A stretch of DNA of 64,000 nt from an uncultured virus (IMG/VR IMGVR_UViG_3300021164_000915) (Duplodnaviria > Heunggongvirae > Uroviricota > Caudoviricetes), in the IMG/VR virus record IMGVR_UViG_3300021164_000915. One strand, given 5' to 3'. Shown here piece by piece: positions 1 to 64,000 of this stretch. Both the position numbers and the translations under genes were made by a program. The notes beneath the pieces were generated by a model. That model was not told the DNA's origin and did no database searches. It saw nothing but the letters and a program-made list of their open reading frames with translations. How positions within the stretch are numbered: position 1 is the first letter of the stretch; the number at the start of each line of letters is the position of its first letter.

Positions 1-2
1 GA

Positions 3-158
3 GAAGATGTATATCAAGGAATTTATCAGGGAACTAGAAGGACTTCTAGTCTTGGAAATGTAGAAGTTTGTAGTGGATTGTCATTTATTGGATTTGGTGC
101 ATGTATTGCATCAAATAATAGAAGTTGTGGAGGATCGGGACCAGACGGTCCTTGTTAA
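3..158 (+). CDS. 3' end of a gene truncated by the window edge; Cys/Gly-rich C-terminus
   Basis: Hand translation: EDVYQGIYQGTRRTSSLGNVEVCSGLSFIGFGACIASNNRSCGGSGPDGPC*, with the stop 6 nt before the next ATG. Confidence 0.55.
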   Translation, partial: EDVYQGIYQGTRRTSSLGNVEVCSGLSFIGFGACIASNNRSCGGSGPDGPC

Positions 159-164
159 TAAAAT

Positions 165-443
165 ATGGAAGAAAAATATACGCATGAAAACTATCAGGAC
201 TGGATGCCTATGCCAGCCGAAAAGTTTATAGAAGAATATGATAAAAAAATAAGAGCAGTAAAACCTTGGGACCTTTTAAATCCAGAAGCATACACAACAG
301 AAAGCGTTGCTAATGAAAGACTAGAAATATGTAGGCAGTGTCCTGAATTTATAGCACTTACTAGCCAATGCAAAAAATGCGGATGCTTTATGGCTTTTAA
401 AACAAAGCTATCTGAAGCAACATGCCCATTAAATAAGTGGTAG
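165..443 (+). CDS. Small Cys-rich putative metal-binding protein (DUF6171-like)
   Basis: RLEICRQCP...QCKKCGCFM..KTKL..ATCPLNKW pattern. Confidence 0.65.
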   Translation: MEEKYTHENYQDWMPMPAEKFIEEYDKKIRAVKPWDLLNPEAYTTESVANERLEICRQCPEFIALTSQCKKCGCFMAFKTKLSEATCPLNKW

Positions 444-498
444 TTTTAGAAGTATTTACGGTATAATTAGTTTAGGCAACATCGCCAGGAGGACAATA

Positions 499-1053
499 GT
501 GGCAAGTACATTTCCAACAAGCAAAGATAACCTTTCAAACCCAGCAGCAACAGATGATTTATCTGGACATGCTGCTCAACATGCAAATGCAAATGATGCA
601 ATTGAAGCATTAGAAAATGTAGTAGGTGTAACAAACTCTGCAGATTCATCTACTTTGACTTACAAAGTAAATGAGCTTTCAACATCACTCAATACTCTTT
701 CAAACCAATCAGCCAACATTGAAACATTAATGGGTTTGGACGGAAACAACGATTTAACAATTTCAGGAATACAAAACAAGACTACTGTAGACTCATATAA
801 CTCAGCAGACTATCGGACAGCAACATATGCGCTACAGATTGTAAAAGCATCTACTGGCGAATCTTATTTTTCAAACATAACAGCTTTAAGAGGAGACTCA
901 GACATATATGTATCTGAATCCAATATAGTAACAAATGCCACTTCTTCAATAGCAACAACAGCTTTTGAATCAGCGGGTGGTATAATTAATCTAACAGTCA
1001 CCCCAGTATCAGGAGAAGTTACTGTAAGATATTTTAGAACAGCGTTAAAATAA
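499..1053 (+). CDS. Putative virion structural protein
   Basis: AGGAGG RBS before a GTG start; C-terminal beta-rich domain similar to the C-terminus of 1077-2684. Confidence 0.6.
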   Translation: MASTFPTSKDNLSNPAATDDLSGHAAQHANANDAIEALENVVGVTNSADSSTLTYKVNELSTSLNTLSNQSANIETLMGLDGNNDLTISGIQNKTTVDSYNSADYRTATYALQIVKASTGESYFSNITALRGDSDIYVSESNIVTNATSSIATTAFESAGGIINLTVTPVSGEVTVRYFRTALK

Positions 1054-1076
1054 AGCAGTAAGAGGAGTCATAAATT

Positions 1077-2684
1077 ATGGCAATAGTAAATAAGAACTTT
1101 AGAGTAAAGAATGGTCTTATCGTTGACGGTTCCGTCGCAACGGTAAATGGATTTAATGTATTAACAGAGGCATCAACAGCCTTCATCATCAGCACAGTTG
1201 GCGGATCAGCAGATACAGCCAATACTCCTAATACTGTAGTAAAGCGTGACGGCTCAGGAAACTTTGCAGCAGGCACAATTACAGCATCTATCGTTGGTAA
1301 TTTAACTGGTAACGTAACAGGAACAGTTTCAAGTCTTTCAAACCATGATACCGCCGATCTTGCAGAAGGATCAAATCTATATTTCACAAATGCTCGTGCA
1401 TTAGCAGCAACAGCTGCAGCATACGATGCAGCAGGTGCAGCATCAAGCGCACAAGCAAATGCAGCAACAGATGCTACAGCTAAGGTAGCCGCAGAAGCAA
1501 CAGCCCGTAGCTCAGCAATCGCATCAGCAATTGCAACAGAGGTTTCAGATCGAAATGCAGCAATTGCAACAGCAAAGACTGCAGCAGAAGCTACAGCATC
1601 AGCAGATGCTACATCTAAGGTAGCAGCAGAAGCAGCACTTAGAGTATCAGGCGACGCAGCTTCAGTATCAACTGCAGCAGCCGATGCAACATCAAAGGCT
1701 AACGCCGCTCAAGCAGCAGCAATCTCTGCAGCAGCAACAGATGCTACTACAAAGGCTAATGCAGCAAAGGCTGGAGCAGAAGCTACTGCAGCAGCAGCAT
1801 TATCATCTGCAATTAGCACAGAGGTTTCAAACCGTAATACAGCAATTGGAGCAGCAGTAGATTCATTAGTTGACGGTGCACCAGCACTTCTTAACACATT
1901 AAATGAATTAGCAGCAGCAATCAATGATGACGCTAATTACACAACAACTATTACAACTGCACTTGGTACAAAGGCTAACTCATCTGATGTAACATCAGCA
2001 ATTGCAACTGCAAAATCAGAAGCAGCAACAGACGCAACAGATAAAGTAGCAGCAGAAGCAGCACTTAGAGTATCAGGCGACGCAGCCTCAGTCTCAACTG
2101 CAGCAGCTGACGCAACTTCTAAGGCCAGCGCCGCTCAATCAGCAGCAATCTCTGCAGCAGCAACAGATGCTACATCTAAGGTGGCCGCAGAAGCAACTGC
2201 TAGAAACTCAGCAATTTCAACAGCAATCTCAGGTGAAGCAACAGCACGTACCTCAGCAATTGCAGCAGCTCAAGCAGCAGCGCAAGCAGCAGCCGAAGCT
2301 ACAGCAGCGGATGCCGTTGCAGATCTTAAGGACGGTACAACACCATTCACAGTAGTTAATGTAAATGATGTTGCAGCAGTACGAGCAGCAACCACAACAG
2401 TTTCTTCAGCTGGAACTGTAAATGCTTTGACATGGTCAGGATCTGACTACCGCACAGCTAAGGCACTTATTAAATTCAAGAATGGAGTAAACACTCAGGT
2501 TTCTGAAGTTCTCCTAACACTTGATACAAGCAATAACGTAGCAATAACAGAATTTGGTTCAATTACAACTGGAACCGACCTAGGAACAGTATCAGCGGCA
2601 TATGCTTCAGGTAGTGTTTCAATATCAGTAACAACAACCTACGCATCAACAGATGTAATGGTTTATGCAACACTAATTAAATAA
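1077..2684 (+). CDS. Ala-rich repeat fibre-like virion protein
   Basis: GAGGAG RBS; long repeats of the AAADATSKA type; phage-fibre motif APALLNTLNELAAAINDDANY. Confidence 0.7.
   Translation: MAIVNKNFRVKNGLIVDGSVATVNGFNVLTEASTAFIISTVGGSADTANTPNTVVKRDGSGNFAAGTITASIVGNLTGNVTGTVSSLSNHDTADLAEGSNLYFTNARALAATAAAYDAAGAASSAQANAATDATAKVAAEATARSSAIASAIATEVSDRNAAIATAKTAAEATASADATSKVAAEAALRVSGDAASVSTAAADATSKANAAQAAAISAAATDATTKANAAKAGAEATAAAALSSAISTEVSNRNTAIGAAVDSLVDGAPALLNTLNELAAAINDDANYTTTITTALGTKANSSDVTSAIATAKSEAATDATDKVAAEAALRVSGDAASVSTAAADATSKASAAQSAAISAAATDATSKVAAEATARNSAISTAISGEATARTSAIAAAQAAAQAAAEATAADAVADLKDGTTPFTVVNVNDVAAVRAATTTVSSAGTVNALTWSGSDYRTAKALIKFKNGVNTQVSEVLLTLDTSNNVAITEFGSITTGTDLGTVSAAYASGSVSISVTTTYASTDVMVYATLIK
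1620..2173 (+). repeat. About 127-nt imperfect direct repeat (about 1620-1747 and about 2046-2173) inside the fibre gene
   Basis: Both copies encode KVAAEAALRVSGDAASVSTAAADATSKA..AQ.AAISAAATDAT with near-identical DNA. Confidence 0.85.
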
Positions 2685-2748
2685 TTAATAAAAGGTATGG
2701 GGTCCTTCCAAAACCCCACCAAAACAATTAGGGGATATGTGAACTTAA

Positions 2749-3120
2749 ATGGCAATAGTAAATAAAAACTTCAAGGTTAAAAATGGCCTTAACGTAGCAG
2801 GACCTGCAACATTTGATGCAGCAGTAAATGTAGACAACTTAGTCTTAAATTCAACCCCCCTTGCCTTCGACTCATCAACTGGAAGATTAAAGATCCAGAT
2901 TAATGGTGCTTGGAAGGAAATTGCCCTCTTAACAGATGCGGCAGAAGATGCAGGCGCTTTAACATTTATGGATATTGGATTGGCCATGGACTATAACGGT
3001 CAGCCAATCTATACAGTTTATGCAAACGGAGTAAATACAACAGCCACAAAATTTGCGGATGGTGGAGATTACTCAACAGAGATCTACAGCATGACCTTTG
3101 ATTCTGGAACAATTAACTAA
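2749..3120 (+). CDS. Hypothetical virion protein
   Basis: Shares the N-terminus MAIVNKNF[RK]VKNGL with 1077-2684. Confidence 0.6.
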   Translation: MAIVNKNFKVKNGLNVAGPATFDAAVNVDNLVLNSTPLAFDSSTGRLKIQINGAWKEIALLTDAAEDAGALTFMDIGLAMDYNGQPIYTVYANGVNTTATKFADGGDYSTEIYSMTFDSGTIN

Positions 3121-3181
3121 TTGTTTTGGAATTATTCTAGTGCTATAATTACAAAATAAGTCTAAATAAGGGGTGGCAAAT

Positions 3182-5731
3182 ATGTCAACAGTAAGAATTC
3201 AAGTAAGAAGAGGCACAGCTTCACAGTGGACCTCAGTAAATCCAATTTTGGCAGCAGGAGAAATGGGTGTTGAGTCAGACTCAAACCTATTTAAATTCGG
3301 TAACGGGTCTTCTACATGGACTGCCCTTTCATATGCAAACAATTCAGATGTAGCGATTGGTGAAATATCCCAAGACGCAGTAAATCAGGCCCTCGCAGTA
3401 GGCGCAGGACTTACAAAGACATATAACGATGGTGCTAATACAATAACCGTCGCAGTAGATTCATCATACTTTAATGAGCTTGCACAGGATGCCGTCAACA
3501 CAGCAATTCAGGCTGGCGTAGGAATCACAAGAGTATACAACGATGATTCAAACACAATAACACTTACAGCAGACGATTCAGTCTTAGCAACAAAAGCATA
3601 TGTTGCTTCTCAGAACACTCAACTTGTCAATACAGCAGATTCAACTTATCTAGCCGCTGCAGACCTTGGAGTTGCAAATGGAGTAGCTTCATTAAACTCT
3701 TCTGGAAAAGTTCCTACAACTCAGCTAGACCTCACATCCCCAGTTAAAACTATTGTTGCAAGTACTTTAGTTGGTGGAAGAGGTTCAAATGTAACACATG
3801 ATGCTCAAGCTGGAACACTTACTTTATCTGCACCAATCACAGGTACAGGATCAGTTACAATAGCAAATAATTCTGGAGATAACGGAATGACTGTTGGTCT
3901 GACAGCAATAGTAGATGCAACTACAAAATTAAGAACTCCATTAGTTGAGACAACCGCAGTAAATACTACCACTTTAGACGCTGCAACAGGAACAATTGGA
4001 GCCTTGACTGTTTCAGGTAACCTAACAGTTAATGGAACCTCTACAACAGTAAATTCTACAAACGTTTCAATTGATGATCCAATGATTTATCTTGGTGACG
4101 GAAATCAGTCTAACGTACTAGACCTAGGTGTAGTTGCAGCATTTAATAATGGAACTTACCAGCATGCAGGACTTGTTCGTGATGCATCAGATGGAACCTG
4201 GAAGCTTTTCTCTGGAGTAACGGCAGAACCAGGAACAACAGTAGATTTTACTACTTATACAAAAGATGATCTTGAGCTTGGAAACTTGTTTGCAAATGCA
4301 GCACAAATTGGAAATGTAACCAACGCAGAACTACAGCGCCTAGATGGAGTTTCATCTCCAATACAGGCTCAAATTGATGCAAAGATATCAACAGCAAATG
4401 CAGCATCAACATATGCTCCAAAGCTTTCTCCAACACTTAGTGATGTAACATTGACAGGAACAATAACAGTGCCTGCAAGCTCAATAGATGGCGATTCAAT
4501 TCAGCCTTTAACAATTACTAATGGAAAAATTAGTGCAACAGCAGAGATTGCACAAAGCAAGATTGCTGGCTTACCAGCAGCAATTGCTGCAAAAGCAAAC
4601 ATTGAATCACCTCAATTTACAGGTACAGTAGTTCTTCCAAGCACAACATCAATAGGAACAGTAAGTGCTACAGAAATTGGATACCTAGATTCAGTAACAT
4701 CAAACATTCAGTCACAGATTAATGCAGCAGTTTCACAAACAGCCAGCAATTACACAGACCTTAATGGATTTATAAATACAAATAAGGCATCAGCAGATGC
4801 ATCAATTGCATCAATTAACACTGCAAATGGTGTACAGGATACAGCAATTGCTACTAAGGCAACAATTGAGTCCCCAACATTTACAGGCACAGTAACTGTT
4901 CCAACACTAGCAGTAACAGGATCAGCTTCAGGTATTACAAAGACACATGTTGGTTTAGCAAATGTTGATAACACAGCAGATGCAGACAAGCCAGTTTCTG
5001 CAGCAGCACAGACAGCATTAGATGCTAAATTAGCAGTAGCAACTGCTGCATCAACATATGCTCCGATTGCTTCTCCTACATTTACTGGAACAGTATCTGG
5101 TGTAACTAAGGCTCACGTAGGTCTTGCAAATGTTGACAACACATCAGATGCCTCAAAGCCAGTATCTACAGCACAGGCTACAGCAATTGCTACAGCTAAG
5201 TCAGAAGCAATTGCAGATGCAACATCACAAGTAAATGCACTACTAACAGGTGCACCAGCAGCACTAAATACACTTGATGAGCTTGCAGCAGCACTTGGTG
5301 ATGACGCAAACTTTGCATCAACCGTTACAACATCACTTGGAACAAAAGCACCACTTGCTTCACCAACATTTACTGGAACAGTAACAGTCGGAGCAGCAGG
5401 AATTGTATTCTCTGATGGAACTCAGACACGGGCAGGTGTTCCTTCAATAACAACATTTGCAACACCATTTGCAATACCAGGAACACTTGCAGCAGGAGAA
5501 CAAGACAAGTTTGTGCCAGTATCAGGAACAGTACAAATTACTCTTCCTGCAACAGGATATTCAACTGGTCAATCAATTGATTTCTGGCAGCAAACTGGAA
5601 CTGGCGCATCATTTGCAGCAACAAATGGTGTAGTTGGTACCCCTGGATTAAAATTCAGAACAACAAATTCAGTTGTAACAGCACTAAAAATTTCAAGCGG
5701 ATGGTTGGTCTTCGGAGACCTATCAGCGTAA
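3182..5731 (+). CDS. Tail fibre-like protein with Mtd/hyaluronidase-type N-terminal domain
   Basis: IQVRRGTASQWTSVNPILAAGEMGVESD..FKFGNG N-terminus; SPTFTGTV and VGLANVDNT fibre repeats; ATG 3182 preferred over GTG 3173. Confidence 0.75.
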   Translation: MSTVRIQVRRGTASQWTSVNPILAAGEMGVESDSNLFKFGNGSSTWTALSYANNSDVAIGEISQDAVNQALAVGAGLTKTYNDGANTITVAVDSSYFNELAQDAVNTAIQAGVGITRVYNDDSNTITLTADDSVLATKAYVASQNTQLVNTADSTYLAAADLGVANGVASLNSSGKVPTTQLDLTSPVKTIVASTLVGGRGSNVTHDAQAGTLTLSAPITGTGSVTIANNSGDNGMTVGLTAIVDATTKLRTPLVETTAVNTTTLDAATGTIGALTVSGNLTVNGTSTTVNSTNVSIDDPMIYLGDGNQSNVLDLGVVAAFNNGTYQHAGLVRDASDGTWKLFSGVTAEPGTTVDFTTYTKDDLELGNLFANAAQIGNVTNAELQRLDGVSSPIQAQIDAKISTANAASTYAPKLSPTLSDVTLTGTITVPASSIDGDSIQPLTITNGKISATAEIAQSKIAGLPAAIAAKANIESPQFTGTVVLPSTTSIGTVSATEIGYLDSVTSNIQSQINAAVSQTASNYTDLNGFINTNKASADASIASINTANGVQDTAIATKATIESPTFTGTVTVPTLAVTGSASGITKTHVGLANVDNTADADKPVSAAAQTALDAKLAVATAASTYAPIASPTFTGTVSGVTKAHVGLANVDNTSDASKPVSTAQATAIATAKSEAIADATSQVNALLTGAPAALNTLDELAAALGDDANFASTVTTSLGTKAPLASPTFTGTVTVGAAGIVFSDGTQTRAGVPSITTFATPFAIPGTLAAGEQDKFVPVSGTVQITLPATGYSTGQSIDFWQQTGTGASFAATNGVVGTPGLKFRTTNSVVTALKISSGWLVFGDLSA

Positions 5732-5754
5732 TAGGATCAAGGGAGAATATATAA

Positions 5755-7023
5755 ATGTCAAAACAATCAGGTAGAATGAGCCAGTCGTCAAACGACTTCC
5801 TGGCCCCATATGCTCCAACAATTGGTACAGCAACAAATGTTGGCTCAGGTAGAGCATTTAACAATGGTCGTGCAGATGTAACTTTTACTCCAGATGCTAG
5901 AAATGCTGCAGTTTCATTTACTGTCACTTCTTCCCCAGGAAACTTTGTTGGAACTGGAGCATCGTCTCCAGTTTCAGTTACAGGCCTTCAGTCAGGAATT
6001 GCTTATACATTTACTGTAACAGCAACAAATGAATATGGAACTTCAGCAGCGTCAGCTGCGTCAAATTCAGTTACAGCAACTACAAAGCCAGCAACACCAG
6101 CTGCTCCAACTGCAACCGCTCAAACAAATCAAGATGCTGTTAGCTGGACAACTCCTTCTGACGGCGGCTCAGCAATAACTGGATACGTTCTAACATCTTC
6201 AGACGGACCAACATATTCAACTGCTGCAACAAGCTACACTGTACCAGAGACAGCAAATACAGCCCAGACATATAGAATTCAGGCAGTAAATGCAAACGGA
6301 ACTTCAGAATATTCTGCTAACTCTAATTCAGTAACAACATTGGCACCGTTCTTCCCGCCGTTCTTTCCACCAAGCTTCTTCGCCCCACCAGGGTTCTTTG
6401 CCCCACCAGGGTTCTTTGCCCCACCAAGCTTCTTCGCACCACCAGGGTTCTTTGCCCCACCAGGGTTCTTTGCCCCACCAGGGTTCTTTGCCCCACCAAG
6501 CTTCTTTTCACCACCAAGATTCCGTGCTTGTATAGACCAAGACACACTGATATCAGTACTAGATGGGGAAAACATAGTCTACATCCCAGCAAAAGATATT
6601 AAAATTGGTGATATAGTTGCTGGAGTTAAATGGGATGAACTTACATCTGAAATTGATGAAGATCCTTCTGTTTGGTCATCAAAGTCAATAACAGAAATGA
6701 CTGTAGTTCCAACAACAATTACAAATATTATTCCTTCAGTAAAAGACATAACAATGTACTTTAATGGTGACATGTCAAAGAGATTCTCTCTAGAACACAC
6801 AGTGCTTGTAAAGAGAAATGATATCTACATGTTTATCACAACAGGAACAGTTGAAGTAGGAGATATCATCTTACAAAGAGTTGAAAACCAAGGGTTTACT
6901 GAAATACCAGTTGAATCTATAAATACTATTGATGAAACCAGAGACGTCTACCAGCTAGACGCTTCACCAGTAGATGTCTTAATTGCAGGAGACATTGTAG
7001 TACACAACCTAAAGATGTACTAA
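5755..7023 (+). CDS. FN3-like protein with Pro/Phe tandem repeat and C-terminal Hint (intein-like) domain
   Basis: Two FN3-like segments (YTFTVTATNEYG; WTTPSDGGSAITGY..YRIQAVNANG), a PPxFFA repeat, then C-I-D-Q-D-T ... SLEH ... VYQL ... IVVHN. Confidence 0.8.
   Translation: MSKQSGRMSQSSNDFLAPYAPTIGTATNVGSGRAFNNGRADVTFTPDARNAAVSFTVTSSPGNFVGTGASSPVSVTGLQSGIAYTFTVTATNEYGTSAASAASNSVTATTKPATPAAPTATAQTNQDAVSWTTPSDGGSAITGYVLTSSDGPTYSTAATSYTVPETANTAQTYRIQAVNANGTSEYSANSNSVTTLAPFFPPFFPPSFFAPPGFFAPPGFFAPPSFFAPPGFFAPPGFFAPPGFFAPPSFFSPPRFRACIDQDTLISVLDGENIVYIPAKDIKIGDIVAGVKWDELTSEIDEDPSVWSSKSITEMTVVPTTITNIIPSVKDITMYFNGDMSKRFSLEHTVLVKRNDIYMFITTGTVEVGDIILQRVENQGFTEIPVESINTIDETRDVYQLDASPVDVLIAGDIVVHNLKMY
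6367..6510 (+). repeat. 8 x 18-nt coding tandem repeat encoding PP[G/S]FF[A/S]
   Basis: Unit CCACCAGGGTTCTTTGCC and variants, preceded by APFFPPFF and followed by PPRF. Confidence 0.95.
6529..7008 (+). other. Hint / bacterial-intein-like autoprocessing domain (160 aa)
   Basis: Cys1 codon at 6529, block-B-like SLEH, block-F-like VYQL, terminal HN at 7003-7008; +1 residue is Leu; no endonuclease insert. Confidence 0.8.
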
Positions 7024-7730
7024 TGTCTATATATCACCTTCATATACCCAGAACATCTGGAGTATACATAAGGAACAATATGGTCCCAGATCTTATTGCT
7101 AAAGATATCCCGCACTTTGCGTCAAATCGAACACGAATTGACATAGAGCATATTAAAAAAAGCAAGTTTGTTATAGGACACTTTGGGAGAATGCCATTGA
7201 AATATATGGACTCTCCCAAAGTTTTCTGTTTACTCAGAGACCCAGTAGAAAGATATGTTAGCTATTTTAAATATAATACTGGCTATATAACATCAAAAGA
7301 GTCGGCGGAAAACAACTTAGATCAATGGCTATATAAAGAGCAGTCAGAAATACAAGGCAACCTACAGTCTAAATTTTTAACTGGCTCAACAGATGTAAAT
7401 CTTTTTAATAGTTATATAGGAGTAAGCTCAGAATCATATATAGACAATATATGGCACCTAGAAGACTACTCTCTAGACATTGATAAGATTAAAGAATCTA
7501 TAGCAGGTATCAATATATATACAATGGAAAACTATGATAAGTTTAAGTTTGATTTTAACGAAGAAGTTAAAAAACAATTTGGAATAAATGCGTTTAAGTA
7601 CTCAGATAAATCCAACCAGTCCCCATCAGTTAAAGTAGAAATTAACGAATCCCATTTAAAAAGAATTAAAGAGTTAAATGAAGTAGATTGTGAGATATAC
7701 GAATATGTACGAAAGACTGAAAAAAAATAG
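7023..7730 (+). CDS. Sulfotransferase-family-like protein
   Basis: HLHIPRTSG (5'-PSB-like; R in place of the usual K) and LLRDPVERYVSYF (3'-PB-like); TAATG overlap with the upstream gene. Confidence 0.7.
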   Translation: MSIYHLHIPRTSGVYIRNNMVPDLIAKDIPHFASNRTRIDIEHIKKSKFVIGHFGRMPLKYMDSPKVFCLLRDPVERYVSYFKYNTGYITSKESAENNLDQWLYKEQSEIQGNLQSKFLTGSTDVNLFNSYIGVSSESYIDNIWHLEDYSLDIDKIKESIAGINIYTMENYDKFKFDFNEEVKKQFGINAFKYSDKSNQSPSVKVEINESHLKRIKELNEVDCEIYEYVRKTEKK

Positions 7731-8298
7731 CGAGTGGTCTATTTTAAAATTAGGCGATTTTAACATAGACAATATAAAAAAAGAAGTATCCTCTTTTGAG
7801 GAAGAGTGGTATTCCTACACAAAAAGACAGGAAACTTTTTATACCCACAAAGACACAAAAATGTTCCCGATATGCTTAACGGATGAAGCTATCTGGAAAC
7901 CTGGGGATGTGGTAGAAGTAACCCAGCATAATAAGTTTATTAATGATCAGGCAAACATAGAAATAGATATAATTTTTGAAAAGCTTGCTGCTTATTATTC
8001 TGGTAAAATAATAAGATGCGAAGTGGTAAACCTGCCAGCCAATGTAACTATCAGGCCACATGTTGACGGAGGGCCTCTGCTACATTACTCAAGAAGAGTT
8101 CATGTACCAATAATTACAAATAAAGATGTTACATTTACAGTAATGGATAATACTATAAATATGGAACAAGGCGGGTGGTATGAAATTAATAACCAAATGA
8201 AGCATGCAGCTAGCAATAATAGCACAGTAGACAGAGTCCATTTAATTATTGACATCATGCCAGACGATATGTTACACTATAACAAGACAGGAGCGTAA
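7705..8298 (+). CDS. Aspartyl/asparaginyl beta-hydroxylase-like 2OG-Fe(II) dioxygenase
   Basis: IRPHVD..RRVHVPIITN..YEINNQMKH...N...DRVHLIID. Confidence 0.8.
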   Translation: MYERLKKNSEWSILKLGDFNIDNIKKEVSSFEEEWYSYTKRQETFYTHKDTKMFPICLTDEAIWKPGDVVEVTQHNKFINDQANIEIDIIFEKLAAYYSGKIIRCEVVNLPANVTIRPHVDGGPLLHYSRRVHVPIITNKDVTFTVMDNTINMEQGGWYEINNQMKHAASNNSTVDRVHLIIDIMPDDMLHYNKTGA

Positions 8299-8985
8299 AT
8301 GATTACAGATATAAAACCAAACTGGTCATCAAAAGAAATGCTATTTCCAGGACTATGGGTATACAGAAATGTAATGCCACAATCTATAATGGACAGAACA
8401 AAAGATTTCATTGAAGCCAATAATGACTCATACAAATGGGCAGACGCAACAGTAGGATATTCTGAAGCAAAGCTAGACTACAGAAACTGCCAAGATTTTA
8501 AAATTGGAGAAATCAAAAGTCCAAAGAATATAGAAGAATTTGCATTGTCAGAAATATGGGAGTCTGCGTATGCAGCTCAGATCCCATCAGTTGAAGATTA
8601 TTGCGGCAAGTATAATGTTAGAATGAATTACTGGGAAGTTATGAACTTTATTCAATACGGCCCTGGACAACACTTTAAAGAACACGCAGATCATGGTTTT
8701 TCATATAGTGCCACAGTCTCATTAGTAGCATATCCAAATGACGATTATCTTGGCGGAGAATTAACTTTTCCAAAGCTAGATATCTCGATTAAGCCACAAG
8801 CTGGAGATCTTTATATATTCCCTTCTACATATCTGTTTTCTCACGTAGCCGAGCCAGTAACAGAAGGAAGAAAATATTCAATTGTAACAATGCTAGACTA
8901 TAACGATCATGCCCACTGCCAAGAGTTTATGCAGATGAGGGCAGAAAGAGTTGAACGTGAAAAACATAAAGGTATACAAAACTAG
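8299..8985 (+). CDS. 2OG-Fe(II) oxygenase (prolyl-4-hydroxylase-like)
   Basis: YGPGQHFKEHAD..NDDYLGGELTF..IFPS..H..PVTEGRKY. Confidence 0.85.
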   Translation: MITDIKPNWSSKEMLFPGLWVYRNVMPQSIMDRTKDFIEANNDSYKWADATVGYSEAKLDYRNCQDFKIGEIKSPKNIEEFALSEIWESAYAAQIPSVEDYCGKYNVRMNYWEVMNFIQYGPGQHFKEHADHGFSYSATVSLVAYPNDDYLGGELTFPKLDISIKPQAGDLYIFPSTYLFSHVAEPVTEGRKYSIVTMLDYNDHAHCQEFMQMRAERVEREKHKGIQN

Positions 8986-9655
8986 AGAAGGGTACGCTCA
9001 AGTATCCCCATTAAATGCAAAAAGATCTTGGATGGACGAGACCTATGAATCTCACGCATACAAATGCTTTCCAGTTGGATTAACTAATCAATTAGGATGG
9101 GGTATATCTTTTCCTGAAGACATTACTTTTGTTTGGGATGGAATTTCTGACTCTACCCCGAATCATGTTAAAGTTATTTCTGGCGAAAAATATGTTTACA
9201 CAGGTAGAGCAAACGCAACAATTAGTTTTAATACTGGCCTAATGTTTGTAACTGAAAAAAATCAGACACTACTCTCAATGCCAGTCCCAAATCAGTTTAT
9301 AGATGGGGCTGTTCCATTTACAACGCTTATATCGACATCATTTTTTAGGGGAGACCTACCAGTGGCTTGGAGAATAACCAGGCCAAATGTAGAAATAACA
9401 ATAAAAGCAAATACCCCTATCATATCTATAATCCCAATAGATTTGGAAGATATGCAAAATTCAGAAATGTTTCTGTCTCCAATAAATGAAATAAATAAGC
9501 TAGAGTTTTTAGATGAAGCCTACGCAGAAGCAGTAGGGGCTGCAAATGCAGCTGGCAACTGGTCTAATTTTTATAGAGATGCCACAGACCATAAAGGTAA
9601 AAAAATGGGAGAGCATCAAGTAAAGGCAATCAGATTAAAGGGTGGCTCCGAGTAA
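8951..9655 (+). CDS. DUF6065-like protein
   Basis: RSWMD..HAYKCFPVGLTNQLGW motif; paralog at 58622; start may be GTG 8957. Confidence 0.65.
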   Translation: MNVKNIKVYKTREGYAQVSPLNAKRSWMDETYESHAYKCFPVGLTNQLGWGISFPEDITFVWDGISDSTPNHVKVISGEKYVYTGRANATISFNTGLMFVTEKNQTLLSMPVPNQFIDGAVPFTTLISTSFFRGDLPVAWRITRPNVEITIKANTPIISIIPIDLEDMQNSEMFLSPINEINKLEFLDEAYAEAVGAANAAGNWSNFYRDATDHKGKKMGEHQVKAIRLKGGSE

Positions 9656-9695
9656 ATGATTAATGGTAGAATATATATTATAGGGAATAGGTAAA

Positions 9696-10373
9696 ATGAA
9701 ACCAGCAAACGCAGACATGAAATTACACGCTCCAAAATCAATAACCCCTTCTGGATTTTATGGAAATTCTTCTGACAATATAGTAGAGTTAGAAAACTTC
9801 CTGACACCAGAAGAAAGAGAACGACTAATAAATTTTGCTTTAACTAATAAAATATGGGATCACACAGAGACTCATGTTGATGAAGATGGCCTAGTGCTGT
9901 ATGATGCCAATATATGGAAAGATAGAGTTTGCACATACTTTTCTTTAATGGAATCAGACCCAACAATACTTGATTTAATTAATAGTATGATTGCAAGACT
10001 TAAAGTAGAAGTTGATAAGTTTTTTGACGTAGACGCAAAAGAAACAGGCCCAGCAATTGTAAGATGGCCAGTTGGAGCAAGACAAGAACCACACGCAGAT
10101 AAAGAATTCCATACTGGAATTGAAAGAGGAAGGGCTAACGATTTCCCTCACTACGATCTAGCAGGTCTATTTTATTTTAACGATGACTATGAAGGCGGAG
10201 AACTGTATTTCCCACAACACGGTATAGAGTTTAAGCCAAAAGCAGGGGCAGCATATTTTTTCCCTGGAGACATGTATTACACACACGGAGTAAGACCAGT
10301 AAAGTCTGGCAATAGATTTACATCTCCATTTTTTTGGACGATTATGAGACACACAGGAGAAAGACAGCCATGA
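9696..10373 (+). CDS. 2OG-Fe(II) oxygenase
   Basis: RWPVG..QEPHAD..YFNDDYEGGELYF..HGV..V.SGNRFT. Confidence 0.85.
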   Translation: MKPANADMKLHAPKSITPSGFYGNSSDNIVELENFLTPEERERLINFALTNKIWDHTETHVDEDGLVLYDANIWKDRVCTYFSLMESDPTILDLINSMIARLKVEVDKFFDVDAKETGPAIVRWPVGARQEPHADKEFHTGIERGRANDFPHYDLAGLFYFNDDYEGGELYFPQHGIEFKPKAGAAYFFPGDMYYTHGVRPVKSGNRFTSPFFWTIMRHTGERQP

Positions 10374-11194
10374 GCAATTTAGAATATGTAGAATTATATC
10401 CAAGAGTAGACGTTTACAGAAATGTTTTGTCTGATCCGCAGAAGCTTTATGAAACAATGAAAAAGTCTGAGCAGACCTCAGAAGGAAAACATTATTTGAG
10501 ATCGTGGGATCCTTGGGCTCATTTTGGAACTTACTCACAAATAAAAGATCCTGCCGAAACAAAAGATATTGCTGAAGATGCAATGTTTATTGAAGAAAAA
10601 GATTTTGCTCGTCAAGTACAAGAAGCGTACGATCTAGTTTTGAACGATTATATTAAAAGACATGAAATAGAACTTAAGCCAGGATGGCATTTTAGCGGAT
10701 GCTCTTTTTCTAAATACAGAGATCAGATAGATGTCATGAATAACAAAATGACAATGCAATATCACACTGATTTTATTATATCTGAAAGAGATATGCCTGG
10801 TTCAAAATTTCAATTGACCTGTACCATGTACATAAACGATGACTATCAAGGTGGAGACATCGAATTTTTTGTTGATGGTAATTTAGTTAATCATAAGCCG
10901 CAAGCGGGAGACATTCTTGTCTTCCCGTCAGACGCACCATATTTTCATGGAGTAAAGACTATTCATGGTGGAGAAAAGTTCTTTGTTAGAAACTTTGTAA
11001 TGTATCCTTACGACGGACATCCTGACTGGCTTGCAAAGCAAAAGCAAATGGGTGCAGCAAACTGGATGAAAAAAGAATTTAAAAGATTAGAGCACGATAA
11101 TCCTAGAAATATGAGATATCTGCAGGACGGAATTCCAACAGAGTATGATGATCTGATTGGAAATAAAGATGGCCCAGACGAGGCAACACAATGA
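10370..11194 (+). CDS. 2OG-Fe(II) oxygenase
   Basis: MQYHTD..YINDDYQGGDIEF..VFPS..HGV; ATGA overlap start at 10370. Confidence 0.85.
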   Translation: MSNLEYVELYPRVDVYRNVLSDPQKLYETMKKSEQTSEGKHYLRSWDPWAHFGTYSQIKDPAETKDIAEDAMFIEEKDFARQVQEAYDLVLNDYIKRHEIELKPGWHFSGCSFSKYRDQIDVMNNKMTMQYHTDFIISERDMPGSKFQLTCTMYINDDYQGGDIEFFVDGNLVNHKPQAGDILVFPSDAPYFHGVKTIHGGEKFFVRNFVMYPYDGHPDWLAKQKQMGAANWMKKEFKRLEHDNPRNMRYLQDGIPTEYDDLIGNKDGPDEATQ

Positions 11195-11949
11195 AGCTAA
11201 CAAAGTTAACAGAAGACATTTATCTTTATGAAGAGTATATAACAAAAGAAGAGTGCTCATCAGTCATTGGGCTGTTAAATAAGCTTGAGCAAAATGAAGA
11301 AGGCTACTGGAAAGGAATATCTTTCTATGAGTCATCCTCTGCAAGATATCCGTATGATGGGGAGCCTATCTTGCAAGAGTTTAATCTTAGCCCAACTTGG
11401 TTTACTGATTTAAAAAATCGCTTTAGACAATCGGCTGCAGATGTGGCAAATAAATCATTTGAAGATATGTCACAAATTAGCTTCCACGTTCAGAGATGGC
11501 TCCCAGGAGCATTTGCACCCAAGCACTCAGACAATAGCGATCACGAAGGAAATATGGGTGCATTTACAAGAAGTAGATACGCTGGGTTCCTTTATTTAAA
11601 TGACGACTTTGAAGGCGGTACTTTAAAGTTTGATGCAAAGCACGGAGAGATTCCTTTGGAAATTGTTCCAAAAGCTGGTTCATTTTTAATATTCCACGGT
11701 GGCCACAAGAACATGCACGAAGTTACAGTTGTTAAAAAAGCTGCAAGATATACACTTGGATCTTTTTGGGACGACAGAGAAGAATCAGACTACCCAGAAG
11801 ATGTAAGAGCCGCTTGGGCAGCAGAGTTGGCTGGAGTAAGAGAAATGCAAAAGGGCGAGCAAGAAGGATGGAAAGATATAAGAGACAGAGGTCTAAGACT
11901 ATCCCCAGACGGAGCCACAATACCTGCATCAGAAGTAGAGGGAAATTAA
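11191..11949 (+). CDS. 2OG-Fe(II) oxygenase
   Basis: RWLPG..KHSD..YLNDDFEGG..HEV....ARYT. Confidence 0.85.
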   Translation: MKLTKLTEDIYLYEEYITKEECSSVIGLLNKLEQNEEGYWKGISFYESSSARYPYDGEPILQEFNLSPTWFTDLKNRFRQSAADVANKSFEDMSQISFHVQRWLPGAFAPKHSDNSDHEGNMGAFTRSRYAGFLYLNDDFEGGTLKFDAKHGEIPLEIVPKAGSFLIFHGGHKNMHEVTVVKKAARYTLGSFWDDREESDYPEDVRAAWAAELAGVREMQKGEQEGWKDIRDRGLRLSPDGATIPASEVEGN

Positions 11950-12611
11950 TGAGTAGCCAAGACTTCAATCCAGAAGATATGTATCATATGTTTATATTAA
12001 AACAGTTATCGAGCAACATTTGGTATTTTAAAAATGTTATCAGCTATCCAAAAGAATTGCTAGAGTTTATTAATGAAGTCGACCTTGATGAAAGAAGCCA
12101 CGGCGTCATATCTAAATGGAGTCCTTGGATAGCAAGCAACAACCCAGAAGTTGTATACGGCGAAAACAAAAATATAATAACAAAGAATGTTAAAAATAAA
12201 ATTGACAATGGAAGACTAGATCAAAAAATACTATACATTAAGAATAGCCTTGAGATGGCATTTGAGATGTGTCTAAATCAATACCTGTCCAATCACAATC
12301 TAGATCCATCAAAGTATACATTAATGACAGACGAGATTCCAGTAAGAAGATGGACAGGGCCAGGAATGGGACCTCATTGCGATAACTATGACGGAGATAG
12401 CGACCTTGCATTTTCTATGATATCTTATCTAAACTCAGATTATGAGGGTGGGGAAATTGAGTTTCCAAATCACGGCATATCAATAAAACCAGAAGAAGGA
12501 AGCCTTCTTATTTTCCCAAGCCACGAACCATACTTACATAAAGTTAATGATGTAAGATCTGGAGATAGATACACTTCACATCTGTCTGTGTATAATAGCA
12601 AGGTGGTATAA
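11949..12611 (+). CDS. 2OG-Fe(II) oxygenase
   Basis: MGPHCD..YLNSDYEGGEIEF..IFPS..H.V..V.SGDRY; start at TAATG overlap 11949. Confidence 0.85.
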   Translation: MSSQDFNPEDMYHMFILKQLSSNIWYFKNVISYPKELLEFINEVDLDERSHGVISKWSPWIASNNPEVVYGENKNIITKNVKNKIDNGRLDQKILYIKNSLEMAFEMCLNQYLSNHNLDPSKYTLMTDEIPVRRWTGPGMGPHCDNYDGDSDLAFSMISYLNSDYEGGEIEFPNHGISIKPEEGSLLIFPSHEPYLHKVNDVRSGDRYTSHLSVYNSKVV

Positions 12612-12618
12612 TTAAAAA

Positions 12619-13749
12619 ATGGCAACTACAGGCGTTAATGGATGGCGTTTCCCAACCTACACAGACTCACCAGATGTACCTAGAGATTTAGGTGCCCTGG
12701 GTACAGACATTGCTGCATTTATTGCAGCTAACCCTGGACCACAAGGACCAGCTGGTCCATCAAACGTAATAACAGTTGCTGCGACAAATACAATTAATCC
12801 TGGACAAAGTGCCTCAGTAACAATTAGCGGAACAGCCCCATCTCAATCATTAACATTTAATATCCCAAGAGGCGTAGACGGTGTTCTTGGAGGCCCAGGA
12901 CCAGCAAACGTATTAAGTGTTGGAACCGTAGCAGCAGGTAATGCTGGTACACAGCCAATTGTAACAATAACTGGAACCGCTCCTTCACAAACAATTAATT
13001 TTACGATTCCTCGTGGAGACACGGGGCTAACTGGCGAAACAGGATTACCAGGGGCTACTGGACCTAAAGGTGATGCGGCAGCAACGATAACAGTTTCTCC
13101 AACAGTTACAACGTCAGCTGCAGGAACTAATGCGGTAGTAACAAATTCTGGAACATCAAGCGATGTTGTTTTAAACTTTACAATACCCCGTGGTGCTGAC
13201 GGTGCAGCGGGAGCAACTGGACCAGCAGGACCAGCTGGAACAAATGCAAACATAGATCCTATTGCTACAAGAATTTCATTAAATTACGCAGCGACAGATA
13301 TTTCCCCAGTAGGAGTAAATTCAAACTGGTTTCCTTTAACCACAAATCTTTATTCGTTAGGTCTAATGGGCCCATTGAATCCACCTGGAGACCAGCGCAC
13401 AACAAGAGGCTGGAAGAACATATATTTAAATTCCGCAGCCACAGTGATATCTGATGCACGAACAAAAGAAAACATAATAACGTCAGACCTCGGTTTAGAT
13501 TTTATAAACAATCTTCATCCAGTTAAGTATAATAAGATAGAGGGAAATAGAACGCATTATGGCTTAATCGCACAAGAAGTTAAATCTGTATTAGATGCTG
13601 CTGGCGTTGCAGACTTTGGCGGATGGGTAATATCGGATGTCGCTGACCCAGAGGGCCAGCAAGCATTAAGATATGAAGAATTTATTTCGCCATTAATTAA
13701 AGCGGTACAAGAACTTACAGCGAGAGTAAAAGCAATAGAAGAGGCGTAA
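12619..13749 (+). CDS. Collagen-like fibre protein with C-terminal intramolecular chaperone (peptidase S74-like)
   Basis: Gly-X-Y runs, three F[TN]IPRG repeats, SDARTKENI..GLIAQEV..LIKAVQEL chaperone motif. Confidence 0.8.
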   Translation: MATTGVNGWRFPTYTDSPDVPRDLGALGTDIAAFIAANPGPQGPAGPSNVITVAATNTINPGQSASVTISGTAPSQSLTFNIPRGVDGVLGGPGPANVLSVGTVAAGNAGTQPIVTITGTAPSQTINFTIPRGDTGLTGETGLPGATGPKGDAAATITVSPTVTTSAAGTNAVVTNSGTSSDVVLNFTIPRGADGAAGATGPAGPAGTNANIDPIATRISLNYAATDISPVGVNSNWFPLTTNLYSLGLMGPLNPPGDQRTTRGWKNIYLNSAATVISDARTKENIITSDLGLDFINNLHPVKYNKIEGNRTHYGLIAQEVKSVLDAAGVADFGGWVISDVADPEGQQALRYEEFISPLIKAVQELTARVKAIEEA

Positions 13750-13752
13750 GAC

Positions 13753-15576
13753 ATGTCATACAAATATACAGTCTTACAAGATAAGCCAACGTCATTTTAC
13801 CTTTTGGATGAAGTAAGATCAGGCACCGTAGGTTCATATGACAGCATGAGATCAATATTTGCAACATACGCAGATCTTAGAGACAATGGAGTTTCCTACT
13901 CAGCTTTGAGCGGTTTGCCAATGTATGATTACTCTGGCAATGGGCTTAACGGATACGCTATAAACTCTTCTAATTTAGAGTTGATGCCATTAATTTCAGG
14001 AGGAGTCAGAGGAACAACAATACTTTCTGACACTGTATTAAATTTTAATTCAGAAGGAATAGCAACAAAATACTATGCGGATGATTCCTTTACAATAGAG
14101 GCCTGGTGCCTAATATCCGACTCAAGCTCTCTAATTAAAATTGTTGGAGACAGCAGAACAGTTGGTAGTCAGGTTCAAAACATAGGTCTGTTTCATAAAA
14201 ATAGCAACATTATGTTTATAGTCGGAGACTACATAGCAGAGTATCCAGTAACAACCACAGAGTCTTTACATATAGCTGGATGTTTCGATGGGGAATCTAT
14301 ATCTTTATATGTTAATGGAGAAATGGTTGATAAAGTTTCTGTAGATAAATATAGATTTACCAATACCTCTGTTTTTTTTCAAACAGGACCATCTCCAGAA
14401 TTAATGATTATTGATTGTGTAGCATTTTATAAGTTTAGCCTGCCAGCACAAAATATCAAAAAACATTATGAAGAAGGCATTAATGAATTAAGTATCTCTC
14501 AAATTGTAAACACAAGCGGTGGACGCCTATTTAGTATGAATGTCAACCCAATAAAACCTAAATTTCAATACTCATACCCTTTATCTAAATCTTGGGATTC
14601 TGTAATTGGAGACGGGATTTCAATATCGGATGACAAGTCTTATATATATATTAAAGAAACAGAAGTTGCAGGCACCGCATCATATTCTTTTACTGATTAT
14701 TTCAATGTTCCAAAATTCTTAGGTATAGACACATCTCAGATATACTGGTCTGAAGATGTAAAAGGCATTTTGGTTGAAGTAAGTAAAGATAATGAGTCAT
14801 GGCTAACTTGTACAAATGGATCAGCACTTCCATATTTCAATAAAAATCAAAATCAAACATCTGATTTTCTTTACATAAGGGTTACCCTAAGCTCCTCAGA
14901 CACTAGAAAATATTTGCCTGTATTAAGATACATAAACATCATGTTCTTTAAATCTAAAACACTGTACAGCGATAATACTGGATCCTATATAAATTCAGAT
15001 TATGACTACTCCTTACCAGAGTACAATAGCAGAACTCTTTCTTATAATAAAAATAATGGATTGAAAATGTATAATGGCCACGGATTTAAAATTAATGCTG
15101 CCCCACCCACACGCTCAGTAGAAATGATATTTACTCCAGCCCCAGGGCAAAATGTCCTTGTTTCTGCCCCATCAAAAATATACGAGTGGTCTCAGTCTGG
15201 GGCAATAACAAAGTCTGGCGTATCCTCCATATATGTTAATGGAATAGACCGAACCTTAGAAACAAATGTCTGGGCTTTTCTGTCGTATAACGTCCCCCAT
15301 CACATAGTTATTAATTTTTCCTCTGAGGCAACAGGACTTATGTTTAATCAAAATCAGGCAGACACCAAGTCAGGACTAGGGTCTATGTATAACAACTTGG
15401 CCCTATACCCAAATCAATTAAATGAGGCTACGGCTGACCTACACTATTTGATGTACACTGGAAATATAATCAATACCGTGTCAGATTCTTTTGTCAGGGT
15501 TTTAGAGTCCAGCTCAGGTAATAACAGCACCCCGTTTGTTATTACATCTATCGAGCCGCAGTCAATAATTGTTTAA
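13753..15576 (+). CDS. LamG/concanavalin-A-like virion protein
   Basis: FTIEAW..HIAGCFDGESISLYVNG..IDCVAFY pattern. Confidence 0.65.
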   Translation: MSYKYTVLQDKPTSFYLLDEVRSGTVGSYDSMRSIFATYADLRDNGVSYSALSGLPMYDYSGNGLNGYAINSSNLELMPLISGGVRGTTILSDTVLNFNSEGIATKYYADDSFTIEAWCLISDSSSLIKIVGDSRTVGSQVQNIGLFHKNSNIMFIVGDYIAEYPVTTTESLHIAGCFDGESISLYVNGEMVDKVSVDKYRFTNTSVFFQTGPSPELMIIDCVAFYKFSLPAQNIKKHYEEGINELSISQIVNTSGGRLFSMNVNPIKPKFQYSYPLSKSWDSVIGDGISISDDKSYIYIKETEVAGTASYSFTDYFNVPKFLGIDTSQIYWSEDVKGILVEVSKDNESWLTCTNGSALPYFNKNQNQTSDFLYIRVTLSSSDTRKYLPVLRYINIMFFKSKTLYSDNTGSYINSDYDYSLPEYNSRTLSYNKNNGLKMYNGHGFKINAAPPTRSVEMIFTPAPGQNVLVSAPSKIYEWSQSGAITKSGVSSIYVNGIDRTLETNVWAFLSYNVPHHIVINFSSEATGLMFNQNQADTKSGLGSMYNNLALYPNQLNEATADLHYLMYTGNIINTVSDSFVRVLESSSGNNSTPFVITSIEPQSIIV

Positions 15577-15638
15577 TTTTTGTAATATATTGCACCAAAT
15601 CTAGACTTTGACACTAATTAATGGTATGATTATGGTCT

Positions 15639-15977
15639 ATGGATATCTTAAATAAAAATACCAGGATTGTTGAAGAGACAACCCTAGGAATCTATGTCTG
15701 GGAAATGCCTGATGGCAGATGGATTGGAGATGACGATGGAAATTTTCTTTCGATCACGTCAATCAAAGGAAACAGATCCAGAATCGATGCTCTGGCTAGA
15801 GAGGTTCGTTCATACGGTATTCACGAGGGCCAGCCTAAATTTCTTTCTGGAAGAAGAAAGATTAACGACGAAGAGCTTGAAGAGCAAGAACAAAGACTTA
15901 GATGGGGACTCCCCCCAGATCCATACGACATAGGAGTTTATAAAGACTCCGTATCAAGAGGCGGTAAAGTACAATGA
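15639..15977 (+). CDS. Hypothetical phage protein upstream of portal
   Basis: ORF with promoter-like TAGACT-N17-TATGAT upstream; ATGA overlap with portal. Confidence 0.65.
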   Translation: MDILNKNTRIVEETTLGIYVWEMPDGRWIGDDDGNFLSITSIKGNRSRIDALAREVRSYGIHEGQPKFLSGRRKINDEELEEQEQRLRWGLPPDPYDIGVYKDSVSRGGKVQ

Positions 15978-17563
15978 CACGTAATATAGAAGTTTTAGAA
16001 GACGACAGCTCTTCCAATACAATTGACATTTCAAATACATCTGATTGGTTTCATTTTCAAAAAGCAGAAGAGTCAGAAGACCCATTTAAAATGGGCTTAG
16101 AAGAAATTAAAAAACTTAGAGGACTTGGAACAAACTTTAAGCGCAAAATTAATCGTGATTTTTCAAAGGCTTTTGTAGGAGTCGACAGCGCAGGAACACA
16201 ACAAAACCTTTTGCAGCAAGCAATTAGCGGATATGCTTTATTTGACCTTGTCGAGCCAACTTATAATTTAGAATATCTTTCAAAAATATATGAAGTTTCA
16301 ACATACAATTACGCAGCAATTAATGCAAAGGTTTCTAATATTGTTGGTCTAGGATATATGTTTACTGAGACATCAAAAGCAAAAGATGCAATGGATGCCA
16401 TAACCGATCAAAAGCAGGTCGACAGAGCACGTGCAAAAATTGATAGAATTAAAACACAGCTAGACCGATGGCTTGATGACTGCAACGAAGAGGAGTCATT
16501 TACAGAAACCCTCATAAAGGCCTACACGGACCTTGAGGCTACTGGAAACGGCTACATAGAGATTGGACGTACAACTGCTGGAGACATAGGCTACATAGGC
16601 CACATACCAGCCAAGACAATGCGTGTACGCAGATTCCGTGATGGATTTATTCAATTGCTTTATGGCAAGGCAGTTTACTTCCGCAATTTTGGAGACCTTG
16701 AAACACCAAGCCCAATTGCTGGTCAAGAAGATCGACCAAATGAGATTATACATTTAAAGAAATACACTCCAATGAATAATTACTACGGAGTCCCAGACAT
16801 TATTGCAGCACAGCAAGCGCTGGCAGGAAATGAATTTGCTGGCAGATACAACTTAGACTACTTTGAAAACAAGGCGGTCCCAAGATATATTATTACAGTA
16901 AAGGGAGCAAAACTTTCACCAGAGTCAGAAAGAAAATTGCTTGAGTTTTTCCAGGTTGGACTAAAAGGCAAGAATCATAGATCCTTGTACATACCCCTTC
17001 CAGCAGACACACCAGACTCAAAAACAGAATTTAAGATGGAGCCAATTGAAGCAGGAGAGCAAGAGTCTTCATTTAATATTTATCGTAAGTCTAATAGAGA
17101 TGAAATTCTTTTGGCTCACCGTGTTCCAATTAGCAAGATAGGTATCCCAGAGGGGATTAACCTAGCAGCTGCCAGAGATGCGGACAAGACATTTAAAGAG
17201 CAGGTTTGTCGACCTTCACAGGATAGACTTGAGAAGAAATTAAATTATTTAATTGCAGAAAAGACAGATGTTGTACAATTAAAATTCAACGAGCTTAGTC
17301 TTACTGATGAAGAGACCCAAAGCCGTATTGATGAAATTTATTTAAGAATGCAGGTAATAACTCCAAACGAAGTTCGTATTAGAAAGAATATGACAACGGT
17401 TGACGGCGGGGACGAAATGGTAGATTTAAAGCCACAGCAGGTGGCTGACCAGAAAGCAAAAGCCACTGGAAATAAAAAGCGAGATCAGCAAAGATCAGCC
17501 AATGCCCCAGATAAAAGCGGAGAGGCCAGAAACCCCAAGGGCGATGGTCCAAAAGTCAAATAA
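15974..17563 (+). CDS. Portal protein
   Basis: GNGYIEI, EIIHLK..YYGVP, YFENKAVP, ITPNEVR motifs; position before protease and capsid. Confidence 0.9.
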   Translation: MTRNIEVLEDDSSSNTIDISNTSDWFHFQKAEESEDPFKMGLEEIKKLRGLGTNFKRKINRDFSKAFVGVDSAGTQQNLLQQAISGYALFDLVEPTYNLEYLSKIYEVSTYNYAAINAKVSNIVGLGYMFTETSKAKDAMDAITDQKQVDRARAKIDRIKTQLDRWLDDCNEEESFTETLIKAYTDLEATGNGYIEIGRTTAGDIGYIGHIPAKTMRVRRFRDGFIQLLYGKAVYFRNFGDLETPSPIAGQEDRPNEIIHLKKYTPMNNYYGVPDIIAAQQALAGNEFAGRYNLDYFENKAVPRYIITVKGAKLSPESERKLLEFFQVGLKGKNHRSLYIPLPADTPDSKTEFKMEPIEAGEQESSFNIYRKSNRDEILLAHRVPISKIGIPEGINLAAARDADKTFKEQVCRPSQDRLEKKLNYLIAEKTDVVQLKFNELSLTDEETQSRIDEIYLRMQVITPNEVRIRKNMTTVDGGDEMVDLKPQQVADQKAKATGNKKRDQQRSANAPDKSGEARNPKGDGPKVK

Positions 17564-17580
17564 GTTTAATCAACTGTTAT

Positions 17581-17609
17581 TTGCGTTATAGTAGATAAAC
17601 CACTAAAAT
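17581..17609 (+). promoter_or_regulatory. Sigma70-type promoter TTGCGT-N17-TAAAAT
   Basis: The same hexamer pair and spacing recur at 23255-23283. Confidence 0.65.
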
Positions 17610-17616
17610 TAAGCAT

Positions 17617-18969
17617 ATGAACATTGAAAAAGGCCATTGGTCTAGTAATGGCGAAAATCTACATTTGTCGATTCCGTTTACTAAGGTCAATCGAGAAAAT
17701 AGAACTGTATCTGGTTTTGCAACATTAGACAATGTTGACCAGACAGGCGATGTAGTCACAGCAGAAGCAAGCGTAAAAGCTTTTGAAAACTTCAGAGGAA
17801 ATCTCCGTGAGATGCATCAGTCGAATGCAGTAGGTAAAGTTGTTTCATTCAAACCAGAAACCTACTACGATCAAAAGTCTCAAACTTTTTACAATGGCGT
17901 CTATGTAACTTCATACATTTCAAAGGGTGCACAAGATACTTGGGAAAAAGTTCTTGATGGCACTCTTTCTGGTTTTTCAATCGGCGGAAAGATTAAAGAG
18001 TCAGACAACGAAGTTAACAAGGCAACAGGAGAAGCAGTTAGATTTATCAAGGATTACGATCTAGTTGAGCTTTCAATTGTTGACTCACCAGCAAACGAGC
18101 TATGTAATATTTTGTCAATCGAAAAGGTTAACGGACAAATGATTTACAAAGGCCTTGCTGCAAATGTAGTAACAGAAAATATTTTTTATTGTGAAGACAG
18201 CGACTCAGTGTTTATGTCTACAGAAAAAACTTTTGATTCACCCATATCTGGAAAACCAGCTGCGCTAATCGGTTGGGTAGAAAGCTCAGATATTAACAAA
18301 TCAAAAGAGATAGATAAGATTCTTGCTTCATTCAAGAAGTCAAGATTACCGTTGCCTGAAACACAATTAGCAAAACAGGCAAACGTAGAAGGAGGTAATA
18401 AAATGTCAGATACAAACATTGATAATGTTGAAAAAGCTTTAACAGCAGAAGCAACAATCGAATCAACTGAAGCCGTAGCCGTAGAAGCTCCAGCAGCAGA
18501 TGAAGCAAATGTCGATCTTTTTGACAAATCATCCGACGTTGCAGAAGTTGCAACTGAAGAAGCCTCTGCCGACAACGTTGAAAAAGCAGCCGATACAGTA
18601 GAAGTTATGGTTGATGAACCTGATTTTGCAAAAATGTTAGGCGATCTAAAAGGCTTTTTCGCAGAGACACTCACAAAAGCTACAGAAGCAAATGCTGCAC
18701 AAGTTACAGAAATTAAAACATCTGTAGAAGCTTTCAGCAAAAGCGTCGACGATAGAATTTCTGAGTTGGCAGAAAAGCACAGCGCACTTAGTGCTGCTGT
18801 GACAGAAATAAAGAGCACCATTGATGGTGTTCAAAAGCAGGTTGATGCCGTAGAAGGCGATACCGCAATTAAGAAGTCCTCTGACCTTGGCGGGTCTGAG
18901 GTGTTTACCAAATCCAAATCAAAATGGTCAGGAGCTTTCCTCGGTTCCGTAAATGAAATCTTTAACTAA
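17617..18969 (+). CDS. Prohead (capsid maturation) protease fused to scaffold
   Basis: HK97-type motifs LREMH, GFSIGG, ELSIVDSPAN; acidic/coiled-coil C-terminal half. Confidence 0.85.
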   Translation: MNIEKGHWSSNGENLHLSIPFTKVNRENRTVSGFATLDNVDQTGDVVTAEASVKAFENFRGNLREMHQSNAVGKVVSFKPETYYDQKSQTFYNGVYVTSYISKGAQDTWEKVLDGTLSGFSIGGKIKESDNEVNKATGEAVRFIKDYDLVELSIVDSPANELCNILSIEKVNGQMIYKGLAANVVTENIFYCEDSDSVFMSTEKTFDSPISGKPAALIGWVESSDINKSKEIDKILASFKKSRLPLPETQLAKQANVEGGNKMSDTNIDNVEKALTAEATIESTEAVAVEAPAADEANVDLFDKSSDVAEVATEEASADNVEKAADTVEVMVDEPDFAKMLGDLKGFFAETLTKATEANAAQVTEIKTSVEAFSKSVDDRISELAEKHSALSAAVTEIKSTIDGVQKQVDAVEGDTAIKKSSDLGGSEVFTKSKSKWSGAFLGSVNEIFN

Positions 18970-18990
18970 AATAAGGTAGGTGAAATAAAA

Positions 18991-20040
18991 ATGAGTAATG
19001 AATTATTAGAAAAGGCCGCAGCAGCTGGTACAACAGTATCAACTGGGTTCGGTTCTTCAACAGGTGGTTCAGGCGTTCATGTTGCTTCAGAAAATGGCAA
19101 CGGTGGACTTCTAAACCCAGAACAATCAGCAAGATTCTTGGACTATATGTTCGATGCTACCGTAATTGGTAAGGTTGCACGTACGGTTCGTATGAAATCC
19201 GACACAACAGAAATTGATCGTATGTCAGTAGGAGAAAAGCTTGTAAAGCTTGCATCCGAAGGAGAAAACACAGCCATAAACCAAGGCGTAACATTCTCAA
19301 AGATCTCTCTCACAACAAAGAAGCTCCGCATGGACTGGGAACTTTCAACTGAGTCTCTAGAAGACAACATCGAAGGTGCAGATCTTGAAGATCATATTGC
19401 ACGTATGATGGCAACACAAGCTGGAAATGACATCGAAGATCTTATTCTTAACGGTGATACATCACTTTCAAGCGATGCGCTGTACAAGTCATTCGACGGT
19501 GCAGTTAAGAAGGCAAAGACACATGGCCGAGTAGTAGATGCAGCAGGTGCGGGAATTTCCCGTAACGTATTTAACTCAGCTCTAAAGGCTATGCCACGCA
19601 AGTACAAGCAACGTCGCACAGACCTTCGCTTCCTTGCTGGATCAAACTTGATCCAGGATTACTTGTTCTCTAACTCACAGAACATTCAGAACGTTACTCC
19701 ACAAGATATTGCCTCTGGCATTATCCGTGGTGATGTTCCAGTTCTTGGAGGTCCAGCAGGATATGTAGCTCCATACGCATTTGGTATTCCAATCGTTGAA
19801 GTTCCATTGCTTCCTGAGACACAGACAGGTACATACGCAAGCCCATCAGGTTCACACGGAGACGTCCACTTGACATTCCCAAATAACGTAGTTATTGGTA
19901 TCAAGCGTGATGTAACTGTTTACCGCTTCTTCCAGCCACGTAAGGACACAATCGAGTACACAATGTATACTCGTGTTGGCGTTCAAATCGAGCAGGCAGA
20001 CGCTTGGGTCGTTGTAAAGAACGTTAAGGTTGCTTCTTAA
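18991..20040 (+). CDS. Major capsid protein
   Basis: GGLLNPEQ..F, ELSTESLEDNIEG, DLILNGD; follows protease and precedes a terminator. Confidence 0.9.
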   Translation: MSNELLEKAAAAGTTVSTGFGSSTGGSGVHVASENGNGGLLNPEQSARFLDYMFDATVIGKVARTVRMKSDTTEIDRMSVGEKLVKLASEGENTAINQGVTFSKISLTTKKLRMDWELSTESLEDNIEGADLEDHIARMMATQAGNDIEDLILNGDTSLSSDALYKSFDGAVKKAKTHGRVVDAAGAGISRNVFNSALKAMPRKYKQRRTDLRFLAGSNLIQDYLFSNSQNIQNVTPQDIASGIIRGDVPVLGGPAGYVAPYAFGIPIVEVPLLPETQTGTYASPSGSHGDVHLTFPNNVVIGIKRDVTVYRFFQPRKDTIEYTMYTRVGVQIEQADAWVVVKNVKVAS

Positions 20041-20062
20041 TTAATTAAGAATTAGACTACAG

Positions 20063-20097
20063 AAAGGCCCCCAATTAATTTTGGGGGCTTTTCATTT
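20063..20097 (+). terminator. Rho-independent terminator
   Basis: GCCCCCAA-ttaatt-TTGGGGGC followed by TTTT. Confidence 0.8.
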
Positions 20098-20147
20098 AAA
20101 TTTAACAATGCTATAATTAAAGGACCTAGAAAAAGGAGAAATAAAAT

Positions 20148-20540
20148 ATGTCGTTTGACACATTAAAGGTGGCTGAATTAAAAGTAATTGCAACAGATTT
20201 TGCAGTTGATACAGAAGGCCTAAAGAATAAAAAAGACATTATTGCAGCTCTAGCAGAAGAAGGCGTTACCTGGAGTGTATATCAAAGTACGGTAGAGGCA
20301 ATTGAAAGAGACACAGAAGAAATTGAAATTCTTCCAAAGTTTGATCCAAAAGCGCAACCAGAAGATACCCTGCTTGTAAGAATGACAAGAGATAATCACA
20401 GATACGATATCCACGGATATACCTTTACAAAAGATCATCCTTTTATAGCAATGTCTGAAGATGATGCTCAAAAAATCTTTGATACAGAGGAGGGTTTTCG
20501 TTTAGCGACACCAAAGGAAGTTCAAGACTTCTACAACTAA
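20148..20540 (+). CDS. Hypothetical head-associated protein
   Basis: AAGGAG RBS; N-terminal LKVAELK...KKDII helix-extension-helix-like motif. Confidence 0.6.
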   Translation: MSFDTLKVAELKVIATDFAVDTEGLKNKKDIIAALAEEGVTWSVYQSTVEAIERDTEEIEILPKFDPKAQPEDTLLVRMTRDNHRYDIHGYTFTKDHPFIAMSEDDAQKIFDTEEGFRLATPKEVQDFYN

Positions 20541-20556
20541 ACGTTAACATAAGTTA

Positions 20557-21543
20557 ATGGCAGAAATATACAAAGATCAAACTTCACCAATTAAAACAAA
20601 AATATTTTGGGGTGGAGAACTAGTAGATGCAGATGGAGCTGTTACAGCGGTAGTATATGATATTACTGAAGACAATACCATTCGCCCAGCAGTTAACCCA
20701 AATGTTCCAGTGGGTACATTTACTGCTACAAAGCTAGAAACTGATATGGGAACATATCAGGTTGTTTTGCCATTGGCACTCTGCAGAAGAAATAGAAAAT
20801 TTAAAGTAGAGTGGCGGTACACGGTTAATAATAATCAGGGCTCACATATATACTTTACAGACGTAGTAACCCCATATGCAAACCTGTCAGACATTATTGA
20901 TGATTTAAACTTTGGAACAGATCCTTCTGACCCAAACTATAAGTCATATCACGACTTGCAGATGGCTGAAAAATATGCAAGAAAACTTATTGAGATTTAT
21001 ACTAATCAGGTTTTCCACTTATATGATGACAAGCAAATTGTTTATGGCTCAGGTTCAGACATTTTGCCTATGCCATTTAAACTTAATGAAATTCATGAGG
21101 TATATGAGAATGATGTCCTTTTAATAGACAATATAAACAATGTTAAAAACTGGATATACGTCCCTATGATTTCTGAATCTGGGTTTGGCATTAGGGTAAA
21201 CAGACAGCAGCTGATGGACGACATGATTTATTCTGCAAACGGAATGGTTCAGCCTACAATAAACGACCAAGGGTTTTCTGCCGCATTTAGAAAAGATCGC
21301 AGATATTCTGTTCAAGGAAGATTTGGATGGTCGTCTGTACCAGATAATGTTGAAGAGGCATGCATAGTATTAATTAAGCAGTACTTCGATCAAGATCGTG
21401 CTTGGAAAGATAAGTACGTAAAAAATATTAGTACATTTGATTGGAAGTTTGAATTCCTGCAAGATGCACATAAAGGAACTGGAAACCTGTACGCAGACCA
21501 GCTTCTTTCTCCATACGTATTGAATGGAATGGTAGCGTTCTAA
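20557..21543 (+). CDS. Head-to-tail adaptor
   Basis: A.KLIE.YT.Q.F and FGW..VPD.V.EA..LL.PY motifs; synteny. Confidence 0.7.
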   Translation: MAEIYKDQTSPIKTKIFWGGELVDADGAVTAVVYDITEDNTIRPAVNPNVPVGTFTATKLETDMGTYQVVLPLALCRRNRKFKVEWRYTVNNNQGSHIYFTDVVTPYANLSDIIDDLNFGTDPSDPNYKSYHDLQMAEKYARKLIEIYTNQVFHLYDDKQIVYGSGSDILPMPFKLNEIHEVYENDVLLIDNINNVKNWIYVPMISESGFGIRVNRQQLMDDMIYSANGMVQPTINDQGFSAAFRKDRRYSVQGRFGWSSVPDNVEEACIVLIKQYFDQDRAWKDKYVKNISTFDWKFEFLQDAHKGTGNLYADQLLSPYVLNGMVAF

Positions 21544-21544
21544 C

Positions 21545-21970
21545 ATGAGCCTAGCAACTTCATTAATGCCAATGAAGCTAGACATCTATCTTCAATTAGA
21601 CACTCAAGATCAAAATACTGGTGCCATTAAAAAGGAATGGATTTTTACTAGATCTGTTCCATGTTCGGCTAAAGGAATAATTTCAAATTCTGGTTCTGGA
21701 AGAGGCGGGGACAGACAAGTGTTTAGTAACAAGTATTCAAATGAACAGATGCTTGAAATAAGAACACCAGACCCAATAACCTATAGAGAAAAGGTTACAA
21801 ATGTTAGAGACATGAATGGCAATGTGGTTTGGAAAGAGATAAATTATCCAAACAATACCCCAACAGTATTTGAAGTTATGAGCTCTACACCAATCACTGA
21901 CCCATTCGGAAATGTTATTGCATATAACTCTATTGCAAAGAGATCAGAGAATCAGGAAATTGGATTCTAG
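21545..21970 (+). CDS. Putative head-tail stopper
   Basis: Size, beta-rich sequence and synteny. Confidence 0.55.
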   Translation: MSLATSLMPMKLDIYLQLDTQDQNTGAIKKEWIFTRSVPCSAKGIISNSGSGRGGDRQVFSNKYSNEQMLEIRTPDPITYREKVTNVRDMNGNVVWKEINYPNNTPTVFEVMSSTPITDPFGNVIAYNSIAKRSENQEIGF

Positions 21971-22748
21971 CGTAGCTTTAATTCAAGCTTCTAGCGGGCT
22001 TGAAAGACTTATGGCAGGTACAGCGCCAGGGATACTTAAAGATAGCACGGTTGCACAAATTTCTGCATTTCTTTATTATGATGCAATGGTGCTTTCAAAG
22101 CTTACTGCAAATGATGAGTTTAAGAATTTATTTAAAACAACTATATTTAATCAAATAGAAAAAGACTTTGGAAATTATGTTGATGCCCAAGCAAGAGTTA
22201 AGCCGAAGTCCTTACACCACGTATACGAATGGAATAAGGCTGGCGTCCCGACAGCAAGATTATTTAATCTATATACAATTGGCACAAACGGACTATCATT
22301 CAAAATAAATTATAACTTTAAATTGTCTAAATCTCCCGTGCCATCTAAAGACAAAAAACAAAAAAAGAAATATGTCTTTGCAAATAAAGCTGATGTCATG
22401 GAAGCTGGGATGCCAATAGTAATCCGCCCAAGGTCCGCTGAGCGACTTGTATTTGAAATGGATGGTGAGACAGTCTTCATGCCAAAAGGTAGCTCAGTCA
22501 CCGTTGGAAAGCCTGGTGGTTCCCAGGCATCTCACCAATTTTCTTTATCTTATGGAAGATTTTTTGGTGGGCCTCTAGTAAATTCTTCAATAAAGTCATC
22601 AGGGCTACAAAGAATATTTAATTCAAAAATAACAAAAGCATTAAGTCTTCCAATGAACATAAGAAAAGTGCAATATAGCTTTAGTGCTGGTAAAATAAGA
22701 CTACAGGCTGATGCGGCATTAGAGTCAGCATTTGGAGGCTCACTATGA
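21960..22748 (+). CDS. Putative neck/tail-completion protein
   Basis: Synteny; TTG start near 21960 after AGGA preferred over 21912 (start uncertain). Confidence 0.5.
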   Translation: MDSSVALIQASSGLERLMAGTAPGILKDSTVAQISAFLYYDAMVLSKLTANDEFKNLFKTTIFNQIEKDFGNYVDAQARVKPKSLHHVYEWNKAGVPTARLFNLYTIGTNGLSFKINYNFKLSKSPVPSKDKKQKKKYVFANKADVMEAGMPIVIRPRSAERLVFEMDGETVFMPKGSSVTVGKPGGSQASHQFSLSYGRFFGGPLVNSSIKSSGLQRIFNSKITKALSLPMNIRKVQYSFSAGKIRLQADAALESAFGGSL

Positions 22749-23254
22749 CAATAGATTATAAAATAGACGCAATGTTTGAGCTTCGCAAATTCTTGTGGAA
22801 AGAATTAAAGTCTTCAGGCATATTCAATCCATATGATTATTACTCAGACAGCCTAGGTAGAGAAATAGTCCCACTTGTCCCAGTACAGCAATCCCCAGAA
22901 TTTGATCAATTTTTAAACGGCAAAAAGCATATAGTCTATGACAAGATAGGATTGTCTTATGAGGAGAATTGGCTTATATGCTGTGAGAAGATTTTATTTA
23001 CCATATACTCCACAGACGTAACAGAGATCTATGAAATTAGAAACCTTATGGTGGACCTATTTAGAAGAATGGATGAGTCTGCTAAAGATGCCAATCTGGC
23101 AAAAGAAACCAATAAATTAATATTCCATAGCATACATGTGGTCGAGACATCCCCCATAGACCCTTCAATAGAGCTCAAGGGATTTATGTCTACCGACGTA
23201 ATCCTGGAGGTAAAGTACTCAAGGACCACGGACGGCACAGGCAGATTTAACTAG
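22745..23254 (+). CDS. Putative tail terminator protein
   Basis: Size and position directly before the major tail gene. Confidence 0.5.
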   Translation: MTIDYKIDAMFELRKFLWKELKSSGIFNPYDYYSDSLGREIVPLVPVQQSPEFDQFLNGKKHIVYDKIGLSYEENWLICCEKILFTIYSTDVTEIYEIRNLMVDLFRRMDESAKDANLAKETNKLIFHSIHVVETSPIDPSIELKGFMSTDVILEVKYSRTTDGTGRFN

Positions 23255-23283
23255 TTGCGTTTAGTTCAGTTATCCAGTAAAAT
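23255..23283 (+). promoter_or_regulatory. Sigma70-type promoter TTGCGT-N17-TAAAAT
   Basis: Matches 17581-17609. Confidence 0.65.
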
Positions 23284-23371
23284 TAGCTAAGAGGAAAAAG
23301 CCTAGCCAGCTTTGATTTAGATTTAAAAGTAAGTCAATATATATATTTATTTAATAATGGAGGTTTTACAA

Positions 23372-24127
23372 ATGGCACAAAATACAGGAAATGCTAGAAA
23401 TATTCTCGTTGGTGCATCACCACTGTTTCTTTCAGTAGAAGATTCACTAACAGCAGGATACATCGAAAACTTAGTACCAGGAACAGCAAAGGCAGGAGCA
23501 ACTGGAAAGAACCAGCGTGTACCAGCATTTGTTAATGGAACAGCCGCAGGAGCAGGTGGAACACCAGCTGCAATCGCAGGAGAGTCATACACAACAACTC
23601 TTAACGCAATTGATGCAACACCACAAACTGGAGCAACACCAGCAGTTGCAGGAAATGCTTACCGCAACGTAGGTTACACAAATAATGGTCTTCAAATTAC
23701 ATACAACCCATCATACGGTTCAGTAACAGTAGATCAGCTTCTTGATACAGCTAAGCTATTCAAGGAAACAATGGAAGTTATGATTGCAACAGAAATGGCA
23801 GAAGGTACTCTTGAGAACGTTCTTGCAGTATTTGGACAATCATCATCAACACTTAGCGGTGGAACACTTGGTCTTGCAGCAGGCGCACTAGGAGAAGCTC
23901 CAGTTGAGCGTCAGCTAGTTGCAATTGGGCAGGCTCCAACAACTGTAGCAACTGGCTCAAAGACTGAGCGTGTATATTATGGACGTCGTGTCCTTTCTGT
24001 ACAACAGTCACAATTCTCTTTGGCTCGTAACGCTGCTTCAACATTCCCAGTAACATTCCGTCTGCTTCCAGATGGTAATTACCAGGGTGCAGAATACGGT
24101 ACAATCGTAGACCGTAGCTGGTTATAA
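23372..24127 (+). CDS. Major tail (tube) protein
   Basis: GGAGG RBS; NVGYTNNGLQITY.P....VDQ and FPVTFRLLPD motifs; synteny. Confidence 0.8.
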   Translation: MAQNTGNARNILVGASPLFLSVEDSLTAGYIENLVPGTAKAGATGKNQRVPAFVNGTAAGAGGTPAAIAGESYTTTLNAIDATPQTGATPAVAGNAYRNVGYTNNGLQITYNPSYGSVTVDQLLDTAKLFKETMEVMIATEMAEGTLENVLAVFGQSSSTLSGGTLGLAAGALGEAPVERQLVAIGQAPTTVATGSKTERVYYGRRVLSVQQSQFSLARNAASTFPVTFRLLPDGNYQGAEYGTIVDRSWL

Positions 24128-24143
24128 TTAATATTAATTAATT

Positions 24144-24180
24144 AATAAAAGCCCCCCAAGAAATTGGGGGGTTTTTTATT
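24144..24180 (+). terminator. Rho-independent terminator
   Basis: GCCCCCCAA-gaaa-TTGGGGGGT followed by a T run. Confidence 0.85.
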
Positions 24181-24236
24181 GCTATTATATTTTGCATATG
24201 ATACAATAATTAAGACAGAATCCTAGGAGGATTAAA

Positions 24237-24569
24237 ATGGCAAGTACAGTATATGATGTTGAAGAAATTCAACTAGCAAACGGAGCAAACGTAAAGCTAA
24301 AGCCTTTAACAATTAAAGAGCTTCGCAAGTTTATGGCAGCTATCGGCAAAACAGCAGACGCAACAACAGAAGATGAAACACTTACAATCCTAATAGATGC
24401 TTGTGCAGTAGCATTAGAAAAGCAGCTACCAGATTTGGTAAAAGACAGAGACGCATTTGAAGATGTTTTGGATGTTCCAACAATTAATCGCATTCTTGAA
24501 GTCTGTGGCGGGATTAAGATGGACGACCCAAACCTTCTAGCGGCAGCGGTTCTGGCTGGTCAGAACTAG
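24237..24569 (+). CDS. Tail assembly chaperone (gpG-like)
   Basis: AGGAGG RBS; lies between tail tube and tape measure genes. Confidence 0.8.
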   Translation: MASTVYDVEEIQLANGANVKLKPLTIKELRKFMAAIGKTADATTEDETLTILIDACAVALEKQLPDLVKDRDAFEDVLDVPTINRILEVCGGIKMDDPNLLAAAVLAGQN

Positions 24570-24901
24570 ATTTAGCCGCTTTAGAGGGTGAAGTTTTTCT
24601 TTTAGGTAATTGGAAAAATTACGAAGATCTAGAAGATAACCTCTCAATGCCAGAACTAGTAATAACATTTAAAGCAATGCAAAAAACTGAATCGGAAAAA
24701 AGAAAGTTCTTAGCTTCAATACAGGGCATTGAATTAAATGATAGCAGTAATGAAAAAGAGGAGGGATCATCCTTCGAAGATATTCAAAGAAGAGCGCTTG
24801 GAATAAACACATCAGCAGATGACGTTGTTTCACTACAAGGCTCATTTGCAGCGCAAGCTGGCTTTGGTATTGGAGCGGGATTAGGATACTCTATAGAGTA
24901 A
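24527..24901 (+). CDS. -1 frameshift extension of the tail assembly chaperone (gpGT-like)
   Basis: Slippery heptamer C CCA AAC at 24527-24533 in the correct phase; -1 frame open from 24518 to 24901. Confidence 0.8.
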   Translation, partial: PKPSSGSGSGWSELDLAALEGEVFLLGNWKNYEDLEDNLSMPELVITFKAMQKTESEKRKFLASIQGIELNDSSNEKEEGSSFEDIQRRALGINTSADDVVSLQGSFAAQAGFGIGAGLGYSIE

Positions 24902-24910
24902 CATATATAT

Positions 24911-27900
24911 ATGGCAGATAATTTAATCACCACCAACATTACCGCCCACGCAGACTTTACGAGCTTAAGAGCTCAACTAGCGGGGCTTACTGCCCAACTC
25001 TTAAAACTCCAAGAAACAACAGTAGGAACTAACGCAAGGCTCGGACAACAAATTGCTGTAATGAATAAGCAATTCGCCGAGACTTTGCGTTCTACTGGGC
25101 AATACGCTACACACTTTGTAACACTAAATTCTGATGTAGAAAAGTTTGGTAAAAATTTAGACTCAGGAAGATTAAAGCTAAATCAATATTTTAGGGTATG
25201 GCGAGATCATACTAAAAGTTCTGGCGGATTAATAAAAGATCTTGCAAGACAGCAGGTAATGCTTGAGAATGCAGTTGTTCAGCCGTTAGGTAAAAATGCA
25301 CAAGGACTTATGCAATATCAAGTTCATGTTGCAAAAGGCTTAGATTCAATAAAGCACAAGACCGCATTAGCAAGACACGAAGCATCTATCATGAACAAGG
25401 TAATGCTTGATGGATCTAATCAATTAATTAACTGGGGTAAAAATACTCAATGGGCTGGTCGTCAATTAACTGTTGGATTAACTGTACCACTTGCAGCATT
25501 TGGAATGGCGGCTCAAAGAGCATTCTTAGATGCTAATACAGAAATAGTAAGACTTACAAAAGTTTATGGTGGTCTATCGGCAACCTCTAAATCAGAGCTA
25601 GCACAGGTTCAAAAAGATGTAGAAGCCACAGCAAAAGCTATGGCATCATCTTATGGAGTTGCATACAAGGACACAATCGCACTTGCCGCAGACATGGCCG
25701 CAACTGGTAAACAAGGAAATGATTTAATACAAGCAACAGAACAAACAACAAGACTTGCAGTTCTTGGTGAAGTAGATAGACAGCAAGCCATGAAAGCAAC
25801 TCTTGCAATTCAAAATGCATTTAGGCAAAATACAGATGAGCTTACACAATCAATTGACTTCCTTAACGCAGTTGAAAACCAAACCTCTACAAGCCTTGAA
25901 GATTTAACAGAGGCTATTCCAAAAGCTGGTCCAGTAATTCAAGCAATGGGCGGAAGCATTCAAGATCTTGCACTCTATATGACCGCAATGAAAGAAGGAG
26001 GAATTGATGCTTCTTCTGGAGCAAACGCACTCAAGTCTGCATTAGCAGCACTTGTAAATCCAACTGGTGTTGCAGTAGACATGTTTAAAGGATTTGGAAT
26101 TGACCTTAAAGGAATTGTTTCAAAAAATGCAGGAGACTTAACGGCCACAATAATGGGCCTACAGTCAGCATTAGATTCACTTGATCCGCTACAAAAACAA
26201 CAAGCACTAGAACAGCTATTCGGTAAATTCCAGTTTGCAAGAATGAATGCTCTTTTTGCAAACTTAGGAAAGCAAGGATCACAGACGCTACAAGTTTTAG
26301 ATTTAATGAAAGCAAGCTCTGCGGATCTCGCAGCTGTATCAAGTCGAGAATTAAGTATGATAACAGAGTCTGCATCTGGAAAGTACAAGAGAGCATTGGC
26401 ATCAGTACAAGCAGATTTAGCACAAATAGGAAATCAATTTTTAACAATAAGCACTTACGTATTAAATGTTATATCTGGAATAGTTAAATTCTTTAATCAG
26501 CTACCAGACCCTATTCAAAAGATGTTAGGGTTCTTAGGAGGACTAACCGCAATTGCTGGTCCACTTATTATGCTTACTGGTGTACTTGGAAACTTTGTAG
26601 GCTATGTAATCAAGGGAGTATTCCATCTTAAATCATTATTAAAGGGTGGCCAAGGATTTAAATTACTAACACCAGAAATTATTGCAGCCATGGAAGCTGG
26701 AAAAGGGCTACAGGCCACATTCCACTCAGATGCAGAAGCAACAAAAGTATTAACCTCTGCAGTTAATACATTAGCTCAATCATTTACTAATCTAGAAGTT
26801 AAAGCAAATGCAGCAAGAGTATCAATGAACCCAGCAATCACTACAGTTGCCAATGGCGTAATATTACCAGGCCAGGCACATGTTGGCGGAGCTAGCGCTA
26901 GAGTAGTTGATCCAAATAATCCTCTTGTTGGAAGTCCTTACAGCAGACAGATGGCTCACCTTACACCTGCAGGAACTCCGCAGCAAGGATCAATCTTTGG
27001 AGTTGTTCCAAACCCAGGACCAGTAAATCTTAGAATCGGTAAAAATCCACAAGCTTATATGGATAGAGATCTTCCAAAGATTCCAGGACTGACATCAGTA
27101 GGCGGAGTATCAACAGGAATTGTAGCAGCAGAAGCAGCTAAATGGCATGCAATGACTGCAGCTATTGCAATGCAATCAGAGGCAGAAATTAAAGTTCTTA
27201 AGGCAGAAGTTATGTCAACTGGAACGGTTACTTCAAGCCTTTCTGATTCTTATCAAGCCTTATTGCCTCAATTCTCAAAAATAACTAAAACCGCCGCAGC
27301 AGAAGTTGCTCAAATTGTTGAGCAGGTTAAGGCTAGCAAAATAACTGTAGAGCAAGCAAGAGCAAGAATAATAACTTTGAATGCTCAAGTCGAAGCAATG
27401 CTTGTATCAACAACAGCACAAGTTGCAGCAGGTATGGGTAGAACTGCAAACTTAACCACAGTTCCATTAACTGGACAGCCAGCAGTAACTGCAACTGGTA
27501 GATCAAACATGAAGGAGCTTTTCCATAAAGGTCCTACTGCAACAATGGTTGACAGAATTGCTAGGGCTCTAGGTGGAGTTAGAACTTCTGGCGCAGGATA
27601 TTCAATACATACAACTGTCCCTAGATTTAATGATGGTGGGCTTGTTGAAAGTTTTGGATCAAATAAAACTCAGGTAAGCGGTCCTGCATCCGTAAACTAT
27701 GACGACAGACTAGGATCTGTTCCCGTTGGAGGATATGTACTTAATCAAGCAGCATCAATGGATCCACGAAACAGGCCTCTAGTAGAAGCTGCATCTAGCA
27801 CATATCAAGGTGGTGGAGAAATAACTGCAATGCTTACTCCAAAAGAAACAGTATTTGGCGCAGGCATACAGAGAAACCCAGAGCTACTTAAAGCAGTAGA

Positions 27901-30900
27901 TGCAGCAAACAACGGAACCCCACTAACAGCACACATGGGTGGTGGTCATATAACTTTGGAAAGACCAAACTATGGAGCATTAACTCCTAAAGCCCTAGCT
28001 GCATTAATATCAAGAATTACAAGAAGGGGACCTAAGCTATCACCAGAAATAGCTCAAGGAAGAAATTTACAATTAACGGCTGAAGAAGCCATAGCGTACC
28101 AGGCTAGAGTTTTGCCTGCTGGAACTAGAAGAGCTTCAATGGGAGCAGATAGAACTTATTATTATGTTGGCAATTGGGGTGGTAGATTAAGAGGTAGTAC
28201 AAACTCTGCACTACCACACGGCGCAGCTAAAAAATCAGACGTAGTTTATGACTTAATGCACGGATCAGCAGAAGAAGCTTTGCCTTCTCTAGCAAGATTC
28301 TTAGAGGTTCACAAAGTAAGGCCAGAAAGAATAGCTGAGCTAACAAGTCGTGCAAGAGCAAATATAGTAAAAGAATTAGGCGGAGTTGGAACTATTGGAG
28401 AGGCTCAATGGTCTCAAATTCAACATAGACAATACTTGCAGATTGCTAAAGAATTAAGGTTAAAAAAACAATACCTAGAAAGCTTAAATGTCCCAGGACA
28501 AAGAAGAGCTAAATCTTTAGATCCATCAAGAAATGGATATGATAGAGAGACAGCTATTAGTCCATATAATGCTGCTGACTTAAAAACTTTAGATGCACTA
28601 AATGAAGCAAACGGCACAGCCTTTATGGGGTCGTATCGTAACTATGGCATAAGCACAATTGATGGCAAGCCAGCAGTTCTAGCACACATGATGCCAGGAT
28701 TTGCCCTTGGCGGTCCAATAGTAAAGGCTAAGAGAAATTACGGATTAGTAATGGGGCAAATGGGAATCCCTATGTTCAGAGGAGCATACAAATCTCCTTT
28801 AACCATACACCCAGAACAACAAGCCCTTATGGAAAGGCAGCAAGCAGAAAGATGGGCAAAGCTGCCAAAGGATAAGAATGGTGATGTCTGGCACACACCA
28901 GCTGAGTTAGACCTTATGCGTAAGGGCAAGATGGTAATGGGATCAAGACCTATGCCAAAAAGTTTTTATCAAGACTTGGCAAATGACGATCCTTTGCACG
29001 GAACGTTACAGATTGGAAGATATCAGCCACCTCTTCACGTAAGAAATCAATACGTAGGAGAACAAATTAGATATTCATCTCCAACAAATTGGAGAGGTAG
29101 AGAGGGCACGTCTGCCCCAGCTTTTGCAAGCGGAACTCTGGAGACAAGAGCAAGAACTGCATTATTTAGATATATGCAAGGAGACTACTCAGCCATAGGA
29201 GACCCAGCTGTTCAAGCTTACCTATCAGCTATTAGAACAAAGTTTACTGGAACTTTGCATAGAGGCGTAAAAGACGTAGGATCCCTTCCACCAACAATTA
29301 GAGAATTAATAAGGCAAGGCCGATGGTCAGATCTTGTAGGTAAAGAGTTTATTATGCGCCGTTCTTCATGGAGCACAAACGCAGACACAGCAGAAGGCTT
29401 CGGTCAGCTTCAGATAGTTGCTTCTGTTAAAAATAGAAATGCCGTACCAGCTTCTGAAATATTCCCAGATCTAACGTTCCAGTCTCCAAAAGGCCCAGTG
29501 CCAGTAAATGAAAGTGAAGTTTACATGGGAGGAAAGTTTAGAATAGTTGCAGCAGGAAAAGATAGATTAAAACTAGAGGCGGTATATGATGCTGCAAGAG
29601 AAAACGGAGGACCAGTAAATGCTGGAAGACCATACCTAGTTGGAGAAAAAGGCCCAGAAGTATTTGTTCCAAGAAATAGCGGGGGAATAATTCCAAGCTA
29701 TGCTCTTGGCGGAATGATCAGACACGGAAAAAATTCATACGGACGTAAAGGAAATCCTGCTGCACGTGCAGCACAAGAAGCTGCAAAGAGAGCAAGAGCA
29801 GCAGCTTATATCCCAGCTCAGACTGATGCGCCAGAATTTAGAGAAGGACCTCTGTCTGTTGGAAGAACAACAATAGTTGGTAATGGTGGAGTAAGAACAA
29901 ACGTATATGCACCACAGGGATCATTGCCTTATATGCCAGCCCTAAGACTTCCTTTCCAAACATTTAATAATAATTTAACGGCAGCATTTTCATCTATTGG
30001 AGCAAATCTTAAATCTGTTGGGGCAAGCCTTAAGTTAGCCTCAACTAAATTAATTGCAAATGTAAAAACAATACCAGGGCAAATTAAATCTTCATTTACT
30101 CCTATGGCAAATTCAATTAAAAATATTGGTAATCAAATTGTAGTTGCTACTAAAGCCGCTGGAAATAGTATCAGGGCTGCTGGCTCATATGTTAATGGGT
30201 GGATTAGGCCACAGATGTATGGCACAGTTGCGCCTGGAGTTTCTGGTACTGGACCTGCAAGTACATTTGCCGCAAACTTAAGATACAGCACTGGCAACAT
30301 GCTACATCCAATTACATATATACAAAACAAGATGGCTGGCGGAGCAGTAAGAGAACAACCAAAACCTATAATGGGTCCAGATGGTAAGCCTATGATTGAC
30401 AAAGCAACTGGTCAGCCGTACATGACCCAGCCAGGTCGTCCTGCCCCAAGATTTACTGGAACTGGAATGGTAACTCAAGCAGGAGCATCTCTAGGTGGAT
30501 ATGCTCTAGGTAATAAGGTTGGTGGCTCTACAGGAGGCATCATAGGCTCTATAGCAGCCCCACTAGCAGTGCAAGGTATATTCAGGGCTGGAGCCGCAAT
30601 AAAGGCCGCAGGGGGCATTGGAGCCGCACTAGGTGGTGGTGGTATAGCATCAGGAGCCGCAGCCCTTGCTGGATTGGCCCTGCCACTGGCAGTTGTTGCA
30701 ACAGCAGTAGTTGTTGGAATTAAACTCTGGAAAAACCATAAAGAAAGCATGCGATTAAATGCTTTAGGTTATGGAATGACCGCAGAGGCGGCAGCAAAAG
30801 CAGGACTTAAATTTAAAGACTATAACCTTTCATTAAAGGAAACAGTCGAAAGAGCCAAGAATATAAGAGAGACTCAAAATCTTATGTTCCAAAGCATGAC

Positions 30901-33900
30901 TGGTGCTGGAACACCTTTAAATATAACAATTTCAGAATTCAAAAAGCTTAAGAAAACAGTCCAAGATCAATTTGGAGATCAGATTAAGCTAATTAATAAA
31001 ACTAGTGCAGATGATCAATTAGATTTAGCAATGAGACTAAAAACTCAATTTATTTCTATGGGAATGACTGCTGAAGAAGCAACTAAAAAGATTTATACAA
31101 TGTACACTCTGTCAAATTTTGCACAGGATGCAACGCTATACACGGTTCAGTCTCAAGGATTTAATAATATAAAAACAGCAATTGACGCAGCTATTGATTC
31201 ATTAAGAATATATAACGACGCAGTAAAAAATAAGCTAGACCCAACAGAACAAGCAAATGCTTTTAACACAGCACAAATGGGAATTACCACTGCTGTGGAA
31301 GAAGATCAAAAGATAGCTTTAAAAAATAGAAAAGCAGATAAGAGCAAGCCATCTTTTGTAAGTTCTGGTGAAGAAAAACAAATTATGTGGGATGCCGAAC
31401 TGGCAGCCATAGAAAAAATAAATTCAAAACAAAGCGCACAAACAACTATAACTCAAGAGACAATAAATGAGTTAAGAGCAGCCAACTCAGTGATAGGCGA
31501 AATGATAGACCTCCAAGATACAAACGTATCTATTTGGCAAAAAGAAAGGCTTGTGGTAAGAGGATACTCCCAAGACTTATTAGGACTTAATGCACAACAA
31601 GTAAATGCTCTGTACTTACTACAAATGGCAGCAACTAAATCTATTGAGGTAATTGGTAGACAAACTTTCTTAAAAACACAATATAAAGAATTAGATAGAC
31701 TAAAGGGTTTGCAAGAAAAGTATACAAAAGCTTTAAAGGGTCAAAGCGTAGCACAACAAATATCAGATAGAGATAGACTTTCATCACTTCAAAAACAAGT
31801 AGATGCCAATAATAAATTAGCTGCCGCAAGAATAAAAGCACTGGATGCAGCAAAACAAGAAAATGATATAGCGATACAGATTGCTAAAAAGCAGGCGGAG
31901 TATGACGCAGCACTTGCTACAGGAAACACAGCGGCAGCACAGCAAGCAAGCTTAGACATACAGGGCCTACAAAGCGACTTACAGTATAACGCACAGGTTA
32001 AAGCAATTCAAGATGCAACAGATTTTAAGAACGCTCCTTTATTAAGACAAATTGAAATCATTCAAAACAAGCAAAAGAACTTATCAGATGCAGCGGCACT
32101 AGCTGGTGAAAAGCTTGGAGATGTATCCACAGCAATAGGCAAACAAGAAAGCGCAATCGGCACTTTAATTACTGCCATGGCAAACTATAGAACTGCTCTG
32201 CAACAAAATAAAGACCAGTTAGCAGCTTGGAAGGACACCCCAGAAGCAAAGGGTATGTTGGCTGCAATAACTTCAGCAGCGCAAGCATTGAAGGTTGATC
32301 TATCCCCATATCCAGTAGATCCAAAAACTGGAAAACCAGGCGTGGATGCAGGCCAAGGATTATACGATAGCATATCATCAGGACTTGAAGCCTCACTTAT
32401 TAAGAGTGGAATAATTGTAAACGGAGACGTATATGTAAATGGCAAAAAGGTTGCATCATTTGCTAGTGCATTAAAGCAAGCAGACCCTGCAAAAGTTGGC
32501 GGAGGAACATCTGGCACGGGAGCAGATAAAAAATATTATAACGCTGCTGGAGAACAAATTACTAAACAAGTATACGAAGAACTTCCAAAAAGATCAGACG
32601 ATGGAAAGTACACAGTTGGATATAAAGATTTTACAATTCCAGAAAAAGCACTTGCAAATAAAATGTTTAGTACCTGGGGAGATCTTACCGAAGCTTTTTA
32701 TAAAAAATTTGGTGGAGGCACGACTAAAACCGTTATTGCAGGAAATACATATGGAGTTAATGGAGAGGTTTGGATTGGAACAGACACAGTTGGTCAAAAA
32801 CCAGTAGGCTATTGGGCAAATACAACTAATGGTGGAAAGAAGGTTAAGAGCTTTAATCAGGGTGGTCCAATATACGGAGCTGGAACTGCAACCTCAGATT
32901 CTATTCCAGCATTGCTTTCAAATGGAGAGTATGTAGTAAGAGCATCTGCAGTTAAACAATACGGTGTAGAACATTTTGATGCTTTAAACGCACAAAGATT
33001 TGCTGGCGGCGGTCTTGCAGAAGCAATAAGAAAAGATCCAACACTTAGAAATCTTACTTCACCACTAGGTACTAGACAAAGAATGCTAGACACAGCCACA
33101 GCTCAACTTGGAATTTCAGAAGGATTTGATCCAAAAACTGGAGAAGGAAACAATGTAACAAAGTACTCCAAATGGATTAATCAACTTGAAAAACTAGGAT
33201 CAGATGTTGTTGTATGGTGCGGAACATTTATTCAATGGGCAGCAGCAATGTCTGATGTTAAGATACCAGACACTTTCCATACAGCAGCTGGAGCAAGAAG
33301 CTTTGCAGGACTTAAACAGCTTGTAAATGCTGGAATGGATTTGCCAACTGCAAAAGATAAGTTTTCATATAGCACTCCTTATCCAAAAATGGCTGATTTT
33401 AAAGTATCTCAAAGTCGTAATGAAAATGAATATGGAAAGCTTATTGGAAGTCAAAAAAATATTAAAGCCTATGAAGCAGCATATGCAAAATGGGAAAAAG
33501 AAATCAAACTTCCAGAAGATCTTGCAAGAGACAAAAGATTAGAAAAAACATCAGATATTGGATGGGCTAATGTTTTAAAGAATCCTCCAATGCCTGGAGA
33601 TATACTTTATTTAAATTGGGCAATGAATCCAAGGAACGCAAACACTTCTGAAATTCCAAATAGAATAAGACATGCAGCCCTTGTAACAAAAATTTCAGGA
33701 ATAAAAGATATTAATGGAGTTCCTGGGTATTGGATTGATTCAATTGATGGCAATAGCGAAGATAGGGTTCAAAGAAACAACTACGAGTTAACTAGAGCCA
33801 ACATGAGATACAATCCACTTGTAGCTTATGCAAGACCAAACTACAAGCCTTCAAAATCAGGAATGCTTGCAGATATTATTGCAAATCTTTTTAATACAAA

Positions 33901-36900
33901 TGAAAACGATACTTACACAGTAAAAAGAAATAAAACTCTGCCTCAAATTGCAAAGACATTAAAAATAAGTTATGAAGATCTTGCTAAATTAAATCCAGAA
34001 TATTTACAAGGAAACATTGTATATGCAGGCACTGAAATAAATATTCCTAAAGCAAAGCCACCTGTTAAGAAAGCTGCTGGGGGCCCAATATATGGAGCAG
34101 GAACTGCCACATCTGATTCTATCCCAGCGTTACTTTCAAATGGCGAGTACGTAATTAAAGCAGCCTCTGTTGCTAAATATGGCGTTGGAACATTTGATGC
34201 TCTAAATACACAAAGGTTTGCACACGGCGGACCAGTACATCCAAACATTTTATCAAATGAAGTAGGCACAACTGCAAGATCAACAGGGGAACGAATGGGC
34301 GGCCCATTCGGATTGCTTGGTAGAGGAATGCAAGACCTAGGATCGCTAGGTTATGAAATGCTGATGTCTACAGTCAATAGCGGTAAGTTTTTAGCAGGCT
34401 TGGCTTACGATAAGCCTAACTGGATGAGCCCAGAAGATGAAAAGATGTACAAGCAAGCAATACTTGATCTTCAAAAAGGCAATGCAGGTGGAGCTCTTGG
34501 TAGAGTCGCTGGAAGAACAGCAATGTCTGCTTTCAATGTTTACCCTAAAGTCATTCCATGGAATAGGATCTGGAATCAAGCGGGACTAAAAGATTTACCT
34601 GGACAAACAGAATGGTTCCTTGCTAACCTGCCATCTGCAATGCCAGACATATACAATCATTATTTTGGTAAGAAGAAGTATGCCGAAGGTGGGCCTGTAG
34701 CTGATACAGTGTCTTCAATAGACAGATTTAAAAACAAATTTAAAAGTTGGAACGAAGCCGAAGTGCCCGAAATGGCTGGAGGAAGATCTGATTACTACAA
34801 TCGTCGTCCGATTGATACAGTTGGAAAATTTACAGAAAATGAAAGAGAAGTTTCTGAACTTTTGCATGCTTGGACTGGTCTTCTTAATACATACTATGGA
34901 GCTAAATACGAAAATCTGTTTAGAAAAAATAAAAAGGATAGCCTTCTTACAAACCCTATAACCACAGACTTAGAAGTTGCCACTCCAAGAAACGAACTTG
35001 GTCTTAAGGGCCACCGATTAGGAATGTTCACCCCACTATTTGCAGGCACGGACATTAAAGAAAAAATTGGAGGCCAAATGATGATGATGCCAACAATTAT
35101 GGGAGCCGATTACCGTAATATAATGCTTCCAAATCAAAAAGGTTTTGATCCAGTTCCTCTTACTCTTGGCGATCCATATAAAATTGGATTTAAAACATAT
35201 TCTGATAAGATGAGTAAAGATTTTTTAACTAATGAAGATATGAGATTGGACCTGATATCAGTAATTAGTCATGAGTTTGGCCATCAATTACAACAAAGAT
35301 TTGAAAGAAGTAATGTTTTGGGAAATAAAAATACTGCTTCTAAAATTTTTACAGACAACAAAGGCAAAGCTCTAAAGCGAAAAGACTTAGAAGAAATAAA
35401 TGCGGACATGTTATCTGGCGCAATTATTTCAGAAATGTATAACGCTGGTTATATGAAAAATATTGCAACACCAGCAGCAATTACAAAATATTTAAAGAAA
35501 GAATATTTAAAACACGCAGCTAAAAAAGTTGGCTCCACGGACATACAGGCCAGCTACAAAGACGACAAAGGCAAATTAGTTGAGACTGATTCGCATGCAC
35601 ATGACTCAATGTATAGATTTGGGGCCTACATAGAAGGATTTAAAGATAAAAATACCGACATAGCGTTATCTGATTACTTTGGAGTTTCTCCAAAAGATTT
35701 GTATCCCGACACTACAAAAGCAAAATCAGTTGTTGAAACTTTATCTAGTTATAAATTAAAATCAGAGTTCTTTGATGAGAATAACCAGACAAGAATGCCA
35801 GATCTTTTAAATACTAAATATGCAGAAATTTTAGGGCTATCATCTTCTGGACCAACAGTACCTCATAAAGCACTTAACATTCAGACCCCACGTGATTTTG
35901 CAAGAGCTTTAATATCAGCCTATGGAGGAACTCCAACTGAACCTTTGATTAATGGAATACAAGCATGGGCAATGCAAGAAGGCGGACATTGGCAAAACAG
36001 AGCTTTGCATAATCCATTAAATACAACATTGGTTCTCCCAGGATCTACAAAAATGAATACAGTTAATGCAGGAACTGGAACAGGGGTCCAGGCTTATACT
36101 TCATGGGAGCAAGGCTTAGAAGCAACTATGCAAACATTAAGTTTCCCTAATCATGGATACGAAGACATAATTGCAGCCTTTAGAGATAGTAAATCTAAGG
36201 ATGCTGGTAAGTTATTTAAAGCAATAAATAAATCTGACTGGGGCCATCCAAAATATAATTTTGATGTAAACAGTAAATGGACTCAAGCAATGATGCGATA
36301 CAACCCAGCCAAACCATTTGGACCAGATACAAAAAATCCAGAATGGTATTCTGAATTACCAGGTGGCGGCCTTATTACTATTACCGTTACCCCTGAAGAA
36401 AATGAAGATCCTAATTGTCAAGGACCAAATTGTAAGAAAAAGAATTGCGTTGGTCTAGATTGCCCAAACAGAATCCCAGGAGATAAGCCTGATGACAACC
36501 CCTGGGATCCAGATATTGATTGGGAACGATGGTGGCCAAAGGATGAAAAATTATATAGCCCTAAGCAAAGAATAGTAGATTATTACCAGCACGTATATCC
36601 TCAGAGACCAATGAAAAAATTTACTGGAACGCTAAAGAATGCTGCAAACTCACTCCCTAGAGAAAAAACAAAAATGGGAGTATCAATCACAAGCCCGTCC
36701 TCAGTATATGACTTGTTCGAATGGGGCGGTAAAAAGTGGGCAAAGCCTAAGAATGCGGGCGATGCACTTTTTGAAGTACAAGACTATCCAAATGTTGACT
36801 GGCCATTAGGCTCACAAGTAATAGATGGAAAGATTATGAATGTTATTGATCGTCCACACGGAGAGGACTTCTATTACTGGCCAAATGGAGGAATAGGAAC

Positions 36901-37414
36901 AACTAGCAGAATCTCCAAGTGGCCTGGAACAAATATTCCAACTGCCCCAGCAATGGTTCAAAACAAGTTGGAAAAGTTCTTTTTAACTTCCAATCAAGAA
37001 ACTGGATATGCAAATGGATTCCTTAGAGCAGCAGACTACGACAGATTGGCGACATGGAAAGATAAAGATTATCCAGACTCTATAATTCAAAAATTTGCAT
37101 CTGGCGGCTTGGCAACAAAATTTAATATACCTAAATTTGAAAGTGGCATAAATATGGTTCCAGCCAACATGCTCGCTATGCTTCATAAGAATGAAGCAGT
37201 TGTACCAGCTAATATGAACCCCTTTAATCCAAACGCTAATAATGCTACAATGGGTGGAGCAACATATAATATTACAAACAATATAAATGGATACGACGGA
37301 GACTTAAATCAATTGTCAAACATAATAACACAAAGAACCATGACAGCTATTAAGACATTAGATTCTACTAATGCAAAAATGGTGGGAACAAACAAGACTG
37401 TAGGTATTAGATAA
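24911..37414 (+). CDS. Tape measure protein (4167 aa) with multiple cargo domains
   Basis: TP901-type helical N-terminal region and hydrophobic segments; ART-, CHAP-, LysM-, HExxH- and lysozyme-like motifs; follows the chaperone genes. Confidence 0.9.
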   Translation: MADNLITTNITAHADFTSLRAQLAGLTAQLLKLQETTVGTNARLGQQIAVMNKQFAETLRSTGQYATHFVTLNSDVEKFGKNLDSGRLKLNQYFRVWRDHTKSSGGLIKDLARQQVMLENAVVQPLGKNAQGLMQYQVHVAKGLDSIKHKTALARHEASIMNKVMLDGSNQLINWGKNTQWAGRQLTVGLTVPLAAFGMAAQRAFLDANTEIVRLTKVYGGLSATSKSELAQVQKDVEATAKAMASSYGVAYKDTIALAADMAATGKQGNDLIQATEQTTRLAVLGEVDRQQAMKATLAIQNAFRQNTDELTQSIDFLNAVENQTSTSLEDLTEAIPKAGPVIQAMGGSIQDLALYMTAMKEGGIDASSGANALKSALAALVNPTGVAVDMFKGFGIDLKGIVSKNAGDLTATIMGLQSALDSLDPLQKQQALEQLFGKFQFARMNALFANLGKQGSQTLQVLDLMKASSADLAAVSSRELSMITESASGKYKRALASVQADLAQIGNQFLTISTYVLNVISGIVKFFNQLPDPIQKMLGFLGGLTAIAGPLIMLTGVLGNFVGYVIKGVFHLKSLLKGGQGFKLLTPEIIAAMEAGKGLQATFHSDAEATKVLTSAVNTLAQSFTNLEVKANAARVSMNPAITTVANGVILPGQAHVGGASARVVDPNNPLVGSPYSRQMAHLTPAGTPQQGSIFGVVPNPGPVNLRIGKNPQAYMDRDLPKIPGLTSVGGVSTGIVAAEAAKWHAMTAAIAMQSEAEIKVLKAEVMSTGTVTSSLSDSYQALLPQFSKITKTAAAEVAQIVEQVKASKITVEQARARIITLNAQVEAMLVSTTAQVAAGMGRTANLTTVPLTGQPAVTATGRSNMKELFHKGPTATMVDRIARALGGVRTSGAGYSIHTTVPRFNDGGLVESFGSNKTQVSGPASVNYDDRLGSVPVGGYVLNQAASMDPRNRPLVEAASSTYQGGGEITAMLTPKETVFGAGIQRNPELLKAVDAANNGTPLTAHMGGGHITLERPNYGALTPKALAALISRITRRGPKLSPEIAQGRNLQLTAEEAIAYQARVLPAGTRRASMGADRTYYYVGNWGGRLRGSTNSALPHGAAKKSDVVYDLMHGSAEEALPSLARFLEVHKVRPERIAELTSRARANIVKELGGVGTIGEAQWSQIQHRQYLQIAKELRLKKQYLESLNVPGQRRAKSLDPSRNGYDRETAISPYNAADLKTLDALNEANGTAFMGSYRNYGISTIDGKPAVLAHMMPGFALGGPIVKAKRNYGLVMGQMGIPMFRGAYKSPLTIHPEQQALMERQQAERWAKLPKDKNGDVWHTPAELDLMRKGKMVMGSRPMPKSFYQDLANDDPLHGTLQIGRYQPPLHVRNQYVGEQIRYSSPTNWRGREGTSAPAFASGTLETRARTALFRYMQGDYSAIGDPAVQAYLSAIRTKFTGTLHRGVKDVGSLPPTIRELIRQGRWSDLVGKEFIMRRSSWSTNADTAEGFGQLQIVASVKNRNAVPASEIFPDLTFQSPKGPVPVNESEVYMGGKFRIVAAGKDRLKLEAVYDAARENGGPVNAGRPYLVGEKGPEVFVPRNSGGIIPSYALGGMIRHGKNSYGRKGNPAARAAQEAAKRARAAAYIPAQTDAPEFREGPLSVGRTTIVGNGGVRTNVYAPQGSLPYMPALRLPFQTFNNNLTAAFSSIGANLKSVGASLKLASTKLIANVKTIPGQIKSSFTPMANSIKNIGNQIVVATKAAGNSIRAAGSYVNGWIRPQMYGTVAPGVSGTGPASTFAANLRYSTGNMLHPITYIQNKMAGGAVREQPKPIMGPDGKPMIDKATGQPYMTQPGRPAPRFTGTGMVTQAGASLGGYALGNKVGGSTGGIIGSIAAPLAVQGIFRAGAAIKAAGGIGAALGGGGIASGAAALAGLALPLAVVATAVVVGIKLWKNHKESMRLNALGYGMTAEAAAKAGLKFKDYNLSLKETVERAKNIRETQNLMFQSMTGAGTPLNITISEFKKLKKTVQDQFGDQIKLINKTSADDQLDLAMRLKTQFISMGMTAEEATKKIYTMYTLSNFAQDATLYTVQSQGFNNIKTAIDAAIDSLRIYNDAVKNKLDPTEQANAFNTAQMGITTAVEEDQKIALKNRKADKSKPSFVSSGEEKQIMWDAELAAIEKINSKQSAQTTITQETINELRAANSVIGEMIDLQDTNVSIWQKERLVVRGYSQDLLGLNAQQVNALYLLQMAATKSIEVIGRQTFLKTQYKELDRLKGLQEKYTKALKGQSVAQQISDRDRLSSLQKQVDANNKLAAARIKALDAAKQENDIAIQIAKKQAEYDAALATGNTAAAQQASLDIQGLQSDLQYNAQVKAIQDATDFKNAPLLRQIEIIQNKQKNLSDAAALAGEKLGDVSTAIGKQESAIGTLITAMANYRTALQQNKDQLAAWKDTPEAKGMLAAITSAAQALKVDLSPYPVDPKTGKPGVDAGQGLYDSISSGLEASLIKSGIIVNGDVYVNGKKVASFASALKQADPAKVGGGTSGTGADKKYYNAAGEQITKQVYEELPKRSDDGKYTVGYKDFTIPEKALANKMFSTWGDLTEAFYKKFGGGTTKTVIAGNTYGVNGEVWIGTDTVGQKPVGYWANTTNGGKKVKSFNQGGPIYGAGTATSDSIPALLSNGEYVVRASAVKQYGVEHFDALNAQRFAGGGLAEAIRKDPTLRNLTSPLGTRQRMLDTATAQLGISEGFDPKTGEGNNVTKYSKWINQLEKLGSDVVVWCGTFIQWAAAMSDVKIPDTFHTAAGARSFAGLKQLVNAGMDLPTAKDKFSYSTPYPKMADFKVSQSRNENEYGKLIGSQKNIKAYEAAYAKWEKEIKLPEDLARDKRLEKTSDIGWANVLKNPPMPGDILYLNWAMNPRNANTSEIPNRIRHAALVTKISGIKDINGVPGYWIDSIDGNSEDRVQRNNYELTRANMRYNPLVAYARPNYKPSKSGMLADIIANLFNTNENDTYTVKRNKTLPQIAKTLKISYEDLAKLNPEYLQGNIVYAGTEINIPKAKPPVKKAAGGPIYGAGTATSDSIPALLSNGEYVIKAASVAKYGVGTFDALNTQRFAHGGPVHPNILSNEVGTTARSTGERMGGPFGLLGRGMQDLGSLGYEMLMSTVNSGKFLAGLAYDKPNWMSPEDEKMYKQAILDLQKGNAGGALGRVAGRTAMSAFNVYPKVIPWNRIWNQAGLKDLPGQTEWFLANLPSAMPDIYNHYFGKKKYAEGGPVADTVSSIDRFKNKFKSWNEAEVPEMAGGRSDYYNRRPIDTVGKFTENEREVSELLHAWTGLLNTYYGAKYENLFRKNKKDSLLTNPITTDLEVATPRNELGLKGHRLGMFTPLFAGTDIKEKIGGQMMMMPTIMGADYRNIMLPNQKGFDPVPLTLGDPYKIGFKTYSDKMSKDFLTNEDMRLDLISVISHEFGHQLQQRFERSNVLGNKNTASKIFTDNKGKALKRKDLEEINADMLSGAIISEMYNAGYMKNIATPAAITKYLKKEYLKHAAKKVGSTDIQASYKDDKGKLVETDSHAHDSMYRFGAYIEGFKDKNTDIALSDYFGVSPKDLYPDTTKAKSVVETLSSYKLKSEFFDENNQTRMPDLLNTKYAEILGLSSSGPTVPHKALNIQTPRDFARALISAYGGTPTEPLINGIQAWAMQEGGHWQNRALHNPLNTTLVLPGSTKMNTVNAGTGTGVQAYTSWEQGLEATMQTLSFPNHGYEDIIAAFRDSKSKDAGKLFKAINKSDWGHPKYNFDVNSKWTQAMMRYNPAKPFGPDTKNPEWYSELPGGGLITITVTPEENEDPNCQGPNCKKKNCVGLDCPNRIPGDKPDDNPWDPDIDWERWWPKDEKLYSPKQRIVDYYQHVYPQRPMKKFTGTLKNAANSLPREKTKMGVSITSPSSVYDLFEWGGKKWAKPKNAGDALFEVQDYPNVDWPLGSQVIDGKIMNVIDRPHGEDFYYWPNGGIGTTSRISKWPGTNIPTAPAMVQNKLEKFFLTSNQETGYANGFLRAADYDRLATWKDKDYPDSIIQKFASGGLATKFNIPKFESGINMVPANMLAMLHKNEAVVPANMNPFNPNANNATMGGATYNITNNINGYDGDLNQLSNIITQRTMTAIKTLDSTNAKMVGTNKTVGIR
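32861..34231 (+). repeat. Duplicated module of about 50 aa within the tape measure gene (about 32861-33013 and about 34079-34231)
   Basis: GGPIYGAGTATSDSIPALLSNGEYV..A..V..YGV..FDALN.QRFA.GG occurs twice, with many synonymous differences. Confidence 0.9.
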
Positions 37415-38781
37415 TGGCACTAACACTACCAGTAGGCTCTGCTATATACTTAGACGAAACATACGGACTAGATGCACATATATGGAAAAAGGTATCGGAG
37501 CATAACAGGGCTCCAGTTGTTGTAGATACAACAAGAATTGAAAAGTCTCAAAGAATGGCAAATGGCACACTTAGAAAAATCTTTATTGCGGATAAGGTTT
37601 TGATAAGCACAACTTGGTCAGATCTTCCATCTTCTTCTACTATGACAGTAGATGGAGGATGGGGCGCAATGGATTTAAAAACATATTATGAGAATCAGGG
37701 CAAGGGTGCATTCTGGGTAAAGCTATCGCCAAACGGAACATCTGCTAGAGAAAAAATAGTTAAGATGGCTTTTGTTGCAGCAAGTTTTTCAATGATGAAA
37801 AGAAATGTTCGTATGGGGAGCACAACTAGTTCTGCACAGATATCAGCCGCTACTCCAGGAACCACCTCTATTGTTTACACGGCAGACAATAGCTTTCAAG
37901 CAGGAAATACTGTAACGATTAGAGGATTTGAGTCGAGTCAGTTTAACGTAACTAATGCAGTTATATCCGCAGCCACAGCAACAACATTTACAGTGCCAAA
38001 ACAAAAAGATTTATCTTGCTCTATAACTCAAGTGTCTGCATCTGGTGGAGTTATTACATATATAGCAAACAATACTTTTTCTGTTGGGGATCGAATTACA
38101 ATAACTGGCCTTGCAACAACAGCATTTAACTTAACGGATGTTAAGATTGTAGCTGCAGCAGACTCTTATTTTGATGTTTCAAATGCAGCAACAGGAGCAG
38201 CAGTAACTTCGGCAGCTGGCGGAACAGCAACAGTTATTGGTGAGTCAACTGTATTTGCAATAAGCAAAACAGAGCCATCTCTGGCTAATAAAGATATTAA
38301 ATTTACATCTGCTGCTCATAAAATTCATGCAGGAGAAACTGTAAATATAACATCAGTTAGGCCAGACGCAACTATAACAAATGTTACGGCACACACTACG
38401 GCTGGGCAAGTTAAATACACTGCGGCAAATAGCTTTGCGGCTGGAGACTATATTAGTATATCTGGAATAACTCCTTCACAATACAATGTACAGAGTGCAG
38501 CTATTGTTTCTGCTACAGAAACAGACTTTATTATTGCGATTGCGGCGACAGGAACGTTTAGAAAAAGCGGTACTGCATCAAGTATTTTAAATGTTAAGAA
38601 TGCCCTAGTTAAATCTGTAACATCAGATACATTTACTGTAGAATCATTAACTGCAAACGGATTAGCAATAACTTCAACGGCGTCTGCTCAACAAGTTCCA
38701 TCCTATCCAGCATCGGCAGTAAGCGTAAGCTCTGAAGTACAAGAATTTTGGGATGTATCTATAACACTGGAAGAAGTATAA
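37414..38781 (+). CDS. Distal-tail-like minor tail protein with inserted beta repeats
   Basis: First gene after the TMP; RMANGTLRK motif; four N.F..G..I.I.G-type repeats. Confidence 0.6.
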   Translation: MALTLPVGSAIYLDETYGLDAHIWKKVSEHNRAPVVVDTTRIEKSQRMANGTLRKIFIADKVLISTTWSDLPSSSTMTVDGGWGAMDLKTYYENQGKGAFWVKLSPNGTSAREKIVKMAFVAASFSMMKRNVRMGSTTSSAQISAATPGTTSIVYTADNSFQAGNTVTIRGFESSQFNVTNAVISAATATTFTVPKQKDLSCSITQVSASGGVITYIANNTFSVGDRITITGLATTAFNLTDVKIVAAADSYFDVSNAATGAAVTSAAGGTATVIGESTVFAISKTEPSLANKDIKFTSAAHKIHAGETVNITSVRPDATITNVTAHTTAGQVKYTAANSFAAGDYISISGITPSQYNVQSAAIVSATETDFIIAIAATGTFRKSGTASSILNVKNALVKSVTSDTFTVESLTANGLAITSTASAQQVPSYPASAVSVSSEVQEFWDVSITLEEV

Positions 38782-41700
38782 TGTTAACTTCTTTAAATGC
38801 GGCCAGCTATATAAATCAATCACAATCCTTTAAGATGTCTCAAGGATGTTTGATCGAATATAATATGAACGATTTAATTGATGGGGCAAAGATTGAAGCT
38901 GCTGACGGAGTAATAACGCAAAAAAGAACTGCCCCTGCATCTCAAGGCGGATATGAGTATAAGCCATTTGAAAAGCTATTTCCTATTACAAGCATAATCG
39001 ATCCTAGACGTCCAAAGTCTGCTGGAATACAGTATCTTATTTTGGGGGATCCAAGCATTACAAAACTTGATTCAGCTTCAAGCTATGCATCTTCAAAAAC
39101 ACTTTCAAAAAGATTATACTTTTCAGGTGTTAAAACTGCATATAAATATTGGGTAACCCCAGTAGCTACTGTAAACGGAAAGCCAGACGGAGTTCCAACA
39201 AAAACATTAACTGGCTGCATTTTGCAATTAAGGTACCCAGCAGCAAGAAAAGCAACCGCTAACAAAATAACTATTAAGTTTGAAACATCTCACTCTAAGC
39301 CAACCTCATGGACACTTAAGTCATTAAATTTATTAGGAGTAGAAGCTCCTCTATATACTGGAACAACTTGCCCAGATAATGGAGTAGTTAATTTATACTA
39401 CAACGGAACAACATGGTCCCAGACTGAATTTGAAACACCAACAGCTGGTTTTGATTTAAGCGGACTAGACCTACAAATAAATTCTATAGATACAGCTGGC
39501 GGCTACTTAGGTATAATTGAAATTTCTCCAAGATACGTGATAGACGTATCAGAAAAAGTACAAAAAATTAGTTTTAGTCAAAACGCTTCAGACTCAACTT
39601 CTGATTTGGTTCCTGTTGGAAATGTAACTTCAAACTCTTTGCAAATATCTTTATTTGCATTTGATCAGCTGTATACAGTGTATGACAAAACACAGGCTTT
39701 TGATAAAACAAAATTAGTTTTGTACAAAAATATTTTAGTTAGTCCATACGTCACAGTAGAATCAGAAAAAATTAATTTGGGAAAATTTTATTTAGACTCT
39801 TTTACAACTGCTGAATATGGAGACATTACACTTACAGCATTAGATGGGGCTAGAGAATTGCAGTACATAAAGCCTCCAGATATTATTACAAAATCAATGT
39901 CTTCGGTTGCAATTATAAGAAGGCTTCTTGACTCTATTGGATTTACAAACTATAATTTTAATTCACCAGAAGATGACTCGGCAACGATAACTCCATTTTA
40001 TTGGTATACAGATCCTAATAAAACAGTTTGGCAACACATACAAGATTTATGTCAAGACACTCAAATGATAGCTTCATTTGATAACAACGATGTACTTCAA
40101 TTTTATCCAAGAGACTACATCTTTAAAAACAAGACCCCGCAGTTCTCATTTAGATCAAAGTCTAATGCTGTAAATTTATCAAACATATCTACATTGTCAG
40201 TTGAAAATGTGCCGTCTGTAAAGGCAATTAAAATTATCTACAACTCACAATTAAGCTCATCTTATATTAGAAATGCGGACCCTCTTTATACTTCCCCAAT
40301 AGTAACACTAGGAGCAGCAGCGCTATCAATGGGGTTAACTGCAGCATCTGATCCATTTGGAGTCCCAGGTGACGACCTCTATGCAGAAAAAGGAGTTATT
40401 CTTTTAGAGCCAGTAGTGATATCAGGTGAAGCAAAACAGCTATACTCTTATTCTGGCTATTTGGTAATTGAAAAAGAAGTAATTGAGTATGATGCCATAG
40501 GATATAAATACAAGCCTCTGGGAACTACGGGAGTTAAGTACATTTGGATTACATCTGAATCCGAGATACAAAAACATCAAGGCCTAGCCGAACCAAATAC
40601 ATTCGAGCCTTCGTATTTTTATAGAATAAAAACTAGAAATGTATTTAATACTATTGACTTAGCAAAAGATCCAGAAGGCATGACCCACCTAGTTGAACCA
40701 AGTGAGTATGCAAGCGGGTGGACTGGAAAGACACTAGAAACAACAACAGGAGTAGCTGGAAACGCAGACGCATCTTTGTTTACTTTAAGTCAAAAAGAAG
40801 TTACAGTTACCACTACAGAAGTTAATGGTGTAAAAAAAGTAAATCGCCCACACAATTTATTAAATTCAATTTCAAGATCTATGCTTTCTGTATTTGCCCC
40901 AGATGGAAAAGAAATCGACCCTAAGCCTGGGGAAGTTGGTACGGGGTGGGCGCAAAACACTTTATACACTTTTGTTTCCACAGATGCAGATTACAAAGAT
41001 AGTGAAAATTTTGTCATGGGAACCAACATGTACTTCCCCCTAGTTGTAAATCCAGAGACTGGAATTCAAACTGGAATGCAACGAACAATAGCAGGAATGG
41101 CATTTTCATTAGACGCCAATAATAGAAATGGATATCTTTTAACAATTGAGACTACGCAAAACTACAAAGTAGACAAAAATTATAGAAATGTTAATTTTTA
41201 TAAAATAGATAATGGCAAACTAAAGCCGCTAAAAAATTCACAAGTAGAAGAAGGCGGGACTATTATAACTAATATTAATGGTGGAACCCTTTATAAAATA
41301 GATATTCGTGGAAACTTTTCTGTTCCAGAGTTTCAAGGCGGTACGCCAACTAATACAAAGGCTCTCGCTTTAAAAATACTTATTAACAATAAAACTTTTT
41401 CTGTAGTTGATACAGAGCCACCAGCAGCACTAACAAATAGAATTGGGTTGGTATCTGGAGCTGGCACGGTTGCATTTGATTATGTATATACCTCACCAAT
41501 TACAAAAGAAGATTTCTTGTATAACAATTCATTTGATTTATACAAGGGTTTATTTGGAGGGCAATCAACCCTGCTTAAAAATTTCTCTGACTTTGTATTT
41601 AATGCAGGAGTAAAGCCAGCTAGCCCACTTTGGATAAAAGAATTCGGGCCAGTAGCCAGAGAGCTAAGAAAAATTACAACAAGGTATACGAGTCCTGGAT

Positions 41701-42227
41701 TCCCAAGGTACCCAAGTTTAGTTCAAAACCCAGGAGTAACAATTGTCGGATCCTCACTAGATTCATTTACAATGGAGACATATGTGATGAATAATACTGG
41801 AGTCTTTACAGAACTAGCAAATGGACAAGAGAAAGAGTTTATTGTAGTTGGAGACTATGTTTCAACTTCTGATCCTTTTGAATATATGGACCCGACCCTA
41901 ACCGACGCAGAAAAAGCAGAGCAGATTGGATTTGAGTCAACATGGATACAGAACGAGTCGGATGCAAAAGCCTTGGCTGTATGGATGAAAGATAAGTGGT
42001 CTCGCCAGCAAAAGGTTTTAACTATGGATGTTTTTGTAAATCCATTGCTTCAAATAGGAGACGTGGTTCAGGTATCATACCCAGAAAGTAAAATTTACTC
42101 ATCTGAAGATGCCTTAATTCCTACTGGATACTCGGCAGAAAAATTTGTAATTTTGTCTTTAACCACCACATATGACAAAGATTCGGAGCCAACTACAAAT
42201 GTTATTTGCAGATCGATTTATGCGTAA
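38781..42227 (+). CDS. Large minor tail / baseplate hub protein
   Basis: Size, synteny and C-terminal NPLLQIGDVV motif; TAATG overlap start. Confidence 0.65.
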   Translation: MLTSLNAASYINQSQSFKMSQGCLIEYNMNDLIDGAKIEAADGVITQKRTAPASQGGYEYKPFEKLFPITSIIDPRRPKSAGIQYLILGDPSITKLDSASSYASSKTLSKRLYFSGVKTAYKYWVTPVATVNGKPDGVPTKTLTGCILQLRYPAARKATANKITIKFETSHSKPTSWTLKSLNLLGVEAPLYTGTTCPDNGVVNLYYNGTTWSQTEFETPTAGFDLSGLDLQINSIDTAGGYLGIIEISPRYVIDVSEKVQKISFSQNASDSTSDLVPVGNVTSNSLQISLFAFDQLYTVYDKTQAFDKTKLVLYKNILVSPYVTVESEKINLGKFYLDSFTTAEYGDITLTALDGARELQYIKPPDIITKSMSSVAIIRRLLDSIGFTNYNFNSPEDDSATITPFYWYTDPNKTVWQHIQDLCQDTQMIASFDNNDVLQFYPRDYIFKNKTPQFSFRSKSNAVNLSNISTLSVENVPSVKAIKIIYNSQLSSSYIRNADPLYTSPIVTLGAAALSMGLTAASDPFGVPGDDLYAEKGVILLEPVVISGEAKQLYSYSGYLVIEKEVIEYDAIGYKYKPLGTTGVKYIWITSESEIQKHQGLAEPNTFEPSYFYRIKTRNVFNTIDLAKDPEGMTHLVEPSEYASGWTGKTLETTTGVAGNADASLFTLSQKEVTVTTTEVNGVKKVNRPHNLLNSISRSMLSVFAPDGKEIDPKPGEVGTGWAQNTLYTFVSTDADYKDSENFVMGTNMYFPLVVNPETGIQTGMQRTIAGMAFSLDANNRNGYLLTIETTQNYKVDKNYRNVNFYKIDNGKLKPLKNSQVEEGGTIITNINGGTLYKIDIRGNFSVPEFQGGTPTNTKALALKILINNKTFSVVDTEPPAALTNRIGLVSGAGTVAFDYVYTSPITKEDFLYNNSFDLYKGLFGGQSTLLKNFSDFVFNAGVKPASPLWIKEFGPVARELRKITTRYTSPGFPRYPSLVQNPGVTIVGSSLDSFTMETYVMNNTGVFTELANGQEKEFIVVGDYVSTSDPFEYMDPTLTDAEKAEQIGFESTWIQNESDAKALAVWMKDKWSRQQKVLTMDVFVNPLLQIGDVVQVSYPESKIYSSEDALIPTGYSAEKFVILSLTTTYDKDSEPTTNVICRSIYA

Positions 42228-42247
42228 CAAAATGGTAGAATGTAAAT

Positions 42248-42604
42248 ATGAAGAATAATATAAAAAGACCATCGTCTGAAACGGCAAAGCCAAAAAAGCT
42301 ATTGCTATTTCCTGACGACCCTTTAATTGATGTATTAAAGCCAGACTATTATATTGTTGTTGACCCTTCTACCCTTACAGAAATCTATGAAGATGAAGCT
42401 GCTGTAAAAGGATCAGAGGGTTCAGAGGATCCACCACCTCTACCAGTCCCAACCGAACTTGAGCCACCAAATATTGATGACATAAAGTTTATTAGCAAAA
42501 CATTATTTACAGACAAAAATAAAAATCAGTTTGTTGATTTTGTTTTTGAAATTAGAAACCACGTTGGAGATGAAGTCATAGGAGTAAATGGATATGGACA
42601 ATAA
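42248..42604 (+). CDS. Hypothetical tail-region protein
   Basis: ORF in the tail operon. Confidence 0.55.
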   Translation: MKNNIKRPSSETAKPKKLLLFPDDPLIDVLKPDYYIVVDPSTLTEIYEDEAAVKGSEGSEDPPPLPVPTELEPPNIDDIKFISKTLFTDKNKNQFVDFVFEIRNHVGDEVIGVNGYGQ

Positions 42605-43541
42605 AATTAATATAAGCGGAAAATACTTTTTCCCTGAATCTGGAGATGTAAGCAAAAACATTTTAACTAAGTTTGGTAAAAGATATTTGACTCAATATCT
42701 AGCAGGCCAAGCTACATCTTTTGAAAAAGATATAGCAATTGGAGTCGGAACCAAAGCAGCAACAGTAAATGACACACAGCTTGAGTTTGAGTTCTACAGG
42801 TCCGCAGTAAAACTATCAAGCACGGACATAGCAACAAGTCAGTCTACTGGAATTACTACCTATGCAGTAGTCTATAAAACAACTATACCTGTAGATGTAA
42901 CTGGTTATATTAAAGAAATTGGCCTATTCCCAAATAAAGTTTTTGGCACAACAGATTATTCAAGCAACACAATATCTTTATTCGCTAACCCACAACTATG
43001 GACAGACTCATCGGGGACATATGGAATATCTTCAACAACCCAGACACCACAAATCGGCACAGACTACATGTCCGTAACAGCAGCAGCATCTCAGTCTAAA
43101 GAATATTTTTATGATTTAGCTTTAGATTTAGCTGGATACAGTGCAAATGACAGCATGACTCTTGCATACTATCAGCCCGATCTTAACCTAGACTATATTT
43201 TTGTTCGTGCATATGACTCAAATAATAATTACTACGAGATTAGATATCCTTCAATAACACCTGCTAAATATAATATTGTCCCATTAAACTTAAGTAATTT
43301 ATACGACAGCGGTTTTGGATACGGCACTACAGACAGTTCAAATATTGTAAAGATATCGGTTGGCGTAAAAGCTAAAAGCTCTGGGTCTACTACTGTACTG
43401 TTTGATGGTATAAGAATAAATGATGAAGATACTTTCAGGTCCGACTATGGGCTTATTAGTAGATCAGTTATAGCAGACCCAATATTTAAACCTTTAGGAA
43501 AACAAATGGATATAGAGTATAGGCTGGAGCTTACCTTTTAA
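42588..43541 (+). CDS. Minor tail protein
   Basis: N.LT..G..YL....IAIG.G....DT.L.FEF..IKEIGLF pattern typical of fibre/baseplate N-termini. Confidence 0.6.
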   Translation: MDMDNKINISGKYFFPESGDVSKNILTKFGKRYLTQYLAGQATSFEKDIAIGVGTKAATVNDTQLEFEFYRSAVKLSSTDIATSQSTGITTYAVVYKTTIPVDVTGYIKEIGLFPNKVFGTTDYSSNTISLFANPQLWTDSSGTYGISSTTQTPQIGTDYMSVTAAASQSKEYFYDLALDLAGYSANDSMTLAYYQPDLNLDYIFVRAYDSNNNYYEIRYPSITPAKYNIVPLNLSNLYDSGFGYGTTDSSNIVKISVGVKAKSSGSTTVLFDGIRINDEDTFRSDYGLISRSVIADPIFKPLGKQMDIEYRLELTF

Positions 43542-46210
43542 TGAGATATACAGATAGAATGATGACTGACGGTGGTGGGGAGGCAGACCTACAAAAAACA
43601 GCTCAAGAATCTGCTGACGTTGCTTCCAAAACATCTGCTGGCTCATACAAAAAAACAATTAGGCTTCCACTAAAAACTATCACCAACCAATATAAATTTT
43701 GGTTTACATACCTCTACCAAGACCCAGACACCCAATTAATTATTGAAAGTGAAAGATCTCCCGTAGTAACACATTCTTTTGATATCCCAAATTTAACTAA
43801 GGGCGTTTTAGGTTTAACTTTAACTCCAGGCTATAAAAGCTATGGGGTTAAATTTACTGTCGACCCGCTTAGTGTACACGAAGACATTATTATATTTGAA
43901 AGCCTAACATCTACTTCTATAGGAGACGTTGTTTATATTGGAACCTCCAACAGTGTCACCATACAGACAGATTCAATTGCAACAAGATGGATAACTGTTA
44001 GAACAAGAGATAAGTGGAAAGACGCAAACTTTACAGACACAGGGCCGCTTTCCGTAACACCACTAAACCCAGACCCAGATACTACATACACGGTTGCAAA
44101 TCCTGCATCTATCGATGCAGTAGCCTCAATAGATCCTAAAGATTTAAGCGGATTTAGTGTTGTCTCAAACATTACATGGGCAAAATCTGTTAATCCTAAA
44201 GCAGCAGGATACTCCATAAGATGGTCTACAAGCAACCCAGCAGAAGCTGGAGTCACCCCTCTTTGGGAGTATGCTTCAGTTTCTGGAATAGATACGCTGT
44301 CTTACAATGCAACTGGCCTTATTCCTAACACGACATACTATTACCAAGTTGCTTCAACAACTCCATACGACACTATAGACTGGTCAGTAGTTGTAACTAA
44401 GACATTCATTGCCGCAGACGGAGACGGAACAGCTGCAGGAGCATTGGCAAGACTAAAATCTTTTATAGCAATTGGCGGAGCATCACAAGACCTATTTAAA
44501 ATAGGAACAGGTATATCTCAAAGTATTAATTTAAATACAGATCCACTTGTAAGTCCAACATTAACCGCAGGAACATATCATGGAATCATATTAAATAAAT
44601 CAACTACTAATGTAGGAAATAACTTCTGGCTTACTACTGGGCAGTTTAGAGTTGGTAATCCAACAGAGTTTATGTATTGGAATGGTACAAACTTATACTT
44701 AACTGGAAGCATTAATGCTACAGGGGGAAAATTTACAGGCAATGTAAAGCTCGATGGCGGAACTTTATTTGCAGGAGCCGTTGCAGACAGTGGACAAAGA
44801 GTAAGGCTAAACAGTTCTGGAATATTTGCATATAATGCTACCAGCCCTGACGCCACATTCTCATTAGATACAGCAGGATATATGAATGCTAAATCTGGAT
44901 TGGTGGGCGGGTGGTCCATAGGAGCAGATAAACTAGAAGCAAATAGTGTTATTTTAAATAGCGCAGGACAAATATCTTTAGGATCAACACCAAGCACAAG
45001 CGTATTTTTAAGCTCTACAGATGCAGCAAGAATTTGGGTAGGCTCCCAGTCCTCATCAACGTCTAAATTTAAAGTAATGGCAGATGGAACCCTGTATGCT
45101 AGTGGTGCCGTATTTGGAGACTACGCAAGCAAAACATATGCTGATGGAATAGGAAATACAGCAGCCTCAGATGCAAGCACAAAGGCTGCTGCAGCCCAAG
45201 CTGCAGCAGCAGCAGATGCAACCACAAAGGCTAATGCAGCAATCGCAGCAGCACAGACAGATGCACAAACAAGAGCAACGGCTGCAAAAGATGCGGCAAT
45301 CCTAGCATCAGTAGCAAAAGCTGATTTTAATAAAGACGCTATAATAGCTAAATTAGCTCCTACAACCAATACAACATCAATAGATGGCGGATTGATATCA
45401 ACTGGCACCCTTAAAGCAGAAGCTGTTGTTTCAAACTTTATATCTGCATTTGAAATTGAAGCTTCTAAAATTGCAGTTGGTACACTTTCAGGCCACAGAT
45501 TAACAGCTGGAGCACTTAACACAAGCTATTACTTGGATACAAAAGGAAATAAGGCTGGAGTAGATTCTTTAGTTATAAATGCAATTGGAATTGAGTCTAG
45601 CGCAACTGGTGGCGTTACAACACACTGGTACCCATATATGCCAGGATCTCCAAACATTGATTTGGGACTACCAAATTTTAGATGGAATGACGTAAGAAGT
45701 AGCGGTAAGGTTTACATGGGACATGGTGGAAGCGACACTATAACAAACGTTACTGGTCAGCAGCCATATTCGGTATTCCTTAATACTGGAAGAATTTATG
45801 CAAACACACTTGGAACTGGATCTGGAACTGGGTTAGTTCAAGATTCAAATGGCTATATAAGAGTCTCTTCTTCCAGCAGAAGATATAAAGAAAACATTTC
45901 TGAAATAGAAAACATAGGGTATCTTGACGCCGTTAACTTGCTAAAGCCAGTTAAATTTTCATATAAACTACAGGAAGCAGACATCGATGAGACCCCAGGA
46001 TATGAAACAAGTAGGCCAATAATAACTGGTTTAATTGCTGAAGATGTGGAGCAAATAGATAAATTAAAAGATTTTGTAAACTATAATACCTTGGGCGAGA
46101 CAGAAGGTTTAGCTTATGACAGATTGACTACAGTCTTGACCCTGGCTATTCAAGAAATATCAAACAAGATTGACACACTGTCTATGAGACTTGACGCTCT
46201 TGAGGGATAA
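43541..46210 (+). CDS. Tail fibre/spike with FN3-like domain and C-terminal intramolecular chaperone
   Basis: GLIPNTTYYYQV (FN3-like), SSSRRYKENI..GLIAEDV..AIQEI (S74-like). Confidence 0.75.
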   Translation: MRYTDRMMTDGGGEADLQKTAQESADVASKTSAGSYKKTIRLPLKTITNQYKFWFTYLYQDPDTQLIIESERSPVVTHSFDIPNLTKGVLGLTLTPGYKSYGVKFTVDPLSVHEDIIIFESLTSTSIGDVVYIGTSNSVTIQTDSIATRWITVRTRDKWKDANFTDTGPLSVTPLNPDPDTTYTVANPASIDAVASIDPKDLSGFSVVSNITWAKSVNPKAAGYSIRWSTSNPAEAGVTPLWEYASVSGIDTLSYNATGLIPNTTYYYQVASTTPYDTIDWSVVVTKTFIAADGDGTAAGALARLKSFIAIGGASQDLFKIGTGISQSINLNTDPLVSPTLTAGTYHGIILNKSTTNVGNNFWLTTGQFRVGNPTEFMYWNGTNLYLTGSINATGGKFTGNVKLDGGTLFAGAVADSGQRVRLNSSGIFAYNATSPDATFSLDTAGYMNAKSGLVGGWSIGADKLEANSVILNSAGQISLGSTPSTSVFLSSTDAARIWVGSQSSSTSKFKVMADGTLYASGAVFGDYASKTYADGIGNTAASDASTKAAAAQAAAAADATTKANAAIAAAQTDAQTRATAAKDAAILASVAKADFNKDAIIAKLAPTTNTTSIDGGLISTGTLKAEAVVSNFISAFEIEASKIAVGTLSGHRLTAGALNTSYYLDTKGNKAGVDSLVINAIGIESSATGGVTTHWYPYMPGSPNIDLGLPNFRWNDVRSSGKVYMGHGGSDTITNVTGQQPYSVFLNTGRIYANTLGTGSGTGLVQDSNGYIRVSSSSRRYKENISEIENIGYLDAVNLLKPVKFSYKLQEADIDETPGYETSRPIITGLIAEDVEQIDKLKDFVNYNTLGETEGLAYDRLTTVLTLAIQEISNKIDTLSMRLDALEG

Positions 46211-46243
46211 TGGTATCCTTATTATGAATAGAAAAGGAATATA

Positions 46244-46402
46244 ATGGATAAAGCAGAACTAGTAGTACAGGCATTGCAGCAAAGAATTGGTGAGATTGTC
46301 TCACAATATGAGACACACATTGCAATTCTTAGAGCAGAAATAACACAGCTTACTGAAGCAAATAGATTACAGGAAGTTCCAGCGGAACAACCAAAGGAGT
46401 AA
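46244..46402 (+). CDS. Small coiled-coil protein (52 aa; not in ORF track)
   Basis: AAGGA RBS; MDKAELVVQALQQRIGEIVSQYETHIAILRAEITQLTEANRLQEVPAEQPKE; fills the intergenic gap. Confidence 0.7.
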   Translation: MDKAELVVQALQQRIGEIVSQYETHIAILRAEITQLTEANRLQEVPAEQPKE

Positions 46403-46405
46403 CAA

Positions 46406-46849
46406 ATGGCAAAAAATTTAGTATCAAGAAATGTTCAAGCGGGAGATCCGATAACTGCTGATATATTTAATAATTTTTATACCGATTTAAATACACTTGC
46501 GACACCAGAAACTGTTTCTAATGTTGTTATTAAAAACGCTAATGAATCTGCAGTAGCAACAAAAATTACTAACACTGTATGGAATTCTGGAATTAAATCA
46601 GTTAATGTTGGTGCTGGTGCACCCGTGTTAAAAACTTTTCAGTTTGGCTCTAAGATTAAATGGGCAGAGGCCCCGCTAGTCTGGGTGCAGGTATATACAG
46701 AAGGAACAACATTGCTTCCCTTTTCACAGTCACAGGTATTTCCACAAGTCCAGTCTGTAACAACAACTGAAGCCAAGATCTATTTTAGATGTGCAGTAGC
46801 GTCACCAAATCTAAAAGTAATAATATTTGCTACAGGAACACCAGCCTAA
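46406..46849 (+). CDS. Putative virion protein, last gene of the tail operon
   Basis: AAGGAG RBS; beta-rich C-terminus. Confidence 0.55.
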   Translation: MAKNLVSRNVQAGDPITADIFNNFYTDLNTLATPETVSNVVIKNANESAVATKITNTVWNSGIKSVNVGAGAPVLKTFQFGSKIKWAEAPLVWVQVYTEGTTLLPFSQSQVFPQVQSVTTTEAKIYFRCAVASPNLKVIIFATGTPA

Positions 46850-46853
46850 CCTA

Positions 46854-46881
46854 TTGACAATCTTAACCAATATGTTACACT
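46854..46881 (+). promoter_or_regulatory. Promoter TTGACA-N16-TACACT with extended -10 TG
   Basis: Perfect -35 at the boundary of the structural and replication modules. Confidence 0.6.
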
Positions 46882-46893
46882 TACTGTAACATT

Positions 46894-46918
46894 AAAGTCA
46901 CGTACCCGTGACTTTTTT
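46894..46918 (+). terminator. Rho-independent terminator-like hairpin
   Basis: AAAGTCACG-tacc-CGTGACTTT followed by TTT. Confidence 0.7.
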
Positions 46919-46934
46919 CGTATGAAGGTAGATA

Positions 46935-47735
46935 ATGAGTAACGATTTAAAATGGATGCTATCATCCGATCAACAGTTTCCATACCAAGATGATAAGATG
47001 ATTGCCCTATGGTTTAAAGTCATGAAGTGGTTTAAACCAGATGTTGTTGACTACCTTGGTGATACAGACGACCAGGCTTGCTACAGCAAGTATACTGAAG
47101 GGCGCTCTGCAGAATTTTTGCAATTGCACAAGAACGATAGTAAAGATTTGATTGTTCCAATGATGCGACACGAAGCAAAAGGGGCAAGAGATTTTTATGC
47201 CAAGACAAGAGAGATGCTGCCTAACGCACAACTTTTTTCTGCATTAGGAAATCATGATATAAGAATTTTTAATTACATAGACGCAAAGCTTCCAGAGTAT
47301 ATTAATGAAGTAACCCCAGAAGCACTATGGTCACTAGACTCTTTAGGATATGAGTATATTTATTATGACGAACTGCCAAAGCGTAGATTTGGAGACATAC
47401 ATGTGCACCACGGAATGTCAATTGCAGCAACTGGATCCGCAAGAAAAGATATGGAAGATATGCAGATATCTTTAATTAGAGGCCACTCTCACAGGATTGC
47501 TTCGCATATGGTAACATATGAACTTAGAAATAACGGAGAGGGAGAAACTCTTCGTGGATATGAAATTGGTCACATGTGTGACGAGAAGGGCCCAGGCATG
47601 AAATATACCCAGCACCATGATTGGCAAAAGGGTTTTGCAATTGCTCACATTGTAAATGACTACCCACATGTCCAGATGATTCACGTATCACCTGATTACT
47701 CATGTGTTGTGGACGGAAAGCTGTTTACTTTATAA
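46935..47735 (+). CDS. Calcineurin-like metallophosphoesterase
   Basis: SDQQ, LGD..D, GNHD, HHG, GHSH motifs. Confidence 0.85.
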   Translation: MSNDLKWMLSSDQQFPYQDDKMIALWFKVMKWFKPDVVDYLGDTDDQACYSKYTEGRSAEFLQLHKNDSKDLIVPMMRHEAKGARDFYAKTREMLPNAQLFSALGNHDIRIFNYIDAKLPEYINEVTPEALWSLDSLGYEYIYYDELPKRRFGDIHVHHGMSIAATGSARKDMEDMQISLIRGHSHRIASHMVTYELRNNGEGETLRGYEIGHMCDEKGPGMKYTQHHDWQKGFAIAHIVNDYPHVQMIHVSPDYSCVVDGKLFTL

Positions 47736-47920
47736 TGTGGTGCGGCAAATGTAATGGACGAGTTTTTGTAGACAGAGTCTTCTCTCAAAAACTACATATG
47801 GAATTATTCTGTATCATGTGCGGCAAACGCTGGATGTGCAATAAAGAAACGAGTGCTTTCGGAAAATGGCTGGAATCAAAAGAGACGGCAAATCAAAAAG
47901 CTTACGGTATTTCTTCTTAA
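47735..47920 (+). CDS. Small zinc-ribbon protein
   Basis: CGKC...CIMCG; TAATG overlap start. Confidence 0.7.
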   Translation: MWCGKCNGRVFVDRVFSQKLHMELFCIMCGKRWMCNKETSAFGKWLESKETANQKAYGISS

Positions 47921-48351
47921 ACGATAAGATACATAAGGTTTTAAAGTCATCCAGATCAAAGGATGAAATGATTGCTTGGTGCTACCCAGACAAGAAGAGA
48001 GTTATGTATTCATATTCTCAAGTTAAAAAGAATATGGAAACAGCATACACTGTTGTAGAAGTTGCCCTTATGCTTAACAAGCATAGGGTAACTATACAAG
48101 AATATATATTAGGAGATAAAGTTTCTACCCCTCAAAAAATATATCCAATAGGACAACCAGACAGCGAAAATTGGTCACAGTATATGTTTAATCAAAAGAA
48201 CATATTAGATATACACCAACATATATTAGATTCAGGACACTCAAAAGAAGTTCCTTCAAAAGCAGAGGTCCAGGCTCTTCTCAAAAACAACTTAGTATTG
48301 TATACTAAGACAGAAGACGGTAAGTTTGTTCCAGTATGGAAGGCAGAGTAA
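47866..48351 (+). CDS. Putative helix-turn-helix DNA-binding protein
   Basis: YTVVEVALMLNKHRVTIQEY resembles MerR/excisionase-type HTH. Confidence 0.55.
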   Translation: MAGIKRDGKSKSLRYFFLNDKIHKVLKSSRSKDEMIAWCYPDKKRVMYSYSQVKKNMETAYTVVEVALMLNKHRVTIQEYILGDKVSTPQKIYPIGQPDSENWSQYMFNQKNILDIHQHILDSGHSKEVPSKAEVQALLKNNLVLYTKTEDGKFVPVWKAE

Positions 48352-48464
48352 TGGAAAAGAGTAGGGCAGTTACTTGCGATATTTGTAAACGGGACATAGA
48401 AGTTCGATGGGGCATATTTGCCAGCGATACACTTAGCAGACATAAGAAGGCGGAACACAAATGA
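48351..48464 (+). CDS. 37-aa C2H2-type zinc-finger microprotein (not in ORF track)
   Basis: MEKSRAVTCDICKRDIEVRWGIFASDTLSRHKKAEHK; overlaps both neighbours (TAATG, ATGA). Confidence 0.7.
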   Translation: MEKSRAVTCDICKRDIEVRWGIFASDTLSRHKKAEHK

Positions 48465-48664
48465 CAACGAGAGTAAAAGTCGATCTTTCATTTACTAGAA
48501 ATCTTGGTAACTATGAAAGCATTAAAATTGGCGTGGGCATTGAGGACGATGTCAGACAAGGCGAGACGGTGGAAGCTGCAACAGAACGAGTCTACGCTTT
48601 TGTTGAGAACAAGCTAATTCAAAAAACAGAAGAGGTTGAGGAAGAGCTAAAGAGTGGCAAATAG
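48461..48664 (+). CDS. Hypothetical protein
   Basis: TRNLGNYESIKI motif; coupled to neighbouring genes. Confidence 0.65.
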   Translation: MTTRVKVDLSFTRNLGNYESIKIGVGIEDDVRQGETVEAATERVYAFVENKLIQKTEEVEEELKSGK

Positions 48665-48977
48665 CAAAGAGCCATACATCCTACTATCTCTTTACCAAAA
48701 CCTTTACAAAGAGAAGTATGGCAAAGCCCCATCAATAAATAAGTTCCGTGAAAAATGGGCTATGCAAGATGTCATTGATAGTGTAGGATTTGATCGTGCC
48801 AAAGAGTTGCTTGAGTATTATTTTAACCTTACAAAGCACGGTCACACGATCCAGTTCTTTTTATATAACTTTGACAAGATGGATACAGTCAAAACTGAGA
48901 TTGAAAAAGATAAAGAGAAGCGTCGTTTGTTACTAGAAGAAACGAAGAAGATGGTAGAGCAAGGCGGACTAGAGTGA
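48654..48977 (+). CDS. Hypothetical protein upstream of helicase
   Basis: Overlaps the helicase start. Confidence 0.6.
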   Translation: MANSKEPYILLSLYQNLYKEKYGKAPSINKFREKWAMQDVIDSVGFDRAKELLEYYFNLTKHGHTIQFFLYNFDKMDTVKTEIEKDKEKRRLLLEETKKMVEQGGLE

Positions 48978-50236
48978 ATACAGAAGCAGAGTTAATCTCA
49001 GCGGTATGCAAGAATAAAGATATTAGTACACTCCTTGCGGATAACGTAGACGATCTATTTACATCACATAAAGATATTTGGGATGGCCTCAAGTCATATT
49101 ACTATAAGTTTAAGGCTGTTCCAGAAGCTGGAATTCTTCAAGAAAAGTTTAAAGATTTTGAGCCAGTAGATGTTAAAGGACAGACTGGATACTATCTAGA
49201 TACACTTAAAAATGAATTTATTTCAAACAAGCTTAAGACTATTATTCTTCGTGCTGGCTCATCTTTAAAAGAAGATGCAGCCTCAAGAGTTCTTGAAAAT
49301 ATGCAGTCTCAATTAGCTGGGCTTAGTAGATTTACAAACAATGTCCGAGACCTAGACATTACAGATGCCGAAGCAGCAATTAGACACATGGAGTTATTGC
49401 GAGTTCGATCTGCTGAAATGGGTGGCTCTCCAGGCATCAAGACAGGTTTTGAAGCCATAGACTTAGCCTACCCAACAGGTATGGCTCCAGGTCACTTAAT
49501 CGTGGCTATCGGCTGGCCAGGGCGTGGTAAGACTTGGTTCACCTCCTACCTTGCATGCAAAGCTTGGGAGCAAGGATTTAAGCCAATGATTGTTTCTCTT
49601 GAGATGTCACCAGAGAATATGCGTGATCGTATTTATACAATGCTAGGGTCTGGTTTATTTAAAGCGTCTGATTTTTCTAAGGGAGATATTAATATTGATG
49701 ACTTCCGTTCATGGTCTTCAAAGAAATTTGCTGACAAGAATAGTTTTATCCTTATTTCAAATGAGGGCAATACCGAAGTAACACCAGCAACTATTCAGGG
49801 CAAGATAGATCAGCACAAACCAGATCTAGTTATCCTTGATTACCATCAGCTGTTTAATGATAATAAAAGAAGTAATTCTGAAGTTGAAAGAAACAGAAAT
49901 GTTTCTCGTGAGTTTAAGATGCTTGCAGTCTCAAACAATATTCCTATTATTGATATCACAGCAGCGACTGCGGATGATGTTTCGGATCAGGACAACCCTC
50001 CAATGATGTCTCAAGTGGCTTGGTCAAAGGCTATTGAGTATGATGCTGATATGGCTATGGCTGTTCATAGATATCCAGGCACTAATATGATTGAGATTGT
50101 CTCACGTAAAAATCGACATGGACATGAATTTGGTTTATACTTAGATTGGGATATCAACAGGGGTATCGTCAAAGAAATTTATGAGAATCCTTTCCAAAAT
50201 AATGAATCACAAACCGATAAAAAGATTCCAAGTTAG
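48974..50236 (+). CDS. dnaB: DnaB-like replicative helicase
   Basis: Walker A GWPGRGKT, SLEM, ILDY, IEYDAD, KNRHG. Confidence 0.92.
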   Translation: MNTEAELISAVCKNKDISTLLADNVDDLFTSHKDIWDGLKSYYYKFKAVPEAGILQEKFKDFEPVDVKGQTGYYLDTLKNEFISNKLKTIILRAGSSLKEDAASRVLENMQSQLAGLSRFTNNVRDLDITDAEAAIRHMELLRVRSAEMGGSPGIKTGFEAIDLAYPTGMAPGHLIVAIGWPGRGKTWFTSYLACKAWEQGFKPMIVSLEMSPENMRDRIYTMLGSGLFKASDFSKGDINIDDFRSWSSKKFADKNSFILISNEGNTEVTPATIQGKIDQHKPDLVILDYHQLFNDNKRSNSEVERNRNVSREFKMLAVSNNIPIIDITAATADDVSDQDNPPMMSQVAWSKAIEYDADMAMAVHRYPGTNMIEIVSRKNRHGHEFGLYLDWDINRGIVKEIYENPFQNNESQTDKKIPS

Positions 50237-50492
50237 AGTTGAATTTTTAGATGACTCTGATATGGTTCGCATTAAGCATCAATATGAAAGCATGCTTACG
50301 CACCAGATGAGAGACAAAGGGTATCTTAGGGTACTTGACATAGACACCAACTTTTCGGTAGAATTTGATGGCACAACATGGATGTTCTTAATGACACTCT
50401 ATGGCACTTACGTAGGAAAGAAGAAAGCATGGCGGCACGAAGCAATTACGCAAGGAAAGCTGATACCACGCAATACTCTAAGCAACATATAA
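50202..50492 (+). CDS. Hypothetical protein
   Basis: ORF bridging helicase and primase. Confidence 0.55.
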   Translation: MNHKPIKRFQVRVEFLDDSDMVRIKHQYESMLTHQMRDKGYLRVLDIDTNFSVEFDGTTWMFLMTLYGTYVGKKKAWRHEAITQGKLIPRNTLSNI

Positions 50493-51433
50493 AGGCAATT
50501 GTAAAGAGCCTTGGCTTACAGGTAGCTGGTGAAACAGACATAGAGGTTTCTTTTTACTGCCCATTTCATTCCAACCGACACAGCGCAAGTTGTAGTATTA
50601 GTAAAACAACTGGGGCATGGCTATGCTTTAATCCATCGTGTGGTGAAACGGGATCATTAATAGAACTAGTTAAAAGAGTTTTGCATAAGAATGACTTTGA
50701 GGCCATGAGATATGTCTATTCAAAAGAAGCAGAGACATTAGAAAACTTTGATGATCTTCTAAACGATATGCTAGAAGACAAGCCAGACTTCGTAGAGTTT
50801 CCAGAAGAGATACTAAAGAATCTACATAATGATTTAGTTGCAAGCAAAGAAGCACAAGACTACTTTAAGTCTAGAGGAATCGATATGTCTTCAATTGCCC
50901 ATTTCTCTTTAGGCTATTCTCCAAAGCAGGATATGGTAACAGTTCCAGTACATAGCCCAGACGGACTTGCAGTAGGCATCGTGGGCAGATCTATTTCAGA
51001 AAAGAAATTTAAAAACAGTACCAACCTCCCCAGAAGCAAGACTATGTTTAACATTCACCGTGCTAAAAAAATAGGTGACAATGTTATTATTGTAGAGTCT
51101 AGCTTTGATGCAATCCGTGTTCATCAGGCGGGATTCCCCAATGTTATTGCAACACTTGGCGGGCATATATCCACAGAAAATATTGCATTAATAAATAGAT
51201 ATTTTAATAAAGTTACTTTAATGACTGATGCTGACCACGCTGGTCGTGAGCTTGCCAATAGCATTGCCTCTAGATTAAAGAATAAAGACCTCTTGTGGGC
51301 TTCGTATGAATATGGTAAGATATATCCACATGATGCAAAAGATGCTGGCGATTTGACCGAAGAGGAAATTAAAGCCTGTATTAAAAACGCAGTTTCCAAT
51401 ATTGAATATCAATCTTGGACCCATCAAAAATAA
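50429..51433 (+). CDS. dnaG: DNA primase (CHC2 zinc finger + TOPRIM)
   Basis: CPFH..C...C; IVES.FD; MTDADHAG; KDAGD. Confidence 0.9.
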   Translation: MAARSNYARKADTTQYSKQHIKAIVKSLGLQVAGETDIEVSFYCPFHSNRHSASCSISKTTGAWLCFNPSCGETGSLIELVKRVLHKNDFEAMRYVYSKEAETLENFDDLLNDMLEDKPDFVEFPEEILKNLHNDLVASKEAQDYFKSRGIDMSSIAHFSLGYSPKQDMVTVPVHSPDGLAVGIVGRSISEKKFKNSTNLPRSKTMFNIHRAKKIGDNVIIVESSFDAIRVHQAGFPNVIATLGGHISTENIALINRYFNKVTLMTDADHAGRELANSIASRLKNKDLLWASYEYGKIYPHDAKDAGDLTEEEIKACIKNAVSNIEYQSWTHQK

Positions 51434-51475
51434 TCAACAGATGGATTTACACCATCAATTACAAAGGAGAAATAT

Positions 51476-52147
51476 ATGGGAATAGTAAAAGGTCTAAAAG
51501 ATCTTAATAAAGTTATGGACAAGCCACAGTCAAGCGGTGGCGAAGGAACAAAGGGCCGTTGGGTAAAGCTAGAGGATGCAGAAAGCGTAAAGATTCGCTT
51601 CTTGCAGGAACTAGATCCAGATTCACCTACATACAGCGAAAAGGCTGGGCTTGGGTTTATTGCTGTAGAGCACACAAATCCAAAAGACTATCGCCGTAAG
51701 GGTCTTTGCACAATGGAAGATCAAGGCAAGTGCTACGGATGTGAACAACACCGTAAAGATTACAAGGCGGGATGGAAGGGTCGTTCACGACTTTACATTA
51801 ATGTTCTTGTTGACGATGGCAAGGAAGATCCATACGTGGCTATTCTTTCTCAAGGGTCAAGCGGTAAAACAATTACCCCAACACTAATTGAATATGCTGG
51901 CGAAATGGGAAGCATCACTAATCTGATGTGGCGTGTTAAGCGTTCTGGAACAAAGACAGACACAAGTTACACAATCATTCCTTTAGCAAAAGATGAGGCG
52001 CCATTTGATGCTTCGTCGCTAGAACTGTTTGAGCTTGAAACAGCAGCAGTTCGTGACATGCCTTATACAGAACAAGAAGCTTTCTTTGCTGGCGAAAGTA
52101 CTCATGCAGATGAGCCTTCAGCAACTAGCAGCAACTTAGACTGGTAA
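51476..52147 (+). CDS. Single-stranded DNA-binding protein (phage type)
   Basis: KIRFLQ, Cys/His cluster, R.G...DTSY, acidic tail ending LDW; lies between primase and polymerase. Confidence 0.7.
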   Translation: MGIVKGLKDLNKVMDKPQSSGGEGTKGRWVKLEDAESVKIRFLQELDPDSPTYSEKAGLGFIAVEHTNPKDYRRKGLCTMEDQGKCYGCEQHRKDYKAGWKGRSRLYINVLVDDGKEDPYVAILSQGSSGKTITPTLIEYAGEMGSITNLMWRVKRSGTKTDTSYTIIPLAKDEAPFDASSLELFELETAAVRDMPYTEQEAFFAGESTHADEPSATSSNLDW

Positions 52148-52158
52148 ACAATTAAATA

Positions 52159-52201
52159 GCAGGGGCAGTCTATTGACTGCCCCTGTATTATTTAGTAGAA
52201 T
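52159..52201 (+). terminator. Hairpin terminator overlapping a TTGACT-N17-TAGAAT promoter
   Basis: GCAGGGGCAGTC-tatt-GACTGCCCCTGT; -35 at 52173, -10 at 52196. Confidence 0.65.
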
Positions 52202-52207
52202 GACAAT

Positions 52208-52414
52208 ATGATATCATACGAAATACCAGATCCTTTTGATACTTTTGTGGCGCACAAGTATAAAGACTATAAAGGAATGCTCTATGATTTCTTTGCAAGA
52301 GAATGGCATTTAAAAGCAGCGTGTTGTGGCGAAGACCTTTATGCGCCAAACAAAAAAACTATGACTAAGATAAGACTTTATCATACAAGAAACGAATGCA
52401 TGGGCGGATACTAA
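52208..52414 (+). CDS. Small hypothetical protein with Cys/His
   Basis: TAATG overlap with dnaE. Confidence 0.6.
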   Translation: MISYEIPDPFDTFVAHKYKDYKGMLYDFFAREWHLKAACCGEDLYAPNKKTMTKIRLYHTRNECMGGY

Positions 52415-55400
52415 TGAGCTTTACACACCTACATGTTCATTCATACTATTCATTAATGGATGGACTAAATTCACCTAAAGAATTGTGCCAAGCAGCGTTA
52501 GATGCTGGGCAAACTGCGATTGCAATTACAGACCATGGTACTCTCTCTTCACACAGAGATATGCAAATTGCCGCAAAGGAAACTGGCATTAAGCCAATTC
52601 TTGGTGTTGAGGCGTACATTTCTCCAACAGATAGGTTTGATAGATCCTCTAAAACGGATAAGTCTATTCAGGCCTATAACCATATTATTTTGCTAGCGAA
52701 AAATAAAAAGGGGTTGGAGAATATAAATATTCTACAAGAGCTAGCATGGAACGAAGGCTTTTATCATAAGCCTAGAATTGACAGAGAGGTTTTAAATGAT
52801 TATAGCGAAGGTATTATCGTTCTCAGCGGATGTCTTAATGGACTCATTAGTAAGGCTATCGATAAAGGCAACATGGAGGAAGCAGAACTTCTTCTCAAAG
52901 GCTTTAAACAAACTTTCGGACAAGATTTTTACGTGGAAGTGCAATCACATAACCCTATGGAGATCAACTCCGCCCTTCTAGAATTAGCAGACAAGCTTGG
53001 AATTAAGGCGGTGGCAACAGGAGATGCCCACTTTGCTAAAGAAGAAGATAGAATATTAGAAGAAGCGCTACTAATTCTATCAACATCTCCAAAGGCTGAT
53101 AAAGATATGGACTTTGATATGTCCAGAAATATGAAAGATATGTTAGATAGATTTAACTATCTTTATCCTGACCGCAGAATCTCATTTCAAGATATGAATC
53201 TCTTTATTCAAAGCCGTTCTGAGATAGAGGCAGACTTTAATAAAGCTGGAATTAATCGAACAGACATTTATGAGAATACAATGGAGATTGCAGATAAGGT
53301 TGGAGATTATGATTTCCACCAGGGCTTAGACCTCCTGCCAGTTCCAAAGACCGATGCTGATGAAAGACTAAGGGAGTTGGCTGAGAAGGGCTTAGATAGG
53401 CTTCAGAAGGCCTCAGACCCTATTTATATAGACAGGCTTAACGAAGAGCTTGCTATTATTGCTAAGAAAAATTTTGCTTCATACTTCCTTGTTGTTGGAG
53501 ATATGATTAATTGGGCTAAAGAAAATAACATTATGGTTGGTCCTGGTCGTGGATCTGCCGCTGGATCTTTAGTTTGTTATACATTAGGAATTACCGATGT
53601 GGATCCAATTAAGTATGACCTTCTGTTCTTTAGATTTATTAATGAAGAACGTAACGACTTTCCAGATATTGATACTGACTTCGAAGACCGCAGAAGAAAA
53701 GAAGTTAAAGATTATTTAAAGAAAAGGTTTAAGCACGTTGCTTCCATTTCGACATACACTTATTTTAAAGACAAAGGTGTTGTTAGAGATGCTGCTCGTG
53801 TATTCATGGTTCCTCTTCAAGAAGTTAACCGTGCACTAAAGTCTGTAGATACATTTGAAGACTTTATAGATTCTCCAAACACAAAAGAATTTAGAATGCG
53901 ATACCCAGAAGTTGTTTGGCTTGCCGACAGACTTCGTGGAAGAATCAGATCAGTAGGCGTACACGCTGCTGGTGTGGTTGTTGCAAAAGATGATTTAAGA
54001 AAGTTTGCACCAGTTGAATCTCGTGAAGACTCTCAAGATAAAGTATCAGGAAGAATTCCAGTCGTCGCATACGATATGGATACGGTTGCAGATATAGGTC
54101 TTATTAAGCTAGATGCACTAGGTCTTAAGACTTTATCTGTGATCTCTGATACATTGAAGTCGATTAAAGATAGGCACGGCAAGACAATTAATCTTTCCGA
54201 AATGACCATGGATGACGCCAATGTTTACAAGATGCTAAACGACGGGTATACAAAAGGTGTATTCCAAGCAGAAGCAACTCCTTACACAAACCTTTTGATT
54301 AAGATGGGTGTAGACAAGTTTGAGGATCTTGCTGCTTCTAATGCACTTGTTCGTCCTGGTGCAATGAATACAGTGGGTGCAGCTTATATTGGCCGTAAGA
54401 ATGGCAATGAAGCTGTGGACTACATGCATAAAATAATGAAGCCTTTTACCGAGAATACATATGGTGTTATTATATATCAAGAGCAAGTTATGCAGGCATG
54501 TGTACACTTGGGCGGTATGACTTGGGCAGAGGCTGATAAGGTCCGCAAGATTATTGGAAAGAAAAAGGATGCAAAAGAGTTCGACCAGTTCAAAGATAAG
54601 TTTATTGCTGGGGCTTCAGAACACATTACTAAGAAAAAAGCCGAAGCGCTATGGCATGATTTTGAAGCGCATGCTGGTTATTCTTTTAACCGTTCCCATG
54701 CTGTTGCTTACTCTATGCTTAGTTATTATACTGCTTGGCTTAAGTTTTATTATCCGCTTGAGTTCATGTTTTCAATTCTTAAAAATGAAAATGACAAAGA
54801 CGCAAGAACAGAATATTTAATTGAGTCAAAGAGACTGGGACTCAAGGTATTACTGCCCCACATCAACGAGTCTCAAGTTTATTTTTCATTACAAGACAAC
54901 GCAATTAGATTTGGATTGGCTGAAGTAAAGTTTATTTCAGACAGCATTGCAAACAAAATAATAGAAAGAAGACCGTTCAGTGACTATGCTGACTTTATTG
55001 ATAAGGCATCGAAAAAGGGTTCTGGCATTAATAGCCGTGCTATTGCTGCTCTTAACTCCATCGGCGGTGCTGCGTTTACTGATAACAAAAGGCAAGGAAA
55101 TGAAAAAGATAATTACTACGAATACTTAGGTATTCCAACATTTAATCTTGAAGGAATCCCTCCAAGGATTAAAGCTCAGGCAAGACCAATTGAAGAGTTT
55201 GATGACCTTGGTTCATTTGTAATGTTTGGAATGGTGAAGTCAATCAAGCGTGGAAATGGGTGGGCTAGAGTAGAGCTTGTAGATGAAACTGGGTCCGTTG
55301 GATTATTCCATACCGAGCAAACACAAATTGAAACAGGTCAAATGTATTTTATTTTGGTCGGAGATAATAGAATATCCAGATACATCAAGGTATCAGATAT

Positions 55401-55683
55401 TAATCCAGACTCTAATGATTTATTTGTAGACTATTTATATAGAAAGAGCTACGATCTTGAAGAAGACGAGTACATTGTGGTAAACTTTACACCTTATACA
55501 ACAAAGGCTGGAAAGCAAATGAGCCACATTGTGTTGTCAGATAGAGACAAAAAGTTAACAAGAGCAATTGCTTTCCCAGCAATGTATAAAATGACTTTAG
55601 CAAAAATGCGAGAAGGAATGAAATGCAAGGTGACGTTAGCTAAACTAGATGACGGAACGCTAAATATCAAGGAGATAAAATGA
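52414..55683 (+). CDS. dnaE: DNA polymerase III alpha subunit
   Basis: PHP domain HLHVHSYYSLMDG, GRGSAAGSLV, PDIDTDF, KLDALGL, YSFNRSHA. Confidence 0.95.
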   Translation: MSFTHLHVHSYYSLMDGLNSPKELCQAALDAGQTAIAITDHGTLSSHRDMQIAAKETGIKPILGVEAYISPTDRFDRSSKTDKSIQAYNHIILLAKNKKGLENINILQELAWNEGFYHKPRIDREVLNDYSEGIIVLSGCLNGLISKAIDKGNMEEAELLLKGFKQTFGQDFYVEVQSHNPMEINSALLELADKLGIKAVATGDAHFAKEEDRILEEALLILSTSPKADKDMDFDMSRNMKDMLDRFNYLYPDRRISFQDMNLFIQSRSEIEADFNKAGINRTDIYENTMEIADKVGDYDFHQGLDLLPVPKTDADERLRELAEKGLDRLQKASDPIYIDRLNEELAIIAKKNFASYFLVVGDMINWAKENNIMVGPGRGSAAGSLVCYTLGITDVDPIKYDLLFFRFINEERNDFPDIDTDFEDRRRKEVKDYLKKRFKHVASISTYTYFKDKGVVRDAARVFMVPLQEVNRALKSVDTFEDFIDSPNTKEFRMRYPEVVWLADRLRGRIRSVGVHAAGVVVAKDDLRKFAPVESREDSQDKVSGRIPVVAYDMDTVADIGLIKLDALGLKTLSVISDTLKSIKDRHGKTINLSEMTMDDANVYKMLNDGYTKGVFQAEATPYTNLLIKMGVDKFEDLAASNALVRPGAMNTVGAAYIGRKNGNEAVDYMHKIMKPFTENTYGVIIYQEQVMQACVHLGGMTWAEADKVRKIIGKKKDAKEFDQFKDKFIAGASEHITKKKAEALWHDFEAHAGYSFNRSHAVAYSMLSYYTAWLKFYYPLEFMFSILKNENDKDARTEYLIESKRLGLKVLLPHINESQVYFSLQDNAIRFGLAEVKFISDSIANKIIERRPFSDYADFIDKASKKGSGINSRAIAALNSIGGAAFTDNKRQGNEKDNYYEYLGIPTFNLEGIPPRIKAQARPIEEFDDLGSFVMFGMVKSIKRGNGWARVELVDETGSVGLFHTEQTQIETGQMYFILVGDNRISRYIKVSDINPDSNDLFVDYLYRKSYDLEEDEYIVVNFTPYTTKAGKQMSHIVLSDRDKKLTRAIAFPAMYKMTLAKMREGMKCKVTLAKLDDGTLNIKEIK

Positions 55684-55931
55684 CAGAAGACATTAAAGTG
55701 AGTACAGCAGAGGATATATTTGGTGCCCTTAGCGTACCAAAGATTTTAATTGCGGCACTAGAGACGCTTGGCACAATCACAGTGCCCACAGATTTATTTA
55801 TGAATGCTGCAACAGATGACCAAGAACTTAAGGTTGATTACAATTCAGATGATCAGACATTTACATTTACGCTAAAAGGAAAAAATGAATCAGGGTTCAA
55901 TAACGACCAGCTCATTACAGACTTCGAGTAA
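55680..55931 (+). CDS. Hypothetical protein
   Basis: AAGGAG RBS, ATGA overlap. Confidence 0.6.
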   Translation: MTEDIKVSTAEDIFGALSVPKILIAALETLGTITVPTDLFMNAATDDQELKVDYNSDDQTFTFTLKGKNESGFNNDQLITDFE

Positions 55932-55938
55932 AGGTGAG

Positions 55939-56277
55939 ATGGTACTAGTCACAGACTATGGGCTAGACGTACTTGCAGCATTATTGCACGAGACTGCAAT
56001 TGAAAAGGGGTTTTGGGATAAGCCAAAAAACTTTGACGTGTTTGGAAACAAGTTGGCTTTAATACACTCTGAGGTAACCGAAGTTCTTGAAGCTATAAGA
56101 AAGAATAAAGGATCTGAAGAAATCGTAGAAGAGATGGTTGACATCTTAATTAGAACTCTTGACCTATATGCATCAATGCGTAACGGTGGTTTTGTAGAAC
56201 ATAGTTTAGATGAAGTTTTATTTAAAAAAATGGAAATTAATAAAGAAAGACCAAAGCTTCACGGCAATTTATTTTAA
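55939..56277 (+). CDS. MazG-like NTP pyrophosphohydrolase
   Basis: LIHSEVTEVLEA..EEMVDILIR..KKMEIN; ATG 55939 after AAGGTG preferred. Confidence 0.8.
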   Translation: MVLVTDYGLDVLAALLHETAIEKGFWDKPKNFDVFGNKLALIHSEVTEVLEAIRKNKGSEEIVEEMVDILIRTLDLYASMRNGGFVEHSLDEVLFKKMEINKERPKLHGNLF

Positions 56278-56307
56278 TGATATAATTGTATAAAAGAAAG
56301 AGAATAA

Positions 56308-57312
56308 ATGACTATAGCGATAGACGATATCCTAGCAGCACTAGATCCAAAAACAAGAGCAAGAGTTAAAGCAGCACAAGACGTAAAAGTAGAAAAGCAA
56401 AAGACACCAAGCATTGGCCTTAACATGGCCTTAAAAGGTGGGCTTGGCTACGGAAGACAGGTTCTTGTTTGGGGCAATAAGTCAGCGGGAAAATCTTCAT
56501 TCTGTTTACAGATGATTGCGATTGCACAAAAAGAAGGTAAGACTTGTGCATGGATTGATGCTGAAGCATCATACGATCAGGCTTGGGCAGAGATGCTTGG
56601 AGTAGATTCGTCTTCCCTTATCTACTCACCAGCTAAAACAGTTAATGATATGGTCGATGTTGCTACCAAGCTAATGGATGCGGGTGTTGATATTATTGTA
56701 GTTGATTCTATATCAGCATTACTACCAGCTATTTATTTTGAAAAAGATGGAAATGAAATGAAAGATTTGCAAGACACAAAGCAAATCGGCGCTGAAGCAA
56801 AGGATATGACTCACGCAGTCAAGATGTTAAACTATGCAAACAAGAACACATTATTGGTACTCATCTCACAACAGAGAAATCAGTTTGGATCTATGCATGC
56901 CTCCCACATACCGACAGGAGGAATGGCAGTCAAGTTCTTCTCTTCCACCGTCATTAAGCTTTGGTCTTCTGAGGCTGAAGCTAATGCTATCAAAGCAGGC
57001 GTTAAGGTTGGCGACAAGATTATTGAACAAAGAGTTGGCAGACCAGTCAATTGGATTATTGATTACAACAAACTCGGCCCCCCTAACTTATCTGGACAAT
57101 ACGATTTCTACTACCAAGGAGAATCCCTAGGGGTTGATCTTGTAGGAGAGACTTTAGATGTAGCAGAAATGGTGGGTGCCATAGAAAAGGGTGGAGCTTG
57201 GTATACTGTTAATGGAGAAAGATTACAGGGACGTGCTAAGGCAGTAGCTTACCTTAGAGGAAACCCAGATGTCGTAGACAAGTTAGTAAAGGATATCAAT
57301 GCCAAATCTTAA
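56308..57312 (+). CDS. recA: RecA/UvsX-like recombinase
   Basis: GNKSAGKS, WIDAE, VVDSISAL, GGMAVKFFSS, GAWY. Confidence 0.92.
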   Translation: MTIAIDDILAALDPKTRARVKAAQDVKVEKQKTPSIGLNMALKGGLGYGRQVLVWGNKSAGKSSFCLQMIAIAQKEGKTCAWIDAEASYDQAWAEMLGVDSSSLIYSPAKTVNDMVDVATKLMDAGVDIIVVDSISALLPAIYFEKDGNEMKDLQDTKQIGAEAKDMTHAVKMLNYANKNTLLVLISQQRNQFGSMHASHIPTGGMAVKFFSSTVIKLWSSEAEANAIKAGVKVGDKIIEQRVGRPVNWIIDYNKLGPPNLSGQYDFYYQGESLGVDLVGETLDVAEMVGAIEKGGAWYTVNGERLQGRAKAVAYLRGNPDVVDKLVKDINAKS

Positions 57313-57490
57313 TGAATTTCTTAAAAAAGAAGAGCCGAAGCAAATCAATTCTACATTCGAAGACCTTCCAGGAATAAAGCCATGCTCTAAGTGTGATGTT
57401 GATGTAGATGGTGGGTTGTGGGATCCCGAAAATTTAATAATGAAGTGGACGTGCCCAGAAGGTCACGAAACAATACATAGGGTTGGATAA
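57299..57490 (+). CDS. Small zinc-binding protein
   Basis: CSKC...CPEGH. Confidence 0.6.
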   Translation: MPNLNEFLKKEEPKQINSTFEDLPGIKPCSKCDVDVDGGLWDPENLIMKWTCPEGHETIHRVG

Positions 57491-57491
57491 T

Positions 57492-58319
57492 ATGAAATAC
57501 GCAGACGTACAGAAGATACAGGTTGCACCTCAAATAGTTGTCTATAGAAATATATTTAAATTTAATCAAGAGATGATTGACCTGCTTGACAAAGACAATG
57601 CTGACTCTATTCTAGACCCTTGGAGAGATTGGTATGATCAGGGAGAGCGAAGAGGCATACTCTTTAATAAATTTAATGATATATCTGAATCTGATACTAA
57701 TGTGGCAAAAAAAGAAAAAGAATATCTAAAAGAAATTTATGACATAACGGACTTTATTAATAACGATTACTTTAATGAATTTAAAAACAATGGCACTTGG
57801 CCCGAATTCATTCTTGACTGGGATAAACTAAAGTCAATAGAAGATGAAATCTATATTGATTATTTTAAGTATGAACATGAAAAGGAAAAAAGATTTAACC
57901 GACCAGCAGAAAAGCTTCTGATGGATTATCATATTGATGAGCTTCCAATACCAAATGAAATTAAATTTAGAAGGCATGTAGCAACAATTAATTTTTATTT
58001 AAATAACACTTACGACGGCGGCGAAATTTGTGTGTACGATGATGTATCTAAGAAAAGCTATAAGTATAAGCCAATGCCAGGAGATGCAGTTATAATGCCG
58101 TCCACAGAGCCATTTTATCATGGAGTAAAACAATACTTTAATGCTAATAGATATTTTGCAAGAACATTTTTAGACTATGTATCAGACAAGAATATATCCT
58201 GGGAAAGCAAATACATCGTAGAGCCTGATGCTGTGATGACAGAATCAGAATATGTTGACAACGATCTTCAGATAATAAAGATATCTACTAACGAGATTAC
58301 AGTAGAGAACGGTTCTTAG
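57492..58319 (+). CDS. 2OG-Fe(II) oxygenase
   Basis: MDYHID..FYLNNTYDGGEI..PS..YHGV....RYF; start 57483 or 57492. Confidence 0.8.
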   Translation: MKYADVQKIQVAPQIVVYRNIFKFNQEMIDLLDKDNADSILDPWRDWYDQGERRGILFNKFNDISESDTNVAKKEKEYLKEIYDITDFINNDYFNEFKNNGTWPEFILDWDKLKSIEDEIYIDYFKYEHEKEKRFNRPAEKLLMDYHIDELPIPNEIKFRRHVATINFYLNNTYDGGEICVYDDVSKKSYKYKPMPGDAVIMPSTEPFYHGVKQYFNANRYFARTFLDYVSDKNISWESKYIVEPDAVMTESEYVDNDLQIIKISTNEITVENGS

Positions 58320-58320
58320 T

Positions 58321-58635
58321 ATGTCGGAAAGATCAGAGATAAAAAGAGATGGCGCAAAAGGACAAAAAAATTCTGGGCGTGGGGACTACCAAAAGGGAGA
58401 TGCTCTATGGCATAACTTTGTGGTAGATTACAAAGAGTACTCAAAATCTATTTCTATATCAAAGGGAATGTGGTCCAAAATATGCACCGACACATTTAAA
58501 GTCAGCAGAGACAAGAGTCCAGTTCTAAAATTAGTATTGGGTTCTGATGGATCTAAAACAAGACTTGCAGTAATAGAGTGGGCAATGCTAGAACAATTAA
58601 TAGAATGTTGGGAGAAAAACAATGTACACGGTTAA
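58321..58635 (+). CDS. PD-(D/E)xK nuclease / resolvase-like protein
   Basis: NSGRG..KGDA....VVDYK motif. Confidence 0.6.
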   Translation: MSERSEIKRDGAKGQKNSGRGDYQKGDALWHNFVVDYKEYSKSISISKGMWSKICTDTFKVSRDKSPVLKLVLGSDGSKTRLAVIEWAMLEQLIECWEKNNVHG

Positions 58636-59326
58636 TGCATACAGAGACAACCACAGAGACCTGTCAGCAAAAATAAGACAATTGCCTCCAAAGAGAGACT
58701 GGATGCACTCAGTTACATACAACTGTACTCCAATAATGGCAGCAAACTCTCTTGGGTATGGAATTTATTTTGACCAAGACATTTCATTTGTCTGGGACGG
58801 CGATAGAAAGAACCCAGCCACAGCAATACTTGGAGGAGATCATATATGGTCTGGTAGAGGGGAAGGAACCGTAAGCTTTAATACTAATCTAATATTTAGA
58901 ACTGACCCAGATGTAAGCATACTTACCATGCCAGTACCAAATCAATTTATTGAAGGTGCAGAAGTTATAACAACCGTTTTATCATCATCTATATTTACAG
59001 GATCATTTCCAATTGTATGGAAACTTCATGAACCAAACAGAGAGTATTTTGTAAAGGCTGGAACGGATGTTGCCTGTATACTTCCAGTTTCAATTGCACA
59101 ATTTCAAGACTCAAACATCAATGTTTTAAATGAGATCTACCCATCAGATAAAAGAATTCAAGACACGCAAGGATACCTAGATGAAATTCAAAGAGCAGTT
59201 TCAGCGGATGAGCCAAGGCTAAAGATGTACAAAAAAGCTATAGACCATAAAGGAAACAAGATAGGAAAACATGAGGTTGATAATCTAAAAATGAAGGTAA
59301 CAGAATTTGAGGGTAATTTAAAATGA
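58622..59326 (+). CDS. DUF6065-like protein (paralog of 8951-9655)
   Basis: RDWM..YNCTP..ANSLG, DISFVWDG, MPVPNQFI shared with the first copy. Confidence 0.7.
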   Translation: MYTVNAYRDNHRDLSAKIRQLPPKRDWMHSVTYNCTPIMAANSLGYGIYFDQDISFVWDGDRKNPATAILGGDHIWSGRGEGTVSFNTNLIFRTDPDVSILTMPVPNQFIEGAEVITTVLSSSIFTGSFPIVWKLHEPNREYFVKAGTDVACILPVSIAQFQDSNINVLNEIYPSDKRIQDTQGYLDEIQRAVSADEPRLKMYKKAIDHKGNKIGKHEVDNLKMKVTEFEGNLK

Positions 59327-59427
59327 CTATGTTTTTATTAGGATTAATGGTAGGATTTATTATTGGGTATCCAGTCGGACTATTCATTGACAAGTGGGAC
59401 AAGAGGATTAAAAATGGCGGAAGATAA
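59323..59427 (+). CDS. 34-aa single-pass membrane peptide (not in ORF track)
   Basis: MTMFLLGLMVGFIIGYPVGLFIDKWDKRIKNGGR; ATGA overlap. Confidence 0.55.
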   Translation: MTMFLLGLMVGFIIGYPVGLFIDKWDKRIKNGGR

Positions 59428-59752
59428 GAACACACTTCAATTGATTAGTGATATAACAGAGTTCAATGACCTACATGAGTATATGCAAGATGAGCACTTA
59501 GACAAAGCACTGGCTATTGTTGTAAAGCTATTGATGACACCAGATGTCCCCTCAGCAAAAGCCCCTATGCTTATTATGGAACTTCAAGCAATGTCTACCA
59601 AGTTTGCCGTAATGTCTTCTGTGTATTCAACTATTGCTAAGGATAAAGCGGGAACCGTAAATAACAATAAGAAAAACGTTTACTATTCAGTAAAGGAGTC
59701 CATAGACAAACTTGTAGATGCACTTAAGTATGTCGTTAGGTACAACTCATAA
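59414..59752 (+). CDS. Hypothetical helical protein
   Basis: GAGG RBS before ATG 59414. Confidence 0.65.
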   Translation: MAEDKNTLQLISDITEFNDLHEYMQDEHLDKALAIVVKLLMTPDVPSAKAPMLIMELQAMSTKFAVMSSVYSTIAKDKAGTVNNNKKNVYYSVKESIDKLVDALKYVVRYNS

Positions 59753-60544
59753 ATGGCTAGAGATATTGTAAAGAACCTTAAGTTTAAAAAGCATACTGGA
59801 AAGTTCTTTGATCCAGAAAAGTTTGCCTCATTACTTGACGAGTCATATCGCAATACCAAGAGAGCAGACGGACAGATGACAAAGAAGTCATTTAGCCCAA
59901 GCTCACTTGGTTATGGACATGGAACGTGTCCCAGATATTGGTACATGGCATTTTCTGGTGCAGTATTTATTGATGACAATGATGCGGTTGCAGTTGCTAA
60001 TATGGCACAGGGAACTCAAGCCCACGAAAGATTACAAAAGCTTATCTCTACTATGCCAGAGTGGAGAGCAGAAGAAGAAGAAATTATTAATGAGTATCCT
60101 CCAATTAGAGGCTTTATAGATTTAATTATGGAGTATGATGGCGAGACTGTAATTGGTGAAATCAAAACGGCAAAGCAAGAAGTTTGGGATACAAGACAAT
60201 CAGAGATGAAGTCATCAGCAAACCATATGCTTCAGCTATTAACCTATATGAAATTAAAAAATGCCAAAGAGGGATTTTTCCTGTATGAAAACAAGAACAC
60301 TCAAGAGATATTGATTATTCCAATTTCAATGAATGAAAAGAATAAAGCGATTATTGAAGAAGCATTTGCTTGGATGGAGCAGGTCTGGGATAACTTTCAA
60401 AATGGAGACCTACCAGTAAGACCAGCAGGTAGCTCAAAGTCAAAAATGCCTTGCACGTACTGCCCAGTCAAAAAAGCTTGCTACGATAAATCTGGACCAA
60501 CTGGAACAGTCCAAATAGAACTATATCAGGTGCCTAAGATATGA
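59753..60544 (+). CDS. Cas4-like PD-(D/E)xK exonuclease
   Basis: CPRYW, GT..HE, GFID..GEIKT, QLLTY, C-terminal CTYCP...C. Confidence 0.8.
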   Translation: MARDIVKNLKFKKHTGKFFDPEKFASLLDESYRNTKRADGQMTKKSFSPSSLGYGHGTCPRYWYMAFSGAVFIDDNDAVAVANMAQGTQAHERLQKLISTMPEWRAEEEEIINEYPPIRGFIDLIMEYDGETVIGEIKTAKQEVWDTRQSEMKSSANHMLQLLTYMKLKNAKEGFFLYENKNTQEILIIPISMNEKNKAIIEEAFAWMEQVWDNFQNGDLPVRPAGSSKSKMPCTYCPVKKACYDKSGPTGTVQIELYQVPKI

Positions 60545-60819
60545 TTTGTTCTAATAAAGAATGCGCTAAAGACTTTGAATCCAAGACACACAACCAGAAG
60601 TATTGTTCTGACGAGTGCTGCAGAGTTGCAACAAACAAAAGAATTATGCAAAAATACTACGAGAAAAAAGCAATTAAAAAAGGTGCAGTAAGGCTATGCA
60701 AAAAATGCAAGGCTCAGCTTAGCAGGTATAACTCTGACGACATATGTTCTTCTTGCGTAAAAGAAACAAATTTAAAATCAAGAAAGCTTTTGAAAGACAT
60801 TGTAGATGAAATTAGCTAG
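60541..60819 (+). CDS. Cys-rich zinc-finger protein
   Basis: C..C..F......KYCS..C and CKKC...CSSC. Confidence 0.7.
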   Translation: MICSNKECAKDFESKTHNQKYCSDECCRVATNKRIMQKYYEKKAIKKGAVRLCKKCKAQLSRYNSDDICSSCVKETNLKSRKLLKDIVDEIS

Positions 60820-61372
60820 CCTAATAAAGACAAAGGCAAATAGGGTTTTAGGTATAGATGCCTCAACTAACTCTATAGCCTTTTGTTTAATGGAGGACGA
60901 CGTTCCCCTTAAATGGGGAAAGATTAATCTTGTAGGCGAAGACATATATGAAAAAATTCACGACGCTAAAAATAAAATGGCTATGATGTTAGATGAACTT
61001 AAGAGTGATTATATTGCTGTTGAAGGTGCCATACTTGTCAGATCGCCTGATGCTGTGATAAAATTGTCCTATGTCTATGGAGTTGTTATTGCTGAGCTTA
61101 TGTCTACTGGTGCTAAAGTTATTACTATTAGCCCATCCTCGTGGCAGGCGTACATTGGCAACAAAAATCCTACGAAAGATGAGAAGTCTGCAATAAGATT
61201 AGCTAATCCAGGGTATGCTGAATCTTGGTATAAAAATCAGTTAAGAAATATGAGAAAGCAAAGAACTGCTGATTACTTTAATAAAAAATATGGTTTAGAG
61301 ATTGTAGATTTTGATGTTGCAGATAGCTTTGGAATCGCACACTACAGCAACCAGGTGCTTACTAAGCGATGA
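60806..61372 (+). CDS. RuvC-like Holliday junction resolvase
   Basis: VLGIDAS, IAVE, SPSSW, DVADSFGIA. Confidence 0.8.
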   Translation: MKLASLIKTKANRVLGIDASTNSIAFCLMEDDVPLKWGKINLVGEDIYEKIHDAKNKMAMMLDELKSDYIAVEGAILVRSPDAVIKLSYVYGVVIAELMSTGAKVITISPSSWQAYIGNKNPTKDEKSAIRLANPGYAESWYKNQLRNMRKQRTADYFNKKYGLEIVDFDVADSFGIAHYSNQVLTKR

Positions 61373-61515
61373 AGCTTTATCAAAGTAAAGATTGGCTATA
61401 TAGAAGATACATAGTTCAAAAGAAAACAGTTACAGAAATAGGTAAAGAGTGCGGGGTCTCTGCTATGACTATACAGAGATATTTACAAGAGTTTGGATTG
61501 TTAAGAAAAAAATGA
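61369..61515 (+). CDS. 48-aa HTH protein (not in ORF track)
   Basis: MKLYQSKDWLYRRYIVQKKTVTEIGKECGVSAMTIQRYLQEFGLLRKK; ATGA overlaps on both sides. Confidence 0.7.
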   Translation: MKLYQSKDWLYRRYIVQKKTVTEIGKECGVSAMTIQRYLQEFGLLRKK

Positions 61516-61838
61516 GCGAGTACCCAAATAAAGATGGCGGATATCAGGCTTGGATAACAGACCTTCAGTTAATTGCAACAGATGCTCCTTCTGGCCACAA
61601 GATCATTAGAGAGTGTTTAGATATTTCAGAGATGCTTATAAAGAAAAATATCTCATACGGAAACTCAGCATTAGATCCAATTCGCATATTTTCCAAGGCG
61701 GATTCAACAGAACAGATTCGTGTCCGAATTGATGATAAATTAAATAGAATTCAAAACGATAAAGCATTTCCTGGCGATAATGATATTGATGATCTAATTG
61801 GATACCTAATACTTCTTAAAATTGCCAACAAGTCTTAG
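61512..61838 (+). CDS. DUF1599 / nucleotide-modification-associated-domain-like protein
   Basis: KKNISYGNS..VRIDDKLNRI..DLIGY. Confidence 0.65.
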   Translation: MSEYPNKDGGYQAWITDLQLIATDAPSGHKIIRECLDISEMLIKKNISYGNSALDPIRIFSKADSTEQIRVRIDDKLNRIQNDKAFPGDNDIDDLIGYLILLKIANKS

Positions 61839-61865
61839 TCAACTAAAACGTGGTATAATTTAATT

Positions 61866-62414
61866 ATGAGCGAAATAGAGCCAGCGGTACATTTTGACCG
61901 CATGAATAAGGTTGTGGAAGAACTTCTAAAGGGAAATTCTGCAACACAGATAGCAACACTCACTGGGTTCTCTAGAAAAGAAGTCCTGGAATATGTTGAC
62001 GAATGGAAGTCTGTAGTCCATAATGATAGCAATATCCGTGACCGTGCTCGTGAAGCTATCTCTGGAGCAGATCAGCACTATGCGATGCTAATTAAAGAAG
62101 CCTGGAAGACTGTAGAGGATGCGGACACCCAGGGGCAGCTAAGCGTGAAAGCGAGTGCCCTAAAACTAATTGCAGATATTGAAACCAAAAGAATAGCAAT
62201 GCTTCAGTCAGTGGGAGTATTAGAGAATACACAAATAGCATCTCAGATTGCCGAGACAGAACGTAAACAAGAAGTTTTAGTTGGAATTTTAAAAGAGGTT
62301 ACTGCTGGTTGCCCTAAATGTAAAATGGATGTTGCAAAGAGGCTATCTCAGATTACTGGCATAGTTGAGTCAGTAAATATTCACGACGCAGAAGTGATAA
62401 CCAATGTTCAATAA
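61866..62414 (+). CDS. Putative terminase small subunit (HTH + helical)
   Basis: N-terminal HTH (GNSATQIATLTG); near terL. Confidence 0.5.
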   Translation: MSEIEPAVHFDRMNKVVEELLKGNSATQIATLTGFSRKEVLEYVDEWKSVVHNDSNIRDRAREAISGADQHYAMLIKEAWKTVEDADTQGQLSVKASALKLIADIETKRIAMLQSVGVLENTQIASQIAETERKQEVLVGILKEVTAGCPKCKMDVAKRLSQITGIVESVNIHDAEVITNVQ

Positions 62415-63027
62415 AGATTTATTTGAAAAAATTGGCGAAGACATATATGTATATCGTAATTTCATGAGCCCCGAAGAATCTGATTCGGTAACACTGTACC
62501 TAGATAGCCTCCCCCCAGAAGACTACTGGCAGCCGCACCCTGAGAAAAGGTTTAAGGTAATAGAAGAAAAGGGCGTTGAGCGTTTGCAAGAAATTAGATC
62601 TAGGATTCAATCTCTTCTACACGACGGGTATTTTGTTGGCACAAATATTCATCCTCACAAATTATTACAAGGTACTAAAAGATATGCACATTCTGACAAC
62701 TCAGAGTTTCTAGAGGCATCAAAGGCCTCAGCACTTTATGTTGATGGCGAAGAGTTCGACTACGCAGACGGCATTGACATGGGAATGTATATATTCTTTA
62801 ATGATTTTGAAGGCGGAGAATTTTACTATGAGGAGCAAGACATTGTATACAAGCCATTGAAAGGCGACCTGATATTCCATAGTCCAGAAGATCATTGCAA
62901 ACATTCAACTAAAGAAGTTTTAAGTGAAAAGTATTATGCTTGGCCAAATCATATATACCACATGATAAAGGTTCCAAAAGGATATGTTCCGTCTGGCCAC
63001 CCTCTAACTAATTCAATGGGGAGGTAG
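62404..63027 (+). CDS. 2OG-Fe(II) oxygenase
   Basis: YAHSD..FNDFEGGEFYY..KP..GDLIF....H. Confidence 0.75.
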   Translation: MFNKDLFEKIGEDIYVYRNFMSPEESDSVTLYLDSLPPEDYWQPHPEKRFKVIEEKGVERLQEIRSRIQSLLHDGYFVGTNIHPHKLLQGTKRYAHSDNSEFLEASKASALYVDGEEFDYADGIDMGMYIFFNDFEGGEFYYEEQDIVYKPLKGDLIFHSPEDHCKHSTKEVLSEKYYAWPNHIYHMIKVPKGYVPSGHPLTNSMGR

Positions 63028-63028
63028 C

Positions 63029-64000
63029 ATGTCATTTAATTTCTCAGACTTAATTGACATATTGGACGGCGAAGAATTTGAAGAGAAGCCAGTAGATCTT
63101 CGTACATTTGTAAATGACCCTAAGTATTTAGGTCTACCACCGCTTTCAGAATATCAATATATATTAATTGAAAAAAGTTCTCAGATATATAAAGAGTCTA
63201 CTTTAAAAAAATTATTTGGTGAAGATGAAGGCCATATAAGATTTAAACAAACTGCCAATGAAGTTGTAGCTCAATTGGGAAAAGGTTCTGGAAAAGATTA
63301 TTGCTCTACAATTGCCGTGGCGTATATCGTATATTTATTGCTATGCTTAAAAGACCCAGCAACATATTATGGCAAGCCCCCTGGCGACTCAATTGATATT
63401 ATTAATATTGCAATCAACTCACAGCAAGCAACCAACGTATTCTTTAAAGGTTTTAAGAGCCGAATAGATAAATCCCCGTGGTTTATTGGTAAATATTATT
63501 CTAAAGCATCTGAAATTCAATTTAACAAAGCCATAACAGTTCACTCTGGCCACTCAGAAAGAGAAGCCTGGGAAGGATATAACGTTATAGTTGTTATTCT
63601 TGATGAGATTTCTGGTTTTGCTATTGACAATACAACTGGTCACGATCAAGCAAAAACAGGTAGCGCAGTTTATGATATGTATAGAGCATCAGTAGATTCC
63701 CGTTTTCCAGATTTTGGTAAAGTTATTCTTTTATCATTCCCTAGATTTAAGAATGATTACATACAGCAAAGATATGATGCGGTTGTAGGAGAAAAAGAGA
63801 CCGTGGTAAGGGATCATAAATTTAAAATGTATGAAGAGTTGCCAGATGGGACAAGTGGAAATGAATTTGAAATACAGTGGGAAGAAGATCACATTGTATC
63901 TTATAAGATACCTAAAGTTTATGCTCTTAAGAGACCAACCTGGGAAGTTAATCCAGTTAGAAAAATTGACGATTTTAAAACAGCCTTTTATACAAACCCA
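63029..64000 (+). CDS. terL: Terminase large subunit, partial (runs off the window; not in ORF track)
   Basis: GGAGG RBS; hand translation gives Walker A LGKGSGKD, Walker B VVILDE and LLSFPR. Confidence 0.88.
   Translation, partial: MSFNFSDLIDILDGEEFEEKPVDLRTFVNDPKYLGLPPLSEYQYILIEKSSQIYKESTLKKLFGEDEGHIRFKQTANEVVAQLGKGSGKDYCSTIAVAYIVYLLLCLKDPATYYGKPPGDSIDIINIAINSQQATNVFFKGFKSRIDKSPWFIGKYYSKASEIQFNKAITVHSGHSEREAWEGYNVIVVILDEISGFAIDNTTGHDQAKTGSAVYDMYRASVDSRFPDFGKVILLSFPRFKNDYIQQRYDAVVGEKETVVRDHKFKMYEELPDGTSGNEFEIQWEEDHIVSYKIPKVYALKRPTWEVNPVRKIDDFKTAFYTNP

Follow-up and report, generated by a model that had tools for sequence, protein, structure and literature searches.

The window, by which we mean the whole 64,000-nucleotide stretch analysed here, comes from an uncultured freshwater (lake) actinobacterial phage. 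A block in its fibre region holds nine open reading frames, all on the plus strand, in the order REP (the putative substrate), sulfotransferase, AspH, og0, DUF6065, og1, og3, og2 and og5. ORF and Pfam annotation bears out the layout proposed in an earlier sequence-only reading, namely a repeat and Hint gene followed by eight enzyme-like genes. Successive junctions measure −1, −23, 0, −35, +40, −4, −4 and −1 nt, the first being a TAATG overlap of REP and the sulfotransferase at 7021-7025. Hence, the genes mostly overlap or abut, with one 40-nt gap (9656-9695), as had been claimed. Tail-fibre and capsid genes surround the block. On its 5' side lies a fibre protein with an Mtd_N domain (3173..5731, plus strand; PF18454, E=1.7e-12), which precedes the repeat gene in relatives as well. 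On its 3' side, 7 nt after the end of og5, a collagen-like fibre with an S74 chaperone domain begins (12619..13749, plus strand), which has its own upstream TGGTATAAT motif (12604-12612) and is a rival substrate. Contigs of two other studies matched 6477-8668 with one difference and 3100-13800 without an indel. INPHARED gave no match to REP and none to DUF6065.

REP (5755..7023, plus strand) is a protein of 422 aa comprising two FN3 domains (Pfam fn3 twice, E=2.8e-10), a Pro/Phe repeat, a Hint domain and a four-residue tail, and it is likely a virion part. The repeat region (6343..6528, plus strand; 62 aa) is built from the unit FFAPP[GS] and contains 21 Pro, 21 Phe and no acidic residue. With a score of 223 (period 18, 8.3 copies), it also ranks first among the tandem arrays of the window. 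Relatives of REP were collected from viral contigs, where the best 80 of 186 were kept.

The Hint domain (6529..7008, plus strand) resembles A-type BIL domains and has Cys1, block-B SxxH, block-F Asp144 and His159-Asn160. It scores below the Pfam cut-off (21.1 bits against 35.8). The fold is nevertheless assigned as Hint, as the closest matches of the structural model (pLDDT 93) are Hedgehog and BIL/intein structures (E=2.8e-6). The four-residue tail (7009..7020, plus strand; x-K-x-aromatic) lacks a +1 nucleophile, the window having Leu at +1. Cys1, His159, Asn160 and Lys162 of the tail are unchanged in 33/33 sulfotransferase-linked Hints. In the same set, the block-B residue is His in six, as in the window, Gln in 22 and Glu in five. 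A canonical class 1 intein was rejected because of the +1 Leu, the four-residue flank and the occurrence as an optional C-terminal module, as opposed to an insertion in a conserved host protein.

The PAPS-type sulfotransferase (7023..7730, plus strand; phrog_3347) matches Sulfotransfer_2 (PF03567) with E=1.7e-4 and 22.2 bits against a cut-off of 22, and a relative reaches E=1.7e-7. Its PDB match is a heparan sulfate 6-O-sulfotransferase (E=4.9e-5). The sequences HxPRTxG and RxPxxRxxS, which we take to be the 5'-PSB and 3'-PB motifs, are unchanged in 33/33 aligned sulfotransferases, with Arg replacing the usual Lys. The AspH/beta-hydroxylase-type dioxygenase (7708..8298, plus strand; start ATG 7708 or GTG 7690) matches Asp_Arg_Hydrox (PF05118, E=4e-11) and keeps HxD...H...R in 7/7 sequences. 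L-proline cis-4-hydroxylase is its sole PDB sequence match (E=8.6e-7).

Five further dioxygenases, all on the plus strand, belong to the 2OG-FeII_Oxy_3 family (PF13640; above the Pfam cut-off in 5/5, E=5e-13 to 8e-9). They are the P4H-type core enzyme og0 (8299..8985; H129-D131-H182, Lys192), the core enzyme og1 (9696..10373; H133-D135-H197, R207), og3 (10370..11194; H132-D134-H193, K203), og2 (11191..11949; H112-D114-H176, R186) and og5 (11949..12611; H143-D145-H197, R207). The iron triad and the basic 2OG-binding residue are complete in each of them and unchanged in 19/19 og0 rows. The six 2OG-Fe(II) dioxygenases reported earlier are therefore present with HxD...H...R/K kept in all, the count being refined to one AspH-type and five PF13640-type enzymes. 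Solved structures are only distantly similar (E 1e-7 to 0.1); for og0, og2 and AspH, the nearest among them are proline hydroxylases. The best PDB match of og0 is a bacterial prolyl 4-hydroxylase (E=2.6e-7), and the sole match of og2 is prolyl 3-hydroxylase 1 (E=1.5e-4). With og3, peptidyl-proline hydroxylase gives E=0.1 at best. For og1 and og5, PKHD-type hydroxylases rank first among oxygenases, the matches of og5 being weak. DNA-base dioxygenases were rejected because the Pfam search of the window enzymes gave no TET/JBP match above noise (best Tet_JBP E=0.029, 14 bits against a cut-off of 34.9) and listed no AlkB family. The window also has two further dioxygenase-like genes and a DUF6065 gene, remote from any repeat.

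The DUF6065 core gene (8951..9655, plus strand; Pfam E=7e-30) has the fold of the trimeric dUTPase superfamily. In Foldseek and structural comparison, its model (pLDDT 90) reached Z 10.8 with rmsd 5.4 over 121 aligned residues. All 23 rows with Z of at least 5.8 are dUTPases, dCTP deaminases or viral proteins, the latter presumably derived from these enzymes; the next row has Z 3.7. The likeness to the dUTPase/dCTP deaminase superfamily covers residues of about 1-180 at 8-17% identity, whereas an extra C-terminal region is particular to DUF6065. DUF6065 has an ISTSF-type sequence, without Asp, where motif III would have the catalytic Asp, and the main clade of the family has Ser there; motif and register are presumed rather than derived by structural alignment. 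By this presumed position, a catalytic trimeric dUTPase was rejected. Unlike dUTPases, homologues are fused to dioxygenases: among 18 long homologues scanned, eight are fused to a PF13640 domain and one to a sulfotransferase. DUF6065 probably partners the oxygenases without being hydrolytic itself.

The sequence-only reading had also placed a promoter-like motif in the 40-nt gap. This is the TGGTAGAAT motif (9664..9672, plus strand), 32 nt 5' of og1. The sigma-70 scan listed no site in the gap, and TGNTAKAAT is not enriched in the window (11 copies against 9.0 ± 3.2 by chance), which speaks against the motif. What supports it is position, as 7/10 plus-strand copies, including that at 9664, sit 15-39 nt 5' of a start codon, and recurrence in relatives, where it occurs 5' of the S74 fibre gene in 81/81 and 5' of og1 in 41/118 distinct cases. 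Another copy of this extended −10-like motif (3141..3149, plus strand) lies 32 nt 5' of the Mtd-type fibre gene and probably starts a unit running through DUF6065.

The proposed co-occurrence of repeat gene and enzymes proved strong in both directions. og0 follows REP in 75/81 loci, and the remaining six stop at REP. Among the best 80 og0 loci, a Pro/Phe-repeat gene lies upstream in 66 (counted by eye), and in the remaining 14, no more than 1.4 kb of upstream sequence is available. The composition of the repeat covaries with the enzyme set, too. Among 95 distinct REPs, of which 94 are informative (85 diproline, 9 non-diproline) and which are not a random sample because the scans were partly anchored on locus genes (REP, og0, sulfotransferase and Hint), the core of og0, DUF6065 and og1 accompanies 85/85 diproline and 0/9 non-diproline repeats. 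In held-out loci found via the upstream Mtd gene, the figures are 12/12 and 0/3. On the FN3 tree, with 7 changes, the link holds in 6/6 independent pairs (p=0.031), the only ones on which it rests. At the motif level, an additional oxygenase, og4, is present in 21/22 loci with F-P-F and in 0/63 without it (held-out 5/5 and 0/7), which on the tree amounts to 3/4 pairs and is not significant (p=0.25). A rule linking FFA to og3 failed on the held-out set. One complete genome shares the window's pre-portal gene at 100% identity and has (PFGFT)n as its repeat, with another array. In 5/5 non-diproline records (three at least 94% complete), no orthologue of og1 or DUF6065 was found. An og0/og4-like paralogue does lie elsewhere in one complete genome of the non-diproline kind; it scores 188 bits against mostly 300-400 for orthologues. 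Diproline repeats of relatives have a PF11397 polypeptide GlcNAc-transferase beside them (E=1e-15 to 1e-42), a family which we take to be tied to Skp1/GT60 enzymes.

As repeat and array adjoin, block inheritance can mimic such covariation. Repeat gene and enzymes could be inherited together as a single recombining block within a hypervariable island, with no functional link, as the adjacency, the few independent swaps on the FN3 tree and a Hint-sulfotransferase pair resembling a single cassette would suggest. We consider this highly improbable. Genes between the repeat and og0 are often exchanged, and AspH has been exchanged by itself (51% identity to its window counterpart, next to 89-96% for Hint, sulfotransferase and og0), yet the 94 + 15 rows contain no mismatched pair of repeat and core. 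Moreover, in one of the five non-diproline records, the alternative array stays with its repeat genes at a distance of about 30 kb.

The sulfotransferase follows the Hint. It comes after a Hint in 27/27 cases, with AspH accompanying it in 24/27 loci, and 23/23 Hints ending in HNxKx[FY] have it. Its distances correlate with those of the Hint (rho 0.53) and not with those of FN3 (0.12) or og0 (0.14). On the Hint tree, those linked to a sulfotransferase fall into what is essentially a single clade, with 3 changes, so that the link may reflect a cassette moved whole. Some distant sulfotransferase and AspH pairs occur without an adjacent Hint, and in four fragments with such pairs (47-70% complete) a Hint was sought and absent from 4/4. 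Complex prediction weakly suggests that the Hint might bind the sulfotransferase: it scored 0.44 against 0.01 for the best control (partner pLDDT at least 86, runs sharing at least 8% of contacts), in a range, 0.60 or under, where 18/157 solved complexes reached the mark in calibration and where both of the mismatches that passed (2 of 215) fell. Sulfation of the repeat as a second pathway step is not supported, because the sulfotransferase follows one Hint subfamily and not the repeat type (diproline 22/85, non-diproline 5/9, p=0.11). Of the earlier proposal that the enzymes hydroxylate and then sulfate the repeat, the covariation retains the repeat as likeliest substrate of the P4H-type enzymes, and the sulfation step is left unsupported.

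The same proposal had the Hint release a RiPP-like peptide, and the precursor-plus-tailoring layout, the translational coupling and the variable Cys-rich tails that Hint-less relatives carry instead would fit a hydroxylated and sulfated precursor freed in this way. This is very unlikely. Since the Hint comes after the repeat in REP, on its C-terminal side, a cut at Cys1 detaches the Hint while the repeat remains joined to the FN3 domains; furthermore, 39/95 distinct relatives are Hint-less, the sulfotransferase is missing at 63/85 diproline loci, and Pfam annotation of the block revealed no leader peptidase or transporter. Assignment to the RiPP biosynthetic clusters was rejected, since REP is a 422-aa FN3 protein and not a short precursor, with the Hint on the wrong side.

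The oxygenases might modify other proteins, such as the S74 fibre or other virion or host proteins, with REP a mere neighbour. The S74 fibre has Gly-X-Pro triplets, the classic P4H substrate, and closes 36/60 closed core-bearing arrays; these genomes also hold extra dioxygenases elsewhere. We regard this as unlikely, since enzyme content tracks repeat chemistry and, when the array-closing gene is scored, 24/60 closed core arrays have no S74 fibre next and one genome has the fibre without the core. It is quite improbable, too, that the array serves to produce or alter a nucleotide or small molecule, be it in auxiliary metabolism, as a secondary metabolite or in base modification. DUF6065 does have a nucleotide-enzyme fold, and G-x-x-D-x-D occurs in 75/88 sequences of the related family of sibling arrays, some of which contain an SDR and end at ribonucleotide reductase; the AspH-type enzyme is nearest to a free-proline hydroxylase; and og0 matches cyanophage 2OG oxygenases, whose arrays are read as secondary-metabolite genes in the excerpted text of PMC2938197. 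The Ser of the main DUF6065 clade and the lack of TET/JBP or AlkB matches above noise for the window enzymes argue against it. The fibre-gene setting with an upstream motif common to structural genes, and the sibling polypeptide GlcNAc-transferases with motif-level covariation, are unexpected for metabolic genes.

Around the observed gene anatomy, folds, intact catalytic residues and covariation, we infer, with a probability of roughly 0.6, a two-module phage locus that tailors a virion appendage by proline hydroxylation and has a swappable self-processing cap. In the first module, the FN3-FN3 protein would bear a greasy Pro/Phe polymer, whose prolines would be hydroxylated in sequence-specific contexts by og0 and og1, usually with og2, og3 and og5, and the dUTPase-fold DUF6065 would serve as non-hydrolytic partner. 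The second module would be the swappable C-terminal cap, here the Hint, predicted to cleave at Cys1 and Asn160 and possibly to ligate its own four-residue tail to the repeat. The sulfotransferase, usually with the AspH-type hydroxylase, most likely acts on the cap or is recruited by it. As each change of repeat goes with a change of enzyme set, the viral dioxygenases probably decorate the phage's own fibre tip, which may serve its solubility, adhesion or shielding. A counterpoint is that five or more enzymes face only two prolines per repeat unit.

No description of the phage-type system was found in the published literature. Its hydroxylate-then-sulfate logic was already predicted computationally for bacterial operons that also encode the substrate, a low-complexity or tail-collar protein (Iyer et al. 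2010, PMC2938197). As far as the excerpted text of that source goes, those operons resemble the phage locus in that an AspH-type beta-hydroxylase neighbours a sulfotransferase, together with a surface-type protein of low complexity. In contrast, the phage locus lies in a fibre region, presents a Pro/Phe polymer on FN3 domains, adds five P4H-type enzymes, DUF6065 and a Hint cap, has no PAPS synthetase in the block, and its sulfotransferase tracks the Hint. The cyanophage arrays (Syn9), proposed in the same excerpt as secondary-metabolite genes, are similar in their tandem diverse 2OG-Fe(II) dioxygenases (PMC2938197). og0 is a distant relative, resembling cyanophage 2OG oxygenases in 303 records, with 25-30% identity among the 20 matches listed. 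Their halogenase and JmjC gene are absent here, and the adjacent repeat covaries with the array.

Chloroviruses all encode a P4H, and hydroxyproline was not detected in virions according to the excerpted part of PMC7019647, which counts against our preferred reading. The PBCV-1 prolyl 4-hydroxylase is a single enzyme with a eukaryotic host, and that part describes no adjacent repeat gene or Hint. With A-type BIL and Hedgehog domains, the phage Hint shares the fold, Cys1, the terminal His-Asn, the missing +1 nucleophile and a hypervariable host protein, as far as these are covered in the excerpts of PMC4031507 and PMC7765530, two reviews that disagree on ligation by A-type BILs. It differs in its four-residue C-flank with an invariant Lys, its link to a sulfotransferase and a block-B His that is mostly Gln or Glu in the subfamily. 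Finally, hydroxyproline glycosylation of Skp1 in protists, as excerpted from PMC8724618, parallels the sibling loci in which a PF11397 GlcNAc-transferase stands beside P4H-type enzymes. The window has a sulfotransferase instead, and the putative substrate is a repeat, whereas in Skp1 it is one proline of a folded protein.

REP, the putative substrate protein (5755..7023, + strand), consists of two FN3 domains, a Pro/Phe repeat FFAPP[GS] (6343..6528), and a C-terminal Hint domain (6529..7008). The array behind it on the same strand (7023..12611) encodes a sulfotransferase, an AspH-type oxygenase, og0, DUF6065, og1, og3, og2, and og5, where the og numbers denote PF13640 oxygenase families. The sequence-only reading holds for all nine ORFs and how they overlap, for the repeat and both FN3 domains, and for the enzyme families assigned. 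One dioxygenase is of the AspH type and five are of the PF13640 type, with iron and 2OG ligands intact in all six. We consider it fairly probable (about 0.6) that a virion appendage has its repeat prolines hydroxylated and bears an exchangeable cap, and that the Hint form of this cap brings its own sulfotransferase and hydroxylase; each chemical step is what we infer.

Of 81 loci anchored on REP, 75 continue with og0 and six are cut off at REP. With og0 as anchor, a Pro/Phe-repeat gene lay upstream in 66 of the best 80 loci (of 503 found); in the remaining 14, upstream sequence extends for no more than 1.4 kb. A scan anchored on the neutral pre-portal gene gave close relatives with a different array in the same slot, where the repeat is (PFGFT)n. 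Pooling yielded 228 REP rows, 95 of them distinct and 94 informative (L119, with 2.3 kb downstream, was dropped). The core og0 + DUF6065 + og1 was present with 85/85 diproline repeats (units with Pro-Pro) and with 0/9 others, seven of which have a family of PF13759-like oxygenases in its place. In the FN3 phylogeny (two rows with short N-termini left out), 6/6 independent pairs agree on the repeat-core link (p = 0.031). A held-out set of 15 new rows, from a scan anchored on the Mtd fibre gene upstream of REP, had the core in 12/12 diproline and 0/3 non-diproline rows. Left out of this set were duplicates, a locus that was uninformative, and 32 rows with at least 90% identity to earlier ones; of 23 new rows, eight were also excluded, as an upstream Mtd paralogue had been picked up in them. 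The non-diproline class is small (9 + 3 rows), because a scan with a non-diproline REP gave two loci only.

The co-occurrence and covariation of repeat and enzymes expected by the sequence-only reading are thus borne out, in a sample biased by its anchor genes, where neighbouring genes are co-inherited and a second motif rule failed. This rule, FFA with og3, seemed strong in the exploratory screen (17 families × 102 motifs, 81 rows) and failed in the held-out set. Co-inheritance would suit mere hitch-hiking of the repeat gene with the enzymes, which we regard as most improbable. Whole-record searches of five non-diproline phages gave no og1 or DUF6065 orthologue, and one of the five has an og0/og4-like paralogue elsewhere in the genome. 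In one non-diproline phage, the alternative array lies ~30 kb from its own repeat genes. Within the diproline class, og4, an additional oxygenase in some relatives, accompanies an isolated F-P-F proline (21/22 vs 0/63; held-out 5/5 vs 0/7), a link supported by only 3/4 independent pairs on the tree. The window has neither og4 nor F-P-F.

The alternative array with the (PFGFT)n repeat (L296, 8708 onwards; L270, 1-8172; L448, L455, L460) comprises a Ser1 Hint, a gene without Pfam match, PF13759-like oxygenases, two DUF6065-related proteins keeping G-x-x-D-x-D, and a weak PF11397 glycosyltransferase. L359 and L380 combine YSFTP/YSFVP repeats with a Hint, and their slot holds only a DUF6065 relative; a complete genome with this repeat type has the alternative array elsewhere.

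Among the enzymes, og0 matches bacterial prolyl 4-hydroxylase (P4H), with a Lys at the 2OG site common to both. The matches of og1 are PKHD-type, P4H, and prolyl 3-hydroxylase 1 (P3H1); P3H1 is also matched by og2 and, at E = 0.1, by og3. og5 is weakly PKHD-type, and the AspH-type enzyme matches L-proline cis-4-hydroxylase. Such distant matches define family membership rather than substrate. PF11397, a polypeptide GlcNAc-transferase, occurs in sibling loci, in one case between REP and og0 and in three fused to DUF6171 directly after a second diproline-Hint fibre gene. Hydroxyl groups of proteins, Skp1 hydroxyproline among them, are the targets of the PF11397 family, and therefore a protein substrate is favoured. 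The Skp1 hydroxyproline glycosylation pathway is described in PMC8724618. In view of the repeat-core covariation, we judge a protein substrate other than the repeat unlikely. The collagen-like S74 fibre downstream is disfavoured as main substrate by the comparison of relatives' loci.

The DUF6065 model (pLDDT 90) has a trimeric dUTPase fold, in which we take a Ser to occupy the position of the catalytic Asp. The profile search gave 1499 representatives, and among 18 long homologues scanned, eight are fused to PF13640, one to a sulfotransferase, and one to DUF6171; similarity to the sibling family in profile comparison is weak (probability 36%, E = 4e-4). We read DUF6065 as a partner of the oxygenases, and it gains a fold and a genomic context here; a literature search reaching few subscription journals found no paper naming it. 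The modelled fold would leave room for a nucleotide activity, which counts for small-molecule or nucleotide chemistry as the role of the array; as PF11397 favours a protein substrate, we consider such chemistry quite unlikely.

The replication region, far from any repeat, holds a second PF13640 dioxygenase (57483-58319, E = 3e-9), a second DUF6065 (58622-59326, E = 1e-18), and, without Pfam match, another dioxygenase-like ORF (62404-63027). Cys-rich DUF6171 (165-443) in relatives often directly follows repeat genes and is fused to PF11397 or to DUF6065; it is a candidate accessory of the same tailoring system.

The Hint domain had no match in a sequence search against the PDB. Its model (pLDDT 93) matched Hedgehog autoprocessing, BIL, and intein domains in a fold search, which settles the assignment where the sequence search gave nothing. 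Cys1, Asp144, His159-Asn160, and a four-residue flank without nucleophile form the A-type BIL pattern. In A-type BILs, cleavage dominates and ligation via a free amino group is proposed (PMC4031507); PMC7765530 states that they cannot ligate. The proposed release of the repeat by the Hint is not supported, as cleavage would set free the Hint itself. For the same reason, a RiPP-like free peptide is very improbable.

The Hint cap is optional; in relatives the C-terminus can be a Hint of another type, a Cys-rich tail, or a short tail, and 39/95 distinct REPs have no Hint at all. An R-x-Y terminus occurs in 8/39 Hint-less REPs vs 20/1542 other protein ends (a post hoc comparison of kin that are not independent). 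The Cys-rich tails of L033, L046, L057, and L063 contain 4-8 cysteines and are probably metal-binding or disulfide knots. Many relatives (L016, 875-4303; L022, 1-2424; L305; L360; L454, 3807-6479) encode a second, longer fibre-type protein that shares its terminal repeat and Hint with their REP; this points to one tag being used for several virion proteins.

In 27/27 rows with the sulfotransferase, its gene lies immediately behind a Hint; it is present with 23/23 Hints ending HNxKx[FY] and has AspH alongside in 24/27. Both arrays and repeats of four kinds are found together with it, and a tie to repeat type was rejected (p = 0.11, independent-pairs test null). Of the proposed hydroxylation and subsequent sulfation of the repeat, proline hydroxylation is favoured by the repeat-core covariation; sulfation of the repeat is not supported, the sulfotransferase being independent of repeat type. 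Over 20 loci, with pairs that are not independent, sulfotransferase distances gave 0.53 with the Hint, 0.12 with FN3, 0.14 with og0, and 0.04 with og1, and FN3 distances track og1 across the insert (0.65). Sulfotransferase-linked Hints form one clade (support 85/91, 3 changes), so that Hint and sulfotransferase moved together as one cassette; on the trees, a functional link falls short of significance (p 0.06-0.13). Co-folding of Hint and sulfotransferase scored 0.44 vs 0.01 for the best control (at least 8% of contacts shared, pLDDT at least 86), so that the predicted complex weakly reaches a mark attained at such scores by 18/157 true complexes and 2/215 mismatches.

Against a strict link, distant sulfotransferase + AspH pairs exist without Hint. 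Where a Hint with the end HNxKx[FY] occupies a second locus, a sulfotransferase lay elsewhere in 1/4 fragments, all <40% complete. AspH accompanies 24/26 longer, aromatic tails vs 0/7 three-residue tails (post hoc; kin not independent). Sulfotransferase + AspH pairs in L187 (5317-7265) and L188-L199 belong to different phage layouts and are accompanied by DUF6171 or a relative of DUF6065; for some, a Pro/Phe-repeat gene lies on the opposite strand at a distance of a few kb. In L348 (5227-7639), three genes are inserted between AspH and og4: one is methyltransferase-like and two are on the reverse strand, one of these two with sulfotransferase-like motifs by eye.

A joint, code-like extension is possible and tentative: modular tailoring of the fibre tip by oxygenases that read proline context, with the dUTPase-fold protein as scaffold and the Hint as follower domain. 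Each oxygenase would serve one proline context of the polymer, e.g., og4 the isolated F-P-F proline. The C-terminal Hint would recruit the sulfotransferase (and AspH), then excise itself and ligate the basic-x-aromatic tetrapeptide, recreating the R-x-Y end that some Hint-less relatives encode directly. The resulting virion appendage would be hydroxylated, sulfated or glycosylated, and recombination would swap its chemistry.

In the 40-nt gap of the array, where a promoter-like motif had been noted, a scan found no sigma-70 promoter, and the motif is not over-counted in the window. What stands is its recurrence: TGNTAKAAT is found 15-39 nt before gene starts, including those of the fibre genes flanking the block on both sides. 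Copies upstream of gene starts are at 978, 3141, 9664, 12604, 20109, 42233, 56278, and 61851, and the motif is a probable phage promoter element.

Portal, protease, capsid, and a 4167-aa tape measure mark the window as a portion of a tailed phage's genome. The capsid protein is nearest to Streptomyces phages (55-60% identity; 127/232 matching records), and nearly all runs holding the stretch are freshwater or lake metagenomes; we therefore infer a freshwater actinobacterium as host. The nine DUF6065 matches in GTDB are metagenome-bin contigs from unrelated phyla with the phage gene order seen here; read as mis-binned phage DNA, they are useless for host assignment. INPHARED gave no match to REP or DUF6065, and the NCBIfam search none over any cut-off. 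Positions 6477-8668 recur in two independent DNA studies with a single difference and without an indel. RNA-library contigs contain REP pieces and the Hint-sulfotransferase junction, and as contigs are no proof of transcription.

Aquatic phage genomes commonly encode 2OG-Fe(II) oxygenases, which are usually classed as auxiliary genes with no substrate assigned. This locus gives a candidate substrate, a motif-to-enzyme rule, and natural swaps, and the question is therefore directly testable. It also offers putative new sequence-specific proline hydroxylases and a putative compact self-processing tag. If true, the reading is relevant to host range and to how particles survive in lakes. No description of this phage system turned up in our literature search, which reached few subscription journals. 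In a review of marine phages, 2OG oxygenases figure among putative auxiliary genes (PMC6359870). For bacterial operons, hydroxylation followed by sulfation of collagen-like or tail-collar proteins was predicted, and cyanophage dioxygenase arrays were described with no substrate given (PMC2938197). For chloroviruses, PMC7019647 reports an encoded P4H whose role is unknown and no hydroxyproline detected in the virions. New here are the split into two modules (repeat with oxygenases; Hint cap with sulfotransferase and often AspH), the F-P-F/og4 rule with its held-out check, the DUF6065 dUTPase fold, and the Hint-sulfotransferase pairing. If the reading is true, phages tailor their own surface proteins chemically, as plants and animals do extensins and collagen.

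Follow-up and report, generated by a model that had tools for sequence, protein, structure and literature searches.

Where and how tape measure proteins (TMPs) are cut is still an open question in the field, as the lambda literature illustrates (PMC12617516). The lambda protein, gpH, is matured to gpH* and gpHC, and in 2025 both its cut site and the protease were given as unknown (PMC12617516). The T5 protein, pb2, yields the mature forms pb2* and pb2C when it is cut after R1127; the cut was mapped by mass spectrometry and separates a tip-proximal piece described with a muralytic metallopeptidase motif (PMC10038345). Enzyme cargo is also known from Thermus phage P23-45, whose gp96 is a giant TMP (5,002 aa) carrying an enzyme which acts in the cytoplasm (PMC10770324).

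In this work, we analysed a 64,000-nt stretch of DNA from an uncultured lake phage (hereafter, the window), in which one open frame (24911-37414, + strand) encodes 4,167 aa. An earlier note had described this frame as a giant TMP organised as a cargo polyprotein, with a repeated glycine motif marking cleavage or recombination joints. Comparison of the sequences indicates that the variable zones of this protein repeat a unit which TMPs ordinarily have as a junction near the C-terminus, i.e. a 9-residue Gly-Gly joint followed by a 25-60-residue module. Our main reading, to which we give a probability of roughly 50%, is that this siphophage TMP doubles as a cassette carrier, including threading, cutting and sorted delivery of the cargo.

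Results

The tape measure gene and its scaffolds

The frame matches Pfam PhageMin_Tail (PF10145; aa 239-438, E 2e-28, 100.3 bits against a cut-off of 33.2) and PHROG 10030 (E 3e-119), and its gene order is that of Streptomyces phage BoomerJR; by homology, it is a siphophage tape measure protein of the TP901/PF10145 type. It is placed between the tail chaperone genes and the tail-tip genes. The upstream genes (23357..24901, +), namely a major tail protein and two tail assembly chaperones, were assigned by position against BoomerJR genes 58-60, and in PHROGs they match only "protein with Ig domain" and entries of unknown function. Downstream (37414..42227, +) lie tail-tip genes of 455 aa and about 1,150 aa, the larger of which matches a minor tail protein (PHROG 10359, E 4e-70). 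An assembly chimera was ruled out, because contigs from other freshwater runs cross six of the joint regions with 0-2 differences; additionally, near-identical genes were found. In four sequencing runs, no cassette-sized skip was seen at a joint.

The relatives share two fixed scaffolds (aa 1-905 and ~1850-2455) and have two variable zones, 323-974 aa and 194-1,757 aa long. The earlier note had placed the cargo after the helical core; cargo zones do exist, but the simple order does not hold, since the second scaffold lies between them. Scaffold 1 (24911..27625, +), the TP901-type core with the PF10145 match, is covered by all 44 complete relatives compared (44/44) and has hydrophobic stretches, by hydropathy, at aa 510-528 and 537-571. 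Scaffold 2 (30458..32275, +) starts with a predicted membrane segment (aa 1906-1941), spans 533-634 aa across 23 clusters and contains no joints; the second membrane segment exceeds a hydropathy of 1.6 in only 9 of the 23. An optional basic block (aa 1613-1850; 29747..30460, +), absent from most relatives, precedes it.

The Gly-Gly joint and its modules

All eleven motifs listed in the earlier note are present: FNDGG (27626), FALGG (28700), RENGG (29597) and YALGG (29699) in the 5' part, and FNQGG (32852), FAGGG (32999), KAAGG (34070), FAHGG (34217), YAEGG (34679), FASGG (37094) and FESG (aa 4076, at 37136) in the 3' part. The pattern [FY]xxGG occurs 10 times in the TMP, one match (FEWGG, aa 3936) not being a joint, against a mean of 2.2 in whole shuffles, where 10 was reached in 1 of 2,000, and of 2.35 in block shuffles, where it was reached in 0 of 2,000. 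We defined the joint as [FYMLRK]-[ANE]-x-G-G-x-[VI]. Over 23 clusters, this profile has 195 matches in 24,528 aa of variable zone (7.7 after shuffling) and 2 in 32,105 aa of scaffold. The shuffle tests and the profile counts rule out a chance motif. The window TMP has 11 strong and 3 degenerate joints, a twelfth profile match at aa 1864 having been discounted. We found no paper describing repeated Gly-Gly joints in TMPs, subscription papers being mostly outside the literature searched.

At the position equivalent to the T5 cut, R or K is found in 40 of 194 joints and F, Y, M or L in 147 of 194; three quarters of the joints thus have one of these four where T5 has the cut arginine, which is a register problem for cleavage. 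A basic residue stands at joint position 0 or -1 in 103/194, with 23% expected. Relatives also contain tandem arrays of 8-9-residue joints (28 spacings are of 9 aa), which resemble a structural repeat more than a cut site.

Module M1 (aa 906-1022; 27626..27976, +) has joints at aa 906 and 965, a degenerate one at 1007, and two divergent module copies, while M2 (aa 1563-1612; 29597..29746, +), with joints at 1563, 1588 and 1597, is found in 245 phage records. The SDSIPA module is present twice (copy 1, aa 2648-2696, 32852..32998, +; copy 2, aa 3054-3102, 34070..34216, +), as a 152-nt direct repeat, 76% identical and with a spacing of 1,218 nt, around the CHAP-LysM cassette; it occurs in 1,305 phage records, and also in the Douge and JBD30 TMPs. 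The last piece (aa 4062-4167, 106 aa; 37094..37414, +) consists of the terminal joint, the HKNE module and the C-terminal tip. The modules, in which the earlier note saw several motifs typical of TMP C-termini in series, were not shown to be one family and have no more in common than the joint and an apparent x-L-x-x-G/N-E core: the SDSIPA profile matches M1 weakly (E 0.003 and 0.02) and HKNE at E 0.2 but has no match in M2, and hhalign of M2 against SDSIPA gave nothing. A homotrimer prediction for the module scored 0.05, uninformative either way.

Cargo cassettes

The motifs had been described as lying at domain boundaries. The joints do bound cassettes, but not every domain, CHAP and LysM sharing one cassette. 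The first cassette, A1 (aa ~1023-1263; 27977..28699, +), has no match in Pfam, PHROGs, PDB sequences or Atlas. Relatives carry about ten other families in this slot; when these were compared as a possible single superfamily, hhalign linked some pairs, several of these links being module remnants. Single-sequence locus searches with A1 and with the HExxH domain described below gave matches only in the two nearest strains.

The next cassette (aa 1264-1562; 28700..29596, +) has a variable leader, followed by a fold (aa 1408-1559) ending 3 residues before the next joint. On the grounds of fold and catalytic residues (R1451, S1486 and E1534-x-E1536), it is a predicted R-S-E mono-ADP-ribosyltransferase (ART) of the C3/VIP2/Alt-Mod clade. 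The model aligns with 8za7 at Z 11.5 (rmsd 3.0, 134 residues aligned), every one of the best 19 rows (Z >= 8) is a chain with the ART fold, and the Foldseek match has E 1e-4; with Pfam alone, the domain falls below the cut-off. Among 37 sequences both Glu and one Ser are invariant, with Arg in at least 90%. Antibacterial ART/immunity pairs (8za7, 6dre/6drh) are among the best fold matches, and ModA/ModB are among the viral ones.

The CHAP-LysM cassette (aa 2697-3053; 32999..34069, +) has the catalytic Cys2770 and His2921 of a predicted CHAP amidase and a LysM at aa 3002-3046 (24.8 bits, cut-off 20.9). The CHAP domain misses Pfam in the window, probably owing to an insertion; one relative (L111) matches at E 2e-8, and Cys and His are invariant in 5 of 5 aligned sequences. 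A 154-aa cassette (aa 3103-3256; 34217..34678, +) follows, replaced in P0004. The last cassette, of 805 aa (aa 3257-4061; 34679..37093, +), contains an HExxH domain, a lysozyme-like domain and a C-terminal block, with no internal joint. The HExxH domain (HEFGH 3454-3458), with motifs invariant in 4 of 4 sequences, is probably a zinc peptidase of the gluzincin type, whose third zinc ligand is presumably E3495; its best zincin match has Z 7.0 on a low-confidence model. The lysozyme-like domain (aa ~3658-3799), a probable glucosaminidase, has E3690 invariant in 35 sequences; its top four model matches are AtlA, FlgJ, a T6SS effector and a glucosaminidase (Z 7.1-7.8), its Atlas score to PF01832 is 0.91, with only 137 shared features, and it has no Pfam match in the window. 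Profiles, residues and fold comparison uphold the ART, LysM and CHAP domains of the earlier note, its HExxH and lysozyme-like domains being less firmly placed (Z 7.0 and 7.8, below the Z 8 caution line). A kinase-like cassette spotted by eye in relatives was set aside, having no Pfam or PDB support.

By motif search, the cargo is sorted between zones, ART being found in zone A in 35/35 cases and CHAP (8/8), lysozyme-like (4/4) and HExxH (4/4) domains in zone B; L128-L130, left out of the ART count, carry ART in the C-terminal zone, contrary to strict sorting.

Cassette exchange among relatives

Comparison of the relatives indicates that whole cassettes are gained, lost and exchanged at joint copies. 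The recombination half of the earlier claim, i.e. that breakpoints in relatives fall at the motif of a polymorphic platform, is borne out by these gains, losses and swaps, and by cassettes which have moved to another place at a joint. In joint-masked alignments, both partners have a joint no more than 10 aa away at 39 of 106 ends (null mean 0.7, maximum 5), a figure which is inflated since masking itself halts alignments at joints. Unmasked and in window coordinates, 58/63 right ends are at joints and only 10/64 left ends, these rows not being independent; against a strain with a 98% identical core, only 4 of 12 patch ends have a joint within 10 aa. Joints fit the N-termini of cassettes and the patches between close strains less tightly.

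Relative L137 lacks exactly CHAP-LysM and one 49-aa module (aa 2697-3102, or an equivalent 406 aa). The DNA upstream of its single module is like that before copy 1, and the DNA downstream like that after copy 2. In the same relative, a different cassette stands in place of the ART, in front of the same M2 joint. Of 43 distinct ART loci, 41 have a joint where the ART ends, 22-27 aa past its last conserved motif; among them are three distant TMPs with the ART in the C-terminal zone. A1 is absent from relatives with 80% core identity and present in L022 (about 60%); cassette sharing does not track core identity.

Discussion

Proposed cleavage at the joint and delivery of the cargo

The case for cleavage comes from T5. 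A joint profile built from the lake-phage family alone picks a single site in pb2, namely R1127, the published cut site (10.3 bits, the next-best site having 6.1; such a site arises in 1% of 300 shuffles), and the M2 profile aligns with pb2 from R1127 (1127-1159; E 8e-5 in a two-sequence search). Cleavage at the joint gains real but indirect support from this, since the one precisely mapped TMP cut falls on a homologous joint. By analogy with T5, the odds are about even that the joint is where cargo is cut free in this phage. The cleavage half of the earlier claim is left in the balance, with the T5 homology in its favour and, against it, the register mismatch and the lack of a joint-cutting protease among the genes of the 64-kb window. 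The cargo HExxH domain was excluded as a general joint protease, being found in 4 distinct sequences while joints are universal. Processing of the Barnyard TMP has reportedly been mapped, although we found no passage on it in the literature searched.

In the main reading, cassettes would be exchanged by homologous recombination between module copies, plausibly via the phage's own RecA (56308..57312, +; a RuvC-like gene is at 60806-61372), whose role is inferred. The whole chain would be threaded in the tail, which would then be about 625 nm long at 0.15 nm per residue, against about 230 nm with the scaffolds alone. In TM4, deletion of a joint-flanked 114-aa cargo makes the tail about 20 nm shorter (PMC1796659), and because of this we predict that the helical part alone does not set tail length. 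The joint would keep its maturation-cut role from T5 pb2, the chain being cut at its terminal joint and also at several or even all of the internal joints; with every joint cut, the predicted pieces are of 95.5, 28.1, 33.3, 111.4, 39.8, 16.8, 90.7 and 11.3 kDa. The C-terminal zone would be the first to exit on ejection, delivering CHAP-LysM, glucosaminidase and peptidase against the wall, and the zone between membrane segments would deliver the ART and the A1 domain to the cytoplasm ahead of the DNA, similarly to T4 Alt but through the tail. A stronger form, which we consider less likely than not, takes the joint as a general portable processing code of tailed phages: every joint would be cut, the single maturation cut of T5 and lambda being multiplied into a polyprotein system which releases a sorted effector train, with wall hydrolases outside and the ART and an undescribed, fast-swapped A1 effector class inside, the cutter being either one protease or the module itself.

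Alternative explanations

The best surviving alternative, possible though with the chances against it, is that cutting is confined to the last joint, like in T5 and lambda. The internal joints and modules would then be structural hinges or hooks by which folded domains are threaded through the tube and refold after ejection, and the cargo would remain attached to a TMP inserted in the membrane, a model put forward for the virion RNA polymerase of P23-45. The tethered model is published (PMC10770324), and residues 1022-1066 of JBD30, which match the module, are predicted to form a two-helix and hairpin "hook" (PMC11445458); the tandem 9-residue arrays, the mixed residues at the T5 cut position and the multi-domain cassettes with no internal joint also fit it. 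Against it, the most T5-like internal joint (R-x-x-G-G plus M2) lies directly behind the ART in nearly all carriers, the ART fold stopping 3 residues ahead of it.

It is far less probable that the internal joints have no protein function and are DNA-level duplication or recombination scars, kept as homology for cassette entry. The direct repeat around CHAP-LysM, the L137 junction, the phage RecA and RuvC and a codon bias towards GGY-GGA (110 of 188 joints) would all suit such scars, but the module copies differ mostly at silent positions, with a longest identical run of 11 nt, the Gly-Gly is preserved under 14 codon pairs, and phages as far apart as lambda, T5 and the actinophages have kept the joint. 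The 14 codon pairs, together with near-identical protein at 76% DNA identity, argue for protein-level constraint on joints and modules. As for the purpose of the cargo, it is improbable that the ART serves as a "Trojan horse", poisoning protists which graze on infected bacteria, and not as a host-takeover enzyme, an idea consistent with the VIP2/C3-like fold and proposed for 24 freshwater phages with VIP2-like ARTs, in passages which do not place these in TMPs (PMC6802176), since this ART is inside a protein at few copies per virion which is ejected into the bacterial envelope, and its fold matches include the antibacterial pairs and ModA/ModB.

Significance

The one mapped TMP cut is hit by a joint profile learned from an unrelated family of lake phages, and this profile gives exact candidate cut sites in cultured phages (lambda 733/778, TM4 703/762, Douge 963/1411 and JBD30 1019). 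Should internal joints be cut, TMPs would offer a route, made up of cassettes, by which effectors are injected ahead of the genome, and the limits of many candidate effectors which lack annotation would be given by the joints; if there is no cutting, the joint still shows where cassettes begin and end in a widespread freshwater phage group.

Comparison with known systems

Polyvalent proteins (PMC5512222) and T4 Alt are similar in that a single injected chain carries several enzymes of unrelated kinds (ART, metallopeptidase, lysozyme), for which release by proteolysis has been proposed; they differ in that our phage has an R-S-E ART in the TMP, between repeated joints. Several unrelated catalytic domains in one chain, as in the polyvalent proteins of Iyer 2017, are found here, with virion delivery inferred; the ART is R-S-E and not of the H-Y-D clade of polyvalent-protein ARTs, and Pfam gave no match in the TMP to the hallmark LPD and MPTase domains. 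P23-45 gp96 is likewise a giant TMP with a cytoplasm-acting enzyme, but as an N-terminal RNA polymerase fusion, with one weak joint match, no module and no joint series.

Mycobacteriophage TM4 gp17 (motif 3, PMC1796659), Douge gp16 and JBD30 gp46 have an SDSIPA-type module (two in Douge), but they have only one or two modules, and their cargo is wall-degrading only. The TM4 joints are at 703/762, and the mt3 peptidoglycan hydrolase starts after the module and the joint at 762; the JBD30 module was previously noted only as a predicted "hook", with a software-guessed cut after it. Lambda gpH carries no enzyme cargo; it has a module homologue between joints at 733 and 778, in the glycine-rich cut region and near the estimated gpH* end (~710), although the ~14-kDa estimate points slightly upstream of 733.

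The closest cultured TMP cores (32-34% identity) are those of Stanwilliamsviridae (Streptomyces phages BoomerJR, Yaboi and Bmoc), with the same head-tail gene order as in this phage, but in their 2,093-aa TMP there is a single strong joint, close to the C-terminus. In both position and length, the 106-aa tip piece of our phage resembles pb2C of T5 (92 aa) and gpHC of lambda (PMC12617516, PMC10038345). T5 pb2 itself is cut at position 0 of the homologous joint, followed by an M2-like module (PMC10038345); it differs in having a single joint over its 1,219 aa, where our phage has 11 strong and 3 degenerate ones, in having no known variable cassette zones, and in the phylum of its host.

Two scaffolds and two cargo zones

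The frame 24911-37414 (+) yields a product of 4,167 aa, which is a tape measure protein (TMP): PhageMin_Tail (Pfam) was matched at aa 239-438 and PHROG 10030 across aa 144-865, and the gene is flanked by small genes in the tail-chaperone position and by tail-tip genes. The nearest cultured TMP cores (32-34%) are found in Streptomyces phages classed as Stanwilliamsviridae, whose gene order matches that of the window, and the 13 runs containing at least half of the stretch's words are labeled freshwater or lake, with one fungus metagenome; the host is probably a freshwater actinobacterium.

From a core query against IMG/VR, the best 80 of 141 loci were fetched. Partial ORFs and duplicates were removed, as were three frames that stop early, which left 41 distinct and complete TMPs with a length of at least 2,000 aa (2,042-3,554 aa); together with that of the window they form 23 clusters. 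All kept TMPs have in common scaffold 1 (about 895 aa; aa 1-905 in the window) and scaffold 2 (533-634 aa; aa ~1850-2455), with a zone A of 323-974 aa between them and a zone B of 194-1,757 aa after scaffold 2. The earlier note had placed the cargo domains after the helical TMP core, which has to be abandoned: a second conserved scaffold lies between two cargo zones, so the cargo is not merely downstream of that core. The TMP frames of loci L010, L011 and L024 end early (1,736, 1,179 and 1,616 aa), and L010 carries more joint-bounded cassettes in a downstream frame; the early ends may reflect either misassembly or a genuinely split gene.

Other genes of the window

A run of 2OG-Fe(II) oxygenase genes adjoins fibre-like genes at 7023-12611 and also includes DUF6065, a sulfotransferase-like gene and one for an Asp/Asn beta-hydroxylase; a further oxygenase and DUF6065 lie downstream of RecA (57483-59326). 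RecA, a Cas4-like nuclease and RuvC are found in 56308-61372, alongside DnaB, DnaG and Pol III alpha. Two fibre-like proteins (12619-13749 and 43541-46210) end in Peptidase_S74 chaperone domains, and the 3173-5731 product starts with an Mtd_N domain.

Joints and modules

All the short Gly-Gly motifs (joints) listed in the earlier note were located, and their recurrence along the TMP is borne out, with [FY]xxGG occurring 10 times against 2.2-2.35 expected. Among the relatives the motif generalizes to [FYMLRK]-[ANE]-x-G-G-x-[VI]. Scanned with a profile of it, the zones (24,528 aa) gave 195 matches, against 7.7 when shuffled, and the scaffolds (32,105 aa) gave 2. Joints occur in tandem 8-9-residue arrays and also begin and end modules of 25-60 residues: M1 (aa 906-1022, two divergent copies), M2 (aa 1563-1612) and the two SDSIPA copies (aa 2648-2696 and 3054-3102), which form a 152-nt direct repeat (76%, 1,218 nt apart). 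SDSIPA was matched in 1,305 phage records and M2 in 245, the annotated rows among the matches listed being mostly TMPs. The joint appears to be under constraint at the protein level: its Gly-Gly is written with 14 codon pairs, and no identical stretch between module copies exceeds 11 bases. Contigs of other runs span the joint regions (aa 906-1007, 1264-1597, 2648-2697, 3054-3103, 3257 and 4062) with 0-2 differences.

Cassette exchange at the joints

The comparison of relatives shows that cassettes are exchanged at joints (probability about 0.9). Of the 106 alignment ends obtained after joints and modules had been masked, 39 were no more than 10 aa away from a joint in each of the two partners, against a null mean of 0.7; masking inflates this count, so individual cases weigh more. 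Locus L137 resembles the window upstream of SDSIPA module 1 and downstream of module 2, having a single module and no CHAP-LysM (aa 2697-3053). The M2 joint trailing the window ADP-ribosyltransferase (ART, aa 1264-1562) is preceded by another cassette in L137 and L022, and by the first cassette in L042. Relative P0004 has A1 (aa ~1023-1263) and the 805-aa block (aa 3257-4061) in common with the window, another cassette replacing CHAP-LysM and the 154-aa block (aa 3103-3256). In 41 of the 43 distinct ART loci (50 with duplicates), a joint lies 22-27 aa past the last conserved motif, and ART is preceded by at least six different first-slot families.

The anticipated coincidence of breakpoints with the motif thus holds for cassette gain, loss and swap, but left ends and close-strain patches are mostly off joints. 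In unmasked alignments, whose rows are not independent, right ends fell at window joints in 58 of 63 cases and left ends in 10 of 64, few because cassette leaders vary; against a 98%-core strain, 4 of 12 low-identity patch ends were within 10 aa of a joint. Ordinary recombination within cassettes therefore occurs too. The motif bounds cassettes but not each domain: a single cassette holds both CHAP and LysM, and aa 3257-4061 form another. Module copies may recombine with each other via the phage RecA. The joint-bounded zones are well supported as a cassette-exchange system.

Cargo cassettes

The ART predicted structure (pLDDT 64 overall, mostly 70-90 within the fold) matched R-S-E ARTs (best 8za7, Z 11.5, rmsd 3.0, 134 residues) and viral ARTs, ModA/ModB among them. 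Its catalytic Glu-x-Glu, which presumably favours arginine targets, is invariant across 37 sequences. CHAP retains Cys and His, one relative's being above the Pfam cut-off. In the weak model of the 805-aa cassette (pLDDT 58), aa 3658-3799 matched glucosaminidases (Z 7.1-7.8) and the HExxH part zincins (Z up to 7.0); the lysozyme-like part has more than 1,300 homologues. Neither A1 nor the 154-aa block received an assignment.

By motif search, ART was in zone A in all 35 distinct cases, and zone B held CHAP (8), lysozyme-like (4), HExxH (4) and OmpA-type (one) domains. Taken with two hydrophobic stretches (aa 510-571 and 1906-1941), this sorting suggests a layout in which the end that is ejected first carries the wall enzymes, while effectors for the cytoplasm sit behind a membrane segment; loci L128-L130, with ART in the C-terminal zone, are exceptions.

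Further cassettes were seen. The slot directly after M1 (27977-28699) holds a 200-370-aa cassette in every relative examined, from about ten families, several finishing with an Ala/Phe-Ala-His-like motif; divergence in this slot is rapid, DNA identity being down to 82% in the 98%-core strain. A joint-bounded cassette in the ART slot (L022:4388-5392, L060:9671-10651, P0003 aa 1327-1689) looks kinase-like by eye, for which Pfam and PDB gave no support. A family of unassigned 140-180-aa cassettes alternates with ART (13 distinct members, all in zone A; e.g. L022:5393-5860, L052:13019-13444, L137 aa 1232-1410). L037:15632-16240 is a zone B cassette with an OmpA-family peptidoglycan-binding domain (E 2e-18). 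A low-complexity linker rich in Cys and Asp/Pro, variable among relatives, lies 3' of the lysozyme-like domain (36341-36500).

Possible cleavage or tethering

From known TMP ejection, the cargo is probably delivered together with the TMP. The joint is plausibly a multiplied maturation site, and the internal joints of the window TMP are predicted, at even odds, to be cut. Three points weigh against cutting: no more than 40 of 194 joints carry R/K at the T5 cut position, the tandem arrays would suit a structural repeat, and none of the proteases found tracks joints. The window encodes a prohead protease, a possible candidate for the cutting. The main rival, a cut at the terminal joint only with the cargo staying tethered, is a tentative alternative.

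Comparison with known tape measure proteins

Earlier reports already describe TMPs with embedded enzymes (TM4, PMC1796659; T5, PMC10038345; P23-45, PMC10770324), TMP maturation in lambda (PMC12617516) and T5 (PMC10038345), and polyvalent proteins (PMC5512222). In the literature searched, we found no account of a joint that recurs along a TMP, delimits exchangeable cassettes and falls on the T5 cut. P23-45 gp96, scanned for joints, has no joint series. For JBD30 gp46, a published structure prediction showed the module region as a 'hook', and a cut was guessed to lie downstream of it (PMC11445458). TM4 gp17 has a module at 703-761, a joint at 762 and then the mt3 hydrolase, whose deletion shortens tails by about 20 nm (PMC1796659), so cargo adds to tail length. 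Two joints, at 733 and 778, occur in lambda gpH; as gpH* is estimated at about 1-710 and the cut site and protease are called unknown in that paper (PMC12617516), these joints are compatible candidates for the cut.

A 1973 paper concerns, by its title, host involvement in T5 tail cleavage. In T5 pb2, the family-trained joint profile found a sole site of at least 7 bits, R1127 (10.3 bits; next 6.1), any such site arising in 1% of 300 shuffles, and the family's M2 profile aligned to pb2 1127-1159. The cut was mapped after R1127 by mass spectrometry (PMC10038345), and the C-terminal piece pb2C is quoted as 92 residues (PMC12617516), equal to 1219 - 1127; the published cut site of T5 pb2 thus coincides with the joint.
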